Assembly: GCA_014360755.1 (NCBI GenBank)
Contig: JACIWX010000003.1
Location: 283,678 to 347,677, forward strand
Reading direction: 5' to 3'
From: Chloroflexota bacterium
Lineage (GTDB): Bacteria > Chloroflexota > Anaerolineae > UBA2200
Length of the DNA stretch: 64,000 bases
Shown here: positions 1-64,000 of the stretch, piece after piece
How the letters are laid out: every line of letters starts with the position of its first letter
How positions within the stretch are numbered: the stretch's first letter is position 1
The notes under the pieces: generated by a model
Told to the model about the DNA's origin: nothing
Databases searched by the model: none
The model's input: the letters and a program-made list of their open reading frames with translations, nothing else
Made by a program: the position numbers and the translations under genes

Positions 1-294
1 TTCCAAGGCGGATTTGCCTGTCTGGGGATGGATGTCAACGGGAATGCCTCGCCCATTATCTTCAACAGTTACGGTTGCATCTTTGTGAATTGTAACGATG
101 ATTCGATTGCAAAAACCCGCTAGGGCTTCGTCTATGGAGTTATCCACTACCTCGTAGACCAAATGATGCAGCCCGCGGACATCCGTACTGCCCACGTACA
201 TCCCAGGGCGACGGCGCACCGCTTCCAGCCCTTCCAAAATTTGGATATCTTCTGCCGTATAGGTTGACCCGTTTGCTTTGGTCTTCATCGTCAT
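1..294 (-). CDS. gyrB: DNA gyrase subunit B, N-terminal fragment (gene continues beyond window start)
   Basis: Reverse-complement translation from ATG at 294-292 gives [60 protein letters not shown]..., a classic GyrB ATPase N-terminus. It is absent from the ORF track because the window edge truncates it. Its ATG overlaps the stop of the upstream ORF (ATGA). Confidence 0.8.
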
Positions 295-1286
295 TTTCCT
301 TCCTCCATCCGGGATTGTTGCCAGGCAACAAAGCGATCGCGATAGAAGATGAAACTCGCTACGACCAACCCGGTGCCAACATAAGCATTGCCAATGATGC
401 CCACCGCCGTGCCCATCACATTGGTAGCGAGCATACGCCAGATATACAACAACCCGGTTTGCACAATGTTAATCAGCAAGATGAAGCCAATAGTAGCGAG
501 GAAGTTACGATGCACTACGTTGAAACTGTGCCACAAGGCTCGCACGATCCCTATATCATCCAGAACGATCGCCCGCAAAGTGAAAAATAGAATGATTGCG
601 ATGTACACTCCTACTAGCAATGCACCCCAGGTGAACAAGTTCAAAATTAGCCAAGAGAGCTCCTGGCTGATTAGGCTCAGCAGGGCAGCCAAGATACCCA
701 CCCCACTGGTCATCATCGCTGTCAGCAACAGCATCACGGAAAGCAGCGTCACTACTCTCAACCAGGAGCGCCATGTGGTTTGTAGGACATAAGGTATATC
801 AAGTTCCTCCTCCCGCACTTCCTGAGCGATGAGGGAGAGGCAAAAACAGCTTATAAAGAGGCTGAGCATAGTGAGCAGGATGGCGGTACCTAGCAGCGCT
901 GGCCAGGTTGGGATCTCGATGAGGCGTTGTGCGGCTGCGAACGGCACCGCTTTCGGCGTGAAATTACCGGTTAGGCTGGGTAGACCAAGAAGGCGTAAGG
1001 AGAGAAAAGTTAGAATGTTGGTATGGCTCCCCAGGTTAGTTAGATAAGCCTGAATGAATGCCCATGTTTGCTGGTATTGATCGCCTACATCTGAAGCAGT
1101 GGGCAATGCAACCACCACTTTTTGCACGAGTTCACCAATAGACAGCTTTGGCCCAATCCAGATGCCAATGTCGACCAAAACCGGGATGACAACAAGCCAT
1201 AAACGCCTTGTCACGCGATCAAAACCGGCCGAAAGTGTGTCAATAATGCCCACAGTATGCTTTCCTCCAGAAAACAATTGTAGCAT
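291..1286 (-). CDS. hypothetical polytopic membrane protein
   Basis: 331-aa ORF with multiple hydrophobic segments. Its stop overlaps the gyrB start codon (translational coupling). No recognisable catalytic motif. Confidence 0.45.
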
Positions 1287-1363
1287 AACTCTGCTCTTCT
1301 GAAAAGCCTGCTGCCCCCAATAATATAGAACAAAAGTTCTTTTGTCAAACCAAGGCGGAGGTT

Positions 1364-2227
1364 TTGACCACGCGCCCAGTTGGGACTAAAATAATTATGG
1401 GAAGGAGTGGGATGGGCGTAATTGCGTTGCTCAGCGATTTTGGCACCGCGGATGGCTACGCTGGCGTGATGCACGGCGTGATCCTGCGCATCAATCCCCA
1501 GGCAGTTGTCGTTGATATCTGCCATGATATCCCGCCGCAGGATGTCCATGCCGCTGCTTTTGTGCTTTCGACTGTCTATCCATACTTTCCCTTGGATACA
1601 ATCTATGTGGTTGTGGTAGATCCAGGCGTGGGCAGTGAACGACGCGCATTGGCGGTGCGTACGCCACGAGGCACTTTTGTCGCGCCGGACAATGGCGTGC
1701 TGAGTTATATATTCGCGCGCGAATCCATTGAAGAGATGGTGCATCTCACTAACGCACGCTACTGGCTCTCGCCTCTCAGCGACACGTTTCACGGGCGCGA
1801 TCTTTTTGCTCCTGTGGCAGCGCATCTTTCGTTAGGGGTGCCGTTGCGCGAATTAGGCCATGCGATCCAGGATCCTGTGCGCCTACCTATCGTGGAAGCG
1901 GCCATGCAACAAGATGGAACTATCAGCGGCCAAGTGCTGTACATTGACCGCTTTGGCAATCTTATTACCAATATACCCCGTGGATTGTTGTCACCGAATC
2001 GGAGCTGGCGCATACATATCGCGGACCGTGAGGTGATTGGCTTGGCTAAGGCGTATGCCTCGGCCCCTGACGGTGAGTTGCTGGCGCTGATTGATAGCAG
2101 TGGCTATCTTGAACTCGCTGTGCGCAATGGAAGTGCTGCGGCGATGCTGAAGGTGAATCGCGGTGCTGAGGTTGTTGTAACGCCTATTGTGGACAAAACG
2201 GATGCAAGAAAGGAGGAGTACCGATGA
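1364..2227 (+). CDS. S-adenosyl-L-methionine hydroxide adenosyltransferase family protein (DUF62 / fluorinase-chlorinase fold)
   Basis: N-terminus VIALLSDFGTADGYAGVMHGVIL...DICHDIPPQDV and overall length match the SAM hydroxide adenosyltransferase family. Confidence 0.65.
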   Translation: MTTRPVGTKIIMGRSGMGVIALLSDFGTADGYAGVMHGVILRINPQAVVVDICHDIPPQDVHAAAFVLSTVYPYFPLDTIYVVVVDPGVGSERRALAVRTPRGTFVAPDNGVLSYIFARESIEEMVHLTNARYWLSPLSDTFHGRDLFAPVAAHLSLGVPLRELGHAIQDPVRLPIVEAAMQQDGTISGQVLYIDRFGNLITNIPRGLLSPNRSWRIHIADREVIGLAKAYASAPDGELLALIDSSGYLELAVRNGSAAAMLKVNRGAEVVVTPIVDKTDARKEEYR

Positions 2228-2739
2228 GCAATGTGGTCATTGTCGTAGATATGCTGCGTGGGTTTTTGGAAGAAGGTTACCCGCTTTTCTGTGGTGAGGA
2301 GGCTCGTAAAATCATCCCCTGCGTGCAGCAGTTGCTACAACGTGAGTCGGAGAAGGGGTCGCACATTATTTTCTTGGCTGATACTCATGATCCCGATGAT
2401 AAAGAGTTCGCCATGTTCCCGCCTCACTGTGTGCGTGGCACAGCGGAATGCGAAGTTATCCCTGAATTAGCCAAGTTTCAAGGGGAGGTCATTCCCAAGC
2501 GACGTTACAGTGGCTTTTACGACACGGTTTTGGAGGAAAGGCTGGAAGAACTCCAACCGGAAAAGATTATCGTGGTGGGTGTGTGCACGGATATTTGTGT
2601 AATGCACACAGTGGCTGATGCGCGAAACCGCGATTATGTTGTCGAGGTGCCGCGCGATTGCGTGGCTAGCTTTGATCCCGAAGCCCATGCTTTTGCGTTG
2701 AAACATATGGAAAAGATCTTAGGCGCCAAAGTGGTCTAA
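2224..2739 (+). CDS. isochorismatase-family cysteine hydrolase, nicotinamidase-like
   Basis: 171 aa. VVDMLRGF...IIFLADTHDPDD...VVGVCTDICV is an isochorismatase-fold hydrolase with the catalytic Cys in the VCTDICV motif. It overlaps the upstream gene by 4 nt and precedes a nicotinate phosphoribosyltransferase-family gene, so a PncA-like role is inferred. Confidence 0.6.
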   Translation: MSNVVIVVDMLRGFLEEGYPLFCGEEARKIIPCVQQLLQRESEKGSHIIFLADTHDPDDKEFAMFPPHCVRGTAECEVIPELAKFQGEVIPKRRYSGFYDTVLEERLEELQPEKIIVVGVCTDICVMHTVADARNRDYVVEVPRDCVASFDPEAHAFALKHMEKILGAKVV

Positions 2740-2880
2740 CGGCTAGTTAGGCCATGCATGACAGAAGGCTTGTAGTGGTGGGGTATATTACAACAAAGCT
2801 GGTGTCACGGCGTCACTGCAAGCCTTGCTTGTCATATTGACAGTACTTGTGTCCATTTCATAGTTGAGGAGCAATCAAAT

Positions 2881-3897
2881 ATGCGGAATCCCAAAATCAA
2901 TGAGGCAATCCTTTCTGGATACACTGCGGATATTTACTTTTCCCGTACCCAAGCGATCCTGCGCGCTGAAGGGCTGGATCCAGTAGTCACTATGGAGATT
3001 TTCCCCAATGGAGATGGCATCCTATGTGGGATCAATGAAGCGCTCGATCTCCTCGCGCAAGTATTGCCAGATGAAAGTGAAGTGTGGGCACTGGCTGAAG
3101 GTGAACCTATGTCAGCTAAGGAAGTCGTGTTGCGCATCACGGCCCCCTATTCACGGTTTGGGCTATACGAGACAGCGATACTGGGGATGTTAGCGCAGAC
3201 CAGTGGCTGGGCGACAGCAGCGCGGGCTTGCGTGGAAGCGGCGGAGGGCATTCCGGTGATTAGTTTTGGGGCGCGGCACGTGCATCCAAGCGTGGCCGGG
3301 CGACTGGAATATGCCGCTATTGTTGGTGGCTGTGCAGGCTGCGCGACGCCTGCTGGCGCTGACTTGGCGGGGTTGGAAGCCACTGGGACAATTCCTCACG
3401 CGATGATCCTGATCTTTGGCGATACCGTCAAGGCAACAGAGGCTTTTGACCGTCACATGCCGCCTGAAGTTCGCCGTGTGGCATTGGTAGATACTTTCAA
3501 AGACGAATGTGAGGAAAGCCTGCGTGTCGCTGCAGCCCTGGGACGCAAGTTGTGGGGGGTTAGACTAGATACACCGCCAGAGCGTGGGCGTGTAACTCCG
3601 GAATTGGTCAAAGAGTTGCGTGCACGACTGGATCAAGCGGGATATACTTGGGTCAAAATTGTGGTGAGCGGCGGAGTGGATGCAGCACGCATTCGTCTGT
3701 TTCGCGAGCAAAAAGCGCCTGTGGACGTATTCGGCGTAGGCAGTGCCATCAGCAGCGCTCCGCCTATTGACTTTACCGGTGATCTAAAGGTGGTCGCAGG
3801 CAAGCCTATTGCTAAGCGAGGTCGCATTCCTGGGATTACACCCAATCCTCGCCTGCAGCGCATTGATTTGACAGCAATCAAAAAGGCAGCTCGCTAA
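2881..3897 (+). CDS. nicotinate phosphoribosyltransferase family protein
   Basis: 338 aa. The N-terminus (NEAILSGYTADIYFSRTQAILRAEGLDPVVTMEIF) and the GxxGxGT region are typical of the NAPRTase/PncB family. It is shorter than the E. coli enzyme. Confidence 0.55.
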   Translation: MRNPKINEAILSGYTADIYFSRTQAILRAEGLDPVVTMEIFPNGDGILCGINEALDLLAQVLPDESEVWALAEGEPMSAKEVVLRITAPYSRFGLYETAILGMLAQTSGWATAARACVEAAEGIPVISFGARHVHPSVAGRLEYAAIVGGCAGCATPAGADLAGLEATGTIPHAMILIFGDTVKATEAFDRHMPPEVRRVALVDTFKDECEESLRVAAALGRKLWGVRLDTPPERGRVTPELVKELRARLDQAGYTWVKIVVSGGVDAARIRLFREQKAPVDVFGVGSAISSAPPIDFTGDLKVVAGKPIAKRGRIPGITPNPRLQRIDLTAIKKAAR

Positions 3898-3963
3898 TGC
3901 CGAATGCGTGCTGACAAATTGGTTTATGAGCGGCGCTGCTCTAGTAGTACATCGGAAGCAGGG

Positions 3964-4407
3964 CTAGAAATCGCTGGCGTCTTCCTCAAAATCAAGCCCG
4001 GTCTCAATTTCCTCCTCTTCGGCGTGCTCTTCCAATTCCTCGATTTCTTCTCCTTCTTCCTCCGCTAATTCGGTGGTAGGGATGATCTCCAGTGGTACCG
4101 CTGGTTTCCGGTTGAGTTGAGCGTATAACTCTGCCAACCTTTTTCTGGCAATGTTATTGGATGGTTGGCGTTGCAACGCTTCCTCGTATGCTGCTACCGC
4201 TTCCTCATAACGTCCCAATTCAACATATGCCTTGCCCAGTCGGTTACGAGCCTGGATGTCATCTGGAAACATTTGGAGCACCTGCAAATTGGCTTGGACT
4301 GCCTCATCCCACTTTCCCATGAGCGCTGCTTGCACTGCGCGCGCCGTCCATTGTTTGCGAAGTTCCTCTTTTATCTGATATTTCGAAACATTCAAGTCCA
4401 TATGCAT
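3964..4407 (-). CDS. TPR-repeat protein with acidic C-terminal tail
   Basis: 147 aa. It shows a tetratricopeptide-like repeat pattern (AxxAY..LG.YEEA) and an EEEGEEIEELEEHAEEEE tail. Confidence 0.5.
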   Translation of the reverse strand: MHMDLNVSKYQIKEELRKQWTARAVQAALMGKWDEAVQANLQVLQMFPDDIQARNRLGKAYVELGRYEEAVAAYEEALQRQPSNNIARKRLAELYAQLNRKPAVPLEIIPTTELAEEEGEEIEELEEHAEEEEIETGLDFEEDASDF

Positions 4408-4561
4408 CTCCTGTCATGAAGCTGAATGGATTATCATTGTAACCACTTCTCCCATTTTGGCAAGAATGCGTATTCTGGTCAACGCGCATGTCGGTCGTGC
4501 TATGCATTTGACGCAAAATGTGGTATAGTAGAATTATCGTGTTACGGAGGCTGTTTTGCGT

Positions 4562-7009
4562 ATGATGGACGATTGGGAACTTGGACCATTTCCAACCAAG
4601 CTCTTGTTAGATGATAGCATGGAACCAGAAGCGTTGCCCTTGCTGCCCGTACGGGATACCGTGCTGTTTCCCTATGTGGCAGCACCTCTCTTTATCAGCC
4701 GCGACCGCTCCATGAAAGCGGTGGAAGCAGCAGTATCTGGCGACCAGCGCATTGCCGTTTTCACCCAGCGAGATCCCGAGGTGCAGGATCCCGGCATTGA
4801 CGATCTTTACGAGTTTGGAACAGAGGCAGTGATCGGCCGTGTCTGGCGTATGCCGGACCAAACAACGAGCGTTTTTGTCCATGGGCGAAGACGCTTGCGC
4901 CTTTTGAATCTGGTCAAGACGGAGCCGTATCTGGTCGCGCAGGTGCAACCGGTGGTTAAGAATGTGGAACCTTCCATCACTGCCGAGGCACGCATGCGCG
5001 CCGTGTTGACTCTGTTCGAGAAGGTAGTGCGGTTGAGCCGTAATATCCCGGATGATGCTTTTGTCATGGCCATGAACGTCAATGATCCCAACTGGCTGGC
5101 TGACTTGGTGGCTTCCAACCTTAATCTGGATGTGGCGACCCGGCAGGAGCTCTTGGAGATCGTTGATCCATTGGCAAGACTGGAGAAAATCAGTGTGCTG
5201 CTGGCGAAGGAACTGGATGTGCTAGAGCTGGAGAGCCGCATCCATTCGCAAGTGCAGCAAGAGGTGGACAAGAGCCAGCGCGAATATTTCCTGCGTGAGC
5301 AGATGCGGGTTATCCAGAGCGAGTTGGGCGAGACGGATCCTTTGGCGCGTGAGATCAACGAATTGCAAGAGAGGATCGCGGCAGCCAAAATGCCCGACGA
5401 AGTCCGCGAGAGGGCAGAAAAGGAGCTGGGCCGCCTGGCAAGTATGCCCTCTGTCGCTCCAGAAGCGAGCATTATCCGCACCTACATTGACTGGTTGCTT
5501 GATCTGCCTTGGAGTGAATGTACGGAAGATAACCTGGATATTGCCCATGTCAGCAAGGTGCTTAATAAAAATCATTACGGATTGAATAAAGCCAAAGAGC
5601 GCATCTTGGAGTATATCGCTGTGCGCAAGCTCGCCCCGGAGAAGATGGGCACGACCATTCTGTGCTTCGTAGGGCCACCGGGAACGGGCAAAACCTCCCT
5701 GGGCAAGTCCATTGCCGAAGCACTGGGGCGCAATTTCGTGCGGGTGAGCCTGGGTGGAATCCGCGATGAAGCGGAGATCCGTGGCCACCGTCGTACCTAC
5801 ATCGGCGCACTGCCAGGCCGCATCATACAAACCATGCGCCGCGCAGGCACCATCAACCCTGTTTTCATGTTGGACGAAATAGACAAGTTGGGGGTTGATT
5901 TCCGTGGCGACCCTTCAGCGGCGCTGCTGGAAGTCCTGGACCCAGAGCAGAATTACGCTTTCTCCGATCACTACCTGGAAGTGCCCTACAACCTATCCAA
6001 AGTGATGTTCATTACCACGGCGAACATCCTCGATCCCATCCCACCTGCTTTGCGCGACCGCCTGGAAGTGATTGAATTTCCAGGGTATATCGAAGAGGAG
6101 AAAATTGAGATTGCCAGGCAGTTCCTCGTGCCGCGCCAGCTTGAGCAACACGGATTAACGGGCCTTCATTTCCCTCGCGAGACGCTGCGGCGCATTATTC
6201 GGGAATACACTTTCGAGGCTGGCGTGCGCAATCTTGAACGTGGGATTGCGACCATCTGCCGCAAAGTGACACGGCGCGTCGCCGAAGGCAAACAGCCACC
6301 GCGCTATATTCTGCCCCAGAGCCTGCACAAATATCTAGGCCCACCGGAGTTTCTCTTTAGCGAGGCGGAGAAAGCAGACGAAGTAGGCGTGGCCACTGGC
6401 CTTTCCTGGACGGAAGCGGGGGGAGATACCATGGCTATCGAAGTAACCGTGATGCCTGGCAAAGGCAACCTCCTGCTTACTGGCCAGTTGGGAGAAGTGA
6501 TGCAGGAATCTGCCCAGGCAGCCTTGAGTTACGCGCGGGCACATGCCCAGGAATTGGGCATCAAAAACGTTGACTTTGACAAAGTGGATATCCACGTCCA
6601 TGTGCCTGAAGGCGCCATCCCTAAAGACGGTCCATCTGCCGGCATCACCATCGCTATAGCGATGATCTCAGCCCTAACGCGGCGGCCAGTCCACCGTGAA
6701 GTCGCCATGACCGGCGAGATCACCCTGCGGGGCCATGTGCTGCCCATCGGTGGCCTAAGGGAGAAGGTGCTCGCTGCCTATCGCGCGGGATTGAAGACCG
6801 TGCTCCTGCCTAAGAAGAATCGCAAAGACCTGGTGGATATCCCGCGCAAAGTACAACGAGGGCTTAACTTTGTCTTTGTAGAACATATGGAAGAGGTGGT
6901 GCCGATCGCATTGGTATCTCCTGAGCAGAAGCAAAAGCGAAAACAGGCTCCTTCAGCCAAGAATAGGCGGAGTGTGGAAAGACATGAACAAGGGATTAAA
7001 CCATCGTAA
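4562..7009 (+). CDS. lon: ATP-dependent Lon protease (LonA)
   Basis: Lon N-domain ([13 protein letters not shown]), AAA+ Walker A (GPPGTGKTS) and protease Ser motif (DGPSAGIT). ATG at 4562 is preferred over the TTG ORF start at 4556; GGAGG lies at 4546-4550. Confidence 0.9.
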
Positions 7010-8084
7010 TCGCTTGCCCAGGGCCTCTCTTTTCGCTGCTCGGCTAGCCTGCGCGGCGATGCTTCCTCTGCTATTGCTGCTGACCGCCTGCAGCACTACG
7101 CCGACGCCAACCCCGCCAGCAAAGACGATTAGTTTCTCTGAGGACATATTTGCCAGAGGCTTCCTGCCTGGCAAGACCTATTTGGACATCAAACGAGAGG
7201 ACACTGACTCCGATGGCCAATTGGAATGGGTTGTCTTTTACCGTTTTGACCAGGTGGGCGGGGGTGGGCCAGTAGCCGCCTTGATTTACGATGTTGTGCT
7301 TGACCCTGAATCACAATTGCCCATTGTCTATCCCTACAAATTGCGCACACCCGACCAGAACTACCTGGCACAGGACATACCAGAGCTCTCTTTGGTGGAT
7401 ATTATGAAAGAAGATGGCCACACGCGCAAAGAACTGGTCTTTAGCACGGATAGTGAGTTGGTCTTTTTCCGCCTCACCCGTGATCCGTCTGGTCCGCCTG
7501 TGGACAATCCCCCCTTGTACCATTGCATCGGGTTTTTCCGCAGCGATGGCGGGGTGCATTTCAATCCCGAAAATAGCCGGGTCACGGTTACCAGCCGTGC
7601 TGGTTATGAGCGCAGCCAGCTGGTTACCAGGCGGGAGTTTGAGCCGATTGCTGATGGCTATTTCCTGACCAATACCACAACCCTGGTCTCGCCCGTTGAA
7701 TCCCGGGTGGATTTCCCAGAGGGCATCCCATCCACTATTCTGGATACCCCATATCCTGAGAAAATTGTCCTCGCCTTCTACCAGACGCTCGGCAAATCCG
7801 ATGCGAAGCCAAGCCTTTACGAATATCTGAGCACTCAGGCAGCCACAGAGCTGATGCAGGGCAAATTGAGGTACGGGTCGCCGCTCCCCTTCACGCAAAT
7901 ACAGCGTGCTATTGTCCAAGAGCTCAGTTATTACCCTACCCAAGAAGACTCCACGTCCGCTCTCGTGATTGCCAAGGTCATTTTCCAGCCAAAGGAAGGC
8001 GCGCCCAGTTCTCTGATTGAGGTGCGCTGGAGGCTGATCCGGGTAGGGACCCAGTGGAAGATGGACTATGCCGAACCCGGATGA
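6972..8084 (+). CDS. hypothetical lipoprotein
   Basis: Signal peptide with lipobox (LLLLLTAC) followed by a Thr/Pro linker. The start is uncertain because the ORF overlaps the lon 3' end. Confidence 0.5.
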   Translation: MWKDMNKGLNHRNRLPRASLFAARLACAAMLPLLLLLTACSTTPTPTPPAKTISFSEDIFARGFLPGKTYLDIKREDTDSDGQLEWVVFYRFDQVGGGGPVAALIYDVVLDPESQLPIVYPYKLRTPDQNYLAQDIPELSLVDIMKEDGHTRKELVFSTDSELVFFRLTRDPSGPPVDNPPLYHCIGFFRSDGGVHFNPENSRVTVTSRAGYERSQLVTRREFEPIADGYFLTNTTTLVSPVESRVDFPEGIPSTILDTPYPEKIVLAFYQTLGKSDAKPSLYEYLSTQAATELMQGKLRYGSPLPFTQIQRAIVQELSYYPTQEDSTSALVIAKVIFQPKEGAPSSLIEVRWRLIRVGTQWKMDYAEPG

Positions 8085-8644
8085 CTTGCCCCACAGTAAG
8101 AGGTAGCCTCGTAGAAGCAAAGCAACGTACTGCCGTATTTGCGCTGATCGGTTAGGATCAGTTGGCGCAGTTCCAGTGGTTCGTATTCTTTGGGGTGAAT
8201 CTGAGCGATCACCAGCGTTCCCGGTATCAGCAACGTGGAACCATCCAATGCACGGAGGGTTTTCGCCCAGAGACCTTGGTATTGAGGCGGAGCAACATAG
8301 ATGATGTCAAAAGGCTCGCCTTCATAACCAGCGATGAATTTGAATACATCACGACGCACCACCTGGGCGCGACTGGCCAATTGCGTGGTGCTCAGATTGC
8401 GGCGAAGGGTAGCTAGGGCGCGTTCATCGCGCTCTACAAAAATTGCCTTATGGGCTCCACGGCTCAGTGCTTCAATACCTACTCCGCCTGTGCCGGCGAA
8501 TAAATCGAGAAATCGCGCCCCTTGTACGCGCCCTGCCAGGATATCGAACAGGGCCTCTTTCACCCTATCCGTGATAGGGCGTGTAGTTTGTCCCGGCACA
8601 GAGAAAAGCCGTCGGCCCTTCGCCTCTCCCCCGATGACTCTCAT
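8066..8644 (-). CDS. rsmD: 16S rRNA (guanine966-N2)-methyltransferase RsmD
   Basis: MRVIGGEAKGRRL...LDLFAGTGGVGIEALSRGA...VYVAPPQY are RsmD family motifs. Confidence 0.8.
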   Translation of the reverse strand: MRVIGGEAKGRRLFSVPGQTTRPITDRVKEALFDILAGRVQGARFLDLFAGTGGVGIEALSRGAHKAIFVERDERALATLRRNLSTTQLASRAQVVRRDVFKFIAGYEGEPFDIIYVAPPQYQGLWAKTLRALDGSTLLIPGTLVIAQIHPKEYEPLELRQLILTDQRKYGSTLLCFYEATSYCGASHPGSA

Positions 8645-9324
8645 TGCTGCTCATCCACAAAGCGCAGATAGCGCCCTGGGGTTGCTGCCATGTTTTGGTA
8701 AACTCCTCGGTACTCTGGCGGAAGCAATGCTGCAATCTGGTACATGATCGCATCGGCTATCTCTTGTCGCACCTCGTGGGTAATCTTCATATCTCCAGGA
8801 TCCAGGTAAAACCCACGGCCTGTTACTACATGGACCTCAGTGCGGCGCAAATGGCGCAGGTTCTTGAAAAACTGTTCCTGACCATAGACAGCCATGGGCA
8901 GGATCAACGCGTCAGGCGCGCGCAAGGCGAGCAATACAATGCCGGAACGCGCCTGCTGCAGGCGACCGTGATGGCTGCGTGTGCCCTCCGGTGCAAGCCC
9001 TAGCACCCCGCCTTCCTGCAGCGTTTGAAGCGCGTGGCGCATGGCATGGAGATCTAATTCACCGCGCCGCACCGGGATGGTGCCCCAAGATTTGGCGATG
9101 AGCCTGGTGAGCGGGTTAGCCCAGAGTTCATGTTTGGCTAGGCCGATGACCGGGCGAGGCGATATCGCGTAGATCAGCAAGGGGTCAATAAAGTTGATGT
9201 GGTTAACGGCTAGAATAACCGGGCCGCTGCGAGGGATACGTTCCAACCCCTCAGCCTTTACCTTGAGCAAAATCTTTGTTGCCAACCAGATGACCTTGAC
9301 CGAAATCCAACGGATTGCTCTCAT
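8641..9324 (-). CDS. 1-acyl-sn-glycerol-3-phosphate acyltransferase (PlsC family)
   Basis: NHxxxxD acyltransferase motif (AVNHINFIDP) and a PEGTRS motif. Confidence 0.7.
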   Translation of the reverse strand: MRAIRWISVKVIWLATKILLKVKAEGLERIPRSGPVILAVNHINFIDPLLIYAISPRPVIGLAKHELWANPLTRLIAKSWGTIPVRRGELDLHAMRHALQTLQEGGVLGLAPEGTRSHHGRLQQARSGIVLLALRAPDALILPMAVYGQEQFFKNLRHLRRTEVHVVTGRGFYLDPGDMKITHEVRQEIADAIMYQIAALLPPEYRGVYQNMAATPGRYLRFVDEQQ

Positions 9325-9333
9325 CGCGTTCCT

Positions 9334-10218
9334 CTACTTCGTACTATCCACGCGTTGCCAGAGGGCAGTAAAGGGTTTCTTGCGCCATTTGACATCCCAC
9401 CACACGCGCAGCCAGACGTGCGTTCTAGCTGCGAAGAGGAGCAATGTCCACCACAGTTCACGGCAGTTACGCGCATAGCGCAGAGCACTCCAAACTCCCG
9501 CGACTGCTTCGCGGCGAAACGACCTCATCCCTCTCGCATTCTGGACATACCCTTGTGCATAACCGCCCATGGAGCGGATTTTCTGCTTCATCCAATCCTG
9601 GTACGTGGTTGGATATTTGACATAAACTATCGCGTCGGGGGCATAGGCAGTGCGCCAGCCTTGCTCCCAGATATGGTGGGAGATAAAGCCATCCTCTGCC
9701 AAAGAATCCACGGGGATTGCTTTTACCAATGCGCGGCGGAACGCATACAGGTATCCCGAACACTCCAGGAATTCCCCACGGTTAGCCCGCAGCATTCTCT
9801 GGCGGTGTGCTCCTGCATCGACCAACAGATGAGACCAATAGCCCAGCATGGTATGACGAGGATTGAGTGAAACCGGTCGGCCACTCACGATGCCTACCTT
9901 GGGATCGGTGAATGCGGACAGGAGCGCACGCACAGCCCCAGGGGCAACGTAGACATCACCATCGCTCAGGATGACGATCTCCCCTTTGGCTGCGCTGAGG
10001 GCTAGGTTCAATGCAGCCGGTTTGCCTTGGGCTTGGTCGCGCAGGCATCGCACGTGCTCGTTTCGCGCGGCGTATTCCGCCACTACATCGGCTGTTCCTT
10101 CGTCTGGACAGACCACCAATAGTTCGTAATCGCTGGGCAAATTCTGCGCAAGGAAAGATTCAATAGCCCGGCCGATGGTCTTTTCTTCGCGATAGGCAGT
10201 GATAATAATGGTGAGCAT
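9334..10218 (-). CDS. family 2 glycosyltransferase
   Basis: MLTIIITAYREEKTIGRAIESFLAQ... together with the DxD region (SDGDVYV) indicate a GT2 fold. Confidence 0.7.
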   Translation of the reverse strand: MLTIIITAYREEKTIGRAIESFLAQNLPSDYELLVVCPDEGTADVVAEYAARNEHVRCLRDQAQGKPAALNLALSAAKGEIVILSDGDVYVAPGAVRALLSAFTDPKVGIVSGRPVSLNPRHTMLGYWSHLLVDAGAHRQRMLRANRGEFLECSGYLYAFRRALVKAIPVDSLAEDGFISHHIWEQGWRTAYAPDAIVYVKYPTTYQDWMKQKIRSMGGYAQGYVQNARGMRSFRREAVAGVWSALRYARNCRELWWTLLLFAARTHVWLRVWWDVKWRKKPFTALWQRVDSTK

Positions 10219-10333
10219 TCCATCCTCTGTCCTACTTTGGTGGGTAGTTTAGCATACAACTGCAGTAATACCAAGTACAGAGGGGGTGAAATATTGGCGC
10301 TGCAGCCAGCCGTGGGTATAATCGAGTGGGTCA

Positions 10334-10990
10334 ATGATGATGGACAAACGCGCCCTTTTTGCACGCCTGAAAGTGGAAAGGATGCACATCGCCCCTCGTG
10401 CGCTGGAGTTGTCACCAATTGAAGTACAGCGCCGGTTTCCCCATGCCTGGGCACCGCTTGAGGAATTGTTAAAGCGGTTGCGTGCTTTCCCCGCTGGCTT
10501 GGTGCATTTCTGGTTAGAGCAGCCTGGTGGCCATGTCGTGCTCACGCATTTGCCTTCGCGCTATGTGTTTGGGGAGCAGAGGCTCAAGAGACATCTATTG
10601 CGCCATGTCGCCTATGTGAGGCTGTCTGATTTGGCAGACGGCTCGCTGGAAGCGTTGGTACCCATAGGGCATTTACTCGATCATTTGCTGAGCACTGCAG
10701 GAACTGCAGGAGGTGAAGAAGGGCTGTGGTTTTCCGAAGGAGGAGGCATGAACCGCACCTTGCAGGGGCTTGGCGCGAGTATCGTTGCATTATTCGCCCT
10801 GGGATACGGCTTTGACACCGAGGCTTGCCGGGATGTCCGCTCCTACTTTGCCCGTTCCTTTGCTCTCTATCTGCATGACCGGCGCGCTTTGAACGTGGCT
10901 GACCCTCAGATGGAAAAGTTGCTCAGAACAACCCTATTCGCGGAGGCTTTCTGGAGCCGACTGCAGGAAAAGTCTGCTGATCAGCCATAG
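10334..10990 (+). CDS. hypothetical protein
   Basis: 218-aa ORF with a clean frame. No recognisable motif. Confidence 0.35.
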   Translation: MMMDKRALFARLKVERMHIAPRALELSPIEVQRRFPHAWAPLEELLKRLRAFPAGLVHFWLEQPGGHVVLTHLPSRYVFGEQRLKRHLLRHVAYVRLSDLADGSLEALVPIGHLLDHLLSTAGTAGGEEGLWFSEGGGMNRTLQGLGASIVALFALGYGFDTEACRDVRSYFARSFALYLHDRRALNVADPQMEKLLRTTLFAEAFWSRLQEKSADQP

Positions 10991-11045
10991 TCCGCTGCAC
11001 GCTGTTCTATCAACCGTTCACAAGCAGTGGCCGTCTTAACGGGCA

Positions 11046-11699
11046 TCAATCAAAGACCACCACTTCTTTCCCGGCTAGTTTTTCCACAATCTTGGCTGCG
11101 ATGAGTTCCATGTGCGAGTTATACTTGACAAAATCCAGGTTGTCCGAGGGAACGGTGAGCACTGGGCATAGCGAGAAGCGTTCAATCCACTGTTCGTAGA
11201 GCTGATTCAATTGTTCCAAATATTCGGGGGAGACATCCCGCTCGAAGTCACGTCCGCGCATGCGGATGCGCTGTATCAAGGTGGGAACGGAAGCGCGCAG
11301 GTAGACTACCAGGTCCGGTGGAGGCAAGAACAGCGTCATTGCTTCATACAGTTCGCGGTAGGTGCGATAGTCCCGCTCGGTCATGTGTCCCTGGCGGTAC
11401 AGGTTTTCGGCAAAGATCTCGGCGTCCTCATACACACTGCGGTCCTGTACCACGGTACCTGGTCGGTCTAGGATTTGGCGATGGTGGCGCAAGCGGCGCG
11501 AGAGGAAGAAAATCTGGGAGTGGAAACTCCATTGGCGCATGTCCTTGTAGAAATCAGCCAGATAAGGGTTGTCATCTACGGCTTCATAGAAAGCCTCCCA
11601 GCCTAACCTCTCGCTCAACAGCGCCGTAAGCGTTGACTTGCCTACCCCGATGTTTCCCGCAATAGCGATAAATTTCTTCATCTGGCTCTCCTCACTCAT
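11046..11699 (-). CDS. deoxynucleoside kinase (dCK/dGK family)
   Basis: P-loop IAIAGNIGVGKST, and the EAVDDNPYL, FQ.QIFFL and ERS motifs of Gram-positive deoxyadenosine/deoxyguanosine kinases. Confidence 0.8.
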   Translation of the reverse strand: MSEESQMKKFIAIAGNIGVGKSTLTALLSERLGWEAFYEAVDDNPYLADFYKDMRQWSFHSQIFFLSRRLRHHRQILDRPGTVVQDRSVYEDAEIFAENLYRQGHMTERDYRTYRELYEAMTLFLPPPDLVVYLRASVPTLIQRIRMRGRDFERDVSPEYLEQLNQLYEQWIERFSLCPVLTVPSDNLDFVKYNSHMELIAAKIVEKLAGKEVVVFD

Positions 11700-12721
11700 G
11701 CTTTGGGTGGATTACACCCTTCTTGAATTTTGGCCAGATAGGCTTCTTCCAAACTGATGCCCAGGTCATTGGCGAGGCGAAGCAGGCAAGCCAAAGAACC
11801 CACTAAGCGCTCTTTCAGCACAGCGATGCGTTCCTGCAAAGCACGGGCTTGCGCTTCCTCACGGTTACCAACCTGCTCCAACCATTTCTCCTGGGCAATC
11901 CAGACTTGACCCAATTCGTTGGCGATATTGCCCACTTCTGCCTGTAAAGCGATGAAATCACGGTATAGATCGCCCTTGGTTCCAGCCTCTAGATCCGTCG
12001 TGCGGTGCCAGTATTGCAAGTCGCTCAGACGGCGCCGCCGGCCTTCGAGAATGGCTCTACCTCGTTCTTGTGCTGGCGTCTCTATCTCCAGCAATGGGCG
12101 TTGGTGGGTGCCCGCACCCAACGCTGATTTAATGCGCTCTAACACATAGAATAGGTCTTCTTCGTTGCGCACGATATTGAGATTGTTCGTGTCAATGGTC
12201 AGCACAGGCGTTTGAGTATAAGAGGCGAAGAATGATTCATACGCCTGCATCACATCGGCGAGGTACTCACTGGACATGGCACGTTCGTAGGTGCGATCAC
12301 GTATCGCAATGCGTTCCAGCAAAACATCCAGATTGGCGCGCAAATAGACCACTAGGTCAGGCAAGGGGATTTTTTCTGCCAGCACGCCGTGGAGCGTTTC
12401 ATAGACCGCCAGTTCGTCGCCAGAGAGGTTCAAGCGGGCAAAGAGCTGGTCTTTGGCAAAGGTGTAATCGCTGACCAAAGAGGAGCGCTGCAGCACCTTG
12501 GCAATCACATCGTGTTGCTGGCGATAACGGCTGAGCAAGAAGAAAATCTGCGTCTGAAAGGCGTACTTCTCGCGGTCGGTATAGAATTTGCTGAGGAAGG
12601 GGTTTTCCTCAAAGACCTCCAAGAGCAGTTCGGCGTCCAATTGTTTGTGGATGAGCCGTGCTAAGGTTGTTTTCCCTACGCCGATGGGGCCTTCGATGGC
12701 GACATAATATCTCTCGGGCAC
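11696..12721 (-). CDS. deoxynucleoside kinase fused to a C-terminal MazG-like all-alpha NTP pyrophosphohydrolase domain
   Basis: The N-terminal ~210 aa are paralogous to the adjacent kinase (IAIEGPIGVGKTT, FQTQIFFL). The C-terminal ~130 aa (FIALQAEVGNIANELGQVW...LVGSLACLLRLANDLGISLEEAYLAKI) resemble the MazG/dCTPase helical fold. It overlaps the downstream kinase by 4 nt. Confidence 0.65.
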   Translation of the reverse strand: MPERYYVAIEGPIGVGKTTLARLIHKQLDAELLLEVFEENPFLSKFYTDREKYAFQTQIFFLLSRYRQQHDVIAKVLQRSSLVSDYTFAKDQLFARLNLSGDELAVYETLHGVLAEKIPLPDLVVYLRANLDVLLERIAIRDRTYERAMSSEYLADVMQAYESFFASYTQTPVLTIDTNNLNIVRNEEDLFYVLERIKSALGAGTHQRPLLEIETPAQERGRAILEGRRRRLSDLQYWHRTTDLEAGTKGDLYRDFIALQAEVGNIANELGQVWIAQEKWLEQVGNREEAQARALQERIAVLKERLVGSLACLLRLANDLGISLEEAYLAKIQEGCNPPKA

Positions 12722-12863
12722 AGTTACCTCCTATTTTCCAGGCGCGAGCAGTGGGGTGATGCGCTCTTTGTGCACCCTCTAGCACTTCTTCAATGCATAG
12801 GATAGTACACCCTAGGGCAAATGTCAAAAACACCCATGGCGTGAAGTATGAAGATGGTATCAA

Positions 12864-12891
12864 TTGACAGGCGGGGGTTGAAGTGTATAAT
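12864..12891 (+). promoter_or_regulatory. sigma70-type promoter (TTGACA-N16-TATAAT) for the SCP2 gene
   Basis: Perfect -35 TTGACA at 12864-12869 and perfect -10 TATAAT at 12886-12891 with a 16-bp spacer, about 45 nt upstream of the ATG at 12936. Confidence 0.55.
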
Positions 12892-12935
12892 GAGCCTTGC
12901 AGCGGCGCATTTCAAATCTTGCAAAGGAGGGGCAA

Positions 12936-13343
12936 ATGTACAAGTTCGGTTCGGAGGAGTGGGTCAAAGCACTGCAGGAGGCGATCAATGCTAGCGAAGC
13001 CTATGCAGAAGCAGCCAAAACCTGGGAGGGCGATTTCTACTTCATCGTTGAACCAGGCGGGCCGATTGAGAAAGAAATGGTGATGTACATGGACCTGTGG
13101 CACGGCAAGTGTCGCGAGGCAGCCGTATATGAAGACCGCGCGGCAAAGACACCTGCTTTCGTTATTAGCGCCCCGCTTAGCGTATGGCGCAGGGTGATTG
13201 AGAAGAATTTGGATCCCATCCAAGGCATGATGACGCGCCAAATGAAGATCCAAGGTGACATGGTCAAAATCATGAAAGCGGTCAAAGCAGCCAAAGAATT
13301 GGTGGAGTGCACAACCAAGGTTCCGACCGAATTCCCCGAATAG
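12936..13343 (+). CDS. SCP2 sterol-carrier-like domain protein
   Basis: [34 protein letters not shown]... is typical of the SCP-2 family. ATG at 12936 is preceded by AAAGGAGGGG. The ORF-track start at 12897 is probably upstream of the true start. Confidence 0.6.
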
Positions 13344-13445
13344 CATCAGGCTCTTCAGCCGCTTATCATCCAACAGGACAAGAGAATTCAAGGGATACAG
13401 CATCCTGTTTCCCCTATCATAGCGTTTTATGGGAGGGAAGGCAAC

Positions 13446-14609
13446 GTGTGGTACTTTAACAGCCCATTGATTGTTTTTGGCGAGGAAGCACTGTGCGAGT
13501 TATCGCGCATTGAGGGCAAAAGGGCTTTTATCGTTACCGATGCCAACATTGCCCGGCTGGGATATGTGGAGATGGTCGGACAACAGTTACGCACAGCGGG
13601 ATTGGAGTATCAGGTCTTTGCTGAGGTAGAACCCGATCCTTCGTTGCAGACCGTACGCAGAGGCGCAGAACTCATGCGCCAATACGGGCCAGACTGGATC
13701 ATCGGCTTGGGAGGAGGCTCCTGCATGGATGCAGCCAAAGCGATGTGGGTGCTCTATGAACATCCTGAGGTAGCACCCGAGGGCATCAACCCGGTCGAAC
13801 CGCTCAAGTTGCGGCAAAAGGCGCGCTTGATTACCATTCCCACCACTAGCGGCACTGGCGCCGAGGTCACCTGGGCGATTGTGCTGACGGATACGCAGGA
13901 GCAACGCAAACTGTCACTGGGCTCGCGTGAGAACATGGCGGATATCGCAATCGTTGACCCCGTGTTTGTTGCTGCGCTACCGCCACAGATTACCGCGGAT
14001 ACCGGGATGGATGCCTTGACACACGCTGTGGAGGGGTATACTACTGCCTGGCACAATGACTTTTGCGATGGGCTATGCCTGATGGCTACCAAGTTGATTT
14101 TTCACTATCTGCCGCGCGCAGTAGCCGATGGCAAGGATAAGGAAGCGCGCGAGAAGATGCACAATGCTGCATGCATTGCTGGCCTGGGCTTTGGCAATGC
14201 CCTAGCGGCGATGGCTCATGCGATGGGCCATTCCCTTGGGGCGGTGTTTCACATGCCCCATGGCCGCGCGGTGGGGCTGGTCCTGCCTTACACCATCGAG
14301 TTCACCGGCGAGTTGATGGCGGAACGCTATGCGGACATTGCTCGTTTCGTCGGCTTCTCGGTTGCTTCGCCCCAAGAGGGTGCCCGTTTGTTAGCCAACG
14401 AAATCCGTAACCTGGCTAAGAGCATCAAGCAGCCACTTTCGCTCCAAGAGGCAGGCATTGCCGCGCAAGCATTCGAAGCGGCTTTGCCCAAACTGGTTGA
14501 GAACGCCGAAAGCGATGCCACCTTAGTGGCTAGCGCGCGCATTCCCGATAGCGCAGAATTGCAACGACTGTACCGCTACACGTTTGCAGGCAAGCCCATT
14601 GATTTTTGA
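13446..14609 (+). CDS. iron-containing (group III) alcohol dehydrogenase
   Basis: GGGSCMDAAK Fe-ADH motif, conserved His cluster (HAMAHSLG...HG) and 387 aa length. GTG start. Confidence 0.8.
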   Translation: MWYFNSPLIVFGEEALCELSRIEGKRAFIVTDANIARLGYVEMVGQQLRTAGLEYQVFAEVEPDPSLQTVRRGAELMRQYGPDWIIGLGGGSCMDAAKAMWVLYEHPEVAPEGINPVEPLKLRQKARLITIPTTSGTGAEVTWAIVLTDTQEQRKLSLGSRENMADIAIVDPVFVAALPPQITADTGMDALTHAVEGYTTAWHNDFCDGLCLMATKLIFHYLPRAVADGKDKEAREKMHNAACIAGLGFGNALAAMAHAMGHSLGAVFHMPHGRAVGLVLPYTIEFTGELMAERYADIARFVGFSVASPQEGARLLANEIRNLAKSIKQPLSLQEAGIAAQAFEAALPKLVENAESDATLVASARIPDSAELQRLYRYTFAGKPIDF

Positions 14610-14695
14610 GGCAAACTGGCCCAACTAGGGTGCACGCTGTAGTGGAAATTGTGGAATTTTACGCTGCAGACTGACCATTTGTCGAGGAGGACAAC

Positions 14696-16528
14696 ATGAA
14701 CGGTTTCATGGGCAAGCTGCTCGTTGTGGACCTGACCAACGGTCAAATTTCTACTCTACCTCTGGATGAAGGATATGCGCGGCAATTTGTTGGAGGTGCG
14801 GGCTTAGCGTGCCGCTACTTGTATGAGCGCGTTGACCGACGCACAGATCCCCTTGGGCCCGAGAACCCGCTGATGTTCATGACCGGGCCTCTTGTCGGAA
14901 CGGAGGCTCCTCTGTGTGGGCGCTATGTGGTCTGCGCCCGTTCTCCGCTGACTGGCTTATGGGGTGAATCGAACTCTGGGGGCCGCTTTGGCCCTTACCT
15001 GCGCTTTGCCGGCTATGATGGCATATTGGTCACCGGCAAGGCTCCTTACCCCGTGTACCTTTCCATCTGGAACGGCCAGGCTGAACTCAAGGATGCCCGA
15101 AGCCTCTGGGGCAAGGACACCTATGAAACGCAAGTCGCCATTCGTGATGAATTACAGCGTGCTCAGCTCAGCATTGCCTGCATTGGCCCTGCCGGTGAGA
15201 ATTTGGTGAAATATGCCGCTGTGATGAATGACTGGGGGCGCGCGGCTGGACGCACCGGCATGGGGGCAGTCATGGGTTCCAAAAACCTCAAAGCGATTGC
15301 CGTTGGCGGCGATTTCCGGGTGCCTCTGGCAGATGAAGCCAGATTTAAAGCCGCAGCCCAGGCAGCAAGCGAGGAGATTAAAGCAGATGTCAAGGCGCAA
15401 TTCCTTGCTGCAGGTGGCACAGCCTCCACGATTGACACGACCATGTGGATTGGAGACGTCCCCAGCAAGTACTTCACCGAGGCATTGTGGGAACCAGTAG
15501 CCCATCTCAGTGGGGCGACGATGGCTGAAACCATCCTGGTGGGCAAAAGGGCGTGCTATCGCTGCGTAATTGGCTGCGGCAGAGTGACATCGGTAACTGG
15601 CAAATATGCCAAGGAAAAGATTGACGGCCCAGAATACGAGACAGTGGTTGCTCTTGGCTCATTGATCCTCAGCGATGATCTGCCAGCGGTTGCTTATGCG
15701 AACCATTTGTGCAATGCCTATGGATTGGATACCATCAGCGCTGGTGTGACGATAGCCTTCGCCTATTATCTGTACGACCGGGGCATCCTCACTACGAGCG
15801 ATACAAACGGCCTGGAGTTAAAGTGGGGCGATATCGAAGCGGCCTTGACGCTGTTGGAGCAGATTGCCCAGCGGAAAGGCTTTGGAGCAGTGTTGGCAGA
15901 GGGATCGCGCTACTTGGGTCGTAAGTACGGTGTCGAGGATTGGGCAGTACAGGTCAATGGGCTGGAAGTGCCGATGCACGAACCGCGCGCTTTTACAGGC
16001 ATGGCTTTGGTCTATGCTACTTCTCCCCGTGGTGCTTGCCACACTCAAGGGGACATGTTCTTAGTTGACCTAGGAGCACCGGTGCCAGAACTGGATATCC
16101 AGATTGGCAACCGCTTGGAAAGCTCGGAAGAAAAAGCATTGATGACTGCGCGGGTTATGAATTGGCGCACCCTGTATGGCTCGCTGGTCATGTGCGTTTT
16201 TGGCAACCCACAGGCAAGCAATATCCTCGCTATGCTCAATGGTGTCACTGGCTGGGACTTGCAGTTAGAAGACCTCTTGCTCCTTGGTGAGCGTGCCTTT
16301 AACCTCAAGCGCCTGTTCAATGGCAAATTGGGGTTAACGGCGGAGAACGATCGCCTGCCTAAACTGTTGTTACAGCCGCTGCCCAGCGATGTCGTGGAGA
16401 CACAGGTGCCTGATATGGGCGTGCTGTTGCCAGCCTACTATCGTGTACGCGGTTGGGACTCGCAAACGGGGATGCCGACCCATGCGAAACTGCAGGAGTT
16501 AGGTTTAGAAGACCTGGCTTTTTCTTAG
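14696..16528 (+). CDS. aor: aldehyde:ferredoxin oxidoreductase (tungsten/pterin AOR family)
   Basis: MNGFMGKLLVVDLTNGQIST... is an AOR N-domain. The 610-aa length and conserved Cys ligands (CYRCVIGC) support the call. Confidence 0.85.
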   Translation: MNGFMGKLLVVDLTNGQISTLPLDEGYARQFVGGAGLACRYLYERVDRRTDPLGPENPLMFMTGPLVGTEAPLCGRYVVCARSPLTGLWGESNSGGRFGPYLRFAGYDGILVTGKAPYPVYLSIWNGQAELKDARSLWGKDTYETQVAIRDELQRAQLSIACIGPAGENLVKYAAVMNDWGRAAGRTGMGAVMGSKNLKAIAVGGDFRVPLADEARFKAAAQAASEEIKADVKAQFLAAGGTASTIDTTMWIGDVPSKYFTEALWEPVAHLSGATMAETILVGKRACYRCVIGCGRVTSVTGKYAKEKIDGPEYETVVALGSLILSDDLPAVAYANHLCNAYGLDTISAGVTIAFAYYLYDRGILTTSDTNGLELKWGDIEAALTLLEQIAQRKGFGAVLAEGSRYLGRKYGVEDWAVQVNGLEVPMHEPRAFTGMALVYATSPRGACHTQGDMFLVDLGAPVPELDIQIGNRLESSEEKALMTARVMNWRTLYGSLVMCVFGNPQASNILAMLNGVTGWDLQLEDLLLLGERAFNLKRLFNGKLGLTAENDRLPKLLLQPLPSDVVETQVPDMGVLLPAYYRVRGWDSQTGMPTHAKLQELGLEDLAFS

Positions 16529-16537
16529 CGCTATTAT

Positions 16538-16760
16538 GAGAGTGTGGAAAATCTTGTTACCCTGAGTGAAGCGAAGAGCCTGCCCTGAGTGCAACGAAGG
16601 GGTCTCGCGTAACTTTCGTATTTTCCCGAGTACTGCGAGATGCTTCGCTTTCCCTTCGCTTTCCCTTCGCTTTCCCTTCGCTTCGCTCAGGGCAAGGCTC
16701 AAGGCAAGGCTCAGGGCGAAGGTTCAGCATGACATTGGAAGGGCTTTTTTCAACACCTTC
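16538..16760 (-). mobile_element. MITE-like element, copy 1 (reverse orientation relative to copies 2 and 3) with internal microsatellite expansion
   Basis: Bounded by 14-bp terminal inverted repeats GAGAGTGTGGAAAA ... TTTTCAACACCTTC and flanked by direct repeats CTATTAT(G) at 16531-16537 and 16761-16767. About 85% identical to the reverse complement of copies 2 and 3. Internal tandem repeats: CTTTCCCTTCG x3 at 16648-16680 and CAAGGCTCA x~3. Confidence 0.7.
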
Positions 16761-16771
16761 CTATTATGCCA

Positions 16772-16809
16772 TTGTGCTTTTTGTGAAGCACAAGACGGTG
16801 GGCTATAAT
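16772..16809 (+). promoter_or_regulatory. putative promoter with overlapping operator-like inverted repeat upstream of the CDF transporter gene
   Basis: Inverted repeat TTGTGCTT-N6-AAGCACAA at 16772-16793 overlaps a -35-like TTGTGA. -10 TATAAT lies at 16804-16809 with a 17-bp spacer. A second short IR GGCTA/TAGCC brackets the -10. Confidence 0.4.
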
Positions 16810-16838
16810 TGTAGCCATTCTAAAATACAGATACGCGA

Positions 16839-18233
16839 ATGGAAAATTTTAGCGCAGTTCGTTTCGTGTTGATCTATACGATGTTTTTGAACCTGGTGGC
16901 GACAACCGCCAAGATTGCAGTTGGCTATGCGACTGGTTCCTTGAGCATCATTGCAGATGGCTTTGATTCCCTGTTCGATTCGGTCAGCAATGTCATGGGG
17001 TTGATTGCCATTTACCTGGCGCGCCGGCCTCCTGACGCCGATCACCCGTATGGGCATCGCCGCTACGAGATCCTGATGACGCTTGCCGTATCAGTGCTCC
17101 TCTTTTTCACCTGCTTTCAGATCCTAACCAGCGCTTATCAGCGTTTGCTACACCGCATTGTGCCAGAGATCAATGTATGGAGCTTTGCTGCGTTATTGAT
17201 CAGCGTCGCTGTCCACTTGTACGTTACTTTCTACGAAGAGCGACGAGGCAAGCAACTGCGCAGCGAGTTTCTTATAGCGGATGCATTGCACACCCGGGCG
17301 GACATTTTTGTCTCCCTGAGTGTCCTAGGTGGGTTGATTCTGGTGCGGATAGGCTATCCCATCATAGACACTCTACTGGCTGTAGCCATTGCCGTCATGA
17401 TTGCGAAACTCGGCCTGGACATTATCCGCAGCAGCACCCGCATCCTGACGGATGCCATAGCCGTTGATGTCGATCAAGTGGCGCAGATTGTGCAACAAGT
17501 GCCGGGAGTTGAGAGTTACCACCACATCCGCAGTCGCGGCCAGGAAGATGACATCCACCTCGATTTGCATATCCGTGTAGCGCCCAATATGCCTCTGGCG
17601 CAAGCGCATGAAGTAGCCCATCAAGTACAACGCAAGCTCCAACAAACAATTCCCGGAGTACGAGATGTGATCATCCATGTCGAACCGCAATCTCGCCTCA
17701 GTTCGTCGCCCGCGCGTGACTTGTTGGCAAGCGTGAATGAAGTGGCTAACAGGTTAGGTGTAGTGATCCACCATCTCAGTGCCCATGAGGTCAATGGACA
17801 TTATTCGGTGGATTTGCACCTAGAAGTGTCGGATGAGTTGACATTAGGCCAGGCTCATGCGCAAGCCAGTTTGCTAGAGGAAAGGATCAAGACGCAGATA
17901 CCAGAAATCAGTGAGATCAGCACGCATATCGAGCCTATGTCTGTGGCGCGCACAGGGTGCGATCAACTTCCTGAAGATTCCCTTATCGCGCAGCAAGTGC
18001 GGGAAATTGTGCAAGGTGTGCCACAGGTGCGCGATTGCCACGGGGTTACCGTGTACAGAGCGGAGGGCAAACTCTTCCTGAGCCTGCACTGTACCTTGGA
18101 TGAAAGCTTGCCCATTGCCCAAGCCCACGATATCGCAACCACGATTGAGGAGCGCCTGAAAAGGGAATGTTCGGATGTCGAAAGCGTTTCTGTACACGTG
18201 GAACCTCATGAGACAGAAACCCCATCTATCTGA
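16839..18233 (+). CDS. cation diffusion facilitator (CDF) family metal efflux transporter with triplicated cytoplasmic C-terminal domain
   Basis: N-terminal 6-TM CDF core (SLSIIADGFDS...HPYGHRRYE). It is followed by three tandem ~75-aa repeats, each ending in H(V/I)EP (…DVIIHVEP / …ISTHIEP / …VSVHVEP), resembling the metallochaperone-like CDF C-terminal domain. 464 aa versus about 300 aa for a typical CDF. Confidence 0.75.
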   Translation: MENFSAVRFVLIYTMFLNLVATTAKIAVGYATGSLSIIADGFDSLFDSVSNVMGLIAIYLARRPPDADHPYGHRRYEILMTLAVSVLLFFTCFQILTSAYQRLLHRIVPEINVWSFAALLISVAVHLYVTFYEERRGKQLRSEFLIADALHTRADIFVSLSVLGGLILVRIGYPIIDTLLAVAIAVMIAKLGLDIIRSSTRILTDAIAVDVDQVAQIVQQVPGVESYHHIRSRGQEDDIHLDLHIRVAPNMPLAQAHEVAHQVQRKLQQTIPGVRDVIIHVEPQSRLSSSPARDLLASVNEVANRLGVVIHHLSAHEVNGHYSVDLHLEVSDELTLGQAHAQASLLEERIKTQIPEISEISTHIEPMSVARTGCDQLPEDSLIAQQVREIVQGVPQVRDCHGVTVYRAEGKLFLSLHCTLDESLPIAQAHDIATTIEERLKRECSDVESVSVHVEPHETETPSI

Positions 18234-18251
18234 CCACAGGCTTCGCATGGA

Positions 18252-18893
18252 GTGAGAAGTCAGATGCGCCAATGGGTGGAAAAGCACCGCGAAGCAGTTG
18301 CTGTGGGCACGCTGATGAGCCTGCTCTCCTTAGGCGCCCTGGGCATGGTGTTCTTTTTCATCAAGAAGCCAGTGCCCGCGCCGATTGTGATTCACCCCAT
18401 CACGCCTCCTGCCGTGCAGACCCGCACACCGACAGCAACGCCTGGGCCTATTCAGGTCTATGTCTCTGGAGCCGTAGTTCATCCTGGTGTCTACGCTATT
18501 CCCTGGGACAGCCGTGTGCAACAAGCGATTCATGCCGCAGGAGGCGCCATGGCGGATGCTGATTTGGTGCGCGTGAACCTAGCGCAGCGCGTATATGACG
18601 AGCAGCAAATCTACATCCCTTACCAAGGCGAGGTGGCCACGCCGCTCCTGCCAACAGCCATTCCACGCGCCTCCGGCAGTGTGGCCTCTGCGCCAGGGCA
18701 AAAGGTCAACATCAATACCGCCAGCGCGGGCGAACTCGAGGCGCTGCCCGGTATCGGCTCTGCCCTGGCACAGCGCATCGTGGATTATCGCCAATCTGTT
18801 GGCCCCTTTCAGCGTCCTGAGGACATCAAAAAGGTGAAGGGGATCGGAGACGGCATCTTTGCACAAATCAAGGACTTGATCACGGTACAGTAA
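18252..18893 (+). CDS. comEA: ComEA-like helix-hairpin-helix DNA-binding competence protein
   Basis: N-terminal TM segment and SLBB-like region. C-terminal tandem HhH (VNINTASAGELEALPGIGSALAQRIVDYR...IKKVKGIG). Confidence 0.7.
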   Translation: MRSQMRQWVEKHREAVAVGTLMSLLSLGALGMVFFFIKKPVPAPIVIHPITPPAVQTRTPTATPGPIQVYVSGAVVHPGVYAIPWDSRVQQAIHAAGGAMADADLVRVNLAQRVYDEQQIYIPYQGEVATPLLPTAIPRASGSVASAPGQKVNINTASAGELEALPGIGSALAQRIVDYRQSVGPFQRPEDIKKVKGIGDGIFAQIKDLITVQ

Positions 18894-18900
18894 GCGCTGG

Positions 18901-20700
18901 TTAGACGTTCTTCTTTTCCTCGACCGCCTTCAGCGCCATAGCGATGAATTCCTCTAACGGTTTGGGACCCAGGTTCTCCTCGCTGCGCAGGCGCACGGAC
19001 ACTGTCCCGTCCTGAACCTCCTTATCACCCACGATCAGCATATACGGGATTTTCTGCAATTGCGCCTTGCGCACTTTGGCGTTCATGCGTTCCTCGCTGT
19101 CGTCTACCTCAGCGCGGAGCCCGGCTTCCTTCAGGCGCTGGAGCACCTGGCGTGCATATTCGTTGTGGCGGTCAGCGATGGGGATGATTTCTACCTGGAC
19201 AGGCGATAGCCACACCGGAAAAGCGCCGGCATAGTGCTCAATCAGACCGCCCACGAAGCGCTCCATGCTGCCCAACACAGTGCGATGCACCATTACCGGA
19301 CGGTGCTCCTTGCCATCCACACCGACAAACGTGAGGTCGAAACGCTCTGGGAAATTGAAATCCACTTGGATGGTGGGACCTTGCCAGCCGCGCCCCAACG
19401 CATCGCGCATTTTGATGTCAATGGCTGGGCCGTAGAACTTGGCTTCTCCTGGCATGACCTTGTACTCGATTTGGCGCTGCTTAAGTGCTTCTTCCAGTGC
19501 GGATTCAGCCGTCTCCCACACAGCATCTTCCCCGATGTACTTCGCCTTGTTCGCAGGGTCGCGCACGGACAGTTCCACGTCGAATTGCTCGTAGCCAAAC
19601 GTGCGCAGCATGAAGAAGGCGAGGTCCAGCACCCCAACGATTTCGTCCATGAGCTGGTCGGGGCGACAGAAGATATGGGCATCGTCTTGCGTGAAGCCGC
19701 GCACGCGCAACATGCCATGCAGCACGCCGCTCCGCTCGTAGCGGTAGACTGTACCTAATTCTGCCCAACGCAGCGGGAGATCGCGATAAGAGCGCGTCCG
19801 CGTCTTGTACATCAGCACGGCGAAGGGGCAGTTCATCGGCTTGAGCAAGTATTCTACCCCATCAATGTTAATCGGTGAGTACATCATGTCGCGGTAAAAA
19901 TCCCAATGGCCGCTGATCTTCCACAGGTCCAGCCTGCCAATATGTGGACTGTAGACGATATCGTAGCCGCGCTTGCGGTGCTCCTGCCGCCAGAAGTTTT
20001 CGATGATCTCGCGGATGAGCGCCCCTTTGGGATGCCAATAGACCAGCCCGGCGCCGCCGATTTCATGCGTGCTGAACAAGTCCAGTTCGCGCCCCAGCTT
20101 GCGGTGGTCACGTCGCTCGATTTCGGCTAACTTGTGTAAGTATGCTTCGAGTTGCTCGCGGGTAGGCCATACCGTCCCATAGATCCGTTGCAGCATGGGA
20201 CGGTGCTCATCACCACGCCAGTAGGCGCCCGCCACATTGAGCAGCTTCAAACCCTCTGGGTTGATCTCGCGCGTATTGGACACATGGGGACCACGACAGA
20301 GGTCAACGAATGAGCCATGTTTGTAGATGCTCAGTTTGGGCGGCCCTTCTGCGGCCTCGCCGTATTCGTCCTTGCCGCCAGCCAGGATGTCCTGAATCAG
20401 CTCCAGTTTATAGGGCTGGTCGGCAAAGATCTCCCGTGCCTCTGCTTCGGAGACCTCGCGGTACTCAAAGGGGTGATCCTCTTGCACAATCTGCTTCATA
20501 CGCGCCTCGATCTCCTGCAAATCCTCGGGAGTCAAAGGGCGAGGCAAATCAAAATCGTAATAGAACCCCTCTTCGATTGCCGGCCCAATGGCCAGTTTGC
20601 CCTCAGGGAACTTTTCTAGCACCGCCTGGGCCATGACATGGGCGGCAGAGTGCCTTAACTTGTGCAAGAATTCCTCGTTTTGATCGTGTTCTTTAGACAT
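18901..20700 (-). CDS. thrS: threonyl-tRNA synthetase
   Basis: Class II aaRS and ThrRS motifs (HRDLKP..., GGAGLVYWHPKG). The true start is ATG at 20700-20698 (MSKEHDQNEEF...). The 60 upstream codons of the ORF-track call lie inside the T-box leader. Confidence 0.9.
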   Translation of the reverse strand: MSKEHDQNEEFLHKLRHSAAHVMAQAVLEKFPEGKLAIGPAIEEGFYYDFDLPRPLTPEDLQEIEARMKQIVQEDHPFEYREVSEAEAREIFADQPYKLELIQDILAGGKDEYGEAAEGPPKLSIYKHGSFVDLCRGPHVSNTREINPEGLKLLNVAGAYWRGDEHRPMLQRIYGTVWPTREQLEAYLHKLAEIERRDHRKLGRELDLFSTHEIGGAGLVYWHPKGALIREIIENFWRQEHRKRGYDIVYSPHIGRLDLWKISGHWDFYRDMMYSPINIDGVEYLLKPMNCPFAVLMYKTRTRSYRDLPLRWAELGTVYRYERSGVLHGMLRVRGFTQDDAHIFCRPDQLMDEIVGVLDLAFFMLRTFGYEQFDVELSVRDPANKAKYIGEDAVWETAESALEEALKQRQIEYKVMPGEAKFYGPAIDIKMRDALGRGWQGPTIQVDFNFPERFDLTFVGVDGKEHRPVMVHRTVLGSMERFVGGLIEHYAGAFPVWLSPVQVEIIPIADRHNEYARQVLQRLKEAGLRAEVDDSEERMNAKVRKAQLQKIPYMLIVGDKEVQDGTVSVRLRSEENLGPKPLEEFIAMALKAVEEKKNV

Positions 20701-21035
20701 ATTTCTTCTCCTTATCATACCAGCAATCAGTGGGTAGCGCGCCTTAACAAAAAACCCTCTCACCCAAGGGGCGAGAGGGGACTCACGCGGTTCCACCCAA
20801 TTTCGACAACCAGGTTTGGTTGTCCTCCTTATGGCCGATAACGGGTGCCTCCGGGGCTCCATACTCTGCTCAGCCTGCATTTCCGGAGCCGGCTCTCAGG
20901 TGGTTTTCGCTGGGCTCCCGTTGAGAAGGCTCGCAGTCTATGACCTTCCCTCCCTGGAACGGCTCCTCCAGCTACTCGTCCTGATCACAGCCGATAAACA
21001 AAACCCACGGACGTACCGTGGGCTTCGTCGCCTTT
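20701..21035 (-). promoter_or_regulatory. T-box riboswitch leader of thrS (specifier ACC, Thr)
   Basis: On the minus strand: stem-I GAGTAG element; specifier loop GCGAAAACCACC (GAA-ACC-A, Thr codon); T-box sequence AAATTGGGTGGAACCGCG at 20805-20788; intrinsic terminator CCCTCTCGCCC-CTT-GGGTGAGAGGG followed by TTTTTTGTT at about 20783-20746. Confidence 0.75.
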
Positions 21036-21041
21036 GTGAAA

Positions 21042-21071
21042 TAATATACCACAAAATCTCAATTTTGGCAA
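21042..21071 (-). promoter_or_regulatory. putative sigma70 promoter of the thrS T-box leader
   Basis: Minus-strand TTGCCA (complement of 21066-21071), a 17-18-bp spacer, then TGgTATATT (complement of 21042-21050). Confidence 0.4.
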
Positions 21072-21130
21072 ACAAGCGAAAGCCTTCGGGTGTAGTTCAG
21101 TTTGGGGGCAGAATATGGATAAGCGTGGAC

Positions 21131-21547
21131 GGCGGACTGTGCTCCGCCTGGAGCAGGATGGATTAGACCTGTCAGGTCTGTTTAAGATCCCTGGAGCGTG
21201 GACGGCGGCGTTTGCCATTGAGCCTGCCAGGGATTGAAATCCCTGGCTGAAACAGCAAGCCCCCTGAAGGGGGCTGCAGCCAATCACCAGTCGGCTTTAG
21301 CCGACTTGCACGTTTCAGCCAGGGAATTGATTCCCTGGCGGCATCTGGGCCTGGGCTCCCATGCCCAGGCGAGGTGGTCTCCTGTGTTACCCTGAGGCGA
21401 AGCCGAGGGGTCTCATGGAACTGAGGGAGATTCTGAGCCGCTACGCGGCTCAGAATGACAATGGGAGAGCAGTTGCTCTCATGTTTGGCGTGGACAGCGG
21501 GTGATCTACCTGGAGCAGTCTCACGCTCGGCGTGGACCACAGTCCAC
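21131..21547. repeat. dense array of perfect palindromes / nested inverted repeats (unclassified structured element)
   Basis: At least ten perfect palindromes with 1-6-bp centres: 21131-21148 GGCGGA..TCCGCC; 21165-21179 AGACCTGTCAGGTCT; 21227-21246 CCAGGGATTGAAATCCCTGG; 21259-21274 GCCCCCTGAAGGGGGC; 21289-21306 AGTCGGCTTTAGCCGACT; 21319-21338 CCAGGGAATTGATTCCCTGG; 21349-21370 GCCTGGGC..GCCCAGGC; 21433-21453 CTGAGCCGCTACGCGGCTCAG; 21465-21480 GAGAGCAGTTGCTCTC; 21532-21547 GTGGAC..GTCCAC. Direct repeat GCGTGGACGGCGG at 21122-21134 and 21196-21208. A 27-bp imperfect inverted repeat (21227-21253 versus 21312-21338) encloses two of the hairpins. No credible ORF. Confidence 0.6.
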
Positions 21548-21718
21548 GCTGGGTATCAGATAGCCCCGTCTACTTGAGGAGCGAATCCGTTCCATCCGTT
21601 CCCCAAATCTGCTGACAGTGATTGTTCTTGGCCAGACTTGGCTGCTTTTCATCCGCCTGGGGCTGTGCAAGGCATTTCTTGCCCCAAAAGTGAACTACAC
21701 CCCAAGCGCACGCAGCAC

Positions 21719-21746
21719 TTGACTTTTGATTGAAATTGCTTAAAAT
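21719..21746 (+). promoter_or_regulatory. sigma70-type promoter for the tRNA-Leu/tRNA-Gly transcription unit
   Basis: TTGACT (21719-21724), 16-bp spacer, TAAAAT (21741-21746). The tRNA 5' end lies about 18 nt downstream. Confidence 0.5.
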
Positions 21747-21763
21747 GAAAAGCGCGCCGGCGT

Positions 21764-21844
21764 GGGGAAGTGTCGGAATGGTAGACGAGCGTGACTTAGG
21801 ATCACGTGGAGCAATCCGTGAGAGTTCGAGTCTCTCCTTCCCCA
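21764..21844 (+). tRNA. tRNA-Leu (anticodon TAG), class II with long variable arm
   Basis: Manual fold: acceptor GGGGAAG/CTTCCCC, D-arm TCG-GAATGGTAGA-CGA, anticodon stem CGTGA/TCACG with loop CTTAGGA, variable stem GGA/TCC, T-arm GAGAG-TTCGAGT-CTCTC, discriminator A. CCA is not encoded. Confidence 0.9.
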
Positions 21845-21861
21845 TCAGGTTAGGTGAAAAA

Positions 21862-21933
21862 GCGGAAGTGGCTCAGCGGTAGAGCATCTCCTTGCCAAGG
21901 AGAGGGCCGCGGGTTCGAATCCCGTCTTCCGCT
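21862..21933 (+). tRNA. tRNA-Gly (anticodon GCC)
   Basis: Acceptor GCGGAAG/CTTCCGC, D-arm GCTC-AGCGGTAG-AGC, anticodon stem TCTCC/GGAGA with loop TTGCCAA, T-arm GCGGG-TTCGAAT-CCCGT, discriminator T. Confidence 0.9.
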
Positions 21934-22020
21934 CCTTATGGAGAATGCTGGTTCGCATGAACCAGCATTCTCTGTATGCCTCAGGCAGGGAACTCTCCTA
22001 CCTGAGTTGATTCATCATAA

Positions 22021-23412
22021 ATGGAGGCCATATACTCGTTGAATATTCAGAAAGAAAAGACCGGCCCGTGCGAATACACGCTCACGATCGAGGTGGAACC
22101 AGAGCGTCTACAAAAACCGCTGCGCGAAGCGGCACAGCGCTTGAACCGACGCCGTCCGATACCTGGTTTCCGCCCCGGTAAAGCACCTTACGCCATGGCC
22201 GAACGCATTTACGGTAAGGATTTGATTTATGAAGAAATGCTGTACCAGGTAGGCAACGAGTGGTATCAGGAGGCTCTTGAACAGAGCCAACTCGAGCCCT
22301 ACGCACAAGGGCAAATGGAAATCGTACAATTGGAACCGCTCACGCTCAAGATCAGCGTGCCTGTGCAACCAGAAGTCACTCTTGGCGACTACCACAGCAT
22401 ACGCGTGGAGCCAAAGGCGGTAGAGGTGCAACCGGCTGAAATAGACGAAGCACTGGCTCAGATTCAGGAGAGCCATGCCATTTGGGTACCGGTTGAGCAC
22501 GCAGTTGTCACGGGCAACCAAGTGCTGATTGATGCCATAGGAACGACCGCTGATGGCAAGCCAGTAGAGCAAAAAGACCTGACCTTGGAGGTCAGCGAGG
22601 ACATCACGCCATCTGGCTTTGGCCAGAACCTGGTGGGCATGCGACCGGGCGAGAGCAAAGAATTCGATGTGGAATACCCGGCAGATTTTCGCGACCCCAG
22701 CCTGGCTGGCAAGCGCGTCCATTTCCAGGTGACGGTCAAGACGGTAAAAGAAAAAGAACTGCCACCATTGGATGATGCACTGGCACAGAGCGCAGGGTCC
22801 TTTGGGACCTTGGCAGAGCTGCGAACGTACATCGAGCAAGAACTGCGCAAGCGCAAAGAGGAAGAAGCAAGGGACGCTGCGCTAGAAGAGGCGCTGGACG
22901 CTCTGGTCGAACAGGCGACGCTGGAATATCCGACGATTGCCGTTGAGCGTGAGATAGACGCGATGATCAAATCGCGGGCAGACAATCTGATCCAGCAGGG
23001 GTTCACCCTGGAAGGTTATCTGCAGATCATTGGGAAGACATTGCCCCAACTGCGCGCCGAACTGAGGCCTCAGGCTGAGAAGCGCATCAAGCGTGGCCTG
23101 GTACTGAGCAAGTTCGCCGAGGCAGAAGGCATCACAGTAGAAGAACAGGAAATTGACCAGGAAGTGAACCGCCTGTCCGAGCCCTTTGGCCAGCGGGCGG
23201 AAGCAGTGAAAACAGCCCTCAGCGCAGAAAGACCGCTGCGCTCCATAGCCAACGATGTCCGGCGGCGCAAGGCTTTGGAGCGCTTGCTGGCTATTGCCAC
23301 TGGCAGAGGGATGGTGCAGGCAGACAATGAACGAGATCAGAAATCAGCAGAGTTGGCAATGAAAGCTGAGGAAACTGATAATGAAAAGTCACCAACTGGA
23401 GGAGGTGCATGA
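22021..23412 (+). CDS. tig: trigger factor
   Basis: 463 aa. N-terminal ribosome-binding domain, central FKBP-like PPIase region and position directly upstream of clpP-clpX. Confidence 0.85.
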
Positions 23413-24020
23413 GCGATCGAGTGTATAATACAGTGATCCCGATGGTCATTGAGACCACCGGTCGGGGGGAGCGAGGATACGACATCTTCTCCCTCCTGCT
23501 CAAAGAGAGAATTATTTTTCTGGGCACACCTATTGATGACACCGTAGCCAACTTGATTGTGGCACAATTTCTGTTCCTACAACGCGAAGACCCAGAGAAG
23601 GAAATCTCTTTATACATCAACTCACCAGGCGGCTCAATCAGTGCGGGTTTGGCAATCTACGACACCATGCAACTGGTCAGTGCACCAGTATCTACTATTG
23701 CAGTGGGCATGACCGCCAGCATGGGGACGATCCTGCTTTGTGCGGGTACGAAAGGGCGGCGCTATGCCCTTCCCAATGCCACGGTGCATATCCACCAACC
23801 ATGGGGCGGGGTGCAGGGCCAAGCCGTGGACATCGAGATAGAAGCCCGCCGTATCCTGCGCGAACGGGAACGGCTCAATCAGATCCTCGCCAAGCACACG
23901 GGTCAGCCCTTGGAGCGCATTATCCAGGACACAGATCGAAACTATTGGATGAATGCGGAAGAAGCAGTGCAATACGGCATCATTGACGAAGTATTGCGCA
24001 AGACCGAGCCCAGCAAATAG
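23409..24020 (+). CDS. clpP: ATP-dependent Clp protease proteolytic subunit
   Basis: [19 protein letters not shown]...MTASMGT shows the ClpP Ser-His-Asp context. It overlaps tig by 4 nt. Confidence 0.9.
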
Positions 24021-24064
24021 CGAGTAACGAGCCACGGATACGAAACACCGGGGAAGGATGGCCA

Positions 24065-25330
24065 TTGATGCGCAGAGAACCTATTGTCCAACACTGCTCT
24101 TTTTGCAACCGGCCCCAGTACGAAGTACAGCATCTCATTGCCGGCCCAGGCAACGTGTACATCTGTGACGAATGCGTGCAGATATGTCAGGAGATCCTGG
24201 AGCAAGAGCGGGTGGTGAGCAAACCCGTGAAGAAGATGGAGGGAAAGAGGATCCCTCCGCCGATGGAAATTTACCAACGGCTGAATGAGTACGTCGTAGG
24301 CCAAGACCGGGCTAAAAAGGTGCTCGCCGTTGCGGTCTATAACCATTTCAAGCGCACGATGGCGAGGCAGGAATCATCAGATGATGTGGAACTACAGAAA
24401 AGCAATATCCTGCTGATCGGGCCCACTGGATGTGGCAAAACTCTGCTCGCTCAGACATTGGCGCGAATCTTGAATGTGCCCTTTGCTATGGCGGATGCCA
24501 CCTCGCTGACAGAAGCCGGGTATGTGGGGGAAGATGTGGAGAATATCCTGCTGCGTTTGATTCAGGCTGCTGATGGCAATTTGGAAAGCGCAGCAAAGGG
24601 CATTGTGTACATTGATGAGATAGACAAAATTGCCCGCAAAAGCGGGGATAACCCCTCCATTACGCGAGACGTCTCTGGTGAAGGGGTGCAACAAGGCTTG
24701 TTGAAAATTCTGGAGGGGACCGTGGCAAACGTGCCGCCACAGGGCGGGCGCAAGCATCCGCATCAGGAGTATATCCAATTGGACACCACCGATATCCTGT
24801 TTATCTGTGGTGGCGCCTTTGAGGGCCTGGAGAAGATCACAGCCAAGCGGTTGGGCTCGCATCGCACTCTGGGGTTCAAGGGACCTACTACTCGCGAGAA
24901 GGCTGAGTGGACTCGTGCGGAATTGCTCAAGCACGTCATTTCGGACGATTTACTAGAATTTGGCTTGATCCCTGAATTCGTCGGCCGCCTGCCGGTCGTG
25001 GTCAGCGTGGACCCACTGGATGAAGAGATGCTCATGCGCATTCTCACGCAACCCAAGAACTCGATTGTGAAGCAATTTCAAAAGCTCTTTGCCTTGGATG
25101 GAGTAGAGCTTATCTTTACCGAAGATGCACTGCGCGAGACGGCGCGCGAAGCCTATCGCTATCGCATGGGCGCGCGTGGCCTGCGCACCATTATCGAGGA
25201 GACCCTGCTCGAAGTGATGTACGAAATCCCTTCACGCCAGGACATCAAGCAAGTTGTAATTGATGCCCAGACTATTCGTGAGCGCAAACGGACACAGCCG
25301 CTTGACTGGGATATGGAAAAGACCGCATAG
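24065..25330 (+). CDS. clpX: ATP-dependent Clp protease ATP-binding subunit ClpX
   Basis: Zinc-binding N-domain (CSFCNRPQ...CDEC), Walker A GPTGCGKT, sensor and IGF-loop region. Confidence 0.9.
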
Positions 25331-25339
25331 GAGTATGTT

Positions 25340-28024
25340 ATGATCACCAGTGCAGAAATCCGCCGCACTTTTCTATCTTACTTTCAAGAGAGAGGCCACA
25401 CTGTAGTGCCCAGCTCATCCCTTATCCCTGCCAATGACCCGACCTTGCTTTTTACCAATGCGGGCATGGTGCAGTTCAAGGACGTCTTTTTGGGTGTGGA
25501 AAAGCGTTCCTACACTCGTGCCACCACTGCGCAAAAGTGCATGCGCGTGAGTGGCAAACATAATGACCTGGAGAATGTAGGGCCCTCGCCACGCCATCAC
25601 ACCTTCTTCGAAATGCTGGGCAATTTTTCTTTCGGGGACTATTTCAAACGCGAAGCGATTGCCTACGCCTGGGAGTTCTTGACTGAGGTCCTGGGGCTGG
25701 ACAAGAACCGCCTCTATCCCACGATCTATGTTGAGGACGATGAGGCTTTCACTCTGTGGCAGGAAGTGGCGGGAGTGCCTGCCTCACGCATTACGCGCAT
25801 GGGTAAGAAAGACAACTTCTGGGCAATGGGCGACACTGGTCCCAATGGTCCGTGTTCCGAGATCGTGTACGATCGAGGCCCAGAACATTGCACTTGTGGC
25901 CGCTCCGATTGCAACCTGACTGTCGAATGCGAGCGCTGGTGGGAGCTGTGGAACCTGGTCTTCATGCAGTACGAAACCACAGCCGATGGGATAACTCGCC
26001 CACTCCCCAAACCCAGTATTGACACGGGTATGGGTATGGAACGCATCACCGCCGTGCTGCAAGGTGCAAACAGCAATTATGAAACAGACCTGTTCTGGCC
26101 TATTATCCAACGTACCCAAGAGCTACTCGGGCACAGTGATGCACGGCGTGAAGAACAAATTGTTTCCTATCGTGTGATCGCAGACCACGCCCGGGCTATT
26201 GCCTTCCTTATTGCTGACGGCGTGTTGCCGGGTAATGAAGGCCGTAACTATGTGCTGCGCCTCATCCTGCGCCGTGCGGCACGCCATGGCAAGCTGCTTG
26301 GATTTACACAACCCTTCATCGCTGAGGTACTGAAAGTAGTGATAGACCTCATGGGCAAACACTACAGCGAATTGACCCAACGGCGCGATTTTATCCTAGA
26401 GGCCGCAACGCAGGAAGAGGAGCGCTTCCTCCAGACGTTGGACGTCGGCATGAACCTGCTGGACCAGATCATTGTCGGGCTTAAGAAGACTAACCAGACG
26501 GTTATCCCGGGAGACAAGGCTTTCCGCCTTTACGATACGTATGGTTTCCCACTGGATCTGACGCGAGATGTGGCTAAAGAGCACAACCTAACTGTGGATG
26601 AGGCGGGTTTCCGCGCCGCATTGGAGGCACAGCGCGAGCGTGCACGGGCAGCGCAACGTTTTGAAATGGGACAGGAAGAAGAGCTGTACCGCAACATGGG
26701 CCTGTCGGCGACCCAATTTGTCGGCTATGAGACGACCCGATGCCAGGCTCAAATCCTGTCTCTGGTCAGAGATGGCCAAGCACAGGAAGAGGTTGGACCT
26801 GGACAGAAGGTACAAGTTGTGCTAGACCGCACTCCCTTTTACGGCGAAAGCGGGGGCCAAGTTGGCGATACCGGTGTGATTATTGGGCCAAGAGGCCGTA
26901 TCCAAGTGCACGATACCCGTCATCCCTTGCCTGAGCTGACAGTGCATTATGGTCAGGTCGTCGAAGGAGTTCTCGCTGTCGGAGAGCAGGTTGAGGCGCA
27001 GGTTGACGAAGAGCGACGCCTGGATATTGCGCGCAATCACACTGCGACGCACCTGCTGCATCGTGCGCTCCAAAAAGTGTTGGGTCCACACGCCTTACAG
27101 GCTGGCTCGTTGGTAGCACCAGATCGTCTCCGCTTTGATTTCACTCACCTGCAGGCTGTATCTGATGAAGAATTACGCGAGATAGAGCAAGAGGTCAACG
27201 CCGCCATTCGTGCAGACATGCCGGTGGCAGGACATGTTACTACCTTTGAACAGGCACGGGCGAGCGGAGCCATGGCCCTCTTTGGCGAAAAATATGGCGA
27301 TACTGTGCGTATGATCAGCGTGGGAGATGGCTATAGCCGTGAGCTTTGCGGTGGCACCCACCTGCAACGCACAGGCCAAATTGGCTTCTTCCATATCGTC
27401 AGTGAGTCCAGTGTAGGTGCAGGCTTGCGTCGCATCGAGGCAGTGACCGGACGTGGGGCAGAAGCGTGGGTGAATCAGCAACTTAATGTCCTATCCGAAG
27501 CGGCTGCCACATTGCAGTGCCGACCTAGTGAACTGGTGCAAAAGGCGAAAGAGCTCATGGAGCAACTACGCGAGCAGCAGCGCGAGATCGTGCAACTGCG
27601 CAATCAGGTGGCGCGCGAGAATGTGGCACGCCTGTTGGAGCAAGTAAGATACATCTCCGGTGTGCAGGTCTTGGCTGCTCGGGTGGATGCCAACAGCGTC
27701 GAGCATTTGCGGGAGATGATTGACCATGCCCGAGAGGGTCTGCGCCAGCATGCGGAGCACGCTGGCCAAGAAGTAACAGGCTTTGTCATCGTCTTAGGCG
27801 CTGTTATAGAAGAACATCCTAGCCTGGTAGCTGCTGTAGCACCCGAATTGGTCAAGCAAGGGTTGCATGCCGGCAAATTGGTAGGGGAAATTGCCAGAGC
27901 GATGGGTGGTAGCGGTGGTGGACGCCCTGAACTGGGGCAGGCTGGCGGTGGTGATGCCAGCAAGATGAAGGAGGCTCTGGCTCTGGTAGAACAAAAAATC
28001 AAAGAGAGGCTAGCGACCAGGTAG
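25340..28024 (+). CDS. alaS: alanyl-tRNA synthetase
   Basis: 894 aa. Class II motifs (FTNAGMVQFK), editing-domain HxxxH...CGGTH and a C-terminal DHHA1-like region. Confidence 0.9.
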   Translation: MITSAEIRRTFLSYFQERGHTVVPSSSLIPANDPTLLFTNAGMVQFKDVFLGVEKRSYTRATTAQKCMRVSGKHNDLENVGPSPRHHTFFEMLGNFSFGDYFKREAIAYAWEFLTEVLGLDKNRLYPTIYVEDDEAFTLWQEVAGVPASRITRMGKKDNFWAMGDTGPNGPCSEIVYDRGPEHCTCGRSDCNLTVECERWWELWNLVFMQYETTADGITRPLPKPSIDTGMGMERITAVLQGANSNYETDLFWPIIQRTQELLGHSDARREEQIVSYRVIADHARAIAFLIADGVLPGNEGRNYVLRLILRRAARHGKLLGFTQPFIAEVLKVVIDLMGKHYSELTQRRDFILEAATQEEERFLQTLDVGMNLLDQIIVGLKKTNQTVIPGDKAFRLYDTYGFPLDLTRDVAKEHNLTVDEAGFRAALEAQRERARAAQRFEMGQEEELYRNMGLSATQFVGYETTRCQAQILSLVRDGQAQEEVGPGQKVQVVLDRTPFYGESGGQVGDTGVIIGPRGRIQVHDTRHPLPELTVHYGQVVEGVLAVGEQVEAQVDEERRLDIARNHTATHLLHRALQKVLGPHALQAGSLVAPDRLRFDFTHLQAVSDEELREIEQEVNAAIRADMPVAGHVTTFEQARASGAMALFGEKYGDTVRMISVGDGYSRELCGGTHLQRTGQIGFFHIVSESSVGAGLRRIEAVTGRGAEAWVNQQLNVLSEAAATLQCRPSELVQKAKELMEQLREQQREIVQLRNQVARENVARLLEQVRYISGVQVLAARVDANSVEHLREMIDHAREGLRQHAEHAGQEVTGFVIVLGAVIEEHPSLVAAVAPELVKQGLHAGKLVGEIARAMGGSGGGRPELGQAGGGDASKMKEALALVEQKIKERLATR

Positions 28025-28058
28025 CCCTGGAAAGCTATCTCCCACACGTGAGCGCTTC

Positions 28059-29567
28059 ATGCAAATCATTGAGCTTCAAGGCGACGAGAATATTGCAGTC
28101 ATTCGAAACCTCCTGGAGCAAGCCACTGATCAGGAGGTGGTGCTCTTTGTGCCCAGGGGATGTGAGGCACTAGAGAGGAACGAAGTCAACCTCAGGGTAT
28201 TGCGCCGCTGGGCGGACAATCTTGCCTTGCACGTTGCCCTGGTCATCGAGGACAGGGGTACGCATGTTATGGCCCGGCAAGCAGGATTTGTTTTGTTACC
28301 CTCTATTGCCAAAGCCCAGCAAACCAATCTGCGCCTTTTGGAACGCCGCAAGCGCCGTTTCGAAGGGTTGCCACCACGTCCGAGTCCTGCTGTACCGCTT
28401 GCCCCGCCAAGACAGACGCCGAGCAGGGCTGCCCGGAGACCCACCTCCCGCGTCTTCGTTGGCATCCTGGTCAGTTTGCTCGCCTTCCTGACCCTTACGC
28501 TGACCGTGCTGGTCATCTTGCCCAGCGCTACGATCACCCTTACGCCGGTCAGTGAGCCTGTAGAAGCCTCTATGGAAATCGTCGGCGTAGCTGGCTTGAC
28601 GGACATCAATTACGGCCTGGCTGAAGTACCAGCGCGCTTAGTTTCTGTTGAACGCGAGGGCAGTGATAAGATTGCCACCACAGATCGGCGGGACGTCCCG
28701 GATGCACACGCACAAGGAACGGTAATCTTTGCCAATAAAACGACCATTCCAGTAACGATCACTAAGGGTACGGTGGTGCGCACCAGCACTGGCGACAATG
28801 TGCGCTTCTATACTGTGGCTGATGCCTGGTTGCCTGGTGAACTGTTCGCCACGGTGCGTGTGGGTATCCTGGCAGCAGAGCCAGGCCCAAAAGGCAATGT
28901 GCCTGCCCTGAGCATCAATGTAATAGAAGGCGAACTGGCTGCACAAGCTGATGTGTTGAATGATGCGCGCACCAGCGGTGGCACAGTGCGCCGAATGCCC
29001 ATCGTAGCTAGCGAAGATGAGGTGAACCTGCGTGCTAAATTGATGAAACGCCTGCAGGAAGAAGCCTACCGCGAATTGACGGCTGCCCTAAGCAAGAGTG
29101 AGTTCATTCCCCCGGATTCCCTGAGCATTGCAATCATAAACGAGAAGTTTGATCACAAAGTGGGGGACATGGCAGATGAGCTGGGCATGAGCATGAAAGT
29201 AAGGGTAACCGGCTTGGCAGTTGACACTGCCAATGGAGAGAAACTGTTGCTACGGCTGCTAGAGCAACGCATGAAACCAGGCTATCGCTTGCTTGAGGAG
29301 AGTGCTTCCTTTCAGCAGGATGGTTTGATTGAGGCCTCATCCAACAAAGCGCGTTTTCGCATGAGCGCACGGGCCAGAATCGCGCCTGCTATTGACGCTA
29401 GTGAGGTCAGGCATGCCGTTGCCGGCAAGACGATTGAAGCAGCCAGAGAACACCTGATGCGACAATTCAAACTCAGCACTGCTCCGCAGATTCAATTGCA
29501 GAACAGCTTGCTCCAGCGTTTGCCATGGTGGACCGCTCGCATTCATGTGCGGGTTAGCACAAGGTGA
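28059..29567 (+). CDS. hypothetical membrane-anchored protein (single TM near residue 145; possible baseplate-J-like beta-rich domain, low confidence)
   Basis: 502-aa ORF with a clean frame, an Arg/Pro-rich linker, then the hydrophobic segment VFVGILVSLLAFLTLTLTVLVIL. It sits in the conserved alaS-X-ruvX-mltG neighbourhood. Confidence 0.5.
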   Translation: MQIIELQGDENIAVIRNLLEQATDQEVVLFVPRGCEALERNEVNLRVLRRWADNLALHVALVIEDRGTHVMARQAGFVLLPSIAKAQQTNLRLLERRKRRFEGLPPRPSPAVPLAPPRQTPSRAARRPTSRVFVGILVSLLAFLTLTLTVLVILPSATITLTPVSEPVEASMEIVGVAGLTDINYGLAEVPARLVSVEREGSDKIATTDRRDVPDAHAQGTVIFANKTTIPVTITKGTVVRTSTGDNVRFYTVADAWLPGELFATVRVGILAAEPGPKGNVPALSINVIEGELAAQADVLNDARTSGGTVRRMPIVASEDEVNLRAKLMKRLQEEAYRELTAALSKSEFIPPDSLSIAIINEKFDHKVGDMADELGMSMKVRVTGLAVDTANGEKLLLRLLEQRMKPGYRLLEESASFQQDGLIEASSNKARFRMSARARIAPAIDASEVRHAVAGKTIEAAREHLMRQFKLSTAPQIQLQNSLLQRLPWWTARIHVRVSTR

Positions 29568-29570
29568 GCC

Positions 29571-29978
29571 ATGCGCATATTGGCGGTAGATATAGGGGAG
29601 AAACGTATTGGCGTTGCGCTAAGCGACGCCCTAGGCTGGCTGGCTACCCCATTAACGGTGATCACGTACAAAAAGCGTGAGGAAGGCCTTGCCGCTATCG
29701 CGGAATTGGTGCGTACACACCAGGTAGGACAGGTGATTGTAGGCTATCCGCGGAGTCTAAACGGCACCGTTGGCCCCCAAGCCAGGCAGGTCGACAAGTT
29801 CGTGGCACAACTTCGTGCTCGCCTAGAGGTACCGATCGTGTTGTGGGATGAGCGCTTGTCCACAGCCCAGGCTGAGCGCCTTGTCCACGAAACGGGTAGG
29901 AGTGTGCAACGCGAGCGTATTGACGCCTTAGCAGCAGCGGTGATCCTGCAAAGTTATTTGGACGCACAAAGGCACTAA
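29571..29978 (+). CDS. ruvX: putative pre-16S rRNA nuclease / Holliday-junction resolvase-like RuvX (YqgF)
   Basis: MRILAVDIGEKRIGVALSD... is a YqgF RNase-H-like fold. 135 aa. Confidence 0.8.
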   Translation: MRILAVDIGEKRIGVALSDALGWLATPLTVITYKKREEGLAAIAELVRTHQVGQVIVGYPRSLNGTVGPQARQVDKFVAQLRARLEVPIVLWDERLSTAQAERLVHETGRSVQRERIDALAAAVILQSYLDAQRH

Positions 29979-30044
29979 AGGGTGAACATGACAGATGGCT
30001 GCGCTTGAACTGGCAGCCTGCCATCTTAAGTAAGGAGGCTCTCT

Positions 30045-31190
30045 TTGGAAGGAAGCAAGCGTGCTCTGATACGGATTATGCTTTTCCTGCTTGGAGTGGT
30101 GCTTATCCTGGGCATTGCCACGGGGACCGTCTGGTTTTTCATCCGCCAGATGCGCACGGCTGCATTACAACCAGGTACCCAAGTGGACTTGACATCCTTG
30201 GAAAAGACACTGCTGGGCATTTATCTTAACCTGCGCCGGGATGAAATCGAGACGCCACCTAGTGCGGATGACACGCCTGTCCCGTTCACCATCCAACCTG
30301 GCGAAAATGGGACTACTGTTGCAGTGCGTTTAGAACGTTTAGGGATTATCCGCGATGCAGAACTGTTCCGGCTCTTGTTGCGCTATTGGGGGGTGGATGC
30401 GCAACTTGAAGCAGGGGATTACGAACTGCGACGCAACATGTCCATGCCCGAAGTCATAAGCCAGTTGCAGCATGGGCGTCTGCGCGCCAAGAGAGTTACG
30501 ATCCGCGAAGGGCTGCGTGCGGAAGAAATTGCATACCTTTTAGCTACAGAGGGTTTAGTAGACCAAGAAGAATTCATTCGCCTCGTACGTGACGATGCTT
30601 TCCACTACGATTTCCTGCGCGATCGGCCAGCCACTGCTCCCAAAACACTGGAAGGGTTCCTCTTTCCTGATACCTACGAGTTTCCAGTGAACATCACTAC
30701 CACTGCTTTGATTGACATTATGTTGCAGAATTTTGACCGGCGAGTCACGATCGAAATGCGCAAGCAGGCTCTTGACCAGGGTTTGACTCTGTTTCAGGTA
30801 CTCACACTGGCTTCCATCGTCGAGCGCGAAGCCGTAGTTCCCGAAGAACGGCCGATTATTGCCAGTGTATACCTCAATCGATTGCGCCGAGGCATTTATC
30901 TAGAAGCCGATCCAACGGTACAATACGCCAAAGGCTATGATCCAAAAACAGGAAGCTGGTGGCCACACCTTTCGCTGGAAGAGTTGCGCGCCGTGGATTC
31001 ACCGTTTAACACCTTTATCCATCCTGGCCTTCCTCCTGGTCCGATCTGCAATCCGGGCTTGGCTTCCATCGAGGCCGTCCTAAATCCCGCAGATACCAAA
31101 TACCTTTTCTTCCATGCCAAAGGCGATGGCACGCATGCTTTTGCTGAGACTTTCGAGGAACATTTGGAAAACCAAAAGAAATACCGCTGA
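30045..31190 (+). CDS. mltG: endolytic murein transglycosylase MltG (YceG family)
   Basis: N-terminal TM helix and YceG domain with the conserved catalytic Glu region (LASIVEREA). TTG start preceded by AAGGAGG. Confidence 0.8.
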   Translation: MEGSKRALIRIMLFLLGVVLILGIATGTVWFFIRQMRTAALQPGTQVDLTSLEKTLLGIYLNLRRDEIETPPSADDTPVPFTIQPGENGTTVAVRLERLGIIRDAELFRLLLRYWGVDAQLEAGDYELRRNMSMPEVISQLQHGRLRAKRVTIREGLRAEEIAYLLATEGLVDQEEFIRLVRDDAFHYDFLRDRPATAPKTLEGFLFPDTYEFPVNITTTALIDIMLQNFDRRVTIEMRKQALDQGLTLFQVLTLASIVEREAVVPEERPIIASVYLNRLRRGIYLEADPTVQYAKGYDPKTGSWWPHLSLEELRAVDSPFNTFIHPGLPPGPICNPGLASIEAVLNPADTKYLFFHAKGDGTHAFAETFEEHLENQKKYR

Positions 31191-31217
31191 TTCGGCTATT
31201 TGTGCTTTTTTGCACTA

Positions 31218-31248
31218 TTTGCCAAAGCTGGCAAAGCTGTGTACAATG
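31218..31248 (+). promoter_or_regulatory. putative promoter with operator-like inverted repeat upstream of the metF-associated operon
   Basis: Inverted repeat TTTGCCA-AAGCT-TGGCAAA at 31218-31235 overlaps a -35-like TTGCCA. -10 TACAAT lies at 31243-31248 with an 18-bp spacer. Confidence 0.35.
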
Positions 31249-31316
31249 TCGCCGACTGCGTTGTTCCAGAAGCAGCCGGATTAAACATCGCCCCAAAATA
31301 GAAAGGATAGCCGAGT

Positions 31317-33410
31317 ATGAGCAACCTAAGCGACCGATCTACATTGCCTGCGGAACCGCTTCCTCCATGTCAGGTTGCCTGTCCAGCACACACCGATGTC
31401 CGGGGCTATATCCACGCCATCGCGCGCGGAGATTTTGAAGAAGCCTACCGTATAGCGCGCGAACCCAATCCCTTGCCTTACATCTGCGGCAAGGTTTGTG
31501 CTCATCCCTGTGAGACCGAATGCCGACGCGGTGACGTTGATGAGCCCGTCGCCATCTGTGCGCTGAAGCGTTTCGCGACAGAGCAACACGACCTGAGCAA
31601 AGGCCATGCGCCAGGGCTAACCGTCGCAGAGCCAAAGGAGGAAAAAGTAGCGATCGTCGGCTCAGGCCCCGGCGGCCTGACCGCTGCCCATGACCTGGCA
31701 CGCATGGGTTATAAAGTTACCGTCTTCGAAGCTTACCCCAAAGTTGGCGGCATGATGCAATATGGCATTCCTCTCTATCGCTTGCCGCGTGAGACCATTG
31801 ACCTTGAAACGGCCCCCCTGAAGGATCTAGGCGTCGAGTTCGTCACTAATCAGCGGGTTACCGATGTAGACGCCTTGCTCGCAGATGGCTACAAAGCAGT
31901 ATTCCTGGCCGTTGGTTCTCATGTGGGACGCAAGCTACGCATTCCCAATGCAGACCTGCCTGATGTCTGGTTGAACACGGAATTCCTGCGGCGGGTGGCT
32001 TTGGGAGAGAAGATTGACCTGAGAGGACGCCACGTGCTGGTGCTGGGAGGAGGCAACGTAGCCATAGATGTGGCACGCACAGCATTGCGCCTGGGTGCAG
32101 CCGAGGTTTCCATGACTTGTTTGGAGAGCTGCACCACACAGCCAGCACATCCTTGGGAAATCAAGGAGGCTGTGGAAGAGGGCGTGCAGATGTTCCATGA
32201 CCGCACATTCAAAGAAATTGTCGCTGAGAATGGCAAAGTCAAGGGCGTGCGCTGCGTCAAGGTGAACTTCCGTGGCTTCTTGCCAACTGGTGCGCCGGAC
32301 ATGGATGAATTCCCCGAAACAGAGCATGTCCTCCCGGCAGATTTGGTCATTTTTGCGATTGGCCAGGGCCCTGACCTCAGTTTCCTGCCCCAAGATGGCT
32401 CTATTGCTCAGACACCACGGCGCACAATCCAAGTCAATCCTGTTACCTTGGCTACTACCAAACCAGGCGTCTTTGCCGGTGGGGATGCCGTCACTGGTGT
32501 GGGATTTATTATTGATGCTATTGCAGCAGGGCATCGCGCTGCTCGCTCCATAGACGCTTACCTGCGAGGTCTTGATCCGGCTTCTGTGCAGCCTCCTGAG
32601 CCGCAGAAGCTCAATGATCTGCAACAAAAGACCATCTCCCACATCCGCCACCTGAAGCGCGAAGAGATGCCCATGTTGGATGTCAACCAACGCAAGTTCA
32701 CCTTTGACGAAGTATACCTAGGCTATACGGAGGCACAGGCTATCCGCGCCGCGCATCGCTGCCTTACTTGTGGCGCGGGTGCGCGAGTAGAGGAAACCAA
32801 GTGCATTGCTTGCCTCACCTGCGTGCGGGTCTGCCCTTATGAAGTGCCATTACTGGCGCGTGGCACTGCAAATGTGCCTGTAGATCAGTGTCAAGCCTGT
32901 GGCATTTGCGCGACCGAGTGCCCGGCGAAAGCGATCTCGATGAAACTCTATTCCGATGAGGACATGATCAAACAGATTCGCGATGCGGTGCGCAAGGCCA
33001 AGTACAATGGCGAACCGGCCATTGTAGGCTTTGCCTGTCGCTATTGTGCCTATGCTGGCGAGGATGCGAACGTAGTCAAAGCAAGCCTGCCGGCGAATGT
33101 GCAAACCATTGACGTGCTGTGCACGGGGAAGGTAGATGCTCTGTACCTGCTGAAGGCCTTCGAATTTGGTGCCGATGGCGTATTTGTGGCAGGTTGTCTG
33201 GAAGGCGAGTGTCACAATGACAAGGGCAATGTCCACGCTGCAAAACGCGTGGCTTACGTAAAAGGATTGCTGGATGAACTCGCTCTGGGCAATGCACGGC
33301 TGGAAATGTTCCACATGTCCCCTGACCAATGCGCCAACATGGCCGAGGTCGTCAGCACACTGATTACAAAGGTCAAAGAATTGGGACCTAGTCCGGTGAG
33401 GAGAAGCTAA
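31317..33410 (+). CDS. fusion oxidoreductase: GltD/NfnB-like FAD-NAD(P) domain + 2x[4Fe-4S] ferredoxin + MvhD-like domain
   Basis: N-terminal Cys cluster (CQVACPAHTD...CGKVCAHPCETEC) and dinucleotide fold GSGPGGLTAAHDLARMGYKVTVFE. Two CxxCxxCxxxCP motifs (CIACLTCVRVCP, CQACGICATECP). The C-terminus (VGFACRYCAYAGED...LCTGKVD...) matches the methyl-viologen-reducing hydrogenase delta-subunit family. Confidence 0.7.
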   Translation: MSNLSDRSTLPAEPLPPCQVACPAHTDVRGYIHAIARGDFEEAYRIAREPNPLPYICGKVCAHPCETECRRGDVDEPVAICALKRFATEQHDLSKGHAPGLTVAEPKEEKVAIVGSGPGGLTAAHDLARMGYKVTVFEAYPKVGGMMQYGIPLYRLPRETIDLETAPLKDLGVEFVTNQRVTDVDALLADGYKAVFLAVGSHVGRKLRIPNADLPDVWLNTEFLRRVALGEKIDLRGRHVLVLGGGNVAIDVARTALRLGAAEVSMTCLESCTTQPAHPWEIKEAVEEGVQMFHDRTFKEIVAENGKVKGVRCVKVNFRGFLPTGAPDMDEFPETEHVLPADLVIFAIGQGPDLSFLPQDGSIAQTPRRTIQVNPVTLATTKPGVFAGGDAVTGVGFIIDAIAAGHRAARSIDAYLRGLDPASVQPPEPQKLNDLQQKTISHIRHLKREEMPMLDVNQRKFTFDEVYLGYTEAQAIRAAHRCLTCGAGARVEETKCIACLTCVRVCPYEVPLLARGTANVPVDQCQACGICATECPAKAISMKLYSDEDMIKQIRDAVRKAKYNGEPAIVGFACRYCAYAGEDANVVKASLPANVQTIDVLCTGKVDALYLLKAFEFGADGVFVAGCLEGECHNDKGNVHAAKRVAYVKGLLDELALGNARLEMFHMSPDQCANMAEVVSTLITKVKELGPSPVRRS

Positions 33411-33411
33411 C

Positions 33412-34080
33412 ATGATCAAAGCACAACAAAAACCCATCGCCGAGATCAAGGCATTGATCGCTCCATACCACAGAATCCTGATCCTTGGCTGTGGTACATG
33501 TGTTACCATCAGTTTTGCCGGTGGCGAGAAAGAGGTTGGATTGCTGGCTTCCAGCCTGCGCATTGCTTCGGCTATGGAGGGACAGGATAAAATATTCGCT
33601 GAAGCAACTGTGCAGCGCCAGTGTGAATGGGAGTTCATTGATGCTGTTGCGGAACAGATTCAGCAAGCAGATGCCGTTCTCTCTCTCGCTTGTGGCATTG
33701 GGGTGCAAGCCCTAGCCGAGCGCTATCCCGATAAGGTTGTCCTGCCTGGTGTGAATACCACCTTCCTAGGCATGGCGGTGGAGCACGGCGTCCTGGTAGA
33801 GCGTTGCCGTGCCTGCGGTGATTGCATCCTGGGCTTGACTGGTGGCGTGTGTCCTATTGCGCGCTGTGCCAAAAACCTGCTCAATGGCCCCTGTGGTGGC
33901 TCGCAGAATGGCAAATGCGAGGTTAATCCGGAGCTTGACTGTGCCTGGCAGCTCATCTATGACCGCTTAGCCAGATTGGGACAACTAGACCGCTTGGCCG
34001 CCCTGATGCCATACAAGGATTGGTCTAAGGACTATGACGGCGGCCCACGTAAGATTGTAAGGGAGGATCTGAGGCTATGA
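33412..34080 (+). CDS. metV: MetV-like methylene-tetrahydrofolate reductase small/C-terminal-domain subunit
   Basis: 222 aa. Cys-rich (GCGTC...CRACGDC...CPIARC) zinc-ribbon-containing protein immediately upstream of, and overlapping, metF, as in acetogen metV-metF pairs. Confidence 0.65.
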   Translation: MIKAQQKPIAEIKALIAPYHRILILGCGTCVTISFAGGEKEVGLLASSLRIASAMEGQDKIFAEATVQRQCEWEFIDAVAEQIQQADAVLSLACGIGVQALAERYPDKVVLPGVNTTFLGMAVEHGVLVERCRACGDCILGLTGGVCPIARCAKNLLNGPCGGSQNGKCEVNPELDCAWQLIYDRLARLGQLDRLAALMPYKDWSKDYDGGPRKIVREDLRL

Positions 34081-35000
34081 AAGTCGGCAGTAATCTCGAA
34101 AAAGTGCTCACCAGCGGCTACTTTGCCGCTACTGGGGAATTGGGCCCTCCCAAAAGCGCTGACCCAGGAGTGATCCGCCATAAAGCGAGCCTGCTCAAGG
34201 GGTACGTGGACGCGGTCAACATCACCGATAACCAGACAGCCATTGTCCGTATGTCGAGCATCTCTGTGGGCATCATGCTATTGCAATTGGGGCTAGAGCC
34301 CACGATTCAAATGACGTGTCGTGACCGCAATCGCTTGGCGATTCAATCCGACCTGCTGGGGGCAGCTGCCCATGGCGTGAAGAACCTGCTCTGTCTGACA
34401 GGCGACCACCAACGCTTTGGCAACCATCCCACAGCCCGTGGGGTATACGACCTGGATTCCATCCAGCTGATCCAGATGGTCAAAACGATGCGCGATGAGA
34501 AAAAGTTCGCTTGCGGCGAAGAAATGGATGTCGAGCCACGTTTCTTTATCGGGGCAGCGGAAAACCCCTTTGCAGACCCATTTGATTACCGGCCTTATCG
34601 CTTGGCGAAGAAGATTGCGGCAGGAGCGGACTTTATACAGACTCAGCTTATTTACAATGTACCCAAGTTCAAAGAGTTCATGAAGCGGGTTTGTGATCTA
34701 GGTTTGCACGAAAAGTGTTACATCCTGGCTGGGGTTGGTCCCATTAAAAGCGTCGGTATGGCTCGTTATATGCAGACCAGCGTCCCTGGTATGGACGTGC
34801 CTGAAGAAATTGTGGCACGGTTGAAGGGGGTGCCAAAGGATCAAGTGCGCAAAGAGGGCATCAAGCAGTGCGCGGACATTATCTCTGAAATACGGGAGAT
34901 CCCAGGCGTCGCCGGCGTACACGTTATGGCCATCGAATGGGAAGAGGCCGTGCCCGAAATCCTGGAACTGGCAGGACTGCTGCCACGGCCAAAGGTATAA
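34077..35000 (+). CDS. metF: 5,10-methylenetetrahydrofolate reductase
   Basis: MTHFR TIM-barrel motifs (VNITDNQTAIVRMSS, LCLTGDH). 307 aa. Confidence 0.85.
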   Translation: MKVGSNLEKVLTSGYFAATGELGPPKSADPGVIRHKASLLKGYVDAVNITDNQTAIVRMSSISVGIMLLQLGLEPTIQMTCRDRNRLAIQSDLLGAAAHGVKNLLCLTGDHQRFGNHPTARGVYDLDSIQLIQMVKTMRDEKKFACGEEMDVEPRFFIGAAENPFADPFDYRPYRLAKKIAAGADFIQTQLIYNVPKFKEFMKRVCDLGLHEKCYILAGVGPIKSVGMARYMQTSVPGMDVPEEIVARLKGVPKDQVRKEGIKQCADIISEIREIPGVAGVHVMAIEWEEAVPEILELAGLLPRPKV

Positions 35001-35048
35001 AACCGTAGGCACGGGTTCGTTCTGGTAGTCTTACTGTAGGCATCTGGT

Positions 35049-35639
35049 TTATGGACCTTTGGCTCTGCGAAGCTGGGCCACGTATATGCGACGAATCTCA
35101 GTAAAGATTTCGATATAGCGCGGGCTGGCATAGTCCGGATAAGTCCATTCCCAGGGATGGAAAGCACCGTGTCTATATTGTAGGGTTACTTCGGCATAAA
35201 TGCCCTGCCCCAAATAGATGCGATGAGAATAGTCTTTGGTGGTAGCCAACACGAGCTTGCCCAGTGAGACGTAGCCTGGATCCAAATTGACACGGCGCCG
35301 TCCCTCTACAGCCCAGGTCATTTCCAGGTCGTTGGTGATGCGTTTGATCTCGGCCAATCGGTCTGGCGGAACCAATTCCATGAAGGCAACAATTTGCCGC
35401 ACCAATCCTTCGCCGAACTCGCGGGCATAATAGGAGGTGCGGTTAAAAGGCAACAACTCGCTTTGGTAGTCAATGGGTCCAAAGCGGTTGGCTAATGCCC
35501 CTCTGGCCACTGCCAATAGGGTTTCATCTGCAGTAAAAATGCTGGCAATCAACTTGACGGGGGGCGGTTCATTGATCTTGCCCATCTCCAACCCTTCCTC
35601 TGTCCGAGTATTATAGCGGAAAAGCGAGTGGGTCCACAA
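35049..35639 (-). CDS. hypothetical protein (conserved, unknown function)
   Basis: 196-aa ORF with good RBS context. No catalytic motif recognised. Confidence 0.45.
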   Translation of the reverse strand: MWTHSLFRYNTRTEEGLEMGKINEPPPVKLIASIFTADETLLAVARGALANRFGPIDYQSELLPFNRTSYYAREFGEGLVRQIVAFMELVPPDRLAEIKRITNDLEMTWAVEGRRRVNLDPGYVSLGKLVLATTKDYSHRIYLGQGIYAEVTLQYRHGAFHPWEWTYPDYASPRYIEIFTEIRRIYVAQLRRAKGP

Positions 35640-35810
35640 AAATGATGAGTAACGAGTGATGAGTGCGGGTTATAACAAGTACCAATGGTAACGGTTCTCC
35701 CCAATTTTTTACCTAAAATGCGCGTATCTTACACCTATGCTCCAATACTTGTCTGGCTGTTACTCGTATACTTTGTTACAAAATACAAGGGAGGAAAGTA
35801 GTACGAGCCT

Positions 35811-37049
35811 GTGAAGCCATCCGCGCCATGCCCTATGGCAGCGAATTCTCAAAGAGGAGCACAAATGGATAGGGGAACTTGTGACAATGAGTTCCCTGTT
35901 GACACATCTTCTCCAGTGAATATGCACGATACGCCCATATTTACCGAGGCCATCACCTCGCCCGCATCTCGATCCTTACGGCCTCCTCGAGGCATTGTTG
36001 TCCTCTACAGCGCTGCGGACAAGCCAAGTACCCATGGCTCGAGAGACATCCTGGCTGATCTGGAAACGATCGCCACAGCCCAAGCAGTTGCTAAGGTTTT
36101 GCAACAGCATGCCCATTGGGAGGTTCGCCTTCTCCCCGCTGCACATCACGTGGAAAAGAAACTAGCCCTATACCCACCAGAAGATTATGTGGTGTTCAAC
36201 CTATTTGAAGGGTTAGACTGCCCTGCGGAAATAGAAATAGAAGGAGAAGATGGCTATCGTTGGGACGAGGAAGCTCGCGCCGCTTTTACTCTGCAAGAAC
36301 TCGGTTACCGTTTCACGGGCGCAGATGGGCACATTTTGGCTCTTGCTCTGAACAAGGCTGAGGCAAAAACGGTCCTGGAGCGAAATGGTATACTCACTCC
36401 GCCTTGGCGTGTCTTTACTCATCCAGATGAGGTAGAGGCGAATAATTTGGGAACTCTGACCTTCCCAGTGATCGTCAAGCCTGTGGCTGAGGACAGCAGC
36501 CTGGGCATTAATGGCAACGCTGTGGTGAACGATGTGGCTAGCCTGCGTGCGAGAGTCGCTTACCTTATTGAGCGCTATCGCCAGAATGTGCTTGTGGAGA
36601 CATTCATTGACGGTCGGGAGTTCAACATCTCTATTTGGGGCAGCCCGCCCCAAGTATTGCCTCTGGCAGAAGTAGATTTAAGCGCGTTGGGCAGCCCAGA
36701 GAAGCGCATCGTTTCGTTTGCTGCCAAATGGGAGGAAAACTCGTTTGAATACACTCACACTCCTGTTATTTGCCCAGCCATTGTAGCAAAAGAGCTGGCT
36801 GAGCGCATCCGCGATACCGCCTTGCGAGCGTGGGAAGCCATAGGCGGACGGCGGGGATATGGGCGTGTGGACATGCGCGTGCGCGATGAACAGGTATATG
36901 TACTTGAGGTGAACCCCAACCCCTCGTTGGCACCTGATGCTGGCTTTGCGCGCGCCGCTCTCGCCGCAGGCTTTGACTATGCACATATGATCCTTAACAT
37001 CCTTTCTTTTGTTACGGAGGAAATCCTTGTTCACGATTCATCCCATTGA
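35811..37049 (+). CDS. D-alanine--D-alanine ligase-family ATP-grasp enzyme with ~90-aa N-terminal extension
   Basis: The C-terminal half aligns with Ddl (VIVKPVAEDSSLGI...EVLVETFIDGREF...GRVDMRVRDEQVYVLEVNPNPSL). The first-substrate region differs from canonical Ddl (EGLDCPAEIEIEGEDGYRW instead of HG.GGEDG). GTG start after AAGGGAGGAAAG. Confidence 0.6.
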   Translation: MKPSAPCPMAANSQRGAQMDRGTCDNEFPVDTSSPVNMHDTPIFTEAITSPASRSLRPPRGIVVLYSAADKPSTHGSRDILADLETIATAQAVAKVLQQHAHWEVRLLPAAHHVEKKLALYPPEDYVVFNLFEGLDCPAEIEIEGEDGYRWDEEARAAFTLQELGYRFTGADGHILALALNKAEAKTVLERNGILTPPWRVFTHPDEVEANNLGTLTFPVIVKPVAEDSSLGINGNAVVNDVASLRARVAYLIERYRQNVLVETFIDGREFNISIWGSPPQVLPLAEVDLSALGSPEKRIVSFAAKWEENSFEYTHTPVICPAIVAKELAERIRDTALRAWEAIGGRRGYGRVDMRVRDEQVYVLEVNPNPSLAPDAGFARAALAAGFDYAHMILNILSFVTEEILVHDSSH

Positions 37050-37506
37050 AGAACAAGACCGTGAAGCGGTCCTAGCCATTTCAGAAGGAGTGGGAGTATT
37101 CACCCCAGAAGAAGTAGCCTGTGTAGATGATCTTCTCCAAGTGTATCTTTACAAGCCTGAACAGCAGGACTATACCTTTATAGGTGCTTATAACCAGAGC
37201 GGTTCCCTCCTTGGCTATGTCTGCTTTGGCCCCACTCCATTGACAAAAGGGACATATAGCATCTATTGGATAGCGGTCAGCAAGTCCGCACAAGGACAAG
37301 GAGTAGGACGCGCGTTGTTAGACTGGGCTGAGCAATATCTGCGCGCCGCATGTGCTCGTTTATTGATCCTTGAAACCAGCAGCACACCCGAGTACAGACC
37401 AGCGCGCAGGTTCTACAAGAAATTGGGCTACAAAGGCTGTACTCGTGTGCCGGACTTTTACAGCCCCGGGGACGATCTGGTGATATTCTATAAGGCGTTG
37501 CGCTAA
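37027..37506 (+). CDS. GNAT-family N-acetyltransferase
   Basis: Acetyl-CoA binding motif (QGQGVGRALLDWAE). The probable TTG start at 37027 follows GGAGG (37016-37020) and overlaps the ATP-grasp gene 3' end by 23 nt. Confidence 0.65.
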   Translation: MFTIHPIEEQDREAVLAISEGVGVFTPEEVACVDDLLQVYLYKPEQQDYTFIGAYNQSGSLLGYVCFGPTPLTKGTYSIYWIAVSKSAQGQGVGRALLDWAEQYLRAACARLLILETSSTPEYRPARRFYKKLGYKGCTRVPDFYSPGDDLVIFYKALR

Positions 37507-37614
37507 CTAGCGACTGCTCGTTGTATCATGTATAATGCATTTGCCTCAGAGGTTTCCCAGCCAAGCAGCCTGAAGGCATGCACAAACTCCCCTTGAAAGG
37601 CACGGAGGAAACAA

Positions 37615-38145
37615 ATTCACATCGTCTACTTTGATTTGGAAACGAAATACAGTATTGACGAAGTAGGTGGGCGCTCGAACATCAGAAAATTAGGCATGGC
37701 TGCGGCAGTAATTTATAACACCGCACAGGCTGCTTATCACTATTACACTGAGGAGCAAGCCGCAGATCTCATTGCAGAGCTGAAATCCGCTGCATTGGTA
37801 GTGGGTTATAACCTCCTAGATTTTGACTATGAAGTACTTCGTGCTTACAGCAGCGAGTCTCTGGCAGGCTTACCCACAGTGGATATAATGGAGTACTTGG
37901 CGCGCCGTCTGGGTTTTCGCCCCTCGCTACAGTCCGTTGCGACTGCTACACTGGGCATTGCCAAATCTGCCGATGGACTGCAAGCCATCCACTGGTATCG
38001 CCAGGGCTTGATAGACAAAGTGCTCGAGTACTGTCAGCGTGATGTGGAGATAACGAAGAACTTGTACGAATATGGCCAAGTCCACAAGGTGGTCTATTGT
38101 TGGGATAGGCAATATCGGCGGCGCATGGTCCCAGTCAATTGGTAA
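37615..38145 (+). CDS. DEDD-family 3'-5' exonuclease domain protein (start codon uncertain; possible ATT start or frameshift)
   Basis: Exo motif I FDLET spans the TTG used as start by the ORF track (37636). There is an in-frame stop at 37594-37596 and no canonical start in between. GGAGG at 37603-37607 would serve an ATT at 37615. Downstream YNLL.FDYEVL and CQRDVEITKNLYEY fit the DnaQ-like fold. Confidence 0.45.
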   Translation: MHIVYFDLETKYSIDEVGGRSNIRKLGMAAAVIYNTAQAAYHYYTEEQAADLIAELKSAALVVGYNLLDFDYEVLRAYSSESLAGLPTVDIMEYLARRLGFRPSLQSVATATLGIAKSADGLQAIHWYRQGLIDKVLEYCQRDVEITKNLYEYGQVHKVVYCWDRQYRRRMVPVNW

Positions 38146-38189
38146 CCCAGCGGTGAAGGGAGGAGGCTGGCAAGACCAGGCCAAAGCCA

Positions 38190-39152
38190 ATGGATATCAA
38201 GATGCTGGATATGGAGTTTGAACCTGCTTATCTGCGCTTGCTGCGCAGTGGAGAATTGAAAAAGCGTGTCACAGAGGCATACCGCCGCTTGGAAGCTTGT
38301 GACATCTGCCCACGTGAATGTGGCGTCAACCGACGGCAAAGCGCCAAAGGCGCGGTTTGCCGCACAGGCGAGCGTGCCCTTGTTTGTAGTTATCATCCAC
38401 ACTTTGGCGAAGAAGCGCCTCTGGTAGGAACGAGAGGTTCAGGGACCATTTTCTTCACCTGGTGCAACTTGAAATGCCAGTATTGCCAGAACTATGAAAT
38501 CAGCCAGCTCGGCGAAGGTCGGGAAGTCGAACCAGAGCAACTCGCTGCGATGATGCTGCATTTACAGGAAATGGGGTGCCATAACATTAACTTTGTCTCG
38601 CCCACGCATGTCGTGCCGCAGATCCTGGCGGGTGTGTTGATCGCCGCAGGGGCAGGCCTGCGCATCCCCTTGGTTTACAACACGGGCGGCTACGACTCGC
38701 TGAAGACACTGGCTTTATTGGATGGCGTGTTCGATATTTACATGCCCGATATGAAATATTCTGATGAAGCCATCGCTCAACGGCTGTCCAAGGTCAAGAA
38801 CTATCCAGCCATCAACCGCGCTGCTGTGGCGGAAATGCACAGACAAGTTGGGGATCTCTACTTGGATGAGCGTGGCATTGCCCTGCGCGGCTTGTTGGTA
38901 CGCCATCTGGTGTTGCCAGGAGGGTTGGCAGGGACTGCGGAAATTGTGCGCTTTTTAGCGGAGGAAATCTCCCCCAATACTTATCTGAATATTATGGATC
39001 AGTACCGTCCCTGTTACAAAGCACACGAATATCCGGAACTGAACCGCCGCATCACTCCAGAAGAATACGCTGAAGCCGTCCGCCTAGCCCAGGAAGCTGG
39101 TTTGCACCGCCTCGATGACCGCCAAGCCAGGTTCTTTTTTCTGTGGAATTAG
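38190..39152 (+). CDS. radical SAM enzyme, PflX/YjjW-like family
   Basis: CNLKCQYC CX3CX2C cluster, upstream Cys pair (CDICPREC), and GGYD and hydrophobic barrel pattern typical of PflX-type activases. Confidence 0.7.
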   Translation: MDIKMLDMEFEPAYLRLLRSGELKKRVTEAYRRLEACDICPRECGVNRRQSAKGAVCRTGERALVCSYHPHFGEEAPLVGTRGSGTIFFTWCNLKCQYCQNYEISQLGEGREVEPEQLAAMMLHLQEMGCHNINFVSPTHVVPQILAGVLIAAGAGLRIPLVYNTGGYDSLKTLALLDGVFDIYMPDMKYSDEAIAQRLSKVKNYPAINRAAVAEMHRQVGDLYLDERGIALRGLLVRHLVLPGGLAGTAEIVRFLAEEISPNTYLNIMDQYRPCYKAHEYPELNRRITPEEYAEAVRLAQEAGLHRLDDRQARFFFLWN

Positions 39153-39163
39153 CCTGCTTGCCA

Positions 39164-39340
39164 GAGGGTGTTGAAAAAGCTCTTCCAATGTCATGCTGAA
39201 CCTTCGCGCTGAGCAAAGCGAAGGGGAAGTGAAGCATCTCCCAGTACTTGGGGAAATACAGCTAAAGTTACGCGAGACCCCTTCGTTGTACTCAGGGCAG
39301 GCTCTTCGCTTCGCTCAGGGAGAAAAGATTTTCAACACTC
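39164..39340 (+). mobile_element. MITE-like element, copy 2
   Basis: TIRs GAGGGTGTTGAAAA ... TTTTCAACACTC. Flanking direct repeats (C)TTGCCA at 39157-39163 and 39341-39346. Internal long imperfect palindrome (CTGAGCAAAGCGAAGG / CTTCGCTTCGCTCAG). Confidence 0.7.
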
Positions 39341-39433
39341 TCTTGCCATTGCTATCCCTCGAAGAATTGTCTTGCCTTTCCATTTTGGCAAGAAGCCACA
39401 ATTTGGTTATAATCTTCACCAGTTTGTGAGAGG

Positions 39434-39721
39434 GTGAGTATGCCGGATACAGTGCGATTGCATGCCAGGGTATACGGCCTGGTCCAAGGTGTGAGTTTCC
39501 GCTACTATACCTTGCGTAAGGCGCAAACGTTGGGGCTGACTGGCTATGTGCGGAATCGCTGGGATGGCAGTGTCGAGGTCGTAGCAGAGGGCGAACGCGC
39601 GGCGGTAGATCAACTGCTGTCCTGGTTACATGTGGGTCCACCTTCCGCTGAAGTGGAACGTGTTGAGTTTGAGTGGCAAAAACCACTGGGCGAGTTCAGG
39701 CAGTTTGAGGTGCGATTCTAA
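39434..39721 (+). CDS. acyP: acylphosphatase
   Basis: [14 protein letters not shown]...[13 protein letters not shown] is the acylphosphatase signature. 95 aa. Confidence 0.8.
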
Positions 39722-40944
39722 TGCGTCGCAACCCAGAACGTCTAGCCTGGGCGGTCCTGTGGATCTCCTTTGCACTCTTCTGCACATTGACCATCTCCAT
39801 CCCCTTGGGCATCCGTTGGTACCTGACCCATGCCACAAAAGCCTATGAAGCAAAGGTCACTTGCCTCGAAGGTACAGCGGTTGTGGAAGATCCACAACAT
39901 GGTACTGCGAAACCTGTGCTGAAAGGTGAGACTATCTCGATACCCGAAGGCACGGTGGTAAGCGTAGATGAAACAGCCCAGGCCGTCGTCACCTTCTTCG
40001 ATCAATCCTTCGTGCGCCTTTTTCCTCGAACTAGCATCGCCATACAACGCATGCGCACGCCGCGCTTCAATGCAAGTCCACTCCCTGCCCAAATTGTGAT
40101 CTACGCCAAAGGTGGAAGGCTCTGGGCAAGCACTGTGCTCCGCGGATCTTCCCCTGTAGAATTCCGCGTGGAAAGCCTACAAGCGCATACCGTGCTTGCC
40201 GAAGATGGTGGCTACACCGTAGAGGTGAGCAACGAACGCACAGAAGTGATTGTGCATCGTGGGATGGCAGAGATTTCAGCAGCCTCGCTCTCTCAGCCAA
40301 GTGCTGCAGCCAAGGTAACTCTTAGTTCGCGACAGCGTACGGTGGTGGAAATTGGCAAACCACCACTGGCTCCGCTAAAGGCTGAGCGCGATTTGCTCGT
40401 CAATGGCGATTTCACAGCCCCATTGAGCACAGGGTGGACCGCTTTCAACGACCAAGGTGGCGATGGCGGCGAAGTAGATGGCACGGTGTCACTAGTGGTA
40501 GATGAAGGACGACGGGCGGTGCGCTTCTACCGTACTGGCGGTGAGTACAACCACTGCGAAACAATCATTGAACAAGAACTCAACCGGGATTTGCCCGAAC
40601 CCCTCACTATCCTCAAAGTGCGGGCAACGATCAAACTAGTCTATCAAAGCCTGTCTGGAGGAGGCTATCTCAGTTCCGAATATCCCTTAATGATCCGTAT
40701 TCGATACCGAGACAAGTACCTCAGCGAAAACGAATGGATTCGTGGCTTTTACTATCAGAACGTAAATAATAACCCAACGATGAATGGCCAGGAGATACCG
40801 CAAAACAAATGGTATTTCTATGAATCGGAGAACCTGTTAGATATCTTGCCCATCGCTCCCCGTCAAATCTTGTGGCTGCGCGTGTATGCGTCGGGTTGGA
40901 GCTATGAAAGCCTGGTTTCACAGATCAGTCTGATTGTTGAGTAA
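39721..40944 (+). CDS. hypothetical membrane-anchored protein with FecR-like beta domain (low confidence)
   Basis: N-terminal TM helix. ISIPEGTVVSVDETAQAVVTFFDQSFVRLFPRTSIAI resembles a FecR/anti-sigma sensor domain. The C-terminal 200 aa are unassigned. Confidence 0.4.
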   Translation: MRRNPERLAWAVLWISFALFCTLTISIPLGIRWYLTHATKAYEAKVTCLEGTAVVEDPQHGTAKPVLKGETISIPEGTVVSVDETAQAVVTFFDQSFVRLFPRTSIAIQRMRTPRFNASPLPAQIVIYAKGGRLWASTVLRGSSPVEFRVESLQAHTVLAEDGGYTVEVSNERTEVIVHRGMAEISAASLSQPSAAAKVTLSSRQRTVVEIGKPPLAPLKAERDLLVNGDFTAPLSTGWTAFNDQGGDGGEVDGTVSLVVDEGRRAVRFYRTGGEYNHCETIIEQELNRDLPEPLTILKVRATIKLVYQSLSGGGYLSSEYPLMIRIRYRDKYLSENEWIRGFYYQNVNNNPTMNGQEIPQNKWYFYESENLLDILPIAPRQILWLRVYASGWSYESLVSQISLIVE

Positions 40945-40997
40945 GAGCGCATGAAAGGCTCTGTGCAAAGACGACAAAATAGACAAAGGAGGTCACA

Positions 40998-41621
40998 ATG
41001 CTCAGCGAGAAATCTGTGCGTATCTTTCTGGATGAACTCGCCAGTTCAGCACCGGCTCCCGGTGGTGGCAGTGCCGCCGCTTTGGCTGCTGCTATTGGCG
41101 CCGCACTGGTGAGCATGGTCGCAAACCTGACTGTGGGCAAGAAGGATTATACCCATGTCCAGGATGACATCCAGCGTATTCTGAAGCGTTCAGAAGAACT
41201 ACGCCACAAATGCCTGGAATTGCTGGAAGGAGATGTCGCTGCTTACACTGAGGTATCTCTCGCCTATAAGATGCCCCGTGACACCGAGGAGCAGAAAGCA
41301 GCGCGTAGTGCCGCTATCCAAAAGGCACTGAAAACCGCTACCGCCGTTCCGATGGAACTTGCCGAGGCTTGCGTAGAAATCTTGAATTTGTGCCCGGAAA
41401 GCGCAGAAAAGGGCAACGTGCGTGCCGTCAGCGACGTAGGTGTGGGAGCGCTGATGGCCGAGGCAGCCTTGCGCGCTGCGGCACTGAATGTGTTGATTAA
41501 CCTGGGCAGTATCAAAGACGAGTCCTTTGTGCAGCAAACCCGTGCACGGCTGAACGCGCTTTTGGAGGGCAAAGCCGAATTGAAGGAGAAAATCCTCAAG
41601 GATGTGGAAGCCAAGTTATAA
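40998..41621 (+). CDS. fchA: methenyltetrahydrofolate cyclohydrolase (cyclodeaminase/cyclohydrolase FTCD-C family, FchA-like)
   Basis: FLDELASSAPAPGGGSAAALAAAIGAALVSMVANLT...DVAAY is a formiminotransferase-cyclodeaminase C-domain fold. It sits directly upstream of folD and fhs. Confidence 0.7.
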   Translation: MLSEKSVRIFLDELASSAPAPGGGSAAALAAAIGAALVSMVANLTVGKKDYTHVQDDIQRILKRSEELRHKCLELLEGDVAAYTEVSLAYKMPRDTEEQKAARSAAIQKALKTATAVPMELAEACVEILNLCPESAEKGNVRAVSDVGVGALMAEAALRAAALNVLINLGSIKDESFVQQTRARLNALLEGKAELKEKILKDVEAKL

Positions 41622-41713
41622 GCCACCGGTGAACGTGGTGGCTTGTGCCTTTGTCATTGCCCCGAGTACTTGTACCTAGAAACGGAATTCCGAGATTGAG
41701 AAAGGAGAGCAAG

Positions 41714-42601
41714 ATGACGGCAACGATTCTGAATGGTCGCGAATTAGCCAAGACAATGCAGGAAGAGATCAGCGCTGAGGTTGCAGCGTTCAAAGCCCGC
41801 TACAATGTGGTGCCGACCATCGCGGTAGTGCGGGCGGGCGAGGACCCCGCTTCGGTCAGTTATGGCAAAGCCATCGAAAAAGCGTTTACTGGCCGTGGAA
41901 TGGGATTCGCCTTGCATACCTTGCCGGAAACAGCAACACAGGATGAGATTGTGGCGCTGGTCGCTAGATTGAACGCAGATCCGGATGTCCATGGCATCAT
42001 GGTGCAAGAGCCGCTGCCTAAGGGCGTCAACGAAGCAGCGGTGAAGGAAATCCTTTCTCCTGATAAGGATGTAGATGGCGTGCATCCCGTGAATGCTGGC
42101 CGATTGGCTCAGGTCGCTCCAGTAGGACGCCCACCTATGGTCGAACCTTTCTTCGTCCCCGCTACTCCAGCTGGCGGGCTGGAGATACTGAAGCGGTATA
42201 ACGTCTCCTTGCAGGGGAAACACGCTGTGGTAGTGGGCCGCTCCAACATCGTCGGCAAGCCGATGGCGATGCTCCTCTTGCGCGAGAATGCAACGGTAAC
42301 CATTTGCCACTCACAGACAACCGATTTGGCTGCTGTGTGCCGCAGTGGTGACATCCTCTGTGCCGCTGTGGGAAGGGCAAAAATGATCAAGGGTGATTGG
42401 ATCAAGCCTGGCGCTGTAGTCATTGACTTTGGCGTTAACTTTGTGGATGGCCAGATGTGTGGTGATGTAGATTTTGAAGCAGCGCAAGAGGTAGCAGGGA
42501 TGATCACCCCCGTACCGGGCGGTACGGGCCCGATGACCAACATCATGCTGATGCGCAATGTTCTGGAAGCTGCCCAAAGGCAGTTGAAGGAGAAGGCCTG
42601 A
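41714..42601 (+). CDS. folD: bifunctional 5,10-methylene-THF dehydrogenase / 5,10-methenyl-THF cyclohydrolase
   Basis: FolD motifs (ILNGRELA, KDVDG, GAGRSNIVGKPMAMLL). ATG at 41714 after GGAGAGCAAG. The ORF-track start at 41645 is probably too far upstream. Confidence 0.9.
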   Translation: MTATILNGRELAKTMQEEISAEVAAFKARYNVVPTIAVVRAGEDPASVSYGKAIEKAFTGRGMGFALHTLPETATQDEIVALVARLNADPDVHGIMVQEPLPKGVNEAAVKEILSPDKDVDGVHPVNAGRLAQVAPVGRPPMVEPFFVPATPAGGLEILKRYNVSLQGKHAVVVGRSNIVGKPMAMLLLRENATVTICHSQTTDLAAVCRSGDILCAAVGRAKMIKGDWIKPGAVVIDFGVNFVDGQMCGDVDFEAAQEVAGMITPVPGGTGPMTNIMLMRNVLEAAQRQLKEKA

Positions 42602-42692
42602 TAGCCCTGTTTGACAATGTCAGCAAGCTGTGGTAAGATTTGCGGCAGCTGCGGTAGTGAAAGATTTCACAATTAGGCACAGTGCAGGGAAT

Positions 42693-42846
42693 GAGAGTGT
42701 TGAAAAAGCCTTTCCAATGTCATGCTGAACGGAGTGAAGCATCTCGCAGTACTTGGGGAAAGAGGCTAAAGTTACGCGAGACCTCTTCGTTGCACTTAGG
42801 GCAGGCTCTTCGCTTCGCTCAAGGTGACAAGATTTTCCACACTCTC
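42693..42846 (+). mobile_element. MITE-like element, copy 3 (shortest), inserted between folD and fhs
   Basis: TIRs GAGAGTGTTGAAAA ... TTTTCCACACTCTC. Perfect 8-bp target-site duplication CAGGGAAT at 42685-42692 and 42846-42853 (C42846 is ambiguous between TIR and TSD). Confidence 0.7.
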
Positions 42847-43030
42847 AGGGAATTCGAGGCATTCAGTGTAATAGGATGCCAGTATTGTAACCCACGCGGG
42901 CGGTTTAGAGGGGTAGTTCCCCTTTGGGTGTTCTTGCCAATCTGAGTTCCGATCAAGCGCAGTTCCTTTATTTCACAATGCGTTTGATTTGTATATTCAA
43001 ATACATGATTGCACAAAGGAGGCAACAAAT

Positions 43031-44899
43031 ATGATCGTTGAAGTCAAGTCCCCAGTACCGAGCGATATTGAAATTGCTCAGGCAGCTAAGCTGCGACCTA
43101 TCCGCGAGGTGGCCGAAGAGTTGGGCCTCTCAGAAGATGACCTTGACCTCTATGGCAAGTACAAAGCCAAGGTCCATCTAGACGTGCTAGAGCGCCTGAA
43201 GGACCGCCCCAACGCCAAGTACATTGATGTAACCGCCATTACCCCCACCCCGCTTGGCGAAGGGAAAACGGTAACCACCATCAGCCTCAGCCAAGGCCTG
43301 CACTATATCGGCAAGAAAGTCTTCACCTGCATCCGGCAACCCTCACAAGGTCCCACCTTCGGCATCAAGGGAGGTGCGGCCGGCGGTGGTTATGCCCAAA
43401 TCGTCCCAATGGAAGACTTTAACTTGCATCTCACCGGCGATATCCATGCCGTAGGTGCAGCCAACAACTTGCTTGCTGCTGCCATTGATGCCCGCATCAT
43501 GCACGAGGACGAGATGAGCGATGAGAGGCTGCTCAAAGCCCTCTGCCCAGATGACAAGTTCGCCCCGTGGATGTATAAGCGGCTCCAGAAGCTGGGCATC
43601 CAGGCGGAAAAACCATCCGACCTGAGTCCAGAGGACCGGCGGCGCTTCGCCCGTCTGGACATTGACCCCTACAGCATTACTCTAAACCGCGTCATTGACA
43701 TCAATGACCGCGCGATCCGCAATGTGGTTATTGGCTTGGGCACCAAAGGCGACGGACGGCCTCGCCAGACCGGCTTTGATATCACGGTCGCAAGCGAAGT
43801 GATGGCCATCCTGGCTTTGGCTACCAGCCTAAAGGACTTGCGTGAACGCATCGGGCGTATGGTCATCGGCACGGACAAGAACCGTAATCCGATCACAGCT
43901 GAGGACTTGGGCGTGGCTGGCGCCATGACGGTTCTACTCAAGGATGCGCTGATGCCTAACCTGATGCAGACCTTGGCAGGTACCCCCGCTTTCGTGCACG
44001 CCGGGCCATTTGCCAACATTGCCCACGGCAATAACTCGATCATCGCGGACATGATTGGGCTGAAACTAGTCTCAGGCGGCTACTTGGTCACAGAATCCGG
44101 ATTCGGTGCGGACTGTGGCATGGAGAAATTCTTCGACATCAAGTGCCGCTACAGCGGGCTGATACCCAACTGCGTGGTGATGGTCGCCTCCATCCGTGCT
44201 CTGAAGATGCACGGCGGTGGTCCGAGAGTGGTTGCAGGCGTGCCCCTGAACCCAGCATATAAACAAGAGAACCTCGAGTTGCTAGAAAAGGGCCTTTGCA
44301 ACCTAGAAGCCAATATCAAGATCGCCCTCAAATTCGGCATCCCTGTCGTAGTAAGCATTAACAAGTTCACTACAGATACGGACAGAGAGATCGCCCTCGT
44401 AAAAGAGGCGGCCATAGCTGCTGGCGCAGAAACGGCTGTGGTCAATGAGGGTTGGGCGAAAGGCGAGGCGGGTGCTGCTGAATTGGCTGAAGCTGTGGTG
44501 GCCGCCTGCGAAAAACCCAGCAACTTCCGATTCCTTTACCCGCTGGATATCCCAATCAAGGACAAGATCGAGATCATCGCCAAAGAAATCTATGGTGCTG
44601 ATGGCGTCATCTTTGAAGCGGCAGCCCAGCAAAAAATCAAACTCTATACCGAACTCGGGTACGACAAACTGCCCATTAATATGGCTAAGACGCACCTATC
44701 ACTGTCTCACAACCCAGATTGGAAAGGTGTGCCCAAGGGCTATATGCTGCCCGTGCGCGATATCCGGGCCTCGGTCGGCGCAGGATTCCTATATCCGCTC
44801 TGCGGAGCCATGCGCACCATGCCCGGACTGCCATCTCGCCCAGTGTTCATGGACATTGACATTGACGTAGAGACTGGCAAAGTCATCGGACTTTCATAA
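43031..44899 (+). CDS. fhs: formate--tetrahydrofolate ligase
   Basis: [24 protein letters not shown]-loop and 623-aa length. ATG at 43031 after AAAGGAGG. Confidence 0.9.
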
Positions 44900-44911
44900 G
44901 CCTTTGGGAAG

Positions 44912-44946
44912 AGAGGTGGAGGAGTAATGCTCCTCCACCTCTTTGG
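44912..44946 (+). terminator. putative intrinsic terminator after fhs
   Basis: 13-bp perfect stem AGAGGTGGAGGAG / CTCCTCCACCTCT with loop TAATG, followed by a short U tract (TTTGG). Confidence 0.45.
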
Positions 44947-44964
44947 CAGCCCTTGGGAGCATTC

Positions 44965-44992
44965 TTCAAAACGCACTTATCTGCTGTATAAT
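44965..44992 (+). promoter_or_regulatory. putative sigma70 promoter of the acs (CODH/ACS) operon
   Basis: TTCAAA (44965-44970), 16-bp spacer, perfect TATAAT (44987-44992), about 70 nt upstream of the first gene's GTG. Confidence 0.45.
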
Positions 44993-45002
44993 TCATCTAA
45001 TA

Positions 45003-45017
45003 GGATAATTTTTATCC
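45003..45017 (+). promoter_or_regulatory. perfect palindrome GGATAA-TTT-TTATCC at +4..+19 of the acs promoter (candidate operator)
   Basis: 15-bp perfect palindrome immediately downstream of the predicted -10. Confidence 0.3.
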
Positions 45018-45064
45018 ACATGCGGTTCTGCAGCGACCGCACAGCAAACTGAAGGAGGGGAAAA

Positions 45065-45403
45065 GTGCCAGTGGGAAAAGTAGTTTTCGATGTGCCGAAA
45101 ATGTACGCCGATCACCACGTTGAGGCAGTGCGCAAGGCTCTGCTAGCATTGCCGGGCATTGAGGAGATTATAGCCAGCAGCGCCCTAAAGCGCGTGGTGG
45201 TTCGTTACGATACAGAGCGCCTCAACCCAGGCGCAATCGAACAAGCCTTGCAGGCTGCAGGGTATGCGCCAGGAGAGGAGTGGGAACTACCCAAGTTACC
45301 GGAAGGCAAAGAAGACCATTCTCCATGGTTCCAGGTCATCCCAAGGGTAACGACAACGGATAGGCGCGATCTGGAGATGTCCGGAGATTTCCGAAAATAT
45401 TAA
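45065..45403 (+). CDS. HMA-fold (ferredoxin-like beta-alpha-beta-beta-alpha-beta) small protein lacking CxxC; candidate metallochaperone of the acs operon
   Basis: GTG start 5 nt after GAAGGAGGGG. VVFDVPKMYADHHVEAVRKALLALPGIEEI...VVVRYDTERLNPGAIEQALQAAGYAP matches heavy-metal-associated domain topology with M-T-C-x-x-C replaced by M-Y-A-D-H-H. It is the first gene of the operon, directly upstream of cooS. Confidence 0.5.
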   Translation: MPVGKVVFDVPKMYADHHVEAVRKALLALPGIEEIIASSALKRVVVRYDTERLNPGAIEQALQAAGYAPGEEWELPKLPEGKEDHSPWFQVIPRVTTTDRRDLEMSGDFRKY

Positions 45404-45446
45404 ATTTTGCAGTTGCTTGAGATTTCATGAGAAGGAGCAAGATCCG

Positions 45447-47414
45447 ATGACAGACCAAAAATCTATAGACCCAGCGGTGTGCGATTTGCTGGAGATATGT
45501 GAATCCGAAGGCATTTCCACCGCTTTTGACCGCGCAGAGCAGATGAAACCATGCCCGATTGGTAGCAAAGGGGCTTGTTGCAAGAACTGCGCCATGGGTC
45601 CCTGCCGTCTCACCAAAGAGGGCCAAGTAGGCATTTGCGGAGCTACCATTGACACCGTCGCAGCGCGCAACTTTGCACGCATGGTTGCGGCTGGTTCGGC
45701 TGCCCATTCCGACCACGGTCGGGACATGGCGTTGACTCTTTTGGCAGCGGCTACAGGGCATGCTCCAGATTACAAGATACGCGATGTGCGCAAACTCTAT
45801 GAGGTTGCCTCATTCCTGGACGTGAAAACAGATGGCCGCCCAGTCAATGATATCGCTAAGGAGGTGGCTGAGAAGGCGCTGATTGAATTTGGCCGCCAGC
45901 AAGGGAATATCATCTACCTCCAACGCGCACCGCGTAAGCGTCAGCAAATTTGGCAAAACCTGGGCATTGCCCCACGCGGGATTGACCGCGAAGTGGTGGA
46001 TATCATGCACCGCACCCATGCTGGAAACGATCAGGATTATAAGAGTTTGCTGATGTCCTCGCTGCGCACTGCCCTGGCTGACGGCTGGGGTGGTTCGATG
46101 CTTTCCACCGACATTACGGACATCCTCTTTGGCTCTCCTGTGCCGCTTGCGGCCAGGGCGAACATGGGCAACCTTAGCGAAGACCAGGTGAACATTGTCG
46201 TCCATGGCCATGAGCCAACCCTGTCCGAAATGATCCTAGTGGCGGTCAATGACCCGGAGATGATCGAATATGCTAAATCCAAGGGCGCCAAAGGCATCAA
46301 CCTAACCGGCATTTGTTGTACCGCCAACGAAACGTTGATGCGTCAGGGCGTGCCCACTATTGGCAATTTCCTCAGCCAGGAACTGGCAATTGCCACCGGT
46401 GCGATAGACCTGATGGTGGTGGATATCCAGTGCATCATGCAAGCCTTGGCTCCTCTGACCAAGCAGTTCCATACCCTCTTGGTGACCACTTCTGCAAAGG
46501 CGCACATTGACGGTGTTACTCATATCGAATTCGACGAGCACCGCGCTCTGGAAATTGCCAAGAATATCGTCAAAATGGGCATTGACAATTTCGTCAACCG
46601 CGGGGATGTGCATATTCCCAAAGATATTGACCAAATGGTCGTTGGTTTCTCACACGAGTATATCAACTACGCCTTGGGCGGTTTTTACCGTGGTTCCTTC
46701 CGTCCCTTGAATGATGCCGTCATCCAGGGGCGGCTGCGCGGCGTTGCGGGGGTGGTGGGGTGCAATAATGCGCGCACTTGCCAGGATGCAGCCCATACGT
46801 ATATTGTGCGCGAACTGATCAAGAACGATGTGCTAGTCGTGATGACTGGGTGCGGAGCAATCGCTTGCGCCAAATATGGCTTCCTGTCTCCGGAGGCAGC
46901 GCAGTACGCCGGACCAGGCTTGCGCGAGATCTGCGAGGCGGTGGGCATCCCGCCGGTGCTGCATATGGGCAGTTGCGTGGATAACACGCGTATCCTCACT
47001 GTGCTCAGCCAAATGGCCACCGAAGGCGGCTTGGGCGAAGACATTGCTGACATCCCAGGCGTTGGCTTTGCCCCGGAATGGATGAGTGAAAAAGCTATTT
47101 CCATTGGTTGTTACTTTGTCGGTTCTGGCGTATACACCATCTTTGGCAGCGAATCGCCTGTAGCCAACAGCCCCGCTGTGGTGCGCTTTATGAGCGAGGG
47201 TTGGGAAGAACACGTGGGCGGCAAGTTGGAATTTATCCCTGATCCAGAGGAAGCCGTCCGCAAAGCCTTGGAGCACATTGATAAGAAACGCGCTGCTCTA
47301 GGGTTAGTAGAGTACGACCCCACACGTTATGGTCAGAGCGGCGATGCGCTTATGCTCAAGCTGCTAGAGAAGGTAGAAGAGGGGACGCTCAACCTATACA
47401 GCGCCAAGTTATAG
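45447..47414 (+). CDS. cooS: carbon monoxide dehydrogenase catalytic subunit (Ni,Fe-CODH; AcsA/CooS)
   Basis: N-terminal B- and D-cluster Cys (CPIGSKGACCKNCAMGPCR) and C-cluster ligands (HGHEP..., CTGC...). 655 aa. ATG at 45447 after GAGAAGGAG. Confidence 0.9.
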   Translation: MTDQKSIDPAVCDLLEICESEGISTAFDRAEQMKPCPIGSKGACCKNCAMGPCRLTKEGQVGICGATIDTVAARNFARMVAAGSAAHSDHGRDMALTLLAAATGHAPDYKIRDVRKLYEVASFLDVKTDGRPVNDIAKEVAEKALIEFGRQQGNIIYLQRAPRKRQQIWQNLGIAPRGIDREVVDIMHRTHAGNDQDYKSLLMSSLRTALADGWGGSMLSTDITDILFGSPVPLAARANMGNLSEDQVNIVVHGHEPTLSEMILVAVNDPEMIEYAKSKGAKGINLTGICCTANETLMRQGVPTIGNFLSQELAIATGAIDLMVVDIQCIMQALAPLTKQFHTLLVTTSAKAHIDGVTHIEFDEHRALEIAKNIVKMGIDNFVNRGDVHIPKDIDQMVVGFSHEYINYALGGFYRGSFRPLNDAVIQGRLRGVAGVVGCNNARTCQDAAHTYIVRELIKNDVLVVMTGCGAIACAKYGFLSPEAAQYAGPGLREICEAVGIPPVLHMGSCVDNTRILTVLSQMATEGGLGEDIADIPGVGFAPEWMSEKAISIGCYFVGSGVYTIFGSESPVANSPAVVRFMSEGWEEHVGGKLEFIPDPEEAVRKALEHIDKKRAALGLVEYDPTRYGQSGDALMLKLLEKVEEGTLNLYSAKL

Positions 47415-47498
47415 ATTCAATAACCCGCCAGCTTTCGATCTGATGATGTAGCCTGCTGGCGGAAACCACCCTAATCAACGGAGAGAAGGAGAGCATCT

Positions 47499-49781
47499 AT
47501 GTCAAGGTATATTGCAACCCGTGCTATTCGCGGCGCGAATCTGATCGTTGCCGAAGCCGAGAGGATGCTGAAAGAGGCTATTGCAGAACTGGGGCCAGAT
47601 ACGCCGGTCAAATTTACCAACACCGCTTATTATCTCCCCGTTATCCTGGCTTTCACCGGGCGTGAGGTGAGCAAACTGGGTGACCTTGTGCCCGTTATTG
47701 AGGATGCAAAGCGGATTTTACATCCTATCCCGGGCGATAAACTGTGGTTACCCTACCTTGGCGAGACGCTGGACTGCGGTATGGCCACGCTCCTCGCTGA
47801 GGAAGCCATCGAGGGCATCCGCTTCGCGCGTGGTCTGGAGCCACAACCGATTACCTGGGAGGGCAGTTATATCCCCAGCACCAGTTTCACCTCCCCTGAT
47901 ATGGAAGCACAAGCCGGGAAGCGCCTCAATGGGCCTATTGATGACATTCAATTGCGCGCTTGGGGCATTCAACTGGTAGATGGCCGCATGCCCGGCTTTG
48001 CTGCGATCGTTGGCTGCGCCAAGAGCAATGAAGTAGCAGTGCAAATTGTGCGCGAACTGCAGCAGCGCAACATCCTCGTCTTCCTGTGTGGCAACGTCAA
48101 TGGACGCAGTATTATCCACCAATTGATGGAAGAAGGGGTCGAGATGGGTTATGACACCTATATCATCCCCTTCGGTACGGACACCATCGCTGCGATCTAC
48201 CCTCTCGGTTTTGCCGCACGCAGTGCACTGACCTTTGGCGGGCTGAAACCAGGCCAGGCGCGCGAAATCCTCCTGTATAACAAGTACCGTGTTTTCGCCT
48301 TTGTGTTAGCCCTGGGTGAAGTAGATGACCTGAAATACGCCACTGCTGCAGGTGCAATTAACTATGGCTTCCCGACGATTGCCGATACCGTGATCCCCCA
48401 GATATTGCCTACCGGCGTTACAACCTACGAGCATGTCATCAGCATGCCCTTTGATGACATCGAGGGGAAAGACGACCTGGAACGTGCGAAGAAGCTGGTG
48501 CAACGCTGCATCGAAGTGCGCGGGGTGAAAATTAAGATCACCGAAGTGCCCATTCCCGTGCCCTATGGTTCTGCCTTTGAAGGCGAACGTGTGCGCAAGG
48601 CAGATATGCGCGTGGAATTTGGCGGCAAGTACAGTCGCTGCTTCGAGTACTTGAAGATGTCCGACTTTGACGCGGTGGAAGATGGCAAGATCACCGTGGT
48701 CGGGCCCGGTTTCGAAGATGTGCCGCCAGAGGGTTCGATGGACATGGGCATTGTGGTCGAAGTAGCCGGGCGCAAAATGCAGGAGGACTTTGAGCCTGTG
48801 CTGGAGCGGCAAATTCACTACTTCATCAATGGCGCATCTGGCATCCAGCACATTGGCCAGCGCGATATCGCCTGGATCCGCATCAGCAAAGCGGCAGCAG
48901 AGAAGGGCTTTAAGCTGGAACACTTTGGGAAAATTCTGTATGCCCGCTTCCATGGGGACTTTGGCGCCATTGTGGACAAAGTGCAGGTTACCATCTACAC
49001 TGACAAAGCCAAGATGGAGGAGTGGCTAGCGAAAGCACGCGAAGCCTACGATCGCCGCAACAGGCGTCTGGCAGATATGACTGATGAGTCGGTAGAAGAA
49101 TTCTACAGTTGTACTCTGTGCCAGAGCTTTGCCCCCAACCATGTCTGCGTTGTGTCACCAGAACGACTGGGGCTGTGTGGCGCGTACAACTGGCTGGATT
49201 GCAAAGCCTCCCATCAGATTAACCCTACCGGGCCGAATCAACCCATCCGAAAAGGTACTTGCGAGGACCCTGTTTATGGCATTTTCAGCGGGGTGAATGA
49301 ATTCGTATACCAGCATTCTCATCAGTCCGTGCAGCAGGTTTCCATGTACTCCATCATGGTGAACCCCATGACCGCCTGCGGCTGCTTCGAATGCATTGCG
49401 ATGGTCATCCCCGAAGCCAATGGCATTATGGTCGTTTCCCGCGAAGACCCGAGCATGACCCCTGCTGGCATGACCTTCTCCACGCTGGCTGGCATGGCGG
49501 GTGGTGGATTGCAGACACCTGGCGTGATGGGGCATGGCAAGTATTATCTGACAAGCAAAAAGTTCATTTCTGCGGATGGTGGCTTCAAGCGCGTGGTTTG
49601 GATGTCTTCCTTCCTCAAAGAGACCATGGCTGAGGAGCTCAAGGCGGTTGCCGAGCGCGAGGGCGACCCAGATCTCATTGACAAGATCGCTGATGAACGG
49701 GTAGCGACCACTGTAGATGAGTTATTGCCCTACCTGGAGGAGAAGGGGCATCCTGCGTTGACCATGCCGCCGTTGTTCTAA
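47499..49781 (+). CDS. acsB: acetyl-CoA synthase (CO-methylating acetyl-CoA synthase complex beta subunit, AcsB)
   Basis: 760 aa. A-cluster Cys-Gly-Cys region (...CGCFEC...) and the conserved ACS N-terminal domain. Confidence 0.9.
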   Translation: MSRYIATRAIRGANLIVAEAERMLKEAIAELGPDTPVKFTNTAYYLPVILAFTGREVSKLGDLVPVIEDAKRILHPIPGDKLWLPYLGETLDCGMATLLAEEAIEGIRFARGLEPQPITWEGSYIPSTSFTSPDMEAQAGKRLNGPIDDIQLRAWGIQLVDGRMPGFAAIVGCAKSNEVAVQIVRELQQRNILVFLCGNVNGRSIIHQLMEEGVEMGYDTYIIPFGTDTIAAIYPLGFAARSALTFGGLKPGQAREILLYNKYRVFAFVLALGEVDDLKYATAAGAINYGFPTIADTVIPQILPTGVTTYEHVISMPFDDIEGKDDLERAKKLVQRCIEVRGVKIKITEVPIPVPYGSAFEGERVRKADMRVEFGGKYSRCFEYLKMSDFDAVEDGKITVVGPGFEDVPPEGSMDMGIVVEVAGRKMQEDFEPVLERQIHYFINGASGIQHIGQRDIAWIRISKAAAEKGFKLEHFGKILYARFHGDFGAIVDKVQVTIYTDKAKMEEWLAKAREAYDRRNRRLADMTDESVEEFYSCTLCQSFAPNHVCVVSPERLGLCGAYNWLDCKASHQINPTGPNQPIRKGTCEDPVYGIFSGVNEFVYQHSHQSVQQVSMYSIMVNPMTACGCFECIAMVIPEANGIMVVSREDPSMTPAGMTFSTLAGMAGGGLQTPGVMGHGKYYLTSKKFISADGGFKRVVWMSSFLKETMAEELKAVAEREGDPDLIDKIADERVATTVDELLPYLEEKGHPALTMPPLF

Positions 49782-49911
49782 ATCAGAGTGGCAAGCTTGG
49801 CTCCCACACTGCACTTCATCTACGGAGTAAGAGGAGCCCAGGCAGCGTGAAAATCATATCGCCTAGACACGGTACACTGCTAAGTTTGAAAAATCTAAGG
49901 AGATGTAGAGA

Positions 49912-50298
49912 ATGGCTGAATTCGTTAAGGATCTGATGCGTCATGGGGCTGTTACTTGTGGTTTGGATACCACCGTTAAAGAAATTGCCCAAATCATGGT
50001 GTTTAACCGCATTCGCTATGTCGTTGTAACGGATGATCATGGAGCCGTCGCTGGCATTATCTCAGCGCGCAGTATTCTGAAGGCATGGGGCAAAGATTTG
50101 GAAAAGACCACGGCAAAAGATATCCTTCTACCGTACACGATCACGACCACTCCTGACACACCTCTTGCAGAAGCCATTAAGCTCATGCAGCAGAGGCGTA
50201 TCCAGCATTTAGTTATTGTCAGCGACAGCCCACGACCCAAGCGAGTGGTAGGTATCTTGAGTGCTTCCGATATTGTCCGGTATATGGCCAGAACCTAA
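49912..50298 (+). CDS. CBS-pair domain protein (paralog 1 of 3)
   Basis: Two CBS motifs (VTCGLDTTVKEIAQIM...RYVVVTDD; ...HLVIVSD...VGILSASDIV). Confidence 0.75.
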   Translation: MAEFVKDLMRHGAVTCGLDTTVKEIAQIMVFNRIRYVVVTDDHGAVAGIISARSILKAWGKDLEKTTAKDILLPYTITTTPDTPLAEAIKLMQQRRIQHLVIVSDSPRPKRVVGILSASDIVRYMART

Positions 50299-50347
50299 AA
50301 AACCGATAGAGAGATGGAGTGCAAATAGGCTCATGATGGAGGAGAAA

Positions 50348-50764
50348 ATGGCTTTGGTTAGAGATTATATGCATCGTGGAGTGATCACTTGCCATTTGGA
50401 CACTCCGGTCAAAGAAATTGCCAAGATTATGGATGCCAATAACATCCGCAGTGTAGTGGTTACCGATGACCGTGGTGAAGTGTGGGGGATTGTTTCACTC
50501 ATCAGCATCCTCAAAGCGTGGGGGAAAGACTTGGAAAAGCTGACCGCCGAGGATATCCTGCAACCATACACCGTTACTATTTCCCCAGAGTCGCCGATCG
50601 AAGAGGCAGTAAAACTGCTGCAGAAGAAAAGGATCGAGCACTTGGTGATTGTTCATCCTGGAGTGGTGCGGCGAGCCGTGGGCATTCTCACGACCTTTGA
50701 CATTATTCAGCACATGGCTGGGATGCCTGCAGGTACCTACCGCGCAAGTATGCAATTGGGATAA
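50348..50764 (+). CDS. CBS-pair domain protein (paralog 2 of 3)
   Basis: About 55% identical to paralog 1 (MALVRDYMHRGVITCHLDTPVKEIAKIM...). ATG at 50348 after GGAGGAG. The ORF-track start at 50261 overlaps paralog 1. Confidence 0.7.
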   Translation: MALVRDYMHRGVITCHLDTPVKEIAKIMDANNIRSVVVTDDRGEVWGIVSLISILKAWGKDLEKLTAEDILQPYTVTISPESPIEEAVKLLQKKRIEHLVIVHPGVVRRAVGILTTFDIIQHMAGMPAGTYRASMQLG

Positions 50765-50817
50765 CAAGGCGATCGAGAAGGGATTGCTCGAGGGTTTTGG
50801 ATGAAGGGAGCAGGGTT

Positions 50818-51243
50818 ATGGCAATGAACGCAAAAGAAAAAATGATGGAAAAGCGAGTGGAAGATGTCATGCACTATGGCGTGATCACTTGCCGCACGGA
50901 CACCCTGCTGAAAGAGGTGGTGCGCATCATCACAGACACTGATGTGCATGCCCTGGTTGTCATCCACGACAATGGCAATGTTGCTGGCATCGTCTCACAC
51001 ATGGATTTGCTCCGGCTGTACGGCCACAACTTGCTCGAATACAAGGCAGAGGACGTGATGACGCCCAATGTCATTACCATCAGCCCAGAGGCAACTGTCA
51101 AAGAAGCGGTGGACTTGATGCTGAAGCACAATATCCGCCGGCTCCTGGTCACGGAAAAGACACCCGAGGGCGAGCGCCCCATAGGCGTGATATCCACAAC
51201 TGATGTAATCAGGGACATGCGCGAGCAGCCCTGGTTTTGGTAA
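50818..51243 (+). CDS. CBS-pair domain protein (paralog 3 of 3)
   Basis: Same architecture (VEDVMHYGVITCRTDTLLKEVVRII...). ATG at 50818 after GAAGGGAG. Confidence 0.7.
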   Translation: MAMNAKEKMMEKRVEDVMHYGVITCRTDTLLKEVVRIITDTDVHALVVIHDNGNVAGIVSHMDLLRLYGHNLLEYKAEDVMTPNVITISPEATVKEAVDLMLKHNIRRLLVTEKTPEGERPIGVISTTDVIRDMREQPWFW

Positions 51244-51308
51244 AAGGAGAGGCAGGATGCAGGATGATATCCTGCATCTTGTATCTTTGGGAAAGGAGAC
51301 ATTGCACA

Positions 51309-52277
51309 ATGCCCATGGCAGTAGAAATCCCGAAAGAGAAATGGACAGGCAAAGTTAGAGAAGTAAAATTGGGTGCGACCGCTGCCGAAGGAGGCACGCG
51401 GCAAAAGACCGTAACGGTGGGCGGAGAGAGTACCCTACCCTTTCTCACGTTCGAAGGGGATATGCCCAATCCACCTGCTATTGCCGTCGAAGTACAGGAT
51501 CGCTATCCCAGTGACTGGTCTGCCGTCCTGAAAGCAGCGTGGGGAGATGTCCTGAATGACCCCGCCGCTTGGGCAAAAAAGGCGGAAGAATATGGTGCCG
51601 ATATCGTTGCCCTCAAACTGCAGAGTGCCCACCCTGAGGCTGGCAATACAGACGCGGCACATGCTGCCGCCACGGTAAAGGCAGTACTGGCTGCCACCGG
51701 GCTGCCTTTGATTGTCTATGGCCCAGGACAAGCCGAGAAGGACAATGAAGTATTGGTAGCCGCCGCAGAAGCGGCAAAGGGCGAGCGCATTGCCTTGGGC
51801 AACTGCGAGGACAAAAACTATCGCACTATCGTAGCGGCAGCCCTAGCACATGGCCACTTAGTGGTCGCCAAGACCCCTATTGACGTCAACCTAGCGAAAC
51901 AATTGAATATCCTCATTAGCGATATGCGCTTGGATCTCGACCGGATCCTGATGGATCCAACTACGGGTGCGTTGGGCTATGGCTTGGAATATACGTACTC
52001 GGTTATGGAGCGCCTTCGCTTGGCGGCGTTGACCGGCGACAGCATGACCCAGCAGCCAATGATCTGCACGGTGGGCGAAGAAGCCTGGCGTGCCAAAGAG
52101 AGCAAGGTGAACGAGGGCGTGCCTGCTGCCTGGGGGGATTGGGAGCGCCGCAGCAAGAATTGGGAAGTGCTTACTGCCAGCACGCTGATCCAGGCAGGAG
52201 CGGACATCGTCGTGTTGCGCCATCCGGAAAGCATCCAGTTAGTCAAACAAGCCATTTCGCAGTGGATGGCGCGGTAA
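51309..52277 (+). CDS. acsD: corrinoid iron-sulfur protein small subunit (CODH/ACS delta subunit, AcsD)
   Basis: TIM-barrel CFeSP small-subunit family (KLGATAAEGGTRQKTVTVGGES...). It precedes acsC. ATG at 51309 after GGAAAGGAGA. Confidence 0.8.
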   Translation: MPMAVEIPKEKWTGKVREVKLGATAAEGGTRQKTVTVGGESTLPFLTFEGDMPNPPAIAVEVQDRYPSDWSAVLKAAWGDVLNDPAAWAKKAEEYGADIVALKLQSAHPEAGNTDAAHAAATVKAVLAATGLPLIVYGPGQAEKDNEVLVAAAEAAKGERIALGNCEDKNYRTIVAAALAHGHLVVAKTPIDVNLAKQLNILISDMRLDLDRILMDPTTGALGYGLEYTYSVMERLRLAALTGDSMTQQPMICTVGEEAWRAKESKVNEGVPAAWGDWERRSKNWEVLTASTLIQAGADIVVLRHPESIQLVKQAISQWMAR

Positions 52278-52355
52278 GGGATCACTCTTTGCTCCCCTAT
52301 CTGCAGAAGGCACTCACTTGCGAGCACTTATCATCCACAGACAAGGAGTAAAAAT

Positions 52356-53702
52356 ATGGGACTGAGCGGGCTTGAAATTTACAAGCTGTTACCCAAAACC
52401 AATTGCAAAGAATGCGGCCAGCCTACTTGCTTGGCTTTTGCGATGAAATTAGCCGCCAAGCAGGCTGAACTGTCGGCTTGCCCTTACGTTTCTGAAGAAT
52501 CAAAAGCCAAACTTGCAGCCGCCGCCGCCCCGCCAATTCGCTTGGTCACAATTGGCACAGGGGACAAGAAATTGGAAATCGGCAATGAAACCGTGCTCTT
52601 CCGCCACGACAAAACCTTCTACCATCCGCCGGGACTGTTCATCCGCCTCAAAGATACCATGCCGCTTTCAGAGTTTGAGGCAATGGTGGAACGCATCCGT
52701 GACTGGGGAGTCGAACGGGTTGGCATTCCACTGTGGGTAACCGGCGTGGCGGTCGAAAATACGTCAGGTGATGCAGAAACTTTCGCCAAGTACGTCGCTG
52801 TAGCGCAGGAGAAAATGGCGCGGCCGCTCGTTCTTATCGCTTCGAACCCCGCTTCTATGGCTGCAGCCCTGCAACAGACAGATGGTTCTGCCCCTCTGGT
52901 CTATGCTGCCACGGCGGACAACTGGCAAGCAATGGCGGAATTGGCTGCGAAGCACAAAGCGCCCATTGCAGTGCGGGGCAATGGCGATCTGGGTGGGCTG
53001 GCAGATCTGGCGGAAAAAGTCAAGGGCGCGGGCGTGGAGGACATCGTCCTCGATCCGGGCATTCGTGATCCGCACGGCACACTGGTAGCGCTCACCCAGT
53101 TGCGCCGCCTCGCCTTGAAGAGCAACTTCCGCCCCCTGGGTTATCCGATTATCACCTTCCCCGGTGAAGGGGCAAATTCCGAAGAGGAAGAAGCCATTCA
53201 GGCTGCCCAGCATATCGCCAAATATGCGGGTGTGATTGTCCTCGATCACTTTGACCCAGCCACGGTCTACCCGCTGATGACACTGCGGCAAAACATCTAT
53301 ACCGACCCGCAAAAACCCATCCAAGTGAGCCCTGGCCTGTACGAGATCTCCAATCCTACTCCCGATTCGCCGCTGCTGGTGACCACCAATTTCTCCCTCA
53401 CCTATTTCAGTGTCGCAGGCGAGGTAGAGGGAAGCGGAAAGCCCACCTGGTTGCTCATTGTGGATTCGGAAGGCATGTCGGTGCTAACTGGCTGGGCTGC
53501 GGGGAAATTTGATGCGGAGAAAATTGCCAAGTCAGTACAGCAGTTCAACGTGCCCAGCAAAATTAGCCACAAGAAAATTGTTATCCCCGGCCTCGTGGCG
53601 AGCATCTCGGGTGAATTGGAGGAGGAACTGCCCGGCTGGGAAGTCCGTGTTGGGCCACGTGAAGCGATAGACATACCTGCTTACCTAAAGACTTGGAACT
53701 GA
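52356..53702 (+). CDS. acsC: corrinoid iron-sulfur protein large subunit (CODH/ACS gamma subunit, AcsC)
   Basis: N-terminal [4Fe-4S] motif (CKECGQPTCLAFAMKLA...CP) and 448-aa length. Confidence 0.85.
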   Translation: MGLSGLEIYKLLPKTNCKECGQPTCLAFAMKLAAKQAELSACPYVSEESKAKLAAAAAPPIRLVTIGTGDKKLEIGNETVLFRHDKTFYHPPGLFIRLKDTMPLSEFEAMVERIRDWGVERVGIPLWVTGVAVENTSGDAETFAKYVAVAQEKMARPLVLIASNPASMAAALQQTDGSAPLVYAATADNWQAMAELAAKHKAPIAVRGNGDLGGLADLAEKVKGAGVEDIVLDPGIRDPHGTLVALTQLRRLALKSNFRPLGYPIITFPGEGANSEEEEAIQAAQHIAKYAGVIVLDHFDPATVYPLMTLRQNIYTDPQKPIQVSPGLYEISNPTPDSPLLVTTNFSLTYFSVAGEVEGSGKPTWLLIVDSEGMSVLTGWAAGKFDAEKIAKSVQQFNVPSKISHKKIVIPGLVASISGELEEELPGWEVRVGPREAIDIPAYLKTWN

Positions 53703-53748
53703 TTGGCTAGAGTTTTTCATGACCAAATCCCAATGATCAGACTCCATA

Positions 53749-54834
53749 TTGGAGTCTGGTCATTGGGAGTCCTACTCGGGAGCAGAGTCCGTGCTATATT
53801 TTGTGTCCGTAAAGTTAGCCCTGGGCTATCTGCTTTTCTCCTTCCTGTCCGCCCTAGGGATCCTGCAGTTGGTTGCTACGCGTTATCGTTTGCGCGGCTT
53901 GGCTTTTCTCGATCATGCGCAGCACGGCGCGAAAGGTTACGCCCTGGCTGCATTGCTGATCGTCTGCGGGGCGTTGCTCTTTTTCGCAGGGCAATGGCAC
54001 GCTATTCTCACGCCAGGACCGGCCGGTAGCGAACTGGCTTTCCTTTTTGGACTCAGCGCCACGGGAGCGCTAGCGGTTACCTGTATTGTTACATCCATTG
54101 TACAAAAACGGCGTCCTGGTTTCCTGACACAAGCCATTACTGACCAAGGCGAGACAGTAACGGTCGGACGTGGAACAGGACGCCTTTACCTACCACATAA
54201 CCTGAACGCTCCTGCACCTGCTGTGGTCCTTGTGCCAGGTTTGAACAACAATGAAGGGGACCTCACGATCCTGGCACACCAAATGGCAGAGGAGGGCTTC
54301 GCTGCGCTGGTGATTTGCCTGGATAGAGGATCGTGTTTGTATCCGGAGGTACTGACCATTGTGCCAGCAGCCATATCCATGCTTAGTAAGCGACCTGAAA
54401 TAGATGAACAGCGGCTGGGCATTGTAGGGCATGGTTTGGGCGGGGATCTCGCTATCCGCGCAGCGAGTACGGATAAGCAAATCAAAGCAGTGGCGGCTTT
54501 GGCTCCTGTCCTTGTGGAGGTGCAGCCAAGCCTGGATTTGTTGCGCGAAATGCCCTATCTAGAGGCATTGCGCTGGGCACGAGACCGGAGCCGCGCTAAC
54601 TTGCGCGCTGCATTGAACGCGCTCGAATACGGAAGCAGGATTGCTCCTAGGTCCTTCCTCCTGTTGTATGGAGCAGAGGACCGCTTGGTAAGCAGAACAC
54701 CCACGGAAGCGTGGCAAGCGCAACAAGCCACCTCCATGCGTTTGGAAGTGATCGAAGGTGTGGGGCATTTTGATCTGGTAAAGCATCCGGTAGCGGTGCG
54801 AGTCCTGATACAGTGGTTGAGGGAGCATCTGTAA
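53749..54834 (+). CDS. membrane-anchored alpha/beta-hydrolase-fold protein (nucleophile elbow reads GHGLGG; possible pseudo-hydrolase)
   Basis: 3-4 N-terminal TM helices, then an alpha/beta-hydrolase core (VVLVPGLNNNEGD...LGIVGHGLGGDLAIRAA...GVGHFD). The Gx-S-xG nucleophile position appears to be occupied by Gly. Confidence 0.55.
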   Translation: MESGHWESYSGAESVLYFVSVKLALGYLLFSFLSALGILQLVATRYRLRGLAFLDHAQHGAKGYALAALLIVCGALLFFAGQWHAILTPGPAGSELAFLFGLSATGALAVTCIVTSIVQKRRPGFLTQAITDQGETVTVGRGTGRLYLPHNLNAPAPAVVLVPGLNNNEGDLTILAHQMAEEGFAALVICLDRGSCLYPEVLTIVPAAISMLSKRPEIDEQRLGIVGHGLGGDLAIRAASTDKQIKAVAALAPVLVEVQPSLDLLREMPYLEALRWARDRSRANLRAALNALEYGSRIAPRSFLLLYGAEDRLVSRTPTEAWQAQQATSMRLEVIEGVGHFDLVKHPVAVRVLIQWLREHL

Positions 54835-54838
54835 ACGC

Positions 54839-55417
54839 ATGGCTATTGATTGGGCTCTGTTTCAATTCGCCAATGGGCTGGCAGGCCGTTCGCCTATTCT
54901 CGATCGCATCATCCAGATACTCATGAATGACTATGCCTTGACCACGGCGATGGTGCTGGTGCTGTTTGCGTTGTGGTTCAGCGGCAGCAGTCTAGAAGCA
55001 CGAGAGCGGAATCAGCGTGCTGTGCTTTCCACTATCGTTGCCGTTTTGCTGGCTAACCTTATCGTCAAGGCATGCAACTTGATCTTCTATCGGCCGCGTC
55101 CTTTTGCCTATCACGAGGTAACGCTGCTGTTCTACCATCCATCGGACTCTTCTTTTCCCAGCAACGCGGCTACGGTGGGCTTCTGCATTGCGGCTTCTGT
55201 CTGGCTGTTTAACCACAAGGCGGGCTTTCTTTTGTACACCCTGTCTTGTCTGCTTGCCCTGGCACGGGTATGCGGCGGCGTGCACTATCCCAGCGACATC
55301 CTGGGTGGGCTGTTGGTCAGCACGTTTTCCGCATGGCTAGTGATTAGGAAATGGCACTTCCTAGACCGCTGGTGGATGGCGATCATCCACTGGCTACGAC
55401 GCTGGTTATTGGCTTGA
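54839..55417 (+). CDS. PAP2-superfamily (type 2 phosphatidic acid phosphatase-like) membrane protein
   Basis: Motif I-like KACNLIFYRPRP and motif III ARVCGGVHYPSD (R-x5-H-x3-D) are present. The motif II position reads FPSNAA instead of PSGH. Confidence 0.6.
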   Translation: MAIDWALFQFANGLAGRSPILDRIIQILMNDYALTTAMVLVLFALWFSGSSLEARERNQRAVLSTIVAVLLANLIVKACNLIFYRPRPFAYHEVTLLFYHPSDSSFPSNAATVGFCIAASVWLFNHKAGFLLYTLSCLLALARVCGGVHYPSDILGGLLVSTFSAWLVIRKWHFLDRWWMAIIHWLRRWLLA

Positions 55418-55434
55418 GGCATACGTTACGCAAG

Positions 55435-57414
55435 ATGAAGAACGCTGGTACACACGCAACAGGGCTACAGGAGGCGAAGTACCACATTGCCTTCAGACCC
55501 GACGCAAAAATGGTTACGGTGCCTGAAGGGACGCTGTTGAGCGATGCCATCGCTCAAGCAGGCATCCGCTTCAACCTGCCCTGCGGGGGACAGGGGCGGT
55601 GTGGCCGCTGCAAGGTTGTCGTGGAAAAGGGCGAGGTCAAGCGGCGCGGTACCAGCCGACTGTCAACCGTAGAACTGGAGCAGGGTTACGCCTTAGCCTG
55701 TCAAACGATGGTTTACGACGACTTGCAAGTCTTTATCCCGCCTCAGGAAGCCATCCTGCGCCGCTTGCCCAGTGAGAAAGCGGCAGCTGAAATTCCGACT
55801 TTGCCCGTAGAATGCGATTGGCAAAGCAATCCGATTGTGCAAAAGTTTTTCCTCACCATCGAGCCCCCCAGCCTTTCCGATAATACGACTGATTTTGAGC
55901 GCTTACAACGCGAACTGGCAAAGCAGTACAACATCAGGAACATCGTCGCCGGCCTGCCGGTGCTGCGCAAGTTGGCACGGACACTGCGCGAATCGGAAAA
56001 GGAAAGCCAAGGTTGGCAAGTCACCGCGGTGCTCGAAATGGGCTCTTGGCTGGACGAGGACGCGCCACCGCGTTTGATAGACCTGCGTCCAGGGGATCAC
56101 ACAGGGCGTACCCTAGCCGTGGCTGTGGACATTGGCACGACCACCAATGTGGTCTATCTGGTAGATTTAGCGAGTGGTAAATTTATCGACAGCGCAGCAG
56201 CCTACAACGCACAGATATCCTGTGGTGAAGACATCATCTCGCGCATCCTTTATGCCAGGAAAGAAGGCGGGCTGGAACATCTGCAAAGGCTTGTCGTTGG
56301 GACCATCAATGAACTGTTGCATGAACTGGCTGAACGCAACCGGATTGACCTGAGCGAAATCTATGCCATGACTGTTGCCGGCAACACCACGATGATCCAT
56401 CTATTCCTCGCCCTCGACCCATCCTTCATTCGGCTGGAACCTTACATTCCAACCATCAATCATCCCCCACCGGTGCGCGCTGCTGAGCTGGGCATCCATA
56501 TCTGCCCGGAAGCGCCGGTGGATTGCTTGCCTAGCGTAGGAGCGTATGTCGGCGGGGACATTACCGCGGGCGTGCTCAGTTCAGGCATGTTCAAGACCGA
56601 TACACTGACCCTTTTCATTGACGTGGGCACCAACGGCGAGATCGTATTGGGCAATGCTGATTGGCTCATCTGTTGCGCTTGCTCAGCAGGGCCTGCTTTT
56701 GAAGGCGCCGGTGTCCATTCAGGCATGCGCGCTACAGTGGGCGCTATCGAAGAAGTATGGATCAACGCCCAAACCTACGAACCCACATATCAGGTCATTG
56801 GCAACGTGCCCCCACGTGGCATCTGCGGCTCAGCCATGATTTCACTGCTGGCGGAAATGTTCATCACCGGCATTATAGACAAATCGGGCCGCATCAATCG
56901 CCATCTCAATACCCCGCGCATACGGATGGGAGAGCATGGCCCGGAATATGTGGTAGCCTGGGCGAAGGAGACGCGTAACCAAGAGGAAGACATTGTCTTG
57001 ACGGAAGTGGACATCTCTAATCTCATCCGCGCCAAGGGCGCCATTTACGCCGGCTTCTCCGTGCTGACTGCCAGCGTAGGTATTGACTTGGCTGATGTAG
57101 AACAGGTGCTCATCGGTGGCGCTTTTGGCAAGTACATTGACGTCGAAAAAGCGATTCAGATTGGCTTGCTGCCGGACATGCCCTGGGAGCGCTTCAAGTA
57201 TCTGGGCAACACATCCGTCTTGGGGGCTTTTACCGCTTTGCTTTGCCGGGATATGCGACGCGAAGTGGTCGAGATTGCCCGGAAGATGACCTATCTAGAA
57301 CTGAGTGCCGACAACCGTTTCATGGAACAGTTCACTTCGGCATTGTTCTTGCCGCACACCGACATGACTGCTTTCCCCTCGGTGCTGCGCTTGCTGGACC
57401 AGCAGGGGAAATAG
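55435..57414 (+). CDS. corrinoid activation/regeneration protein (RACo-like: N-terminal [2Fe-2S] plant-type ferredoxin + ASKHA ATPase)
   Basis: CGGQGRCGRCKV [2Fe-2S] motif, then a large ASKHA-fold region (AVDIGTTTNVVYL..., ...AGNTTM...). The start is ambiguous; ATG at 55435 is chosen. Confidence 0.7.
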   Translation: MKNAGTHATGLQEAKYHIAFRPDAKMVTVPEGTLLSDAIAQAGIRFNLPCGGQGRCGRCKVVVEKGEVKRRGTSRLSTVELEQGYALACQTMVYDDLQVFIPPQEAILRRLPSEKAAAEIPTLPVECDWQSNPIVQKFFLTIEPPSLSDNTTDFERLQRELAKQYNIRNIVAGLPVLRKLARTLRESEKESQGWQVTAVLEMGSWLDEDAPPRLIDLRPGDHTGRTLAVAVDIGTTTNVVYLVDLASGKFIDSAAAYNAQISCGEDIISRILYARKEGGLEHLQRLVVGTINELLHELAERNRIDLSEIYAMTVAGNTTMIHLFLALDPSFIRLEPYIPTINHPPPVRAAELGIHICPEAPVDCLPSVGAYVGGDITAGVLSSGMFKTDTLTLFIDVGTNGEIVLGNADWLICCACSAGPAFEGAGVHSGMRATVGAIEEVWINAQTYEPTYQVIGNVPPRGICGSAMISLLAEMFITGIIDKSGRINRHLNTPRIRMGEHGPEYVVAWAKETRNQEEDIVLTEVDISNLIRAKGAIYAGFSVLTASVGIDLADVEQVLIGGAFGKYIDVEKAIQIGLLPDMPWERFKYLGNTSVLGAFTALLCRDMRREVVEIARKMTYLELSADNRFMEQFTSALFLPHTDMTAFPSVLRLLDQQGK

Positions 57415-57478
57415 TCTACAAACCATAACAAAGTATGGTATTATCTATTATTGAACACATTGGGAGAGAGAAGCGAAC

Positions 57479-58243
57479 ATGACGATGACCATTGCAGTCG
57501 CTGGAAAAGGTGGCACGGGCAAAACTACCTTTGCCGCGCTGCTGATTAAATACATACGTTCCCGGAACCTGGGTTATATCCTAGCCATTGATGGGGACCC
57601 CAGTGCTAACCTGAACCTGGTGCTGGGCATGGATCTTCCAGACACCATTGGCCACATCCGCGAGGACACACTGGCGCAGATCAGCCGGGGTCGTTACGAT
57701 ACGTCTATCCCTAAGGCAGATTTTTTCGAGTACCGCATCAACGAGGCATTAGCGGAGGGGGATAGGATAGACCTGATTGCCATGGGCCGCCCAGAAGGGC
57801 CTGGTTGCTACTGTGCTGCGAATAGCATCCTGCGCACCGTGATTGACCGCCTGGGCAATCAATATGACTTTGTGGTGATAGACAACGAAGCAGGATTGGA
57901 GCACATCAGCCGCCAGACCACACGCGATGTAGACAAGTTGTTCATCGTTACGGATATGACCATGCGCGGTATTGCTGCCGCCGGGCATATCGTACGCCTT
58001 ATCAAGGAACTGGGCACACGTGTTCATGAAACGTACCTAGTGATCAATCGGGCGGAGAGCGATATCCCCCCGTTGATGCGGGAGGAAATCGCACGGCTTG
58101 GGTTGAACCTCATTGGCACGTTGCCCCAGGACAGGACGATCACTGAGTTCGACTTGACGGGCAGGCCGTTGATCGAGATCAGCGAAGAGTCCCCCATTTA
58201 CAAGGCAGTGACAGAAATCGCTGCCAAAGCAGGCATTCGCTGA
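57479..58243 (+). CDS. cooC: CODH nickel-insertion accessory ATPase CooC/AcsF
   Basis: Deviant Walker A AVAGKGGTGKTT, MinD/ParA fold and CxC-like GPGCYCAAN motif. 254 aa. Confidence 0.85.
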   Translation: MTMTIAVAGKGGTGKTTFAALLIKYIRSRNLGYILAIDGDPSANLNLVLGMDLPDTIGHIREDTLAQISRGRYDTSIPKADFFEYRINEALAEGDRIDLIAMGRPEGPGCYCAANSILRTVIDRLGNQYDFVVIDNEAGLEHISRQTTRDVDKLFIVTDMTMRGIAAAGHIVRLIKELGTRVHETYLVINRAESDIPPLMREEIARLGLNLIGTLPQDRTITEFDLTGRPLIEISEESPIYKAVTEIAAKAGIR

Positions 58244-58326
58244 GCAGTCTGCATCTTGATAGCAACGAAACCTTTCATCACATAAATGGCAGGATACGCA
58301 ATACGTAATACAAAAAGGAGGATCAC

Positions 58327-59247
58327 ATGCTGATTATCGGCGAGAATATCCATATCATCTCCCCAAAGGTCAAGGCTGCCTTCGAGACCCGGGACAGCAA
58401 GTTCATCCAGGAACTGGCCTTGCGGCAGGTGGAGCACGGCGCAGACATGCTCGACCTGAACATCGGGCCACAGAGAAAGCGCGGCGTGGAAGTGATGGAG
58501 TGGATCGTGGACGCGGTGCAAGAAGTTACGGATGTACCCCTCTCGCTGGACACCACCAATGCAGCGGCGATCGAGGCTGGCTTGAAACGGGTCAAACGTC
58601 AGGCGATGATCAATTCTACCTCAGCTGACCCAGAGCGGCTGGAGACCATTATGCCACTGGCAGCCAAGTACAATGCCAAGATCGTTGCTTTGACCATGGG
58701 CAAATCGGGCATCCCCACGACCGCCGAGGCACGCATAGAACTGGCGATGGAAGTATTAATCCCCAAAGCCATGGAACTGGGTATACCGATGTCCGATCTG
58801 TACCTTGATCCACTCGTGCTCACAGTCAATGGGACGCAAGAACATGCGCCACACACGTTGAATGCAGTGCGCTTCTTCAAGCAGCTCACCGATCCGCCAC
58901 CCATGACTGTGGTTGGCCTCTCCAACATCTCCAACAGCGTTCCAGCAGAAAACCGCAGCCTGATCAATCGCACCTTCTTGGTCATGCTGATGGCTGCTGG
59001 CCTGGACGCAGCCATTGCGGACCCGTTGGATAAGAAGCTGAACGAATATATACGCATCGTGCAACAACGTGACACAAGCACAGGCCTGGGCAATTTGCTC
59101 GTAACACTCTACGACAAAACAGCGGCTATGGAAGAGCTCGAACCTTCCGATGTGGACATGGGCGACCCAGAACAGGTAGCTGTTTGGAAGACCACGCAAA
59201 TCCTGTACAACAAGGTCATCTACGCGCATTCGTATCTGCGCATGTAG
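58327..59247 (+). CDS. acsE: methyltetrahydrofolate:corrinoid/iron-sulfur protein Co-methyltransferase
   Basis: Pterin-binding TIM barrel (IIGENIHIIS...DMLDLNIG...NSTSADPE). Last gene before the terminator. Confidence 0.85.
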   Translation: MLIIGENIHIISPKVKAAFETRDSKFIQELALRQVEHGADMLDLNIGPQRKRGVEVMEWIVDAVQEVTDVPLSLDTTNAAAIEAGLKRVKRQAMINSTSADPERLETIMPLAAKYNAKIVALTMGKSGIPTTAEARIELAMEVLIPKAMELGIPMSDLYLDPLVLTVNGTQEHAPHTLNAVRFFKQLTDPPPMTVVGLSNISNSVPAENRSLINRTFLVMLMAAGLDAAIADPLDKKLNEYIRIVQQRDTSTGLGNLLVTLYDKTAAMEELEPSDVDMGDPEQVAVWKTTQILYNKVIYAHSYLRM

Positions 59248-59347
59248 GCACGCGCAAACCGTAAATAGCCCTCAATTGCGCGACAAGCTGGCAGATAAGT
59301 ACTGTCACTTGCTTGTCATACTTATGCACAATAATCAGCTGCGCTGA

Positions 59348-59386
59348 AAGCCCTGGCCAAAGTATGACCAGGGCTTGTGTTTCTTC
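59348..59386 (+). terminator. intrinsic terminator of the acs operon
   Basis: 9-bp stem AAGCCCTGG / CCAGGGCTT with an 11-nt loop, followed by GTGTTTCTTC. Confidence 0.6.
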
Positions 59387-59412
59387 ACCGCTTGGGCAAA
59401 ACGTGGTATAAT
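59384..59412 (+). promoter_or_regulatory. putative promoter (TTCACC-N17-TGgTATAAT) of the aminotransferase operon
   Basis: Extended -10 TGgTATAAT at 59404-59412, about 95 nt upstream of ATG 59506. Confidence 0.45.
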
Positions 59413-59505
59413 CGTATGGAGCAGAATACGGTGGGCGGTGCTTATTCGCGCGTATTTCAGAGCAGGGTTTTCTGCCACACACTTCTGGCAAAGGAGGAAA
59501 CTGTC

Positions 59506-60693
59506 ATGTCCAATACTTACCGTGATCTCAACCCCCCTGAGCGCTTGTTGCTCGGCCCAGGACCAAGCAATGTAGACCCCCGTGTGCTGCGGGCGATGTC
59601 CACGCCATTGCTGGGCCATCTCGATCCAGAGTTCCTCAAAATCATGGACGAAACAAAGCAGTTGCTGCAGTATACCTTCCAGACGAATAACTACCTTACC
59701 CTCCCTGTTTCAGGCACAGGCAGCGCCGGCATGGAAACTGCCTTGTGCAATGTCATTGAACCTGGCGACAGAGTCGTGGTATGCGTGAGCGGCGTTTTTG
59801 GTGAGCGGATGTGCGATATCGTAGAACGCTGTGGCGGGGAGTTGATCCGGATTGATGCGGAATGGGGGCACATCATTACCCCGGAGCAAGTGGAAGCCGT
59901 TTTGCGCAAATCAGCAGTCAAGGTCGTCGCCATTGTGCATGCCGAGACTTCCACAGGCGTGCTCCAACCTTTGGGAGACATCGAGCGCCTGGTGCATGAG
60001 CATGGCGCTTTGTTCCTGGTGGATACAGTAACCTCCCTGGGCGGTTGCCCGGTGAAAGTGGATGAATGGAAATTGGATGTCGTTTATAGCGGCACGCAGA
60101 AATGCTTGAGTTGTCCGCCGGGCTTGGCCCCCATTACCTTCTCCCCACGCGCTGAACAAGTCCTGGACGCACGCAAGCGCAAGGTCCAGAGTTGGTATCT
60201 GGATATGACCATGATTCGGCGTTATTGGGGCCAAGAGCGATTCTACCACCATACTGCTCCCATCAGCATGTGCTATGCCTTGCGAGAGGCTCTGCGCATC
60301 ATCTACGAAGAAGGCTTGGAGGCGCGTTGGCAGCGCCATGCCCTGAACCATCGGGCTTTGATGGCAGGACTGCAAGCCATGGGCTTGAAGCCATTCGCCC
60401 AAGAGGGCTATTGGCTGCCTTCTCTGAACGCCGTACGTGTGCCGGATGGCATCCAGGACATGCGGGTACGAGGCCGTCTGCTGCAGGAGTATGGGATCGA
60501 AATTGGCGGGGGCTTGGGCAAGGTCAAGGGGCAAATTTGGCGCATCGGGCTGATGGGGTACAACTCCACACGCAAAACAGTTATGGTATTCTTGAGCGCG
60601 CTGGAGGCGGTGTTGCGCGGAGAGGGCTATCCTGTTCGCCCAGGAGAGGCGGTGGCGGCAGCCGAGCAGGTGTACAGAACTGCATCAAGTTAA
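59506..60693 (+). CDS. class V aminotransferase (serine--pyruvate / alanine--glyoxylate aminotransferase family)
   Basis: LLGPGPSNV N-terminus, PLP-Lys region (VYSGTQKCLS) and 395 aa from ATG 59506 (AAAGGAGG RBS). The ORF-track start at 59377 is upstream of the RBS. Confidence 0.75.
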   Translation: MSNTYRDLNPPERLLLGPGPSNVDPRVLRAMSTPLLGHLDPEFLKIMDETKQLLQYTFQTNNYLTLPVSGTGSAGMETALCNVIEPGDRVVVCVSGVFGERMCDIVERCGGELIRIDAEWGHIITPEQVEAVLRKSAVKVVAIVHAETSTGVLQPLGDIERLVHEHGALFLVDTVTSLGGCPVKVDEWKLDVVYSGTQKCLSCPPGLAPITFSPRAEQVLDARKRKVQSWYLDMTMIRRYWGQERFYHHTAPISMCYALREALRIIYEEGLEARWQRHALNHRALMAGLQAMGLKPFAQEGYWLPSLNAVRVPDGIQDMRVRGRLLQEYGIEIGGGLGKVKGQIWRIGLMGYNSTRKTVMVFLSALEAVLRGEGYPVRPGEAVAAAEQVYRTASS

Positions 60694-60709
60694 AACCGGG
60701 GCATACAAA

Positions 60710-61615
60710 ATGGCTATGCATCCATTCTCACTGGCAGGGATTTACGCCCCAATTCCCACGCCGTTTGACGCCAATGATGCGGTGGCCCACGACAAACTGG
60801 CGGAAAACATCGCCAAGTGGAACAAGACCAGCCTAGCAGGCTTTGTCGTTCTAGGCACCAACGGCGAATTTCCCCTCCTGAGCGACCGAGAGAAAGTGGA
60901 GGTACTGAGAACGGCCCGTCAGGCTATTCCTAAAGACAAGCAGTTTATCGCCGGTACGGGTTGCGAGTCAACCGGGCACACCTTGCGTTTCACTGAGCAA
61001 GCGGCAGCAATTGGAGCAGATGCGGCAATGGTCATCACTCCCAGTTATTACAAGTCCAGAATGGATGCGGGTGCCATGCGACGGCACTTTCTCCAATTAG
61101 CGGATCGTTCTCCCTTGCCGGTGATTCTCTACAACATGCCCGGTAACACGGGAGTTGACCTGGCTGCAGAGACTGTGCTGGAAATGGCGCAGCATCCCAA
61201 TATTGTGGGCATCAAGGACAGCAGCGGCAATATCGTCAAACTGGGAGAAATCCTGCGCGCTGCTCCGCCCCATTTTCAGATCTTGGCGGGATCGGCCAGC
61301 TTTCTCTATGCCGCGTTGGTTCTGGGCGCGGTAGGCGGCGTTGCTGCCTTGGCGAATATCGCTCCGGAGGCATGTTGCCGTCTGTATGAATACACTTTGC
61401 AGGGACAACACCAGGAAGCACGGCAACTGCAATTGAAGTTGATTCCGCCCAATGCGGCTGTGACCATCCGTTTCGGCGTCCCAGGTCTCAAACAAGCAAT
61501 GGATTGGCTGGGTTACTATGGTGGGCCACCGCGTCCACCGCTAGTGCCTTTGGATGAGGCGCAACAGGCTGCGCTGAAGGCCATTCTCATCGCCGCTGGA
61601 ATCCTCCCGACGTAA
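60710..61615 (+). CDS. dihydrodipicolinate synthase / N-acetylneuraminate lyase family (class I aldolase)
   Basis: GIYAPIPTPFD...VLGTNGEFPLL...YNMPGNTG and Schiff-base Lys region (GIKDSSG). Confidence 0.7.
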   Translation: MAMHPFSLAGIYAPIPTPFDANDAVAHDKLAENIAKWNKTSLAGFVVLGTNGEFPLLSDREKVEVLRTARQAIPKDKQFIAGTGCESTGHTLRFTEQAAAIGADAAMVITPSYYKSRMDAGAMRRHFLQLADRSPLPVILYNMPGNTGVDLAAETVLEMAQHPNIVGIKDSSGNIVKLGEILRAAPPHFQILAGSASFLYAALVLGAVGGVAALANIAPEACCRLYEYTLQGQHQEARQLQLKLIPPNAAVTIRFGVPGLKQAMDWLGYYGGPPRPPLVPLDEAQQAALKAILIAAGILPT

Positions 61616-61678
61616 TAGGGCGGATTCAAGTGGTTTGCAGGGTTTCTCGCCCCGTTTAATCAGGTCGATGGAGAGAGC

Positions 61679-63076
61679 ATGTACAACAAGGTAGATGCTG
61701 AAGTAGTTGCCGAACTGCGTCAGATTGTAGGCGAAGGCAACGTTCTGGTAAAGCGAGAGGATATCGAGCCATACACGCACGATGAAGTAGTAGGCTTGCG
61801 AGCTGATCCTGAGGTCGTGGTCAAAGCGACTTCCGCTCAACAGATTGCAGCAATCTTCAAATTAGCTCAACGGAAAAGGATACCTGTGACGCCGCGCGGC
61901 GCCGGTTGGGGGTTGAGTGGTGGGGCTGTCCCTGTCTGCGGCGGGATTGTCCTTTCGCTGGAGAAGATGAACCGCATCCTGGAAATTGACAAGGAAAACC
62001 TGATGGTTACCGTAGAGCCAGGGGTGATCACGGGCGACATCCACCGCGCGGTAGAGGCGGAAGGCCTGTTCTATCCTCCTGACCCCGCCAGCTTGGATTC
62101 CTGTTCTATCGGGGGCAACATTGCCGAAGGGGCAGGCGGGCCGAGAGCGGTCAAGTACGGGACCACGATGCACTATGTCTGTGGCTTGGAGGCGGTGCTG
62201 CCTTCAGGCGACATCATCATGTGCGGCGGAAAACTGGTTAAAAATGTAACCGGCTATAATCTGATTCAATTGATCATTGGGTCCGAAGGCACCCTGGCTG
62301 TGGTAACCAAGATCATCCTGCGCCTGTTGCCCCTGCCCAAAGAGCAGATTGACCTGCTTGTGCCCTACGATGATTTCCAGGCAGCAGCGGATACCGTCTC
62401 CGCCATTATTGCGCAGCGCATTGTGCCGGCGACCATTGAATTCATGGAGCGGGATAGCATCTTGGCAGTGGAGCGTTTGCTGCAGAAAGAAGTGCCATAC
62501 GATGACGCAGAAGCACACCTGCTCATCCAACTGGACGGCAACTATCGTGAGCAGGTGGATGCGGACATGGAAATCGTGGGCGAACTCTGCCTGCAGCATG
62601 GCGCACGGGATGTCCTGGTCGCCAGGGACCGGCCTACCCGCGATCGGCTGTGGGAAGCACGGCGCAAGATCATCGAGGCTCTGAAACATGAGAGCCCCAT
62701 TAACCACATGGAGGACGTGGTCGTGCCCCGCTCGGAGATACCGCGCCTGCTGAAGGGGGTCAAGGAAATTGCCAGAGAGTACGGTGTGCGTATCATCAGT
62801 TTTGGCCATGCTGGCGATGGCAATGTACACCTCAATGTCCTGAAAGATGACCTGTCCATGGAACGCTGGGAAGAACTTGTGCCTCGGATCGAGGAAGCTG
62901 TCTACCGTCTCACCTTATCGCTGGGCGGGACTATCACTGGCGAGCATGGTGTTGGAGCTACGCGGCGTAGATACCTGCCGCTGGCTTTGGATGAAGCACA
63001 GATCGCACTCCAACGCCGTATGCGAGCTGCTTTTGACCCCAATCAAATCTTGAACCCAAACAAAATTTTCCCCTAG
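61679..63076 (+). CDS. FAD-linked oxidase (GlcD / D-lactate dehydrogenase-like)
   Basis: FAD-binding PCMH domain (PRGAGWGLSGGAVP, EGTLAVVT) and C-terminal oxidase domain. 465 aa. Confidence 0.75.
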   Translation: MYNKVDAEVVAELRQIVGEGNVLVKREDIEPYTHDEVVGLRADPEVVVKATSAQQIAAIFKLAQRKRIPVTPRGAGWGLSGGAVPVCGGIVLSLEKMNRILEIDKENLMVTVEPGVITGDIHRAVEAEGLFYPPDPASLDSCSIGGNIAEGAGGPRAVKYGTTMHYVCGLEAVLPSGDIIMCGGKLVKNVTGYNLIQLIIGSEGTLAVVTKIILRLLPLPKEQIDLLVPYDDFQAAADTVSAIIAQRIVPATIEFMERDSILAVERLLQKEVPYDDAEAHLLIQLDGNYREQVDADMEIVGELCLQHGARDVLVARDRPTRDRLWEARRKIIEALKHESPINHMEDVVVPRSEIPRLLKGVKEIAREYGVRIISFGHAGDGNVHLNVLKDDLSMERWEELVPRIEEAVYRLTLSLGGTITGEHGVGATRRRYLPLALDEAQIALQRRMRAAFDPNQILNPNKIFP

Positions 63077-63108
63077 AATGCAAAGCGCGCCATGCCATTC
63101 CGAACGCA

Positions 63109-63675
63109 GTGAAGGGATGTCATAAAGCCGTGAAAGAAAAGCCAGCGATTGTCTTGGTGCCTATAGGCGTTGTCCCAGCTGATCTGCTTGACTACCTGAC
63201 ACGCTCGCTAGCCATGATTTTTGGCTTCCCATGCGAGATTGCACCTTCCCTTCCTATCCCCATTGCAGCGTATGACCGGCGCCGTGGCCAATACAGAGGG
63301 GATGACATCTTGCGCCTGCTCATTGGATTGGAGATGCCACAAGCCAGGCGCGTCTTGGGCATCATCGATGCCGATTGTTACACTCCAGGGCTCAACTTTA
63401 TCTTCGGCCAAGCCAGGATGCGCGGGCGCGATGCCTTTATTGCCTTGCCGCGCCTAAGGCAGTCCTTCTACGGATTACCAGAAGACGAATCTCTGTTCCA
63501 GGAGCGGGTGCTGAAAGAAGCAGTGCATGAGTTAGGACACACGTACGGCTTGGATCATTGCCCCAATCCCAAATGCGTGATGCATTTTTCCAACAGCCTG
63601 CGCGATACCGACGTGAAGGACGCTGCATTTTGCGGCCGTTGCCAAACCCTGTGGAAACATGCCAGTAGCGCATGA
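63109..63675 (+). CDS. amzA: archaemetzincin-like zinc metallopeptidase
   Basis: HELGHTYGLDHCPNPKCVMHFS...CGRCQ matches the HExxHxxGxxHC...CxMx17CxxC archaemetzincin signature. Confidence 0.7.
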   Translation: MKGCHKAVKEKPAIVLVPIGVVPADLLDYLTRSLAMIFGFPCEIAPSLPIPIAAYDRRRGQYRGDDILRLLIGLEMPQARRVLGIIDADCYTPGLNFIFGQARMRGRDAFIALPRLRQSFYGLPEDESLFQERVLKEAVHELGHTYGLDHCPNPKCVMHFSNSLRDTDVKDAAFCGRCQTLWKHASSA

Positions 63676-63700
63676 ACAGATTGTGAGAGGGAGAGATACT

Positions 63701-64000
63701 ATGCCACAACCACTGACTGCCGTCCTCATTGGTGCGGGTCAAAGGGGTTACGAGGCGTATGGTCCTTATGCCCTGGCACACCCGGACGAGATCCGTTTCG
63801 TCGCGGTCGCTGAGCCCCACGACGTGCGCCGAGCGCGCTTCGCCAAAGCCCATGCCATCCCTCCAGAACGCCAGTTTCGCACTTGGGAGGAACTATTTGC
63901 CCAGGGGAAAATGGCTGATGCGGCACTTATCTGCACCTTGGACAGGCAGCATGTTGGACCCACTATTGCTGCTCTAGAGAATGGCTATGATGTCCTTTTG
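63701..64000 (+). CDS. Gfo/Idh/MocA-family oxidoreductase, N-terminal fragment (continues beyond window end)
   Basis: ATG 63701 after GGGAGAG. MPQPLTAVLIGAGQRGYEAYGPYALAHPDEIRFVAVAEP... is a Rossmann N-terminus of the Gfo/Idh/MocA family. It is absent from the ORF track because no stop occurs inside the window. Confidence 0.65.
   Translation, partial: MPQPLTAVLIGAGQRGYEAYGPYALAHPDEIRFVAVAEPHDVRRARFAKAHAIPPERQFRTWEELFAQGKMADAALICTLDRQHVGPTIAALENGYDVLL

Follow-up and report, generated by a model that had tools for sequence, protein, structure and literature searches.

A 64-kb stretch of DNA, here called the window, carries three copies (c1, c2 and c3) of one short, hairpin-forming repeat family. 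We consider it very probable that these repeats are MITEs of an uncultured lineage of Anaerolineae (Chloroflexota) and that they are moved in trans. The family is new and recently active; the kind of element is ordinary. Its members are 131-223 nt long and non-coding, they have inverted-repeat ends and flanking target-site duplications (TSDs), and they occur as dispersed copies for which empty sites are found in related DNA.

Structure of the elements in the window

An nhmmer profile built from c1-c3 and blastn, both run over the 64 kb, returned exactly c1-c3 (E 4e-64 to 4e-52; Table 1), and no further family member was obtained in the 64 kb below E 1e-3 except self-palindromic matches. An earlier note on this DNA had reported three copies; its positions for c1 and c3 are exact, and its end of c2 moves from 39340 to 39342. 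The identity of about 85% that it gave is close once indels are counted, and aligned columns alone give a pairwise identity of 90.7-91.5%. The copies differ in length because of internal indels, and two internal tandem arrays lengthen the left hairpin of c1.

Table 1. Positions of the elements, their target-site duplications and associated features (window coordinates unless a contig is named)
Feature	Position	Strand	Remarks
MITE copy c1	16538..16760	-	223 nt, long class; nhmmer E 5.8e-59
MITE copy c2	39164..39342	+	179 nt; nhmmer E 4.1e-64
MITE copy c3	42693..42846	+	154 nt, core class; nhmmer E 4.1e-52
TSD of c1, CTATTAT	16531..16537 (left), 16761..16767 (right)		read directly from sequence
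TSD of c2, TTGCCA	39158..39163 (left), 39343..39348 (right)		read directly; sister-lineage empty site L035 has one copy
TSD of c3, AGGGAAT	42686..42692 (left), 42847..42853 (right)		read directly from sequence
Internal tandem arrays of c1	16643-16683, 16685-16727		11 nt x3.7 and 12 nt x3.5, respectively
Promoter-like TTGTGA-17-TATAAT	16781..16809	+	cation-efflux gene; downstream of c1
Promoter-like TTGGCA-17-TATAAT	39385..39413	+	acylphosphatase gene; downstream of c2; identical in sister lineage
Promoter-like TTGACA-17-TAAGAT, upstream TG	42611..42639	+	10/12 consensus matches; 54 nt before c3
fhs (formate-tetrahydrofolate ligase gene)	43031-44899
Second repeat family, window copy	21084-21706	+	623-nt non-coding stretch
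Second repeat family, other copies	L024 91-539; L087 9887-10345, 16310-16868; also L017, L018, L089-L093
Threonyl-tRNA synthetase gene	18901-20880	-
T-box leader	20764-20997	-	upstream of threonyl-tRNA synthetase gene
tRNA genes	21764-21844, 21862-21933	+

The 14-nt inverted repeat GAGRGTGTKGAAAA is present at both ends of c1, c2, c3 and every full copy found elsewhere. When the terminal pattern GAGAGTGTKGAAAA was searched in the window with up to two mismatches, seven matches were obtained, six of which are the six ends of c1-c3; shuffled windows gave a mean of 0.53 matches and a maximum of three. The inverted repeats are restricted to element ends in every fetched locus as well. Each element is composed of the two 14-nt inverted repeats (GAGRGTGTTGAAAA), a sub-terminal hairpin block at either end and a short central stem-loop. 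The left sub-terminal block has the form GTCATGCTGAAC-loop-GTGAAGCATCTC, and the right block, in inverted orientation, is GTCACCCTGAGCGAAGCGAAGAG.

The long internal imperfect palindrome that had been described in each copy was borne out by folding: c1, c2 and c3 each fold as a single long imperfect hairpin, with RNA minimum free energies of -51.7, -67.7 and -84.7 kcal/mol and z-scores of -2.25, -4.03 and -2.65, respectively, relative to dinucleotide shuffles. No Rfam family matched c1-c3 at gathering thresholds, and c3 had no match up to E = 10. Open reading frames called over the elements start within them and run into unrelated flanks, and frames differ among copies, leaving no conserved coding capacity; such calls are spurious, as the earlier note had held.

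Further copies, target sites and probable mobilisation

Members of the family were sought in metagenomes with a 21-mer of the element core. This gave 11 loci, ten of them with full elements, all from metagenome Ga0315298, and two of the ten also carry a second copy. The eleventh locus (L025) was rejected as a chance match to the 21-mer with no element. A peptide search with the open frame of a 155-nt consensus returned seven short, spurious 'hypothetical proteins', each of which starts at an ATG within GTCATGCTGAAC and ends in a different flank; they marked further sites, and their contigs yielded additional copies and variants. Copies beyond the window, which the earlier note had proposed to look for, thus number at least 15 in related contigs, with a density there of about one per 20 kb (own count, flank copies included).

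Alignment of 14 copies revealed three main size classes (131-132, 154-155 and 177-223 nt) and a modular order. The left part is made up of the left inverted repeat, block CCAATGTCATGCTGAAC, an optional nested hairpin of 24-70 nt and GAAGTGAAGCATCTCGC; the right part comprises the central stem-loop with GTTACGCGAGAC, an optional 23-nt unit, CTCTTCGCTTCGCTCAGGGTGAC and the right inverted repeat. The optional 23-nt unit resembles a diverged tandem copy of the unit after it. Several copies at separate loci are 98.5-100% identical, which points to a recent burst in the Ga0315298 population, and c1-c3 are older than these near-identical metagenome copies. Contig L087 additionally holds a 119-nt sub-family with ends GAGGGTGTTGACAAA (7183-7301), a deletion derivative of about 85 nt (9740-9798) and two decayed tandem units without the inverted-repeat ends (2626-2819).

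Repeats of this kind raise the question of assembly, in that copies might have been pasted in by the assembler. Short-read contigs do break at every copy. Among Logan short-read contigs of the identical strain, those with a protein identical to a c1-c3 flanking gene were considered, and every one breaks inside an element: at c1, 53 nt past the stop of the aldehyde:ferredoxin oxidoreductase gene (aor) and 99-119 nt before the cation-efflux gene; at c2, 40 nt past the radical-SAM stop; and at c3, 180-230 nt before fhs. Such breaks speak independently for the repetitive nature of the elements. A chimeric join is also suggested by L017 (5039-5265) and L018 (8676-8900), which have an identical element and one flank in common and differ in the other flank; their join across the repeat is probably a chimeric assembly. 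Pairwise divergence among the window copies is, however, 8.5-9.3%, with indels private to each copy, and every copy is bordered by a matching target duplication of its own. Contigs that end in c1, c2 and c3 agree with the window, letter for letter, as far as the point at which they break. Because of these copy-specific differences and duplications, we regard a repeat-induced artefact as excluded for practical purposes.

Flanking direct repeats, the recurrence of which at other insertion sites had been put forward as a check, were found at 15 independent sites, with lengths of 6 bp (n = 7), 7 bp (n = 4) and 8 bp (n = 4); 11 of the 15 are perfect. The range of 6-8 bp that had been attributed to the window copies is therefore that of the family as a whole, and c1-c3 themselves have duplications of only 6-7 bp, that of c2 being 7 bp if the terminal C of the element is counted in. 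The copy in L021, the right end of which is degenerate, has no duplication, and the copies in L093 and at L089 4042-4171 have degenerate ones. A constant duplication length was considered and rejected, since boundary shifts of 1-2 nt fit no single length to all sites; the spread of 6-8 bp is less regular than in most transposase families. With an average G+C of about 0.39, against 0.54 for the window, the duplicated segments are somewhat richer in A+T. In ten of the 15 sites, a small sample, the base immediately 5' of the duplication is C, the same as the last base of the element, which could reflect a target preference or hint at a microhomology-dependent step.

Empty sites were identified in a sister lineage represented by contigs L032, L035 and L036, which are those with a 99%-identical Fhs. 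L035/L036 align with the window over 21.9 kb at 95.0-96.3% identity, in three blocks that cover window positions 32673-39163, 39342-42674 and 42846-54882 and skip 39164-39341 and 42675-42845. At the c2 junction the blocks overlap by 7 nt, corresponding to one target copy; c2 is precisely absent from L035 and L036, where a single target copy takes the place of the element and its duplication. The c3 element is absent, again precisely, from L032/L035 and from the more distant lineage L033. The comparison with related strains that the earlier note had suggested thus shows the orthologous sites of both c2 and c3 to be empty in a lineage with about 95-96% identity. A third, paralogous empty site is provided by a 131-nt copy at L087 9972-10102, which is nested in another repeat with the duplication ACGCTT; at the corresponding position, the copies of the host repeat in the window and in L024 continue without a break. 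Taken together, the empty sites and the near-identical dispersed copies show insertion and not conservation.

Inverted-repeat ends combined with staggered-cut duplications are the signature of DDE enzymes, and for this reason a DDE-type mechanism was chosen. Both ends of the element would be bound by a DDE-type transposase whose gene lies at another place in the genome. The enzyme would make a staggered cut of 6-8 bp in the target and insert the element there; once repaired, the cut would leave the flanking duplication. Length variants would arise within the element, by slippage or deletion in the hairpins. The ends, the duplications, the multiple copies, the empty sites and the recent burst are shown by the sequences, whereas the kind of enzyme is inferred, and movement may be by cut-and-paste or by copy-and-paste. 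In the window, no ORF has a transposase domain, in agreement with the earlier note, which had seen neither a transposase nor an autonomous copy there. Neither the window nor some 325 kb of related DNA contains an element longer than 223 nt that is bounded by these ends, no transposase is listed in the gene tables of the related loci (about 325 kb), and no autonomous element was found in plasmid or viral collections. The combined end and sub-terminal pattern had one match in the viral collection, which is a chance match in coding sequence. The peptide search with the consensus frame was also considered as a route to a transposase that shares an element end, and was discarded in this respect as it gave only the seven short spurious ORFs. 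As these searches yielded neither a transposase nor a full-length IS with matching ends, we infer mobilisation in trans. Relatives of the element interior that lack these ends occur in the same contigs and in other phyla; the history of part of the sequence is therefore separate from that of the inverted repeats.

A different enzyme might be involved if the elements were REPIN-like or IS200/IS605-like and moved as single-stranded DNA, with an HUH enzyme (Y1, RAYT-type) recognising the sub-terminal hairpins instead of the inverted-repeat ends. A hairpin is indeed conserved in each half of the element, with a GNA loop and G.A pairs in tandem (CTGA-NC-GAA-GN-GAAG); we take it to be of the GCGAAGC type, a very stable DNA mini-hairpin. 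As a whole, the element consists of two such hairpins in inverted orientation. Palindromic pairs without inverted-repeat ends and with no visible duplication also occur in Hymenobacter, Vampirovibrio and other MAGs. HUH transposition is known to leave no target duplication, however, and the family has sharp inverted-repeat boundaries with 6-8 bp duplications at the 15 sites, along with exact empty sites. Moreover, neither the window ORFs nor those adjoining elements elsewhere have a Y1 or RAYT domain. The target duplications make the single-strand route very improbable, and we retain DDE-type mobilisation in trans as the preferred reading.

Gene setting and possible effects on neighbouring genes

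The window is gene-dense, and its only long intergenic gaps are the three with elements and a region at 21.0-22.0 kb. The intergenic placement reported for c1-c3 was confirmed and extends to all copies, which lie 0-130 nt from the nearest long ORF in both orientations; between co-directional genes, sense and antisense orientations are about equally common. The c1 element lies 9 nt past the aor stop and 20 nt before the promoter-like site of the cation-efflux gene. The c2 element is located 11 nt past the stop of the radical-SAM gene, upstream of the acylphosphatase promoter-like site, and c3 is located between folD and fhs. The Fhs protein of the window is identical to one labelled 'MAG: Chloroflexi bacterium', and the proteins closest to it carry the name Anaerolineae.

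Both c2 and c3 fall inside a Wood-Ljungdahl neighbourhood (31317-59247) with an NADH-dependent oxidoreductase-like gene and genes for MTHFR, FTCD_C, FolD, Fhs, Prismane/CODH, ACS, CdhD subunits, RACo and a pterin-binding methyltransferase; housekeeping genes are found alongside in the window. For a 502-aa ORF between alaS and ruvX (28059-29567, +), Pfam gives no more than a weak Baseplate_J-like match (E 7e-7), and ORFs 6972-8084, 10334-10990 and 39721-40944 have no Pfam match at E <= 1e-5.

The promoter-like site upstream of c3 is kept in both sister lineages although the surrounding spacer diverges. Given this conserved site, c3 is probably transcribed in the fhs leader and, judging from the sequence, probably adds a 154-nt hairpin to the 5' leader of fhs, which may affect expression. 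At the right end of the element, the -35-like hexamer GTGACA is positioned exactly 17 nt from the tip. It is speculative that a -10-like target next to this end could create an outward hybrid promoter. At c1 (16533-16560, -), a promoter-like GTAACA-16-CATAAT is formed by the right-end -35-like hexamer, 16-17 nt from the tip, and the A+T-rich duplication, and points into the 3' end of aor.

Location and fold also allow for a host-selected RNA structure (a terminator, insulator, mRNA stabiliser or leader regulator) whose mobility is incidental. The copies are always intergenic and near gene ends, they fold better than shuffles (z -2.3 to -4.0), and c3, with a conserved promoter-like site before it, is probably part of the fhs leader. 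In addition, contigs of three metagenomes, one of them assembled twice, have in common an insertion that precedes a glycoside hydrolase gene. Against this, the c2 and c3 sites are empty in the lineage of about 95% identity, which has the same genes and promoters; orientation relative to co-directional flanking genes is sense or antisense about equally often; and near-identical copies at unrelated loci indicate amplification, not conservation. The suggestion of the earlier note that the hairpins might act as terminators or insulators was not supported, as the elements contain no U-tract terminators, are inserted in both orientations and, in the case of c3, follow a promoter-like site. A search for a stem plus U-tract in c1-c3 gave no terminator spanning an element: c1 and c2 had only weak 5-pair matches, at the rate seen in shuffles, and c3 had none. 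We therefore assign selection by the host a very low probability and keep to transposition of a MITE. Since the sister lineage lacks the elements but retains these genes and promoters, there is no sign of host dependence on them, and the insertions look largely neutral.

The 21.0-22.0 kb region contains a second, larger repeat family, in a non-coding stretch between the T-box and the two tRNA genes (Table 1). The ends of this window copy pair over 34 nt, its fold is far more stable than those of shuffled sequences (z -9.6), and it has no Rfam match. The second family is a mosaic of hairpin sub-units with many occurrences in related contigs. It is probably mobile too, because a direct repeat of 9 bp (CATCTTGCA) borders a copy in L087 on both sides. 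The window copy has approximately 100 extra nt (~21385-21480) that are missing from the L024 copy and that consist of two MITE-type hairpin blocks, GTTACCCTGAGGCGAAGCCGAGGGGTCTC and GAGATTCTGAGCCGCTACGCGGCTCAGAATGAC. In contig L016, a MITE copy (2848-3002) is inserted one base from a second-family end, GGAACTACACCCC (~3003-3020). This insertion and the nested L087 copy show that the MITE and the second family cluster.

The hairpin block in other phyla and comparison with known systems

The left sub-terminal block (TTCCAATGTCATGCTGAAC, a loop and GAAGCATCTC) forms a hairpin with tandem G.A pairs that is also found outside the family, without its inverted repeats. A left-end 19-mer had 12 matches in a genome collection of species representatives; four correspond to a related hairpin block, eight look like chance or coding matches, and the MITE family itself is not among the 12. 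The four block-carrying MAGs belong to Bacteroidales (33 nt identical to c3), Vampirovibrio, Gammaproteobacteria and Anaerolineales. A BLAST search of plasmids gave hairpin-block matches only, with close versions on Hymenobacter and Phocaeicola plasmids. Hairpin elements of other phyla with the block TTCCAATGTCATGCTGAAC...GAAGCATCT or TCAGCATCT are located at L005 6596-6700, L011 1137-1282, L012 4645-4745, L014 6800-6990 and L038 1501-1596. The block has no common neighbour gene in other phyla, where its flanks are unrelated housekeeping genes. In viral contigs, the hairpin-block pattern had 48 matches, all chance or coding, and the block is absent. The hairpin-block sequence strings were not found in the literature searched.

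We tentatively raise the possibility, which on balance we doubt, that the left block is an undescribed hairpin module conserved nearly to the base across phyla and that the MITE is this module captured between transposon ends. If so, for non-coding repeats to be conserved in this way, a ligand or enzyme would have to be shared among them; candidates would be a widespread mobilising or processing protein or a function at the RNA level.

In practical terms, the family explains spurious 'hypothetical proteins' in the annotation of uncultured Anaerolineae as well as systematic contig breaks in their short-read assemblies, and the presence or absence of its copies provides strain-level markers. It is one more MITE without a known transposase, and its broader value would lie in the cross-phylum hairpin block, if that block is a functional unit.

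Several known systems share features with these elements. One is the Rfam family RF02901 (AaHKsRNA41, an Aggregatibacter small RNA), with which the related Vampirovibrio (L011) and Hymenobacter (L038) elements score 46 and 41 bits (E 1e-7 to 1e-5). The gathering score of RF02901 is 97 bits, however, and related blocks in other phyla reach only 39-46 bits; the window element has no match to it up to E = 10 and lies outside that family. The source paper of RF02901 contains nothing on repeats. Like intrinsic terminators, the elements place a stable hairpin just past stop codons (9 nt for c1 and 11 nt for c2). They differ from terminators in that no G+C-rich stem followed by a U-tract is present in either orientation, the stem is imperfect and spans 130-220 nt, and c3 follows a promoter and not a gene end.

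REP/REPIN sequences associated with RAYT are similar in being intergenic and multicopy and in pairing short conserved hairpins in inverted orientation to make a larger hairpin. REPINs have no terminal inverted repeats beyond their hairpins and no target duplication. Here, in contrast, both inverted repeats and duplications are present, and no RAYT gene was found among the window ORFs or neighbours. A REPIN/RAYT system would be recognised by a lack of duplication and by a RAYT Y1 gene flanked by the repeats, and these elements have neither feature.

Bacterial MITEs in general are exemplified by the Correia elements of Neisseria and RUP of Streptococcus pneumoniae, which duplicate TA on insertion; for Correia, too, no cognate transposase is in hand. 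A search of the literature with the exact strings of the ends and core gave nothing relevant, and neither this search nor Rfam revealed sequence similarity to a described family. The elements described here resemble these MITEs in their size (130-220 nt), their non-coding nature, inverted repeats and target duplication, and in having tens to hundreds of intergenic copies with a long hairpin fold, size classes generated by internal deletion, and presence or absence between close strains. With Correia they share the lack of a cognate transposase in hand. They differ from Correia and RUP in their duplication, which is a variable 6-8 bp instead of TA, and from described MITE families in that the hairpin block of which their interior is built is found beyond the family as well and in that their host is an uncultured member of the Anaerolineae.

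Follow-up and report, generated by a model that had tools for sequence, protein, structure and literature searches.

How does a dense array of perfect palindromes come to lie exactly between the back-to-back promoters of thrS and a tRNA operon in a member of the Chloroflexota? We addressed this question in a 64,000-nucleotide stretch of an Anaerolineae assembly (GCA_014360755.1, contig JACIWX010000003.1, positions 283,678–347,677), hereafter "the window", for which the initial annotation had considered a novel structured RNA, an array of protein-binding sites, a remnant of an integrated element, or a new class of palindromic intergenic repeat. Our analysis indicates that the array was very probably brought in as cargo by a non-autonomous DNA transposon at positions 21088–21702, hereafter "MITE-1", which codes for nothing and represents a new MITE family.

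Results

A palindrome array enclosed by an inverted repeat

We scanned the 64-kb window for perfect palindromes, requiring arms of ≥6 nt and allowing centres of up to 6 nt. Eleven were found in 21095–21560, and nine had arms of ≥7 nt (21165–21179, 21226–21247, 21258–21275, 21289–21306, 21318–21339, 21349–21370, 21430–21456, 21465–21480, and 21530–21549), compared to 0.86 and 0.25, respectively, expected per 466 nt from the remainder of the window (Poisson P = 2e-9 and 8e-12). The richest 500-nt stretch included 180 palindrome-covered bases while no other stretch of the 64 kb exceeded 40, i.e., a >4-fold higher density, and the array palindromes had centres of 1–4 nt. This bears out the report of at least ten densely packed perfect palindromes at this position, as well as that of a near-identical palindrome pair forming a long-arm inverted repeat around two others (21226–21253 / 21312–21339, with 28-nt arms that are 89% complementary). 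As for the motif said to recur four times, GCGTGGACGGCGG occurs twice exactly, once with one mismatch, and once with two mismatches on the opposite strand, each time as part of longer 19–22-nt direct repeats, and this count is not significant by itself, with four occurrences reached in 13 of 100 window shuffles. The degenerate form proposed for such a motif, CCAGGGAWTKRWTCCCTGG, lacks one base and gave no match. No further copies of any internal unit were found elsewhere in the 64-kb window.

The limits first given to the array were too narrow. Because it is enclosed by a 34-nt inverted repeat (21084–21117 / 21673–21706, 82% complementary) that had been missed, the real unit is 21088–21702 and not 21095–21560. 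This unit is delimited by imperfect 30-nt TIRs, with the left TIR GGGTGTAGTTCAGTTTGGGGGCAGAATATG (21088–21117, plus strand) pairing with the right TIR GGGTGTAGTTCACTTTTGGGGCAAGAAATG (21673–21702, read on the minus strand) at 25 of 30 positions, and a TIR match search identified it as the sole such pair in the 64 kb. A GTAG is included in the TIR sequence.

The location originally described, between the T-box/thrS promoter and the tRNA promoter, could be established in full. On the minus strand, the T-box leader (20764–20997; Rfam, 102 bits) is served by the thrS promoter at 21043–21071 (TTGCCA, 17 nt, TG-TATATT; −35 at 21066–21071, −10 at 21043–21048), whose −35 hexamer is separated by 16 nt from MITE-1 at its left end. 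On the plus strand, the promoter of tRNA-Leu and tRNA-Gly, both located downstream, spans 21719–21746 (TTGACT, 16 nt, TAAAAT), again with the −35 hexamer 16 nt from the nearest (right) end. The neighbor genes are thrS, the tRNAs, tig, clpP, and clpX, all of which are housekeeping genes, and neither an integrase, nor replication genes, nor a direct-repeat att was found that would support the earlier suggestion of an att or origin remnant. Other readings were set aside on inspection, namely an integron attC (CTGAAAC / GTTTCAG at 21247–21253 and 21312–21318 do not fit RYYYAAC / GTTRRRY), a CRISPR repeat (no direct-repeat array), an inverton (no recombinase), and a tRNA-derived sequence.

Copies at unrelated loci carry target-site duplications

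Seven further copies (L108, L119, L128, L139, L144, L150, and L154; 409–586 bp) were identified in metagenome Ga0315298, six of them complete and one without its right end. The window copy (plus strand, 615 bp) is the longest of the eight, and its delineation as a whole element is based on the TIR pair, the eight-copy alignment, and the unrelated loci. All eight have common TIRs and a core that is 85–96% identical, while their flanks and neighbor genes are unrelated, the latter including plsX, an aldo-keto-reductase-like gene, a DsbA-like gene, and others. The metagenome contigs with copies apparently come from the same species, and shared samples together with 99–100% identical marker genes suggest that all copies belong to one genome. 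Assembly sample ERZ27247713, for instance, links two of the sites, as the contig with 99%-identical thrS and the copy beside plsX both come from it.

Conservation across the eight-copy alignment is highest in the TIRs: the left TIR is identical in five copies including the window copy, with one mismatch in two others, and the outer 12 nt are the same at both ends of every complete copy except L154, which has one mismatch at its left end. Perfect target-site duplications of 9 bp abut the TIRs in L119 (CTTACATCA), L139 (CAAGCGCAC), and L150 (TTGTCTGCT), along with a perfect 8-bp duplication in L128 (ATCCAATT); duplications are imperfect for L144 (7/9) and the window copy (5/9), and none was found at L154. 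For the window copy, the right flank (21703–21711) is the same CAAGCGCAC found on both sides of L139, the left flank AAAGCCTTC (21079–21087) is the decayed counterpart, and the pre-insertion site can be reconstructed as TTGGCAAACAAGCG-(9 bp)-GCAGCACTTGACT. These target-site duplications indicate 9-bp staggered cuts and hence point to a DDE-type enzyme. Duplications of 8–9 bp are made by IS1, IS256, ISKra4, and IS4/IS903-type families.

No autonomous IS with MITE-1 TIRs was detected in the window or in 1.27 Mb of collected loci (30-mer, ≤8 mismatches), nor was a cognate IS found in plasmids (TIR BLAST), phages, or viral contigs. In BLAST searches with MITE-1 itself, phages gave no match and plasmids a sole match of 52 nt in Thermomicrobium roseum, while scans of viral contigs returned nothing for the TIR and one unrelated hairpin cluster for hairpin B. 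Separately, a TIR-like sequence with eight mismatches lies beside a promoter at position 6408 of L002. A clean hit to a known IS had been named initially as refuting evidence: MITE-1 is transposon-derived in kind, but no catalogued element matched it.

Inverted repeats at both sides of a segment would also be expected of a switch flipped by a recombinase or of a chimeric assembly or rearrangement, and short-read contigs do break at the repeat: in independent samples (L081, L082, and L163) they end 29 nt into the TIR, Logan contigs with an identical thrS stopping at 21116 in the left TIR. The identical thrS occurs in samples SRR28822775, SRR14699989, and SRR11866725. Such breaks are however accounted for by the repeat being multi-copy, and independent assemblies from JGI, ENA, and Logan, built from several samples, recover the same structure. 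In addition, the two arms are mismatched at 5 of 30 positions in a consistent way across copies, and there is no internal promoter and no recombinase gene nearby, so that a switch or an artefact is barely credible as an explanation for this locus.

A modular interior that is neither coding nor RNA-like

The interior of MITE-1 consists of modules, all given here on the plus strand of the window copy. Positions 21122–21225 contain GCGTGGACGGCGG...CCGCCTGGAGCAG sub-repeat units (21122–21164 and 21195–21215) with the palindrome AGACCTG-T-CAGGTCT (21165–21179), and the number of these units differs among copies (alignment columns 34–250). Next comes a REPIN-like composite common to all copies (21226–21339), made of palindrome A (21226–21247) followed by TGAAAC, palindrome B (AGCCCCCTGAAGGGGGCT, 21258–21275), palindrome C (21289–21306), and a GTTTCA followed by palindrome A′ (21318–21339). 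The all-copy core ends with palindrome D (GCCTGGGC-TCCCAT-GCCCAGGC, 21349–21370). Of two optional modules, the first (21376–21484, with palindromes at 21430–21456, with 12-bp arms, and 21465–21480) is found among copies in the window and L108 only, and also occurs in L133 outside any MITE. The second (21485–21665) includes the third GCGTGGAC unit (21488–21518), the palindrome GCGTGGAC-CACA-GTCCACGC (21530–21549), and a terminator-like hairpin (21629–21644), and is complete in L139, L144, and L154, with the first part only in L108. Internal palindromes and GCGTGGAC sub-repeats are hence present or absent from copy to copy, and L154 has an inverted hairpin A centre (TTTCAA in place of TTGAAA), a palindrome event at the DNA level.

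The array had been described as non-coding, and this was upheld: ORFs overlapping MITE-1 yielded no Pfam match (E ≤ 0.1), and copy sizes range over 409–615 bp through module indels that are not multiples of 3 and break any reading frame.

The proposal of a novel structured RNA fared less well. Such an RNA would be ~620 nt long, with a terminal helix and many hairpin domains in the style of OLE, GOLLD, and ROOL, which often adjoin tRNA genes, as does MITE-1. Folding is indeed strong, with MFE z-scores of −8.2 (plus strand) and −7.5 (minus strand) against dinucleotide shuffles and a predicted 30-bp helix closing the whole unit, and the stem of hairpin A is changed on both sides between Anaerolineae, L133, and T. 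roseum. Yet folding is equally strong on the two strands, and the stems pair as perfect Watson–Crick palindromes with essentially no G·U: all nine stems with arms of ≥7 nt are perfect in the window copy, and non-Watson–Crick stem positions across copies amount to 1/9 G·T and 0/9 A·C, a strand test that is uninformative because the stems are essentially perfect. Nor does an Rfam cmscan of 20000–22500 on both strands (E ≤ 1) give any match in the array, its hits being the T-box, the two tRNAs, and a sub-threshold YrlA overlapping the tRNAs; the known large RNA families of Rfam 15 (OLE, GOLLD, ROOL, HEARO, raiA, and others) are without a match at the same threshold. No promoter-like site lies inside MITE-1 or faces into it, and both flanking promoters point outward. 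Together with whole domains that come and go among copies, target-site duplications at unrelated loci, and the DNA-level inversion in L154, these observations leave a structured RNA very unlikely.

Palindromic units also occur outside the element

MITE-1 palindromic units are not confined to the MITE. In L133, they form REP/BIME-like clusters (4860–5640 and 8400–8560), and related units are found on the T. roseum megaplasmid and in hot-spring contigs, where the A + B pair recurs with both sides of stem A changed. GTAG-tagged palindromes accompany the related units in L133 and T. roseum, while the units of the window copy are without an adjacent GTAG or CGTC tag upon inspection. Some units, such as AAGCCCCCTGAAGGGGGCT, are present verbatim in Anaerolineae, Thermomicrobia, and unrelated metagenome lineages.

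These patterns raise the possibility that the array is a REP/BIME-type cluster, i.e., REP-like units spread by a RAYT (HUH tyrosine) transposase, with the outer inverted repeat being incidental. The units are 15–27-bp perfect palindromes that occur singly or in different combinations outside the TIR-bounded element in L133, and those of T. roseum are surrounded by GTAG-tagged palindromes of the kind typical of REPs. The spaced A / A′ pair is reminiscent of a REPIN doublet, and a GTAG lies within the TIR. HUH transposition (IS200/IS605 and RAYT families), however, leaves no target-site duplications, whereas four copies have perfect 8–9-bp duplications abutting the TIRs. The TIRs being the best-conserved part of the element and the 64-kb window being devoid of other copies of any unit also argue against it. 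We consider this reading improbable for the element as a whole, although the internal units may have originated in this way.

The element is absent from the thrS locus of relatives

Among 80 GTDB thrS-relative loci, no similarity to the array was detected (blastn, nhmmer), the highest palindrome cover was 83 bases per 500 nt compared to 180 here, and the thrS/tRNA-Leu adjacency was not kept. MITE-1 was similarly absent upstream of thrS in 85–86% relatives. In a strain with 99%-identical thrS (L155), the 322 nt upstream of the thrS leader include no MITE-1 match; a different IS is present at this site, for which a 66-aa ORF fragment gave no Pfam match, and the sequence upstream of the promoter has diverged. 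At the plsX site, the L119/L161 gap of 666 nt includes the MITE, while relatives with 93–94% identical PlsX have a 93–97-nt gap with the orthologous promoter and without the MITE, in intergenic DNA too diverged for a base-exact empty site. For PlsX homologues ~100% identical, the MITE is present wherever the contig extends that far upstream, and no clean empty site was recovered from a near-identical strain at either the thrS or the plsX site. The L171 contig ends at the −35 box of the plsX site. The differences among strains and relatives at the thrS and plsX sites speak for insertion polymorphism.

This distribution bears directly on whether the array was selected in place as a DNA device set between a pair of divergent, highly expressed promoters, either a cruciform or supercoil sink or an array of dyads for a regulator or nucleoid protein, the latter being one of the initial suggestions. 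The exact position between divergent thrS and tRNA promoters, centres of 1–4 nt suited to dimeric proteins or cruciform extrusion, and GCGTGGAC repeats that look like iterated binding sites would all be in line with such a function. But the same element lies at six or more unrelated loci, beside plsX, aldo-keto-reductase-like, DsbA-like, and other genes, and is missing upstream of thrS in the 80 GTDB relatives, the 85–86% relatives, and, over the 322 nt covered upstream of the leader, the 99%-identical strain. A locus-specific device is highly unlikely on these grounds, although MITE-1 may have acquired an exapted role after insertion.

Insertions lie at a stereotyped distance from promoters

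The 16-nt spacing seen on both sides of the window copy extends to other loci. All seven complete copies have an outward sigma-70-type promoter-like site with the −35 hexamer 15–17 nt (mostly 16) from an end. Overall, 8 of 14 ends are promoter-adjacent, including both window ends (P < 1e-13, or ~1e-16 at the intergenic background rate, for six independent insertion events), with promoter sites scored by an E. coli-type consensus. The genes downstream of the adjoining promoters are real and differ between copies. Insertion is non-random, the 9-bp target lying 7 bp upstream of a sigma-70-type −35 hexamer whichever way the element is oriented, and this spacing suggests a promoter-directed target choice. 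More specifically, we see an even chance that MITE-1 and its transposase integrate at a position that is fixed with respect to bacterial promoters by this distance between target and hexamer. No MITE with comparable −35 spacing was found in a 2024 review (PMC10969869) or in the literature searched.

Discussion

The palindromes at this locus most likely arrived with a mobile element instead of evolving where they now lie, a mundane explanation for a striking feature. The earlier argument that so dense a cluster is unlikely to be neutral is unneeded because the palindromes travel as mobile-element cargo. Among the initial options, a new class of palindromic intergenic repeat came closest, in that the array is a dispersed repeat, more exactly a TIR-bounded MITE with target-site duplications.

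Mechanistically, a transposase supplied in trans would have made 9-bp staggered cuts and inserted MITE-1. Its interior combines short perfect palindromic units with GCGTGGAC...GGAGCAG direct sub-repeats in a mosaic, and recombination or slippage between the sub-repeats probably adds and removes modules, resulting in copies of 409–615 bp. The palindromes themselves would represent a DNA-level repeat currency of the lineage, either captured by the MITE or invading it, and probably not sites evolved for thrS or tRNA control. Target choice would account for the non-random spacing: TTGACA-like DNA may be recognised directly, with insertions within genes being purged, or the recognised feature may be RNA polymerase or sigma factor bound at a promoter. 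Sitting between back-to-back promoters in the window, the insertion left both core promoters intact and moved them 615 bp apart.

MITE-1 has much in common with bacterial MITEs such as Correia/NEMIS, ERIC, RUP, Nezha, Chunjie, and MITEAba12, i.e., TIRs and short duplications, and multiple non-coding intergenic copies with a strong predicted fold-back. The 9-bp duplication is common to MITE-1 and MITEAba12/ISAba12 (PMC6382973), and its size fits the 50–800 bp range of prokaryotic MITEs (PMC11602168). Differences lie in its length (409–615 bp vs. 70–300 bp for most bacterial MITEs), its interior, a mosaic of many perfect palindromes instead of one simple core, and its fixed distance to promoter −35 boxes, unlike the general intergenic or AT-rich preferences that are the only ones listed in the 2024 review (section 3.3; PMC10969869). 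BrickBuilt of Porphyromonas gingivalis (PMC4596501) is likewise always intergenic and near genes, with a length that varies with internal repeated units, but contains a plain 23-nt tandem minisatellite and shows promoter activity of its own, whereas MITE-1 has heterogeneous palindromic units, ~36-nt sub-repeats, and no internal promoter-like site detected.

With REP/BIME/REPIN elements, of which GTAG REPs have been reported in Chloroflexi (Di Nocera et al. 2013, PMC3733652), MITE-1 shares mosaics of short perfect palindromic units and inverted spaced doublets (A ... A′). It differs from them in TIRs and 9-bp duplications, which are not produced by HUH/RAYT mobilisation, in a low copy density of one cluster per 64 kb, and in the untagged units of the window copy. 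Its interior illustrates that REP/BIME-like palindromic units and a TIR-type transposon can be combined in one element. Elements of this kind matter for the annotation of Chloroflexota MAGs, as they break short-read assemblies and, because of fold z-scores of about −8, can be mistaken for non-coding RNAs.

Promoter-directed integration is established in eukaryotes, where Ty3 inserts at Pol III start sites, Ty1 upstream of tRNA genes, and Tf1 at Pol II promoters. Like MITE-1, these elements keep a stereotyped distance to the transcription unit downstream of them and spare coding sequence; they are however LTR retrotransposons tethered by host transcription factors, while MITE-1 is a bacterial DNA element whose reference point is the sigma-70 −35 hexamer. 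Should integration at a fixed promoter position hold true, MITE-1 would be a bacterial counterpart of this promoter-tethered integration (Ty3, Tf1), with a transpososome that either reads TTGACA directly or contacts promoter-bound RNA polymerase or sigma factor. The divergent −35 boxes of thrS and the tRNA operon, which would have been 23 bp apart, would then explain the symmetrical placement of the element between them, in a safe harbour where both genes and core promoters are spared. If confirmed genome-wide, the 16-nt spacing would be one of the rare instances in which a bacterial transposon chooses its targets by promoter, and would serve as a natural marker for sigma-A promoters that are active in an uncultured lineage.

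A palindrome array upstream of thrS

The window comes from an uncultured member of the Anaerolineae, the nearest GTDB ThrRS being that of an Anaerolineae MAG (82% identity). On the minus strand, a consensus scan placed the thrS promoter (TTGCCA at 21071-21066, 17 nt, TG-TATATT to 21043) upstream of a T-box leader (20764-20997; Rfam, 102 bits) and thrS itself (18901-20700). On the plus strand, the scan placed a second promoter (TTGACT at 21719, 16 nt, TAAAAT to 21746) ahead of tRNA-Leu (21763-21846) and tRNA-Gly (21862-21935), beyond which lie tig, clpP, clpX and alaS. At the 5′ end of the thrS leader (20998-21036, minus strand), between the promoter and T-box stem I, CCCACGG-TACGT-CCGTGGG (palindrome at 21004-21022) forms a hairpin resembling a terminator, with TTTTGTTT after it. 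This hairpin is kept in a closely related strain (L155) and, with substitutions, in another locus (L156); an additional 5′ hairpin and U-run ahead of a T-box is unusual.

The initial annotation had described a dense palindrome array at 21095-21560 between these promoters. A search for perfect hairpin-type palindromes confirmed it: 11 palindromes have arms ≥6 nt, against an expectation of 0.86 from the remaining window sequence (Poisson P = 2e-9), and 9 have arms ≥7 nt, against 0.25 (P = 8e-12); every 500-nt stretch outside the array locus had less than one-quarter of its palindrome density. The nested inverted repeat was likewise borne out (28-nt arms around 21226-21339), as was the recurring motif, in the form of GCGTGGAC direct repeats. 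An enclosing inverted repeat had been overlooked (21084-21117/21673-21706; 34 nt, 82%-complementary). No comparable array was found at 80 thrS loci of other species, and the synteny route yielded no similar DNA upstream of thrS in its relatives.

The array is the interior of a transposable element

One short match came from a plasmid BLAST search: the segment running from palindrome A through a linker to palindrome B (window 21226-21277) matches a repeat of the Thermomicrobium roseum megaplasmid that carries no annotation, with stem A altered on both sides (GCCAGGGAT/ATCCCTGGC in the window vs GCCCGGGGC/GCCCCGGGC). A single metagenome scan with the 23-nt core common to both, GSAAGCCCCCTGAAGGGGGCTSS, identified 66 loci. 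Array-related sequence was present in eight of these, all from sample Ga0315298, and seven held a copy of the whole element, hereafter MITE-1 (21088-21702 in the window). The genes adjoining the copies differ, i.e., plsX and genes for aldo-keto-reductase-like, AbrB-like membrane, DsbA-like and SIS-domain-like proteins (family names are our reading of the sequences, PlsX alone being confirmed by search). Perfect duplications abut the terminal inverted repeats (TIRs; 21088-21117 and 21673-21702 in the window) in four copies (CTTACATCA in L119, CAAGCGCAC in L139, TTGTCTGCT in L150 and ATCCAATT in L128), and imperfect ones in L144 (7/9) and in the window (5/9; AAAGCCTTC/CAAGCGCAC). Independent short-read assemblies stop 29 nt into the TIR at the thrS site (L081 and L082) and at the plsX site (L163), which is the behavior of a k = 31 graph at a multi-copy repeat.

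With these hallmarks of transposition, MITE-1 fits the published definition of a prokaryotic MITE, i.e., 50–800 bp, TIRs of at least 10–15 bp and a 2–10-bp duplication (PMC11602168). ORFs overlapping MITE-1 gave no Pfam match. Since the duplications are 8–9 bp long, a DDE-type transposase acting in trans is favored and HUH/RAYT enzymes are disfavored: HUH/RAYT (IS200/IS605 family) transposition leaves no target duplication. Overall, the array element is a new MITE family of an uncultured Anaerolineae lineage, of an element kind already known, set apart by its unusually palindrome-rich mosaic interior. Among the possibilities initially raised, a palindromic intergenic repeat thus stands, as a transposable MITE family, while an RNA, a regulator array and an att or origin remnant do not.

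Modular anatomy points to DNA rather than RNA

We aligned the window copy with L154, L144, L139, L119, L128, L150 and L108. We found invariant ends, GGGTGTAGTTCAGTTTGGGGGCAGAATATGGAT... and ...GCAAGGCATTTCTTGCCCC(N5-6)TGAACTACACCC, and a core common to all copies (window 21195-21375), with palindromes A (21226-21247), B (21258-21275), C (21289-21306), A′ (21318-21339) and D (21349-21370). To its left, GCGTGGACGGCGG...GGAGCAG units and AGACCTG-N-CAGGTCT palindromes vary in number. To its right, one module (21376-21484) occurs only in the window and L108, and another (21485-21665) is whole in the window, L139, L144 and L154, with only its first part in L108. Complete copies accordingly measure 409, 435, 444, 467, 578, 586 and 615 bp. 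As module boundaries coincide with GCGTGGAC/GCGTAGAC sub-repeats, modules were probably gained and lost by recombination or slippage between these.

A large structured RNA had looked plausible: a single strand of the 650-nt unit folded far more stably than shuffles (z = −8.2 for the plus strand), with the terminal repeat as its closing helix. However, the minus strand folds equally well (z = −7.5), Rfam gave no match at E ≤ 1 to the proposed structured ncRNA, and promoters are absent inside or pointing into MITE-1, both flanking promoters facing away. The stems are perfect Watson–Crick palindromes; across copies, imperfect stems include G·T in 1/9 mismatches and A·C in 0/9, and whole domains appear and disappear. 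The center of palindrome A is inverted in L154 (~8720; alignment columns 262–270), reading TTTCAA vs TTGAAA in all other copies (GGGATTTCAATCCC vs GGGATTGAAATCCC); this is a loop inversion, an event typical of DNA palindromes. The two-sided stem A changes between lineages fit DNA palindromes equally, e.g., through intrastrand templated correction, and are not RNA-specific.

Palindromic units also occur outside MITE-1

One metagenome contig (L133) contains intergenic clusters of 780 bp (4860-5640) and 150 bp (8400-8560) without MITE-1 TIRs, in which the same units as in MITE-1 (A, B, C, the ATTCT..GCCGC-TAC-GCGGC..AGAAT palindrome and GCGTGGAC-CACA-GTCCACGC) are interspersed with GTAG...CTAC palindromes. 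On T. roseum-like hot-spring contigs, the A+B pair recurs up to five times per contig among GTAG palindromes, copies being spaced ~220, 440 and 660 nt. Earlier work described GTAG-tagged REPs from Chloroflexi (PMC3733652). Since its units also occur elsewhere among GTAG palindromes, we read the MITE-1 interior as a BIME-like mosaic: like a BIME, it combines lineage-typical palindromic units, but these are carried within a TIR transposon.

On the T. roseum megaplasmid itself (NC_011961, ~147.9–149.3 kb; L086, 2200-3600), an unannotated 1.5-kb intergenic region alternates the GTAG-tagged palindromes TGTAGGGGTCAGGCGGTGCCTGACCC and GGGCGAGGCAGCGCCTCGCCCCTACA, with several palindromes ~225 nt apart plus the A+B hairpin pair. 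This is a REP/BIME-type cluster, and longer arrays resembling it occur on L149 and other hot-spring contigs. More broadly, the hairpin (G/C)AAGCCCCCTGAAGGGGGCT is exact over 19–23 nt in 66 metagenome contigs (L089–L154) and several unrelated hairpin families, verbatim across lineages. It adjoins ACCCAGGCGTRAACGCCTGGGCTAGAGAAAA in one family, on some contigs just upstream of apparent start codons, and CACGGGCCTGAAGGCCCGTGCTA or ACCCGCCCTCAAGGGCGGGCC in others; the centers of nearly all of these hairpins are T-NN-A (TGAA, TAAA, TTCA, TCAA). The longest window palindrome outside MITE-1, a perfect 14-bp-arm hairpin immediately 3′ of tRNA-Gly (21941-21972; GAGAATGCTGGTTC-GCAT-GAACCAGCATTCTC), lacks a clear T-run and is probably the terminator or a processing hairpin of the tRNA operon.

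Strain polymorphism and a second MITE family

The strain represented by L155 (ENA ERZ27247713) shares 99% identity with the window in ThrRS and 96.6% in the leader. Its alignable similarity ends just upstream of the thrS −10 (window 21049/L155 323), and no MITE-1 match was found in the 322 nt of contig beyond. Instead, 13 nt ahead of the −35 box of thrS another element begins; its TIR is GAGAGTGTTGAAAAAGT, and an ORF comes next. Each strain has its own mobile element upstream of this −35 box, and DNA upstream of the promoter apparently changes far more rapidly than thrS itself. The plsX copy of MITE-1 is also found in ERZ27247713, on a 133-kb contig (L162); as this sample holds both that copy and the 99% ThrRS strain, the Ga0315298 copies can be tied to the window's species. 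In relatives with 93–94% identical PlsX, only 93–97 nt separate the upstream NTPase gene from plsX and an orthologous promoter is present, vs 666 nt including MITE-1 in L161. A base-exact empty site was sought and none was recovered.

A second, unrelated MITE family has three copies in the window (~16540-16757, ~39163-39342 and ~42691-42847), with TIRs GAGAGTGTTGAAAAAGC... / ...GATTTTCAACACTCTC and 7-bp duplications CTATTAT, CTTGCCA and AGGGAAT, and is also present in Ga0315298 contigs. The L155 element (1-290) is a probable full-length parent of this family, with the same TIR and then an ORF starting MGSERFKPNTNNSFF...; its 66-aa ORF fragment gave no Pfam match. In a relative with 69% ThrRS identity (L002, 6408-6500 and 6631-6645), a TIR-like GGGTGCATTTTAGTTTTGGGGCAAAAGGGG with 8 mismatches to the MITE-1 TIR occurs, with a promoter (TTGACTTTTTATGATTGCTGACTAAAAT) closely resembling the window tRNA promoter ~25 nt beyond; this contig terminates in CTGTCTCTTATACAC, which we take to be Nextera adapter sequence left in a public MAG.

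MITE-1 copies lie at a fixed distance from promoters

We scanned 120 nt on each of the 14 flanks of the seven oriented complete copies for promoters, using the criteria of the consensus promoter tool. All seven copies had an outward promoter-like site with its −35 hexamer starting 15–17 nt from an element end: at 16 nt on both sides of the window copy (left, TTGCCA-17-TATATT; right, TTGACT-16-TAAAAT), left of L119 (TTGGCA-17-TATAAT) and L150 (TTGACA-17-TACACT), and right of L139 (TTGACT-17-TATAAT) and L144 (TTGTCA-17-TAAGAT); at 15 nt right of L128 (TTGACA-18-TATAAT); and at 17 nt right of L154 (TTGACA-16-TATACT). An independent promoter-tool scan reproduced these spacings. The layout is a 9-bp target, 7 nt and the −35 hexamer, with MITE-1 facing either way; the only further outward matches were two at L154 (2 and 79 nt). 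From an intergenic background of 1.3e-3 per position on the same contigs, ≥8/14 ends at offsets 15–17 has P ~1e-16. Because the window and L139 right flanks are alike and both window promoters represent one event, we also counted only six independent insertion events, for which our own arithmetic gives P ~2e-13.

Neither the duplications nor the 7-nt spacers have a consensus. The duplications do not include the promoters, which are therefore part of the target rather than of MITE-1. Each promoter leads into a real gene located 84–178 nt from the element end; species without MITE-1 share the conserved plsX promoter. Evidence from spacers and duplications, promoter position and genes therefore supports a target-site effect. 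Before insertion, the window site must have had divergent −35 boxes 23 bp apart, with MITE-1 now symmetric between them. Both core promoters would have remained intact, now 615 bp further apart, and the regions upstream of them (about −45 to −60) would now consist of duplicated target and TIR sequence. Nothing in this analysis requires a supercoil-sink, gyrase-site or insulator role for the palindromes.

Two routes could lead to such spacing. The transpososome could recognize a half-site resembling TTGACA and located 7 bp from its staggered cut, in which case insertions beside chance hexamers within genes would be purged; or it could bind to RNA polymerase or sigma factor already at a promoter. 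For prokaryotic MITEs, a 2024 review describes no insertion preference beyond a general one for intergenic or AT-rich sequence (PMC10969869, section 3.3). MITEAba12 shares the 9-bp duplications and has an AT-rich preference with no motif (PMC6382973). No bacterial element that follows this spacing turned up in a limited literature search, and the second MITE family in the window departs from it. The fixed −35 spacing is the sole feature of specialist interest here, and it merits a genome-wide test.

Follow-up and report, generated by a model that had tools for sequence, protein, structure and literature searches.

The fusion gene, metV and metF of an Anaerolineae genome probably encode, by a modest margin of confidence, a soluble three-subunit NADH:methylene-THF oxidoreductase in which electrons would run linearly and without bifurcation, with the 697-aa fusion protein as the pyridine-nucleotide input module. 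By descent, this enzyme would be a Moorella-type (type IV) complex from which both thioredoxin-reductase-like (TrxR-like) flavin domains of HdrA and HdrBC are missing; by function, it would be the equal of RnfC2-MetVF (type III) of Acetobacterium woodii. The preliminary description had related the operon to an open question in the bioenergetics of acetogens; the host is an uncultured member of the Anaerolineae that carries Wood-Ljungdahl genes and is not a known acetogen. In the window, i.e., the whole 64-kb stretch of DNA analyzed, the three genes are found in one orientation, in the following order and exactly at these coordinates:

31317..33410, + strand: fusion gene, 697 aa, proposed subunit for electron input to the reductase
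33412..34080, + strand: metV, 222 aa, Fe-S/zinc subunit (PF12225, E 5e-39)
34077..35000, + strand: metF, 307 aa, flavin-containing catalytic subunit (PF02219, E 3e-39)

The Pfam matches of the 222-aa protein to DUF5981/MTHFR_C and of the 307-aa protein to MTHFR bear out the earlier naming of MetV and MetF. A search for a solved structure of MetV found none, and MetF has only distant similarity to the solved NAD(P)H-type MTHFRs. The genes, previously described as a three-gene overlapping unit, do form a unit, but only metV and metF overlap (ATGA, 34077-34080), one base lying between the fusion gene and metV (TAA-C-ATG). This 1-nt gap and the 4-nt overlap recur in close relatives although the flanking genes differ, and the unit also holds together more widely: of 12 relatives (40-93% identity), 11 have MetV directly 3' of the fusion gene. 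In the related locus L093, the trio is embedded in a cooS-acsB-acsC-[fusion-metV-metF]-cooC-acsE cluster, and in the window a Wood-Ljungdahl cluster (fchA-folD-fhs-acsA-acsB-acsD-acsC-RACo-cooC-acsE, 40998-59247) is found 6 kb 3' of the trio. P0079, a homologue with 41% identity and no metVF nearby, counts against the linear NADH enzyme.

Regarding the fusion protein, a Pfam domain scan confirms the proposed make-up of an NfnB/GltD-like FAD/NAD(P)H module, a ferredoxin and an MvhD domain. Fer4_20 (aa 16-91, E 1e-21, the match beginning at model position 30) is followed by Pyr_redox_2 (aa 110-405, E 2e-29), two CxxCxxCxxxCP motifs (aa 489-542) and FlpD/MvhD (aa 569-690, E 9e-35). The parts of the protein are:

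31362..31589, + strand: N-terminal 2x[4Fe-4S] domain, aa 16-91 (Fer4_20; C18, C22, C57, C61, C65, C69, K84)
31644..32570, + strand: FAD and NAD(P)H Rossmann domains, aa 110-418 (GSGPGGLTAA, GGGNVAIDVAR)
32667..32777, + strand: permuted segment, aa 451-487, ...FDEVYLGYTEAQAIRAAHRCLTC, equivalent of NfnB N-terminal residues 6-42
32781..32951, + strand: 2x[4Fe-4S] ferredoxin domain, aa 489-545 (C496/499/502/506, C525/528/531/535)
33012..33401, + strand: MvhD-type [2Fe-2S] domain, aa 566-695 (C574, C577, C602, C627, C632)

In the N-terminal domain, the alignment together with the NfnB ligand list (PMC7596348) leads us to propose C18, C22, C61, C65, and C69 as ligands; C57 aligns with NfnB C86, which is absent from that list. 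K84 (nt 31566-31568), invariant in alignment A1, aligns with StnC K170 and NfnB E117. Of the two Rossmann motifs, GSGPGGLTAA is assigned to FAD and GGGNVAIDVAR to the nicotinamide cofactor. The match to NfnB is split by HMMER into two pieces of swapped order, while that to StnC (8oh5_C), 9bov_A and 9n5u_A is colinear; C482 and C485 of the permuted segment are the counterparts of the NfnB distal-cluster ligands C39 and C42. An AF2 model has a pLDDT of 82-90 over aa 451-480, and the L010 homologue terminates 8 aa past RCLRC. All eight cysteines of the ferredoxin domain are invariant in the alignment, and its match to residues 588-654 of HdrA (8rvu_a) indicates homology to the C-terminal ferredoxin domain of HdrA. 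The C-terminal domain belongs to the MvhD family, the FlpD model being matched over its full length (1-123/123) and all five MvhD cysteines being kept; alignments to MvhD chains of the PDB reach 90-108 bits and pair each Cys.

The suggestion that the operon is a condensed Moorella complex proves right, since the TrxR-like flavin domains of HdrA and HdrBC are missing and the rest aligns piecewise. A Moorella-type cluster from a Dehalococcoidia MAG (L025, hdrC-hdrB-hdrA[1492 aa]-mvhD-metV) served as the reference for comparison by BLASTP. Residues 17-506 of the fusion match the GltD insertion of its 1492-aa HdrA (40% identity), residues 489-545 the C-terminal ferredoxin domain of the same protein (1407-1464, 47%) and residues 564-697 the free-standing MvhD (41%); the MetV proteins are 55% identical. 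The HdrABC-MvhD-MetVF complex of Moorella thermoacetica and Sporomusa ovata (Mock 2014; Kremp 2022, PMC9430772) thus has in common with the trio MetV, MetF, an MvhD-type [2Fe-2S] unit and, as the Dehalococcoidia cluster shows, the inserted GltD-type FAD/NAD(P)H module and C-terminal ferredoxin domain of HdrA. It differs in its TrxR-like HdrA flavin domains, in HdrB and HdrC, and in having six genes instead of three, MvhD being fused here to the flavoprotein. Moorella HdrA oxidizes NADH, and NAD(P)H binding is predicted for its GltD domain alone (Kremp et al. 2022, PMC9430772).

With regards to the nucleotide, the NAD(P)H-linked input first suggested can be narrowed to a probable preference for NADH, because the YRR that forms the NADPH phosphate site of NfnB (Y310-R311-R312) is replaced by C268-L269-E270 (nt 32118-32126). 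In the DsrL family, presence of YRR goes with NADP(H) activity and its absence with NAD(H) activity (PMC7596348). A sister subclade of ~706 aa retains YRR, and its sole member with an examined locus, P0112, still adjoins metVF, which fits a nucleotide-input role with switchable specificity.

We infer that the three products form a complex, in which the FAD of the GltD/NfnB-like module would accept a hydride from NADH rather than NADPH. Electrons would then move one at a time to the proximal [4Fe-4S] cluster, with Lys84 as a ligand, and to the distal one, for which the permuted segment would supply two ligands, C482 and C485. As C496 lies only 11 residues past C485, they should pass straight on to the [4Fe-4S] pair of the ferredoxin domain, then to the [2Fe-2S] center of MvhD, on to the Fe-S clusters of MetV and finally to the flavin of MetF, where methylene-THF would be converted to methyl-THF, or the reverse. 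This predicted order follows adjacency in the sequence, since the AF2 model is unreliable over the ferredoxin domain (aa 485-545, pLDDT <50) and yields no cofactor distances. Such a linear enzyme would dissipate ~23 kJ/mol, which counts against it, being a waste of energy for a bacterium that lives by the Wood-Ljungdahl pathway.

The possibility of bifurcation, raised in the preliminary description, is weakened by these comparisons and now appears unlikely, if still the strongest of the alternatives. NAD(P)H would be oxidized at the NfnB-like FAD, one electron going downhill via MvhD and MetV to MetF and methylene-THF and the other uphill via the N-terminal [4Fe-4S] pair to free ferredoxin. 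The energetics would allow it (NADH -320 mV, methylene-THF -200 mV, ferredoxin about -450 mV; PMC9430772, PMC8760232), and the flavin module is a clear homologue of NfnB, with 271 bits to the Thermotoga maritima protein and a Foldseek TM of 0.79. As in NfnAB, the fusion has its Fe-S clusters in two arms that can be separated, as well as a [2Fe-2S] center. Its invariant R155, equivalent to StnC R239 and to R201 of bifurcating NfnB, which contacts flavin N5, likewise counts against a non-bifurcating reading. However, K84 stands in place of the NfnB Glu ligand and the permuted topology is that of StnC/NfnABC, the FAD of StnC being described as non-bifurcating (PMC10482914), so the sequence speaks against bifurcation, even if the Lys/Glu and topology markers derive from few solved enzymes. 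In addition, the short C485-C496 interval couples the distal cluster to the ferredoxin domain, making one wire likelier than two, and what has been lost in comparison with the Moorella type, i.e., the TrxR-like domains and HdrBC, includes exactly the candidate bifurcating flavin domains.

Somewhat less probable again is a split Moorella-type complex, in which an HdrABC from another part of the genome would bind the fusion through its MvhD domain, so that the HdrA flavins and HdrBC would still be present in the enzyme; bifurcation would then be possible, as would the membrane attachment proposed for S. ovata. MvhD is indeed the natural HdrA adaptor in methanogen complexes (matches to PDB 5odc and 7bkb), that of S. 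ovata pulls down HdrA, HdrB, and MetF (PMC9430772), and hdrABC is often located away from metFV-mvhD (Poudel et al., PMC6085437). No gene for a CCG-domain protein (HdrB), HdrC, RnfC, a hydrogenase or a formate dehydrogenase is found in the window, which covers 64 kb of the genome, so HdrABC, Rnf or another partner could lie elsewhere. In the related loci, none for a CCG-domain protein (HdrB), RnfC, a hydrogenase or a formate dehydrogenase adjoins the trio. Against docking, the ferredoxin domain, which is the HdrA element contacted by MvhD, already precedes MvhD immediately in the same polypeptide, and an hdr gene lies beside the trio in 0 of 12 loci with the ~700-aa architecture, whereas the longer HdrL-like and HdrA::GltD forms do adjoin hdr genes. 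That the fusion is an independent, merely co-transcribed oxidoreductase of NAD(P)H and ferredoxin (or another acceptor), feeding a ferredoxin-dependent type II MetVF through free ferredoxin and not within a complex, is very improbable: type II MetVF accept reduced ferredoxin in vitro (PMC8760232) and the same core recurs in DsrL-like and PRK12771-like proteins outside a metVF context, but the junctions are translationally coupled, the gene order is kept across 40-93% identity, MvhD is a protein-protein electron adaptor rather than a ferredoxin-reducing end, and NADH cannot reduce ferredoxin without coupling.

Returning to the linear NADH enzyme, the three-gene arrangement matches none of the four known MTHFR types; a literature search found no published description of it. 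In the account of Bertsch 2015 given in PMC8760232, RnfC2-MetVF of A. woodii likewise adds to a MetVF core one subunit with a pyridine-nucleotide site and performs the linear, non-bifurcating NADH-dependent reduction predicted here, but RnfC2 is of the unrelated FMN/RnfC type, the input subunit here combining a FAD/GltD-type module, a ferredoxin domain and MvhD. The best sequence and fold matches (315-336 bits) are the GltD-like modules of StnC (S. ovata StnABC, 8oh5) and NfnABC (9bov, 9n5u), which share the permutation that places RCLxC behind the Rossmann domains as well as the proximal-cluster Lys ligand. In these modules, YRR (NADPH) stands in place of CLE, the same polypeptide includes NuoG/formate-dehydrogenase-like domains, and a bifurcating, HydBC-like module is the working partner; the module studied here is instead paired with the ferredoxin domain, MvhD and MetVF, and HydBC-like genes are absent. 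NfnB/NfnL of bifurcating NfnAB (4ylf, 5jca; 271 and 218 bits) share the fold, the FAD and nicotinamide sites and two [4Fe-4S] clusters, but the fusion is circularly permuted and has Lys for the Glu117 ligand, no YRR and no NfnA partner. DsrL, the NAD(P)H:acceptor oxidoreductase of DsrAB, has a similar NfnB-like core, linker and C-terminal 2x[4Fe-4S] ferredoxin domain, which passes electrons directly to the partner enzyme (PMC7596348), although dsr genes are absent here. The C-terminal ferredoxin-MvhD fusion is also found in Methanosarcina HdrA2 (NCBIfam NF040770; fusion aa 488-692 match positions 571-774 of 777) and in HdrL of Desulfobacterium autotrophicum (PMC2702500), HdrL-like homologues of ~1040 aa being 46-52% identical over the common part. 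Unlike the fusion, HdrA2 and HdrL contain HdrA-type flavin domains and lie beside HdrD/HdrBC-type genes.

Upstream of the fusion gene, the following elements can be found:

31202..31215, + strand: short inverted repeat GTGC-N6-GCAC, just 5' of the -35 hexamer
31218..31235, + strand: perfect palindrome TTTGCCA-AAGC-TGGCAAA (7-nt arms, 4-nt spacer), unique in the window
31219..31247, + strand: sigma-70-type promoter-like site, TTGCCA-17-TACAAT, 10/12 matches
31301..31307, + strand: Shine-Dalgarno GAAAGGA, 9 nt 5' of ATG, invariant in 5/5 aligned upstream regions

The putative promoter block is conserved: in three relatives, positions 31203-31247 are 91%, 84%, and 69% identical, whereas the 5' UTR next to them reaches 45%, 37%, and 29%. 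The palindrome noted earlier, a possible operator, is real and overlaps the promoter-like site, but its spacer is of four nucleotides and not five. Its left arm, which coincides with the -35 hexamer, is kept in four of five aligned sequences, while three relatives retain 5-6 of the 7 positions of the right arm and L092 has no recognizable one, so the symmetry is only partly conserved. With ~0.1 perfect 7+7 inverted repeats expected by estimate in the 126-nt spacer (repeat spacers of 0-10 nt), the palindrome by itself is not beyond chance. The GTGC-N6-GCAC repeat, a possible regulator or UP-like site, is kept in L090 and L081, its GCAC half being invariant in alignment A2.

The trio represents an undescribed yet widespread and easily testable minimal form of the much-debated MetV-MetF reductase. 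Were the fusion to bifurcate after all, it would provide the long-postulated energy-saving reductase in three subunits only.

The methylene-THF reductase (MTHFR) genes of the window, metV and metF, are preceded by the gene of a 697-aa fusion protein combining a GltD/NfnB-like flavin module, a ferredoxin domain and an MvhD domain, and the three open reading frames agree exactly in their coordinates with the preliminary description:

31317-33410, + strand: fusion gene, 697 aa
33412-34080, + strand: metV, 222 aa, Pfam DUF5981/MTHFR_C (PF12225)
34077-35000, + strand: metF, 307 aa, Pfam MTHFR (PF02219)

The overlapping three-gene unit proposed earlier holds for metV and metF, which share an ATGA overlap with AGGGAGGA upstream, and not for the fusion gene and metV, which are separated by a 1-nt gap (TAA-C-ATG, with GGTGAGGAG upstream); both junctions suggest translational coupling. 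No intrinsic terminator was found 3' of metF on the + strand, and no solved MetV structure was matched in a PDB sequence search.

The composite architecture proposed for the fusion protein was recovered by a domain HMM scan of 31317-33410:

aa 16-91: Fer4_20, Pfam match beginning only at model position 30
aa 110-405: Pyr_redox_2, Pfam match
aa 489-542: two-cluster ferredoxin region, Pfam scan
aa 569-690: FlpD/MvhD (PF02662), Pfam model positions 1-123 of 123, E 9e-35

The C terminus is therefore a complete FlpD/MvhD domain, as had been claimed, and its cysteines are kept: all five in aa 566-695 are conserved, and in a residue-by-residue alignment of the C-terminal 130 residues with the MvhD chains 7bkb_F, 9sfi_K and 9sw2_D every cysteine is in register (a further MvhD chain, 5odc_D, matches with 94 bits). 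The preceding region resembles the C-terminal ferredoxin domain of HdrA, with aa 493-559 matching residues 588-654 of 8rvu_a and the last 204 positions of the NCBIfam HdrA2 model aligning with aa 488-692; the NCBIfam HdrA models match the fusion at aa 486-692 only, far under their cut-offs. Across 20 aligned full-length homologues (40-93% identity), C18, C22, C61, C65, C69, K84, R155, C482, C485, C627, all eight ferredoxin-domain cysteines, the FAD motif GxGxxG and the GGGNVAxDxAR motif are invariant, and C57, C574, C602 and C632 are kept in at least 90%. The AF2 model of the fusion has a pLDDT of 78.8 and a pTM of 0.68, the ferredoxin domain being unreliable (pLDDT <50).

Among solved proteins, the N-terminal 487 residues are closest to Caldicellulosiruptor NfnABC (9bov_A, 336 bits), followed by Thermococcus NfnABC (9n5u_A) and Sporomusa StnC (8oh5_C), both with 315 bits, while NfnB (4ylf_B, 271 bits; Foldseek TM 0.79), NfnL, GltD and dihydropyrimidine dehydrogenase rank below these modules. 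The flavin module is circularly permuted relative to NfnB, with the same permutation in the StnC/NfnABC class, because HMMER aligns it with NfnB in two separate pieces (query 14-418 = NfnB 43-461; query 451-485 = NfnB 6-42, the ...FEEVALGYT...RCLQC segment), while the alignments to StnC, 9bov and 9n5u are colinear (aa 15-487 = 8oh5_C 101-568). The permutation is further supported by the late start of the Fer4_20 match, by the high AF2 confidence at aa 451-480 (pLDDT 82-90) and by a deltaproteobacterial homologue (locus L010) that stops eight residues past its RCLRC.

Marker residues can be read from this alignment, with NfnB residue roles taken from two studies (PMC7596348; PMC10482914) and the markers themselves resting on a handful of solved enzymes. 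By the residue list of PMC7596348, the counterparts of C482 and C485 are the distal-cluster ligands C39 and C42 of NfnB. K84 aligns with K170 of StnC, and 9bov and 9n5u likewise have Lys, whereas the bifurcating NfnB and NfnL have Glu (Glu117 in NfnB); K170 ligates the cluster beside an FAD described as non-bifurcating (PMC10482914). In NfnB, Y310-R311-R312 holds the 2'-phosphate of NADPH (PMC7596348), and this YRR motif is present in all five solved relatives aligned, whereas the fusion has C268-L269-E270 (CLE). In the related DsrL family, measurements on three enzymes link YRR to NADP(H) activity and the lack of this motif to NAD(H) activity (PMC7596348). In a motif survey, CLE was found in most of the 120 closest homologues of the fusion, the clade of the window and the HdrL-like forms having this motif, and YRR in a Chloroflexota subclade of ~706 aa (homologues P0077, P0080-82, P0096, P0100, P0102-104, P0106, P0109, P0110, P0112, P0116, P0117, P0119 and P0120), of which the one member traced, P0112, adjoins metVF. 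The two forms fit an input module with switched nucleotide preference and suggest that the enzyme occurs in an NADH-type and an NADPH-type version.

The fusion shares with NfnB a GltD-type fold, FAD, a nicotinamide site and two [4Fe-4S] clusters; in place of the Glu117 ligand, the N-terminal CxxC and YRR of NfnB it has K84, a CxxC at aa 482-485 and CLE, and the NfnA partner of NfnB has no PyrK-like counterpart in the trio neighbourhood among the window proteins scanned. The permuted module and the Lys ligand of the proximal cluster are common to StnC/NfnABC, whose modules, unlike the fusion, are joined to a NuoG-like domain and have HydBC-like partners, none of which occurs in the fusion or the window. 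DsrL, by description an NfnB-like core with a linker and a C-terminal ferredoxin domain, resembles the fusion in architecture up to aa 545; the fusion scores 487.6 against NCBIfam PRK12771, under the cut-off of 516, and no dsr genes (dsrAB) were found in the window or related loci.

Four MTHFR types are described in acetogens, namely MetF, MetVF (type II), RnfC2-MetVF (type III, Acetobacterium woodii) and HdrABC-MvhD-MetVF (type IV, Moorella) (Öppinger et al.; Kremp et al., PMC9430772). The 1487-aa HdrA of M. thermoacetica oxidises NADH; it carries TrxR-like domains with Glu/Lys residues marking bifurcating flavins, and its GltD domain is the single predicted NAD(P)H site (Kremp et al., PMC9430772). 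A Moorella-type cluster with the gene order hdrC, hdrB (CCG), hdrA (1492 aa), mvhD and metV is found in a Dehalococcoidia MAG from a peat fen (PLME01000006, 3566-10632; locus L025); metV has no metF directly after it on its strand, ubiE and ubiA are encoded on the opposite one and a glutamate-synthase-like pair lies upstream. By BLASTP, aa 17-506 of the fusion correspond to residues 161-645 of this HdrA (40% identity, 317 bits), a stretch that makes up its GltD insertion and has an RCLNC of its own, aa 489-545 to its C-terminal ferredoxin domain (1407-1464, 47%) and aa 564-697 to the free-standing MvhD (41%), whereas its two TrxR-like flavin domains have no counterpart; the MetV proteins are 55% identical. 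The earlier phrase of a condensed HdrABC-MvhD-MetVF complex is accurate, since the fusion maps to three pieces of this HdrA and MvhD: what is retained is the module for NADH input, a single wire domain, the adaptor MvhD and MetVF, and what is lost is the HdrBC site together with the flavins that are candidates for bifurcation.

The trio fits none of the four types. As in type IV, MetF and MetV are encoded together and an MvhD-type [2Fe-2S] protein is present, here as a fused domain; in contrast, the fusion lacks the TrxR-like FAD domain(s) of HdrA, and HdrB (CCG domains) and HdrC were found neither among the window proteins scanned nor beside the trio in the 12 related loci. The RnfC-like NADH/FMN subunit beside metVF in type III is also missing, no RnfC or Complex1_51K family match having been found in the fusion or the window proteins scanned, and type II, MetVF without a dedicated third subunit gene, does not apply, since a third gene ends 1 nt before metV. 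Judged by sequence, the trio would be a natural deletion variant of the Moorella-type enzyme, outside the four described types.

It can be proposed that electrons would pass from NADH, as hydride source, to FAD, the proximal and the distal [4Fe-4S] cluster, and from there through the two ferredoxin-domain clusters, the [2Fe-2S] of MvhD, MetV and the MetF flavin to methylene-THF. The distal ligand C485 is followed after 11 residues by C496, with which the ligands of the ferredoxin domain begin, so that this domain should sit beside the distal cluster and extend a single wire, as in StnC, in which electrons run from FAD through C7 and C6 and then onward (PMC10482914). On balance, and with modest confidence, we favour a reversible, soluble, non-bifurcating NADH-linked MTHFR, like type III by function and a reduced type IV by descent. 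The sequence analysis shows the domain identities, the ligands, the gene linkage and the homology, and from these the assembly of a complex, the use of NADH, the sequence of the clusters and the lack of bifurcation are inferred. Bifurcation, raised as a possibility in the preliminary description, would have the GltD-type FAD reduce methylene-THF via the ferredoxin-MvhD-MetV arm and ferredoxin via the N-terminal cluster pair, with NADH as donor. The energetics are permissive, R155, the equivalent of NfnB R201, is conserved and the fusion has two Fe-S arms plus a [2Fe-2S]; we nevertheless regard it as unlikely, given that K84 is as in non-bifurcating StnC, where bifurcating NfnB and NfnL have Glu, and that the adjacency of C485 and C496 argues for a single wire. 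If true, it would make the trio a minimal soluble ferredoxin-generating MTHFR, postulated for acetogen bioenergetics and never demonstrated.

A different layout was observed in the Deltaproteobacteria MAG JAIPDZ010000284 (L010, 102-5575), where a NuoE-like gene precedes that of a 1065-aa NuoF/HydB-like::GltD fusion, with MetV and MetF directly behind; the 1065-aa protein has the same permuted GltD-like module with an FCLES motif and ends just past RCLRC. This looks like a Bfu/Stn-type bifurcating module joined to MetVF, and would be another undescribed reductase form and a better bifurcation candidate than the window enzyme.

The window belongs to an uncultured member of the Anaerolineae (Chloroflexota), the named relatives of the window AlaRS all being MAGs of this class. 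Housekeeping genes (tig, clpP, clpX, alaS, ruvX, mltG) lie upstream; downstream, six unrelated genes are followed by a near-complete Wood-Ljungdahl set (+ strand, 40998-59247), which also holds a CBS protein between acsB and acsD, then a hydrolase and a PAP2 protein between acsC and RACo:

40998-41621, + strand: fchA
41645-42601, + strand: folD
42989-44899, + strand: fhs
45417-47414, + strand: cooS/acsA
47499-49781, + strand: acsB
51237-52277, + strand: acsD
52356-53702, + strand: acsC
55351-57414, + strand: RACo
57479-58243, + strand: cooC
58327-59247, + strand: acsE

A DUF4416 gene (35049-35639, - strand) is convergent with metF, and three related loci (L090, L091, L092) share with the window the gene order DUF4416 / ATP-grasp / GNAT / RNase H-like / radical SAM / acylphosphatase / unknown / fchA; in L091 and L092 unrelated genes separate this block from metF. 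Elsewhere in the window, an iron-type alcohol dehydrogenase gene followed by an aldehyde:ferredoxin oxidoreductase gene (13446-16528) fits a fermentative, ferredoxin-using anaerobe that could produce or use ethanol and acetate. Upstream of the threonyl-tRNA synthetase gene lies a T-box leader (102 bits, 20764-20997, - strand), which overlaps the 5' end of the ORF 18901-20880, so that translation of this ORF probably starts at a later codon; tRNA-Leu(TAG) and tRNA-Gly(GCC) follow this region (21763-21935). Between alaS and ruvX, a 502-aa ORF (28059-29567) matches Baseplate_J-like only weakly (E 7e-7) and contains a predicted hydrophobic stretch.

Twelve loci, the window and 11 named homologues of the fusion, were tabulated.

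Genes downstream of the fusion gene in 11 homologues, with identity to the window fusion
P0001, 93%: MetV, MetF
P0007, 80%: MetV, MetF
P0012, 79%: MetV, MetF
P0023, 73%: MetV, MetF
P0032, 54%: TusA + ThiF insert, then MetV, MetF, fchA-folD-fhs-cooS
P0051, 45%: MetV, then sensor kinase
P0062, 44% (Dehalococcoidia): MetV, MetF
P0067, 42%: sensor kinase between metV and metF
P0112, 42%: MetV, MetF
P0089, 41%: cooS-acsB-acsC-[fusion-metV-metF]-cooC-acsE
P0079, 41%: no metVF nearby

The linkage proposed for the trio is thus retained elsewhere, MetV coming directly after the fusion gene, or past a two-gene insert, in 11 of the 12 loci traced; since flanking genes differ even in close relatives, the trio moves as a unit. 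The two-gene insert consists of TusA and a ThiF-like gene (L082 9929-11067; L082/L083). A GAF-histidine kinase gene stands between metV and metF at L087 (8795-10045, with response regulators after metF) and at L094 (7815-9122), recalling the phoBR genes reported around metF_1 of DscP3, a single-cell genome of marine origin (PMC5736913).

Genes for HdrB/C (CCG, Fer4_8-type HdrC), RnfC, hydrogenase and formate dehydrogenase are absent among the ~52 window proteins scanned, and the search for hdrABC- or rnfC-like partners returned none within the 64-kb window and the flanks of the 12 related loci. With a view of the genome of 64 kb, the fusion could work with an HdrABC encoded elsewhere; such a split complex is rather improbable, as the HdrA element normally contacted by MvhD is already fused in cis and as no hdr gene flanks any of the ~700-aa forms traced, hdr genes adjoining the ~1040-aa and ~1500-aa forms. 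That the fusion is merely co-transcribed with a ferredoxin-dependent MetVF is very improbable in view of the coupled junctions and conserved gene order. At the locus of one ~1040-aa HdrL-like form (L089, GCA_002366595, 3120-12674), pyruvate:ferredoxin oxidoreductase genes precede the long fusion, which is followed by an HdrD-like CCG protein, a small FAD protein and an HdrA-MvhD protein, with no metVF.

Upstream of the fusion gene, a promoter-like pair TTGCCA-17-TACAAT (31219-31247, + strand) has 10/12 matches. The operator-like palindrome of the preliminary description, TTTGCCA-AAGC-TGGCAAA (31218-31235), does overlap this site, with a spacer of 4 nt instead of 5; its left arm falls at the position of the -35 hexamer, its right arm in the promoter spacer, and a short GTGC-N6-GCAC repeat lies directly upstream. 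The block 31203-31247 is 91%, 84%, 69% and 51% identical to the window in four relatives, and the adjacent leader 45%, 37%, 29% and 27% in the same four, so the block is constrained in at least three of them. In three relatives 5-6 of the 7 positions of the right arm can still pair, the block being largely diverged in the fourth (L092), and the GAAAGGA ribosome-binding site is invariant in the window and all four. A repressor or an activator may plausibly bind at a site that overlaps the promoter; no riboswitch or known RNA was found in the leader by Rfam at E <= 1. A 21-nt imperfect inverted repeat (31192-31212 / 31294-31314, 76% complementary, perfect 8-bp core TCGGCTAT / ATAGCCGA) brackets promoter and ribosome-binding site. 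It was rejected as a device masking the latter, its left arm lying upstream of the predicted promoter and the repeat being weakly conserved in L090, and would be relevant only to read-through transcripts from mltG.

The fusion architecture is found in nearly all of the best 120 90%-clusters, and in a set of the best 150 representatives at 50% identity, ~40 match the fusion over its full length in a single stretch (630-710 aa). The form is common in Anaerolineae and Dehalococcoidia metagenomes. A contig scan with generic GltD peptide patterns gave mostly paralogues, the informative loci being L002, L010 and L025. In databases, homologues usually go by the names 'FAD-dependent oxidoreductase', 'hydrogenase iron-sulfur subunit' or 'formate dehydrogenase beta subunit'. 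The last of these names, given to several homologues by JGI, raised the suspicion that the Moorella NADP-formate dehydrogenase has a beta subunit of this architecture; a literature search under its locus tag returned no paper, and the idea was set aside. No description of a GltD-ferredoxin-MvhD protein beside metVF was found in the literature searched, which left most subscription journals outside.

With the mechanism of MTHFR being a long-standing open question, the trio would offer a natural minimal form: compared with the six-subunit form, it would make the contribution of the Hdr parts directly readable, and three genes in 3.7 kb would be easy to express. The metV gene has been reported as confined to one marine Chloroflexi clade (Sewell et al., 2017; PMC5736913), and the trio would correct metabolic reconstructions of subsurface Chloroflexota, including this restriction.
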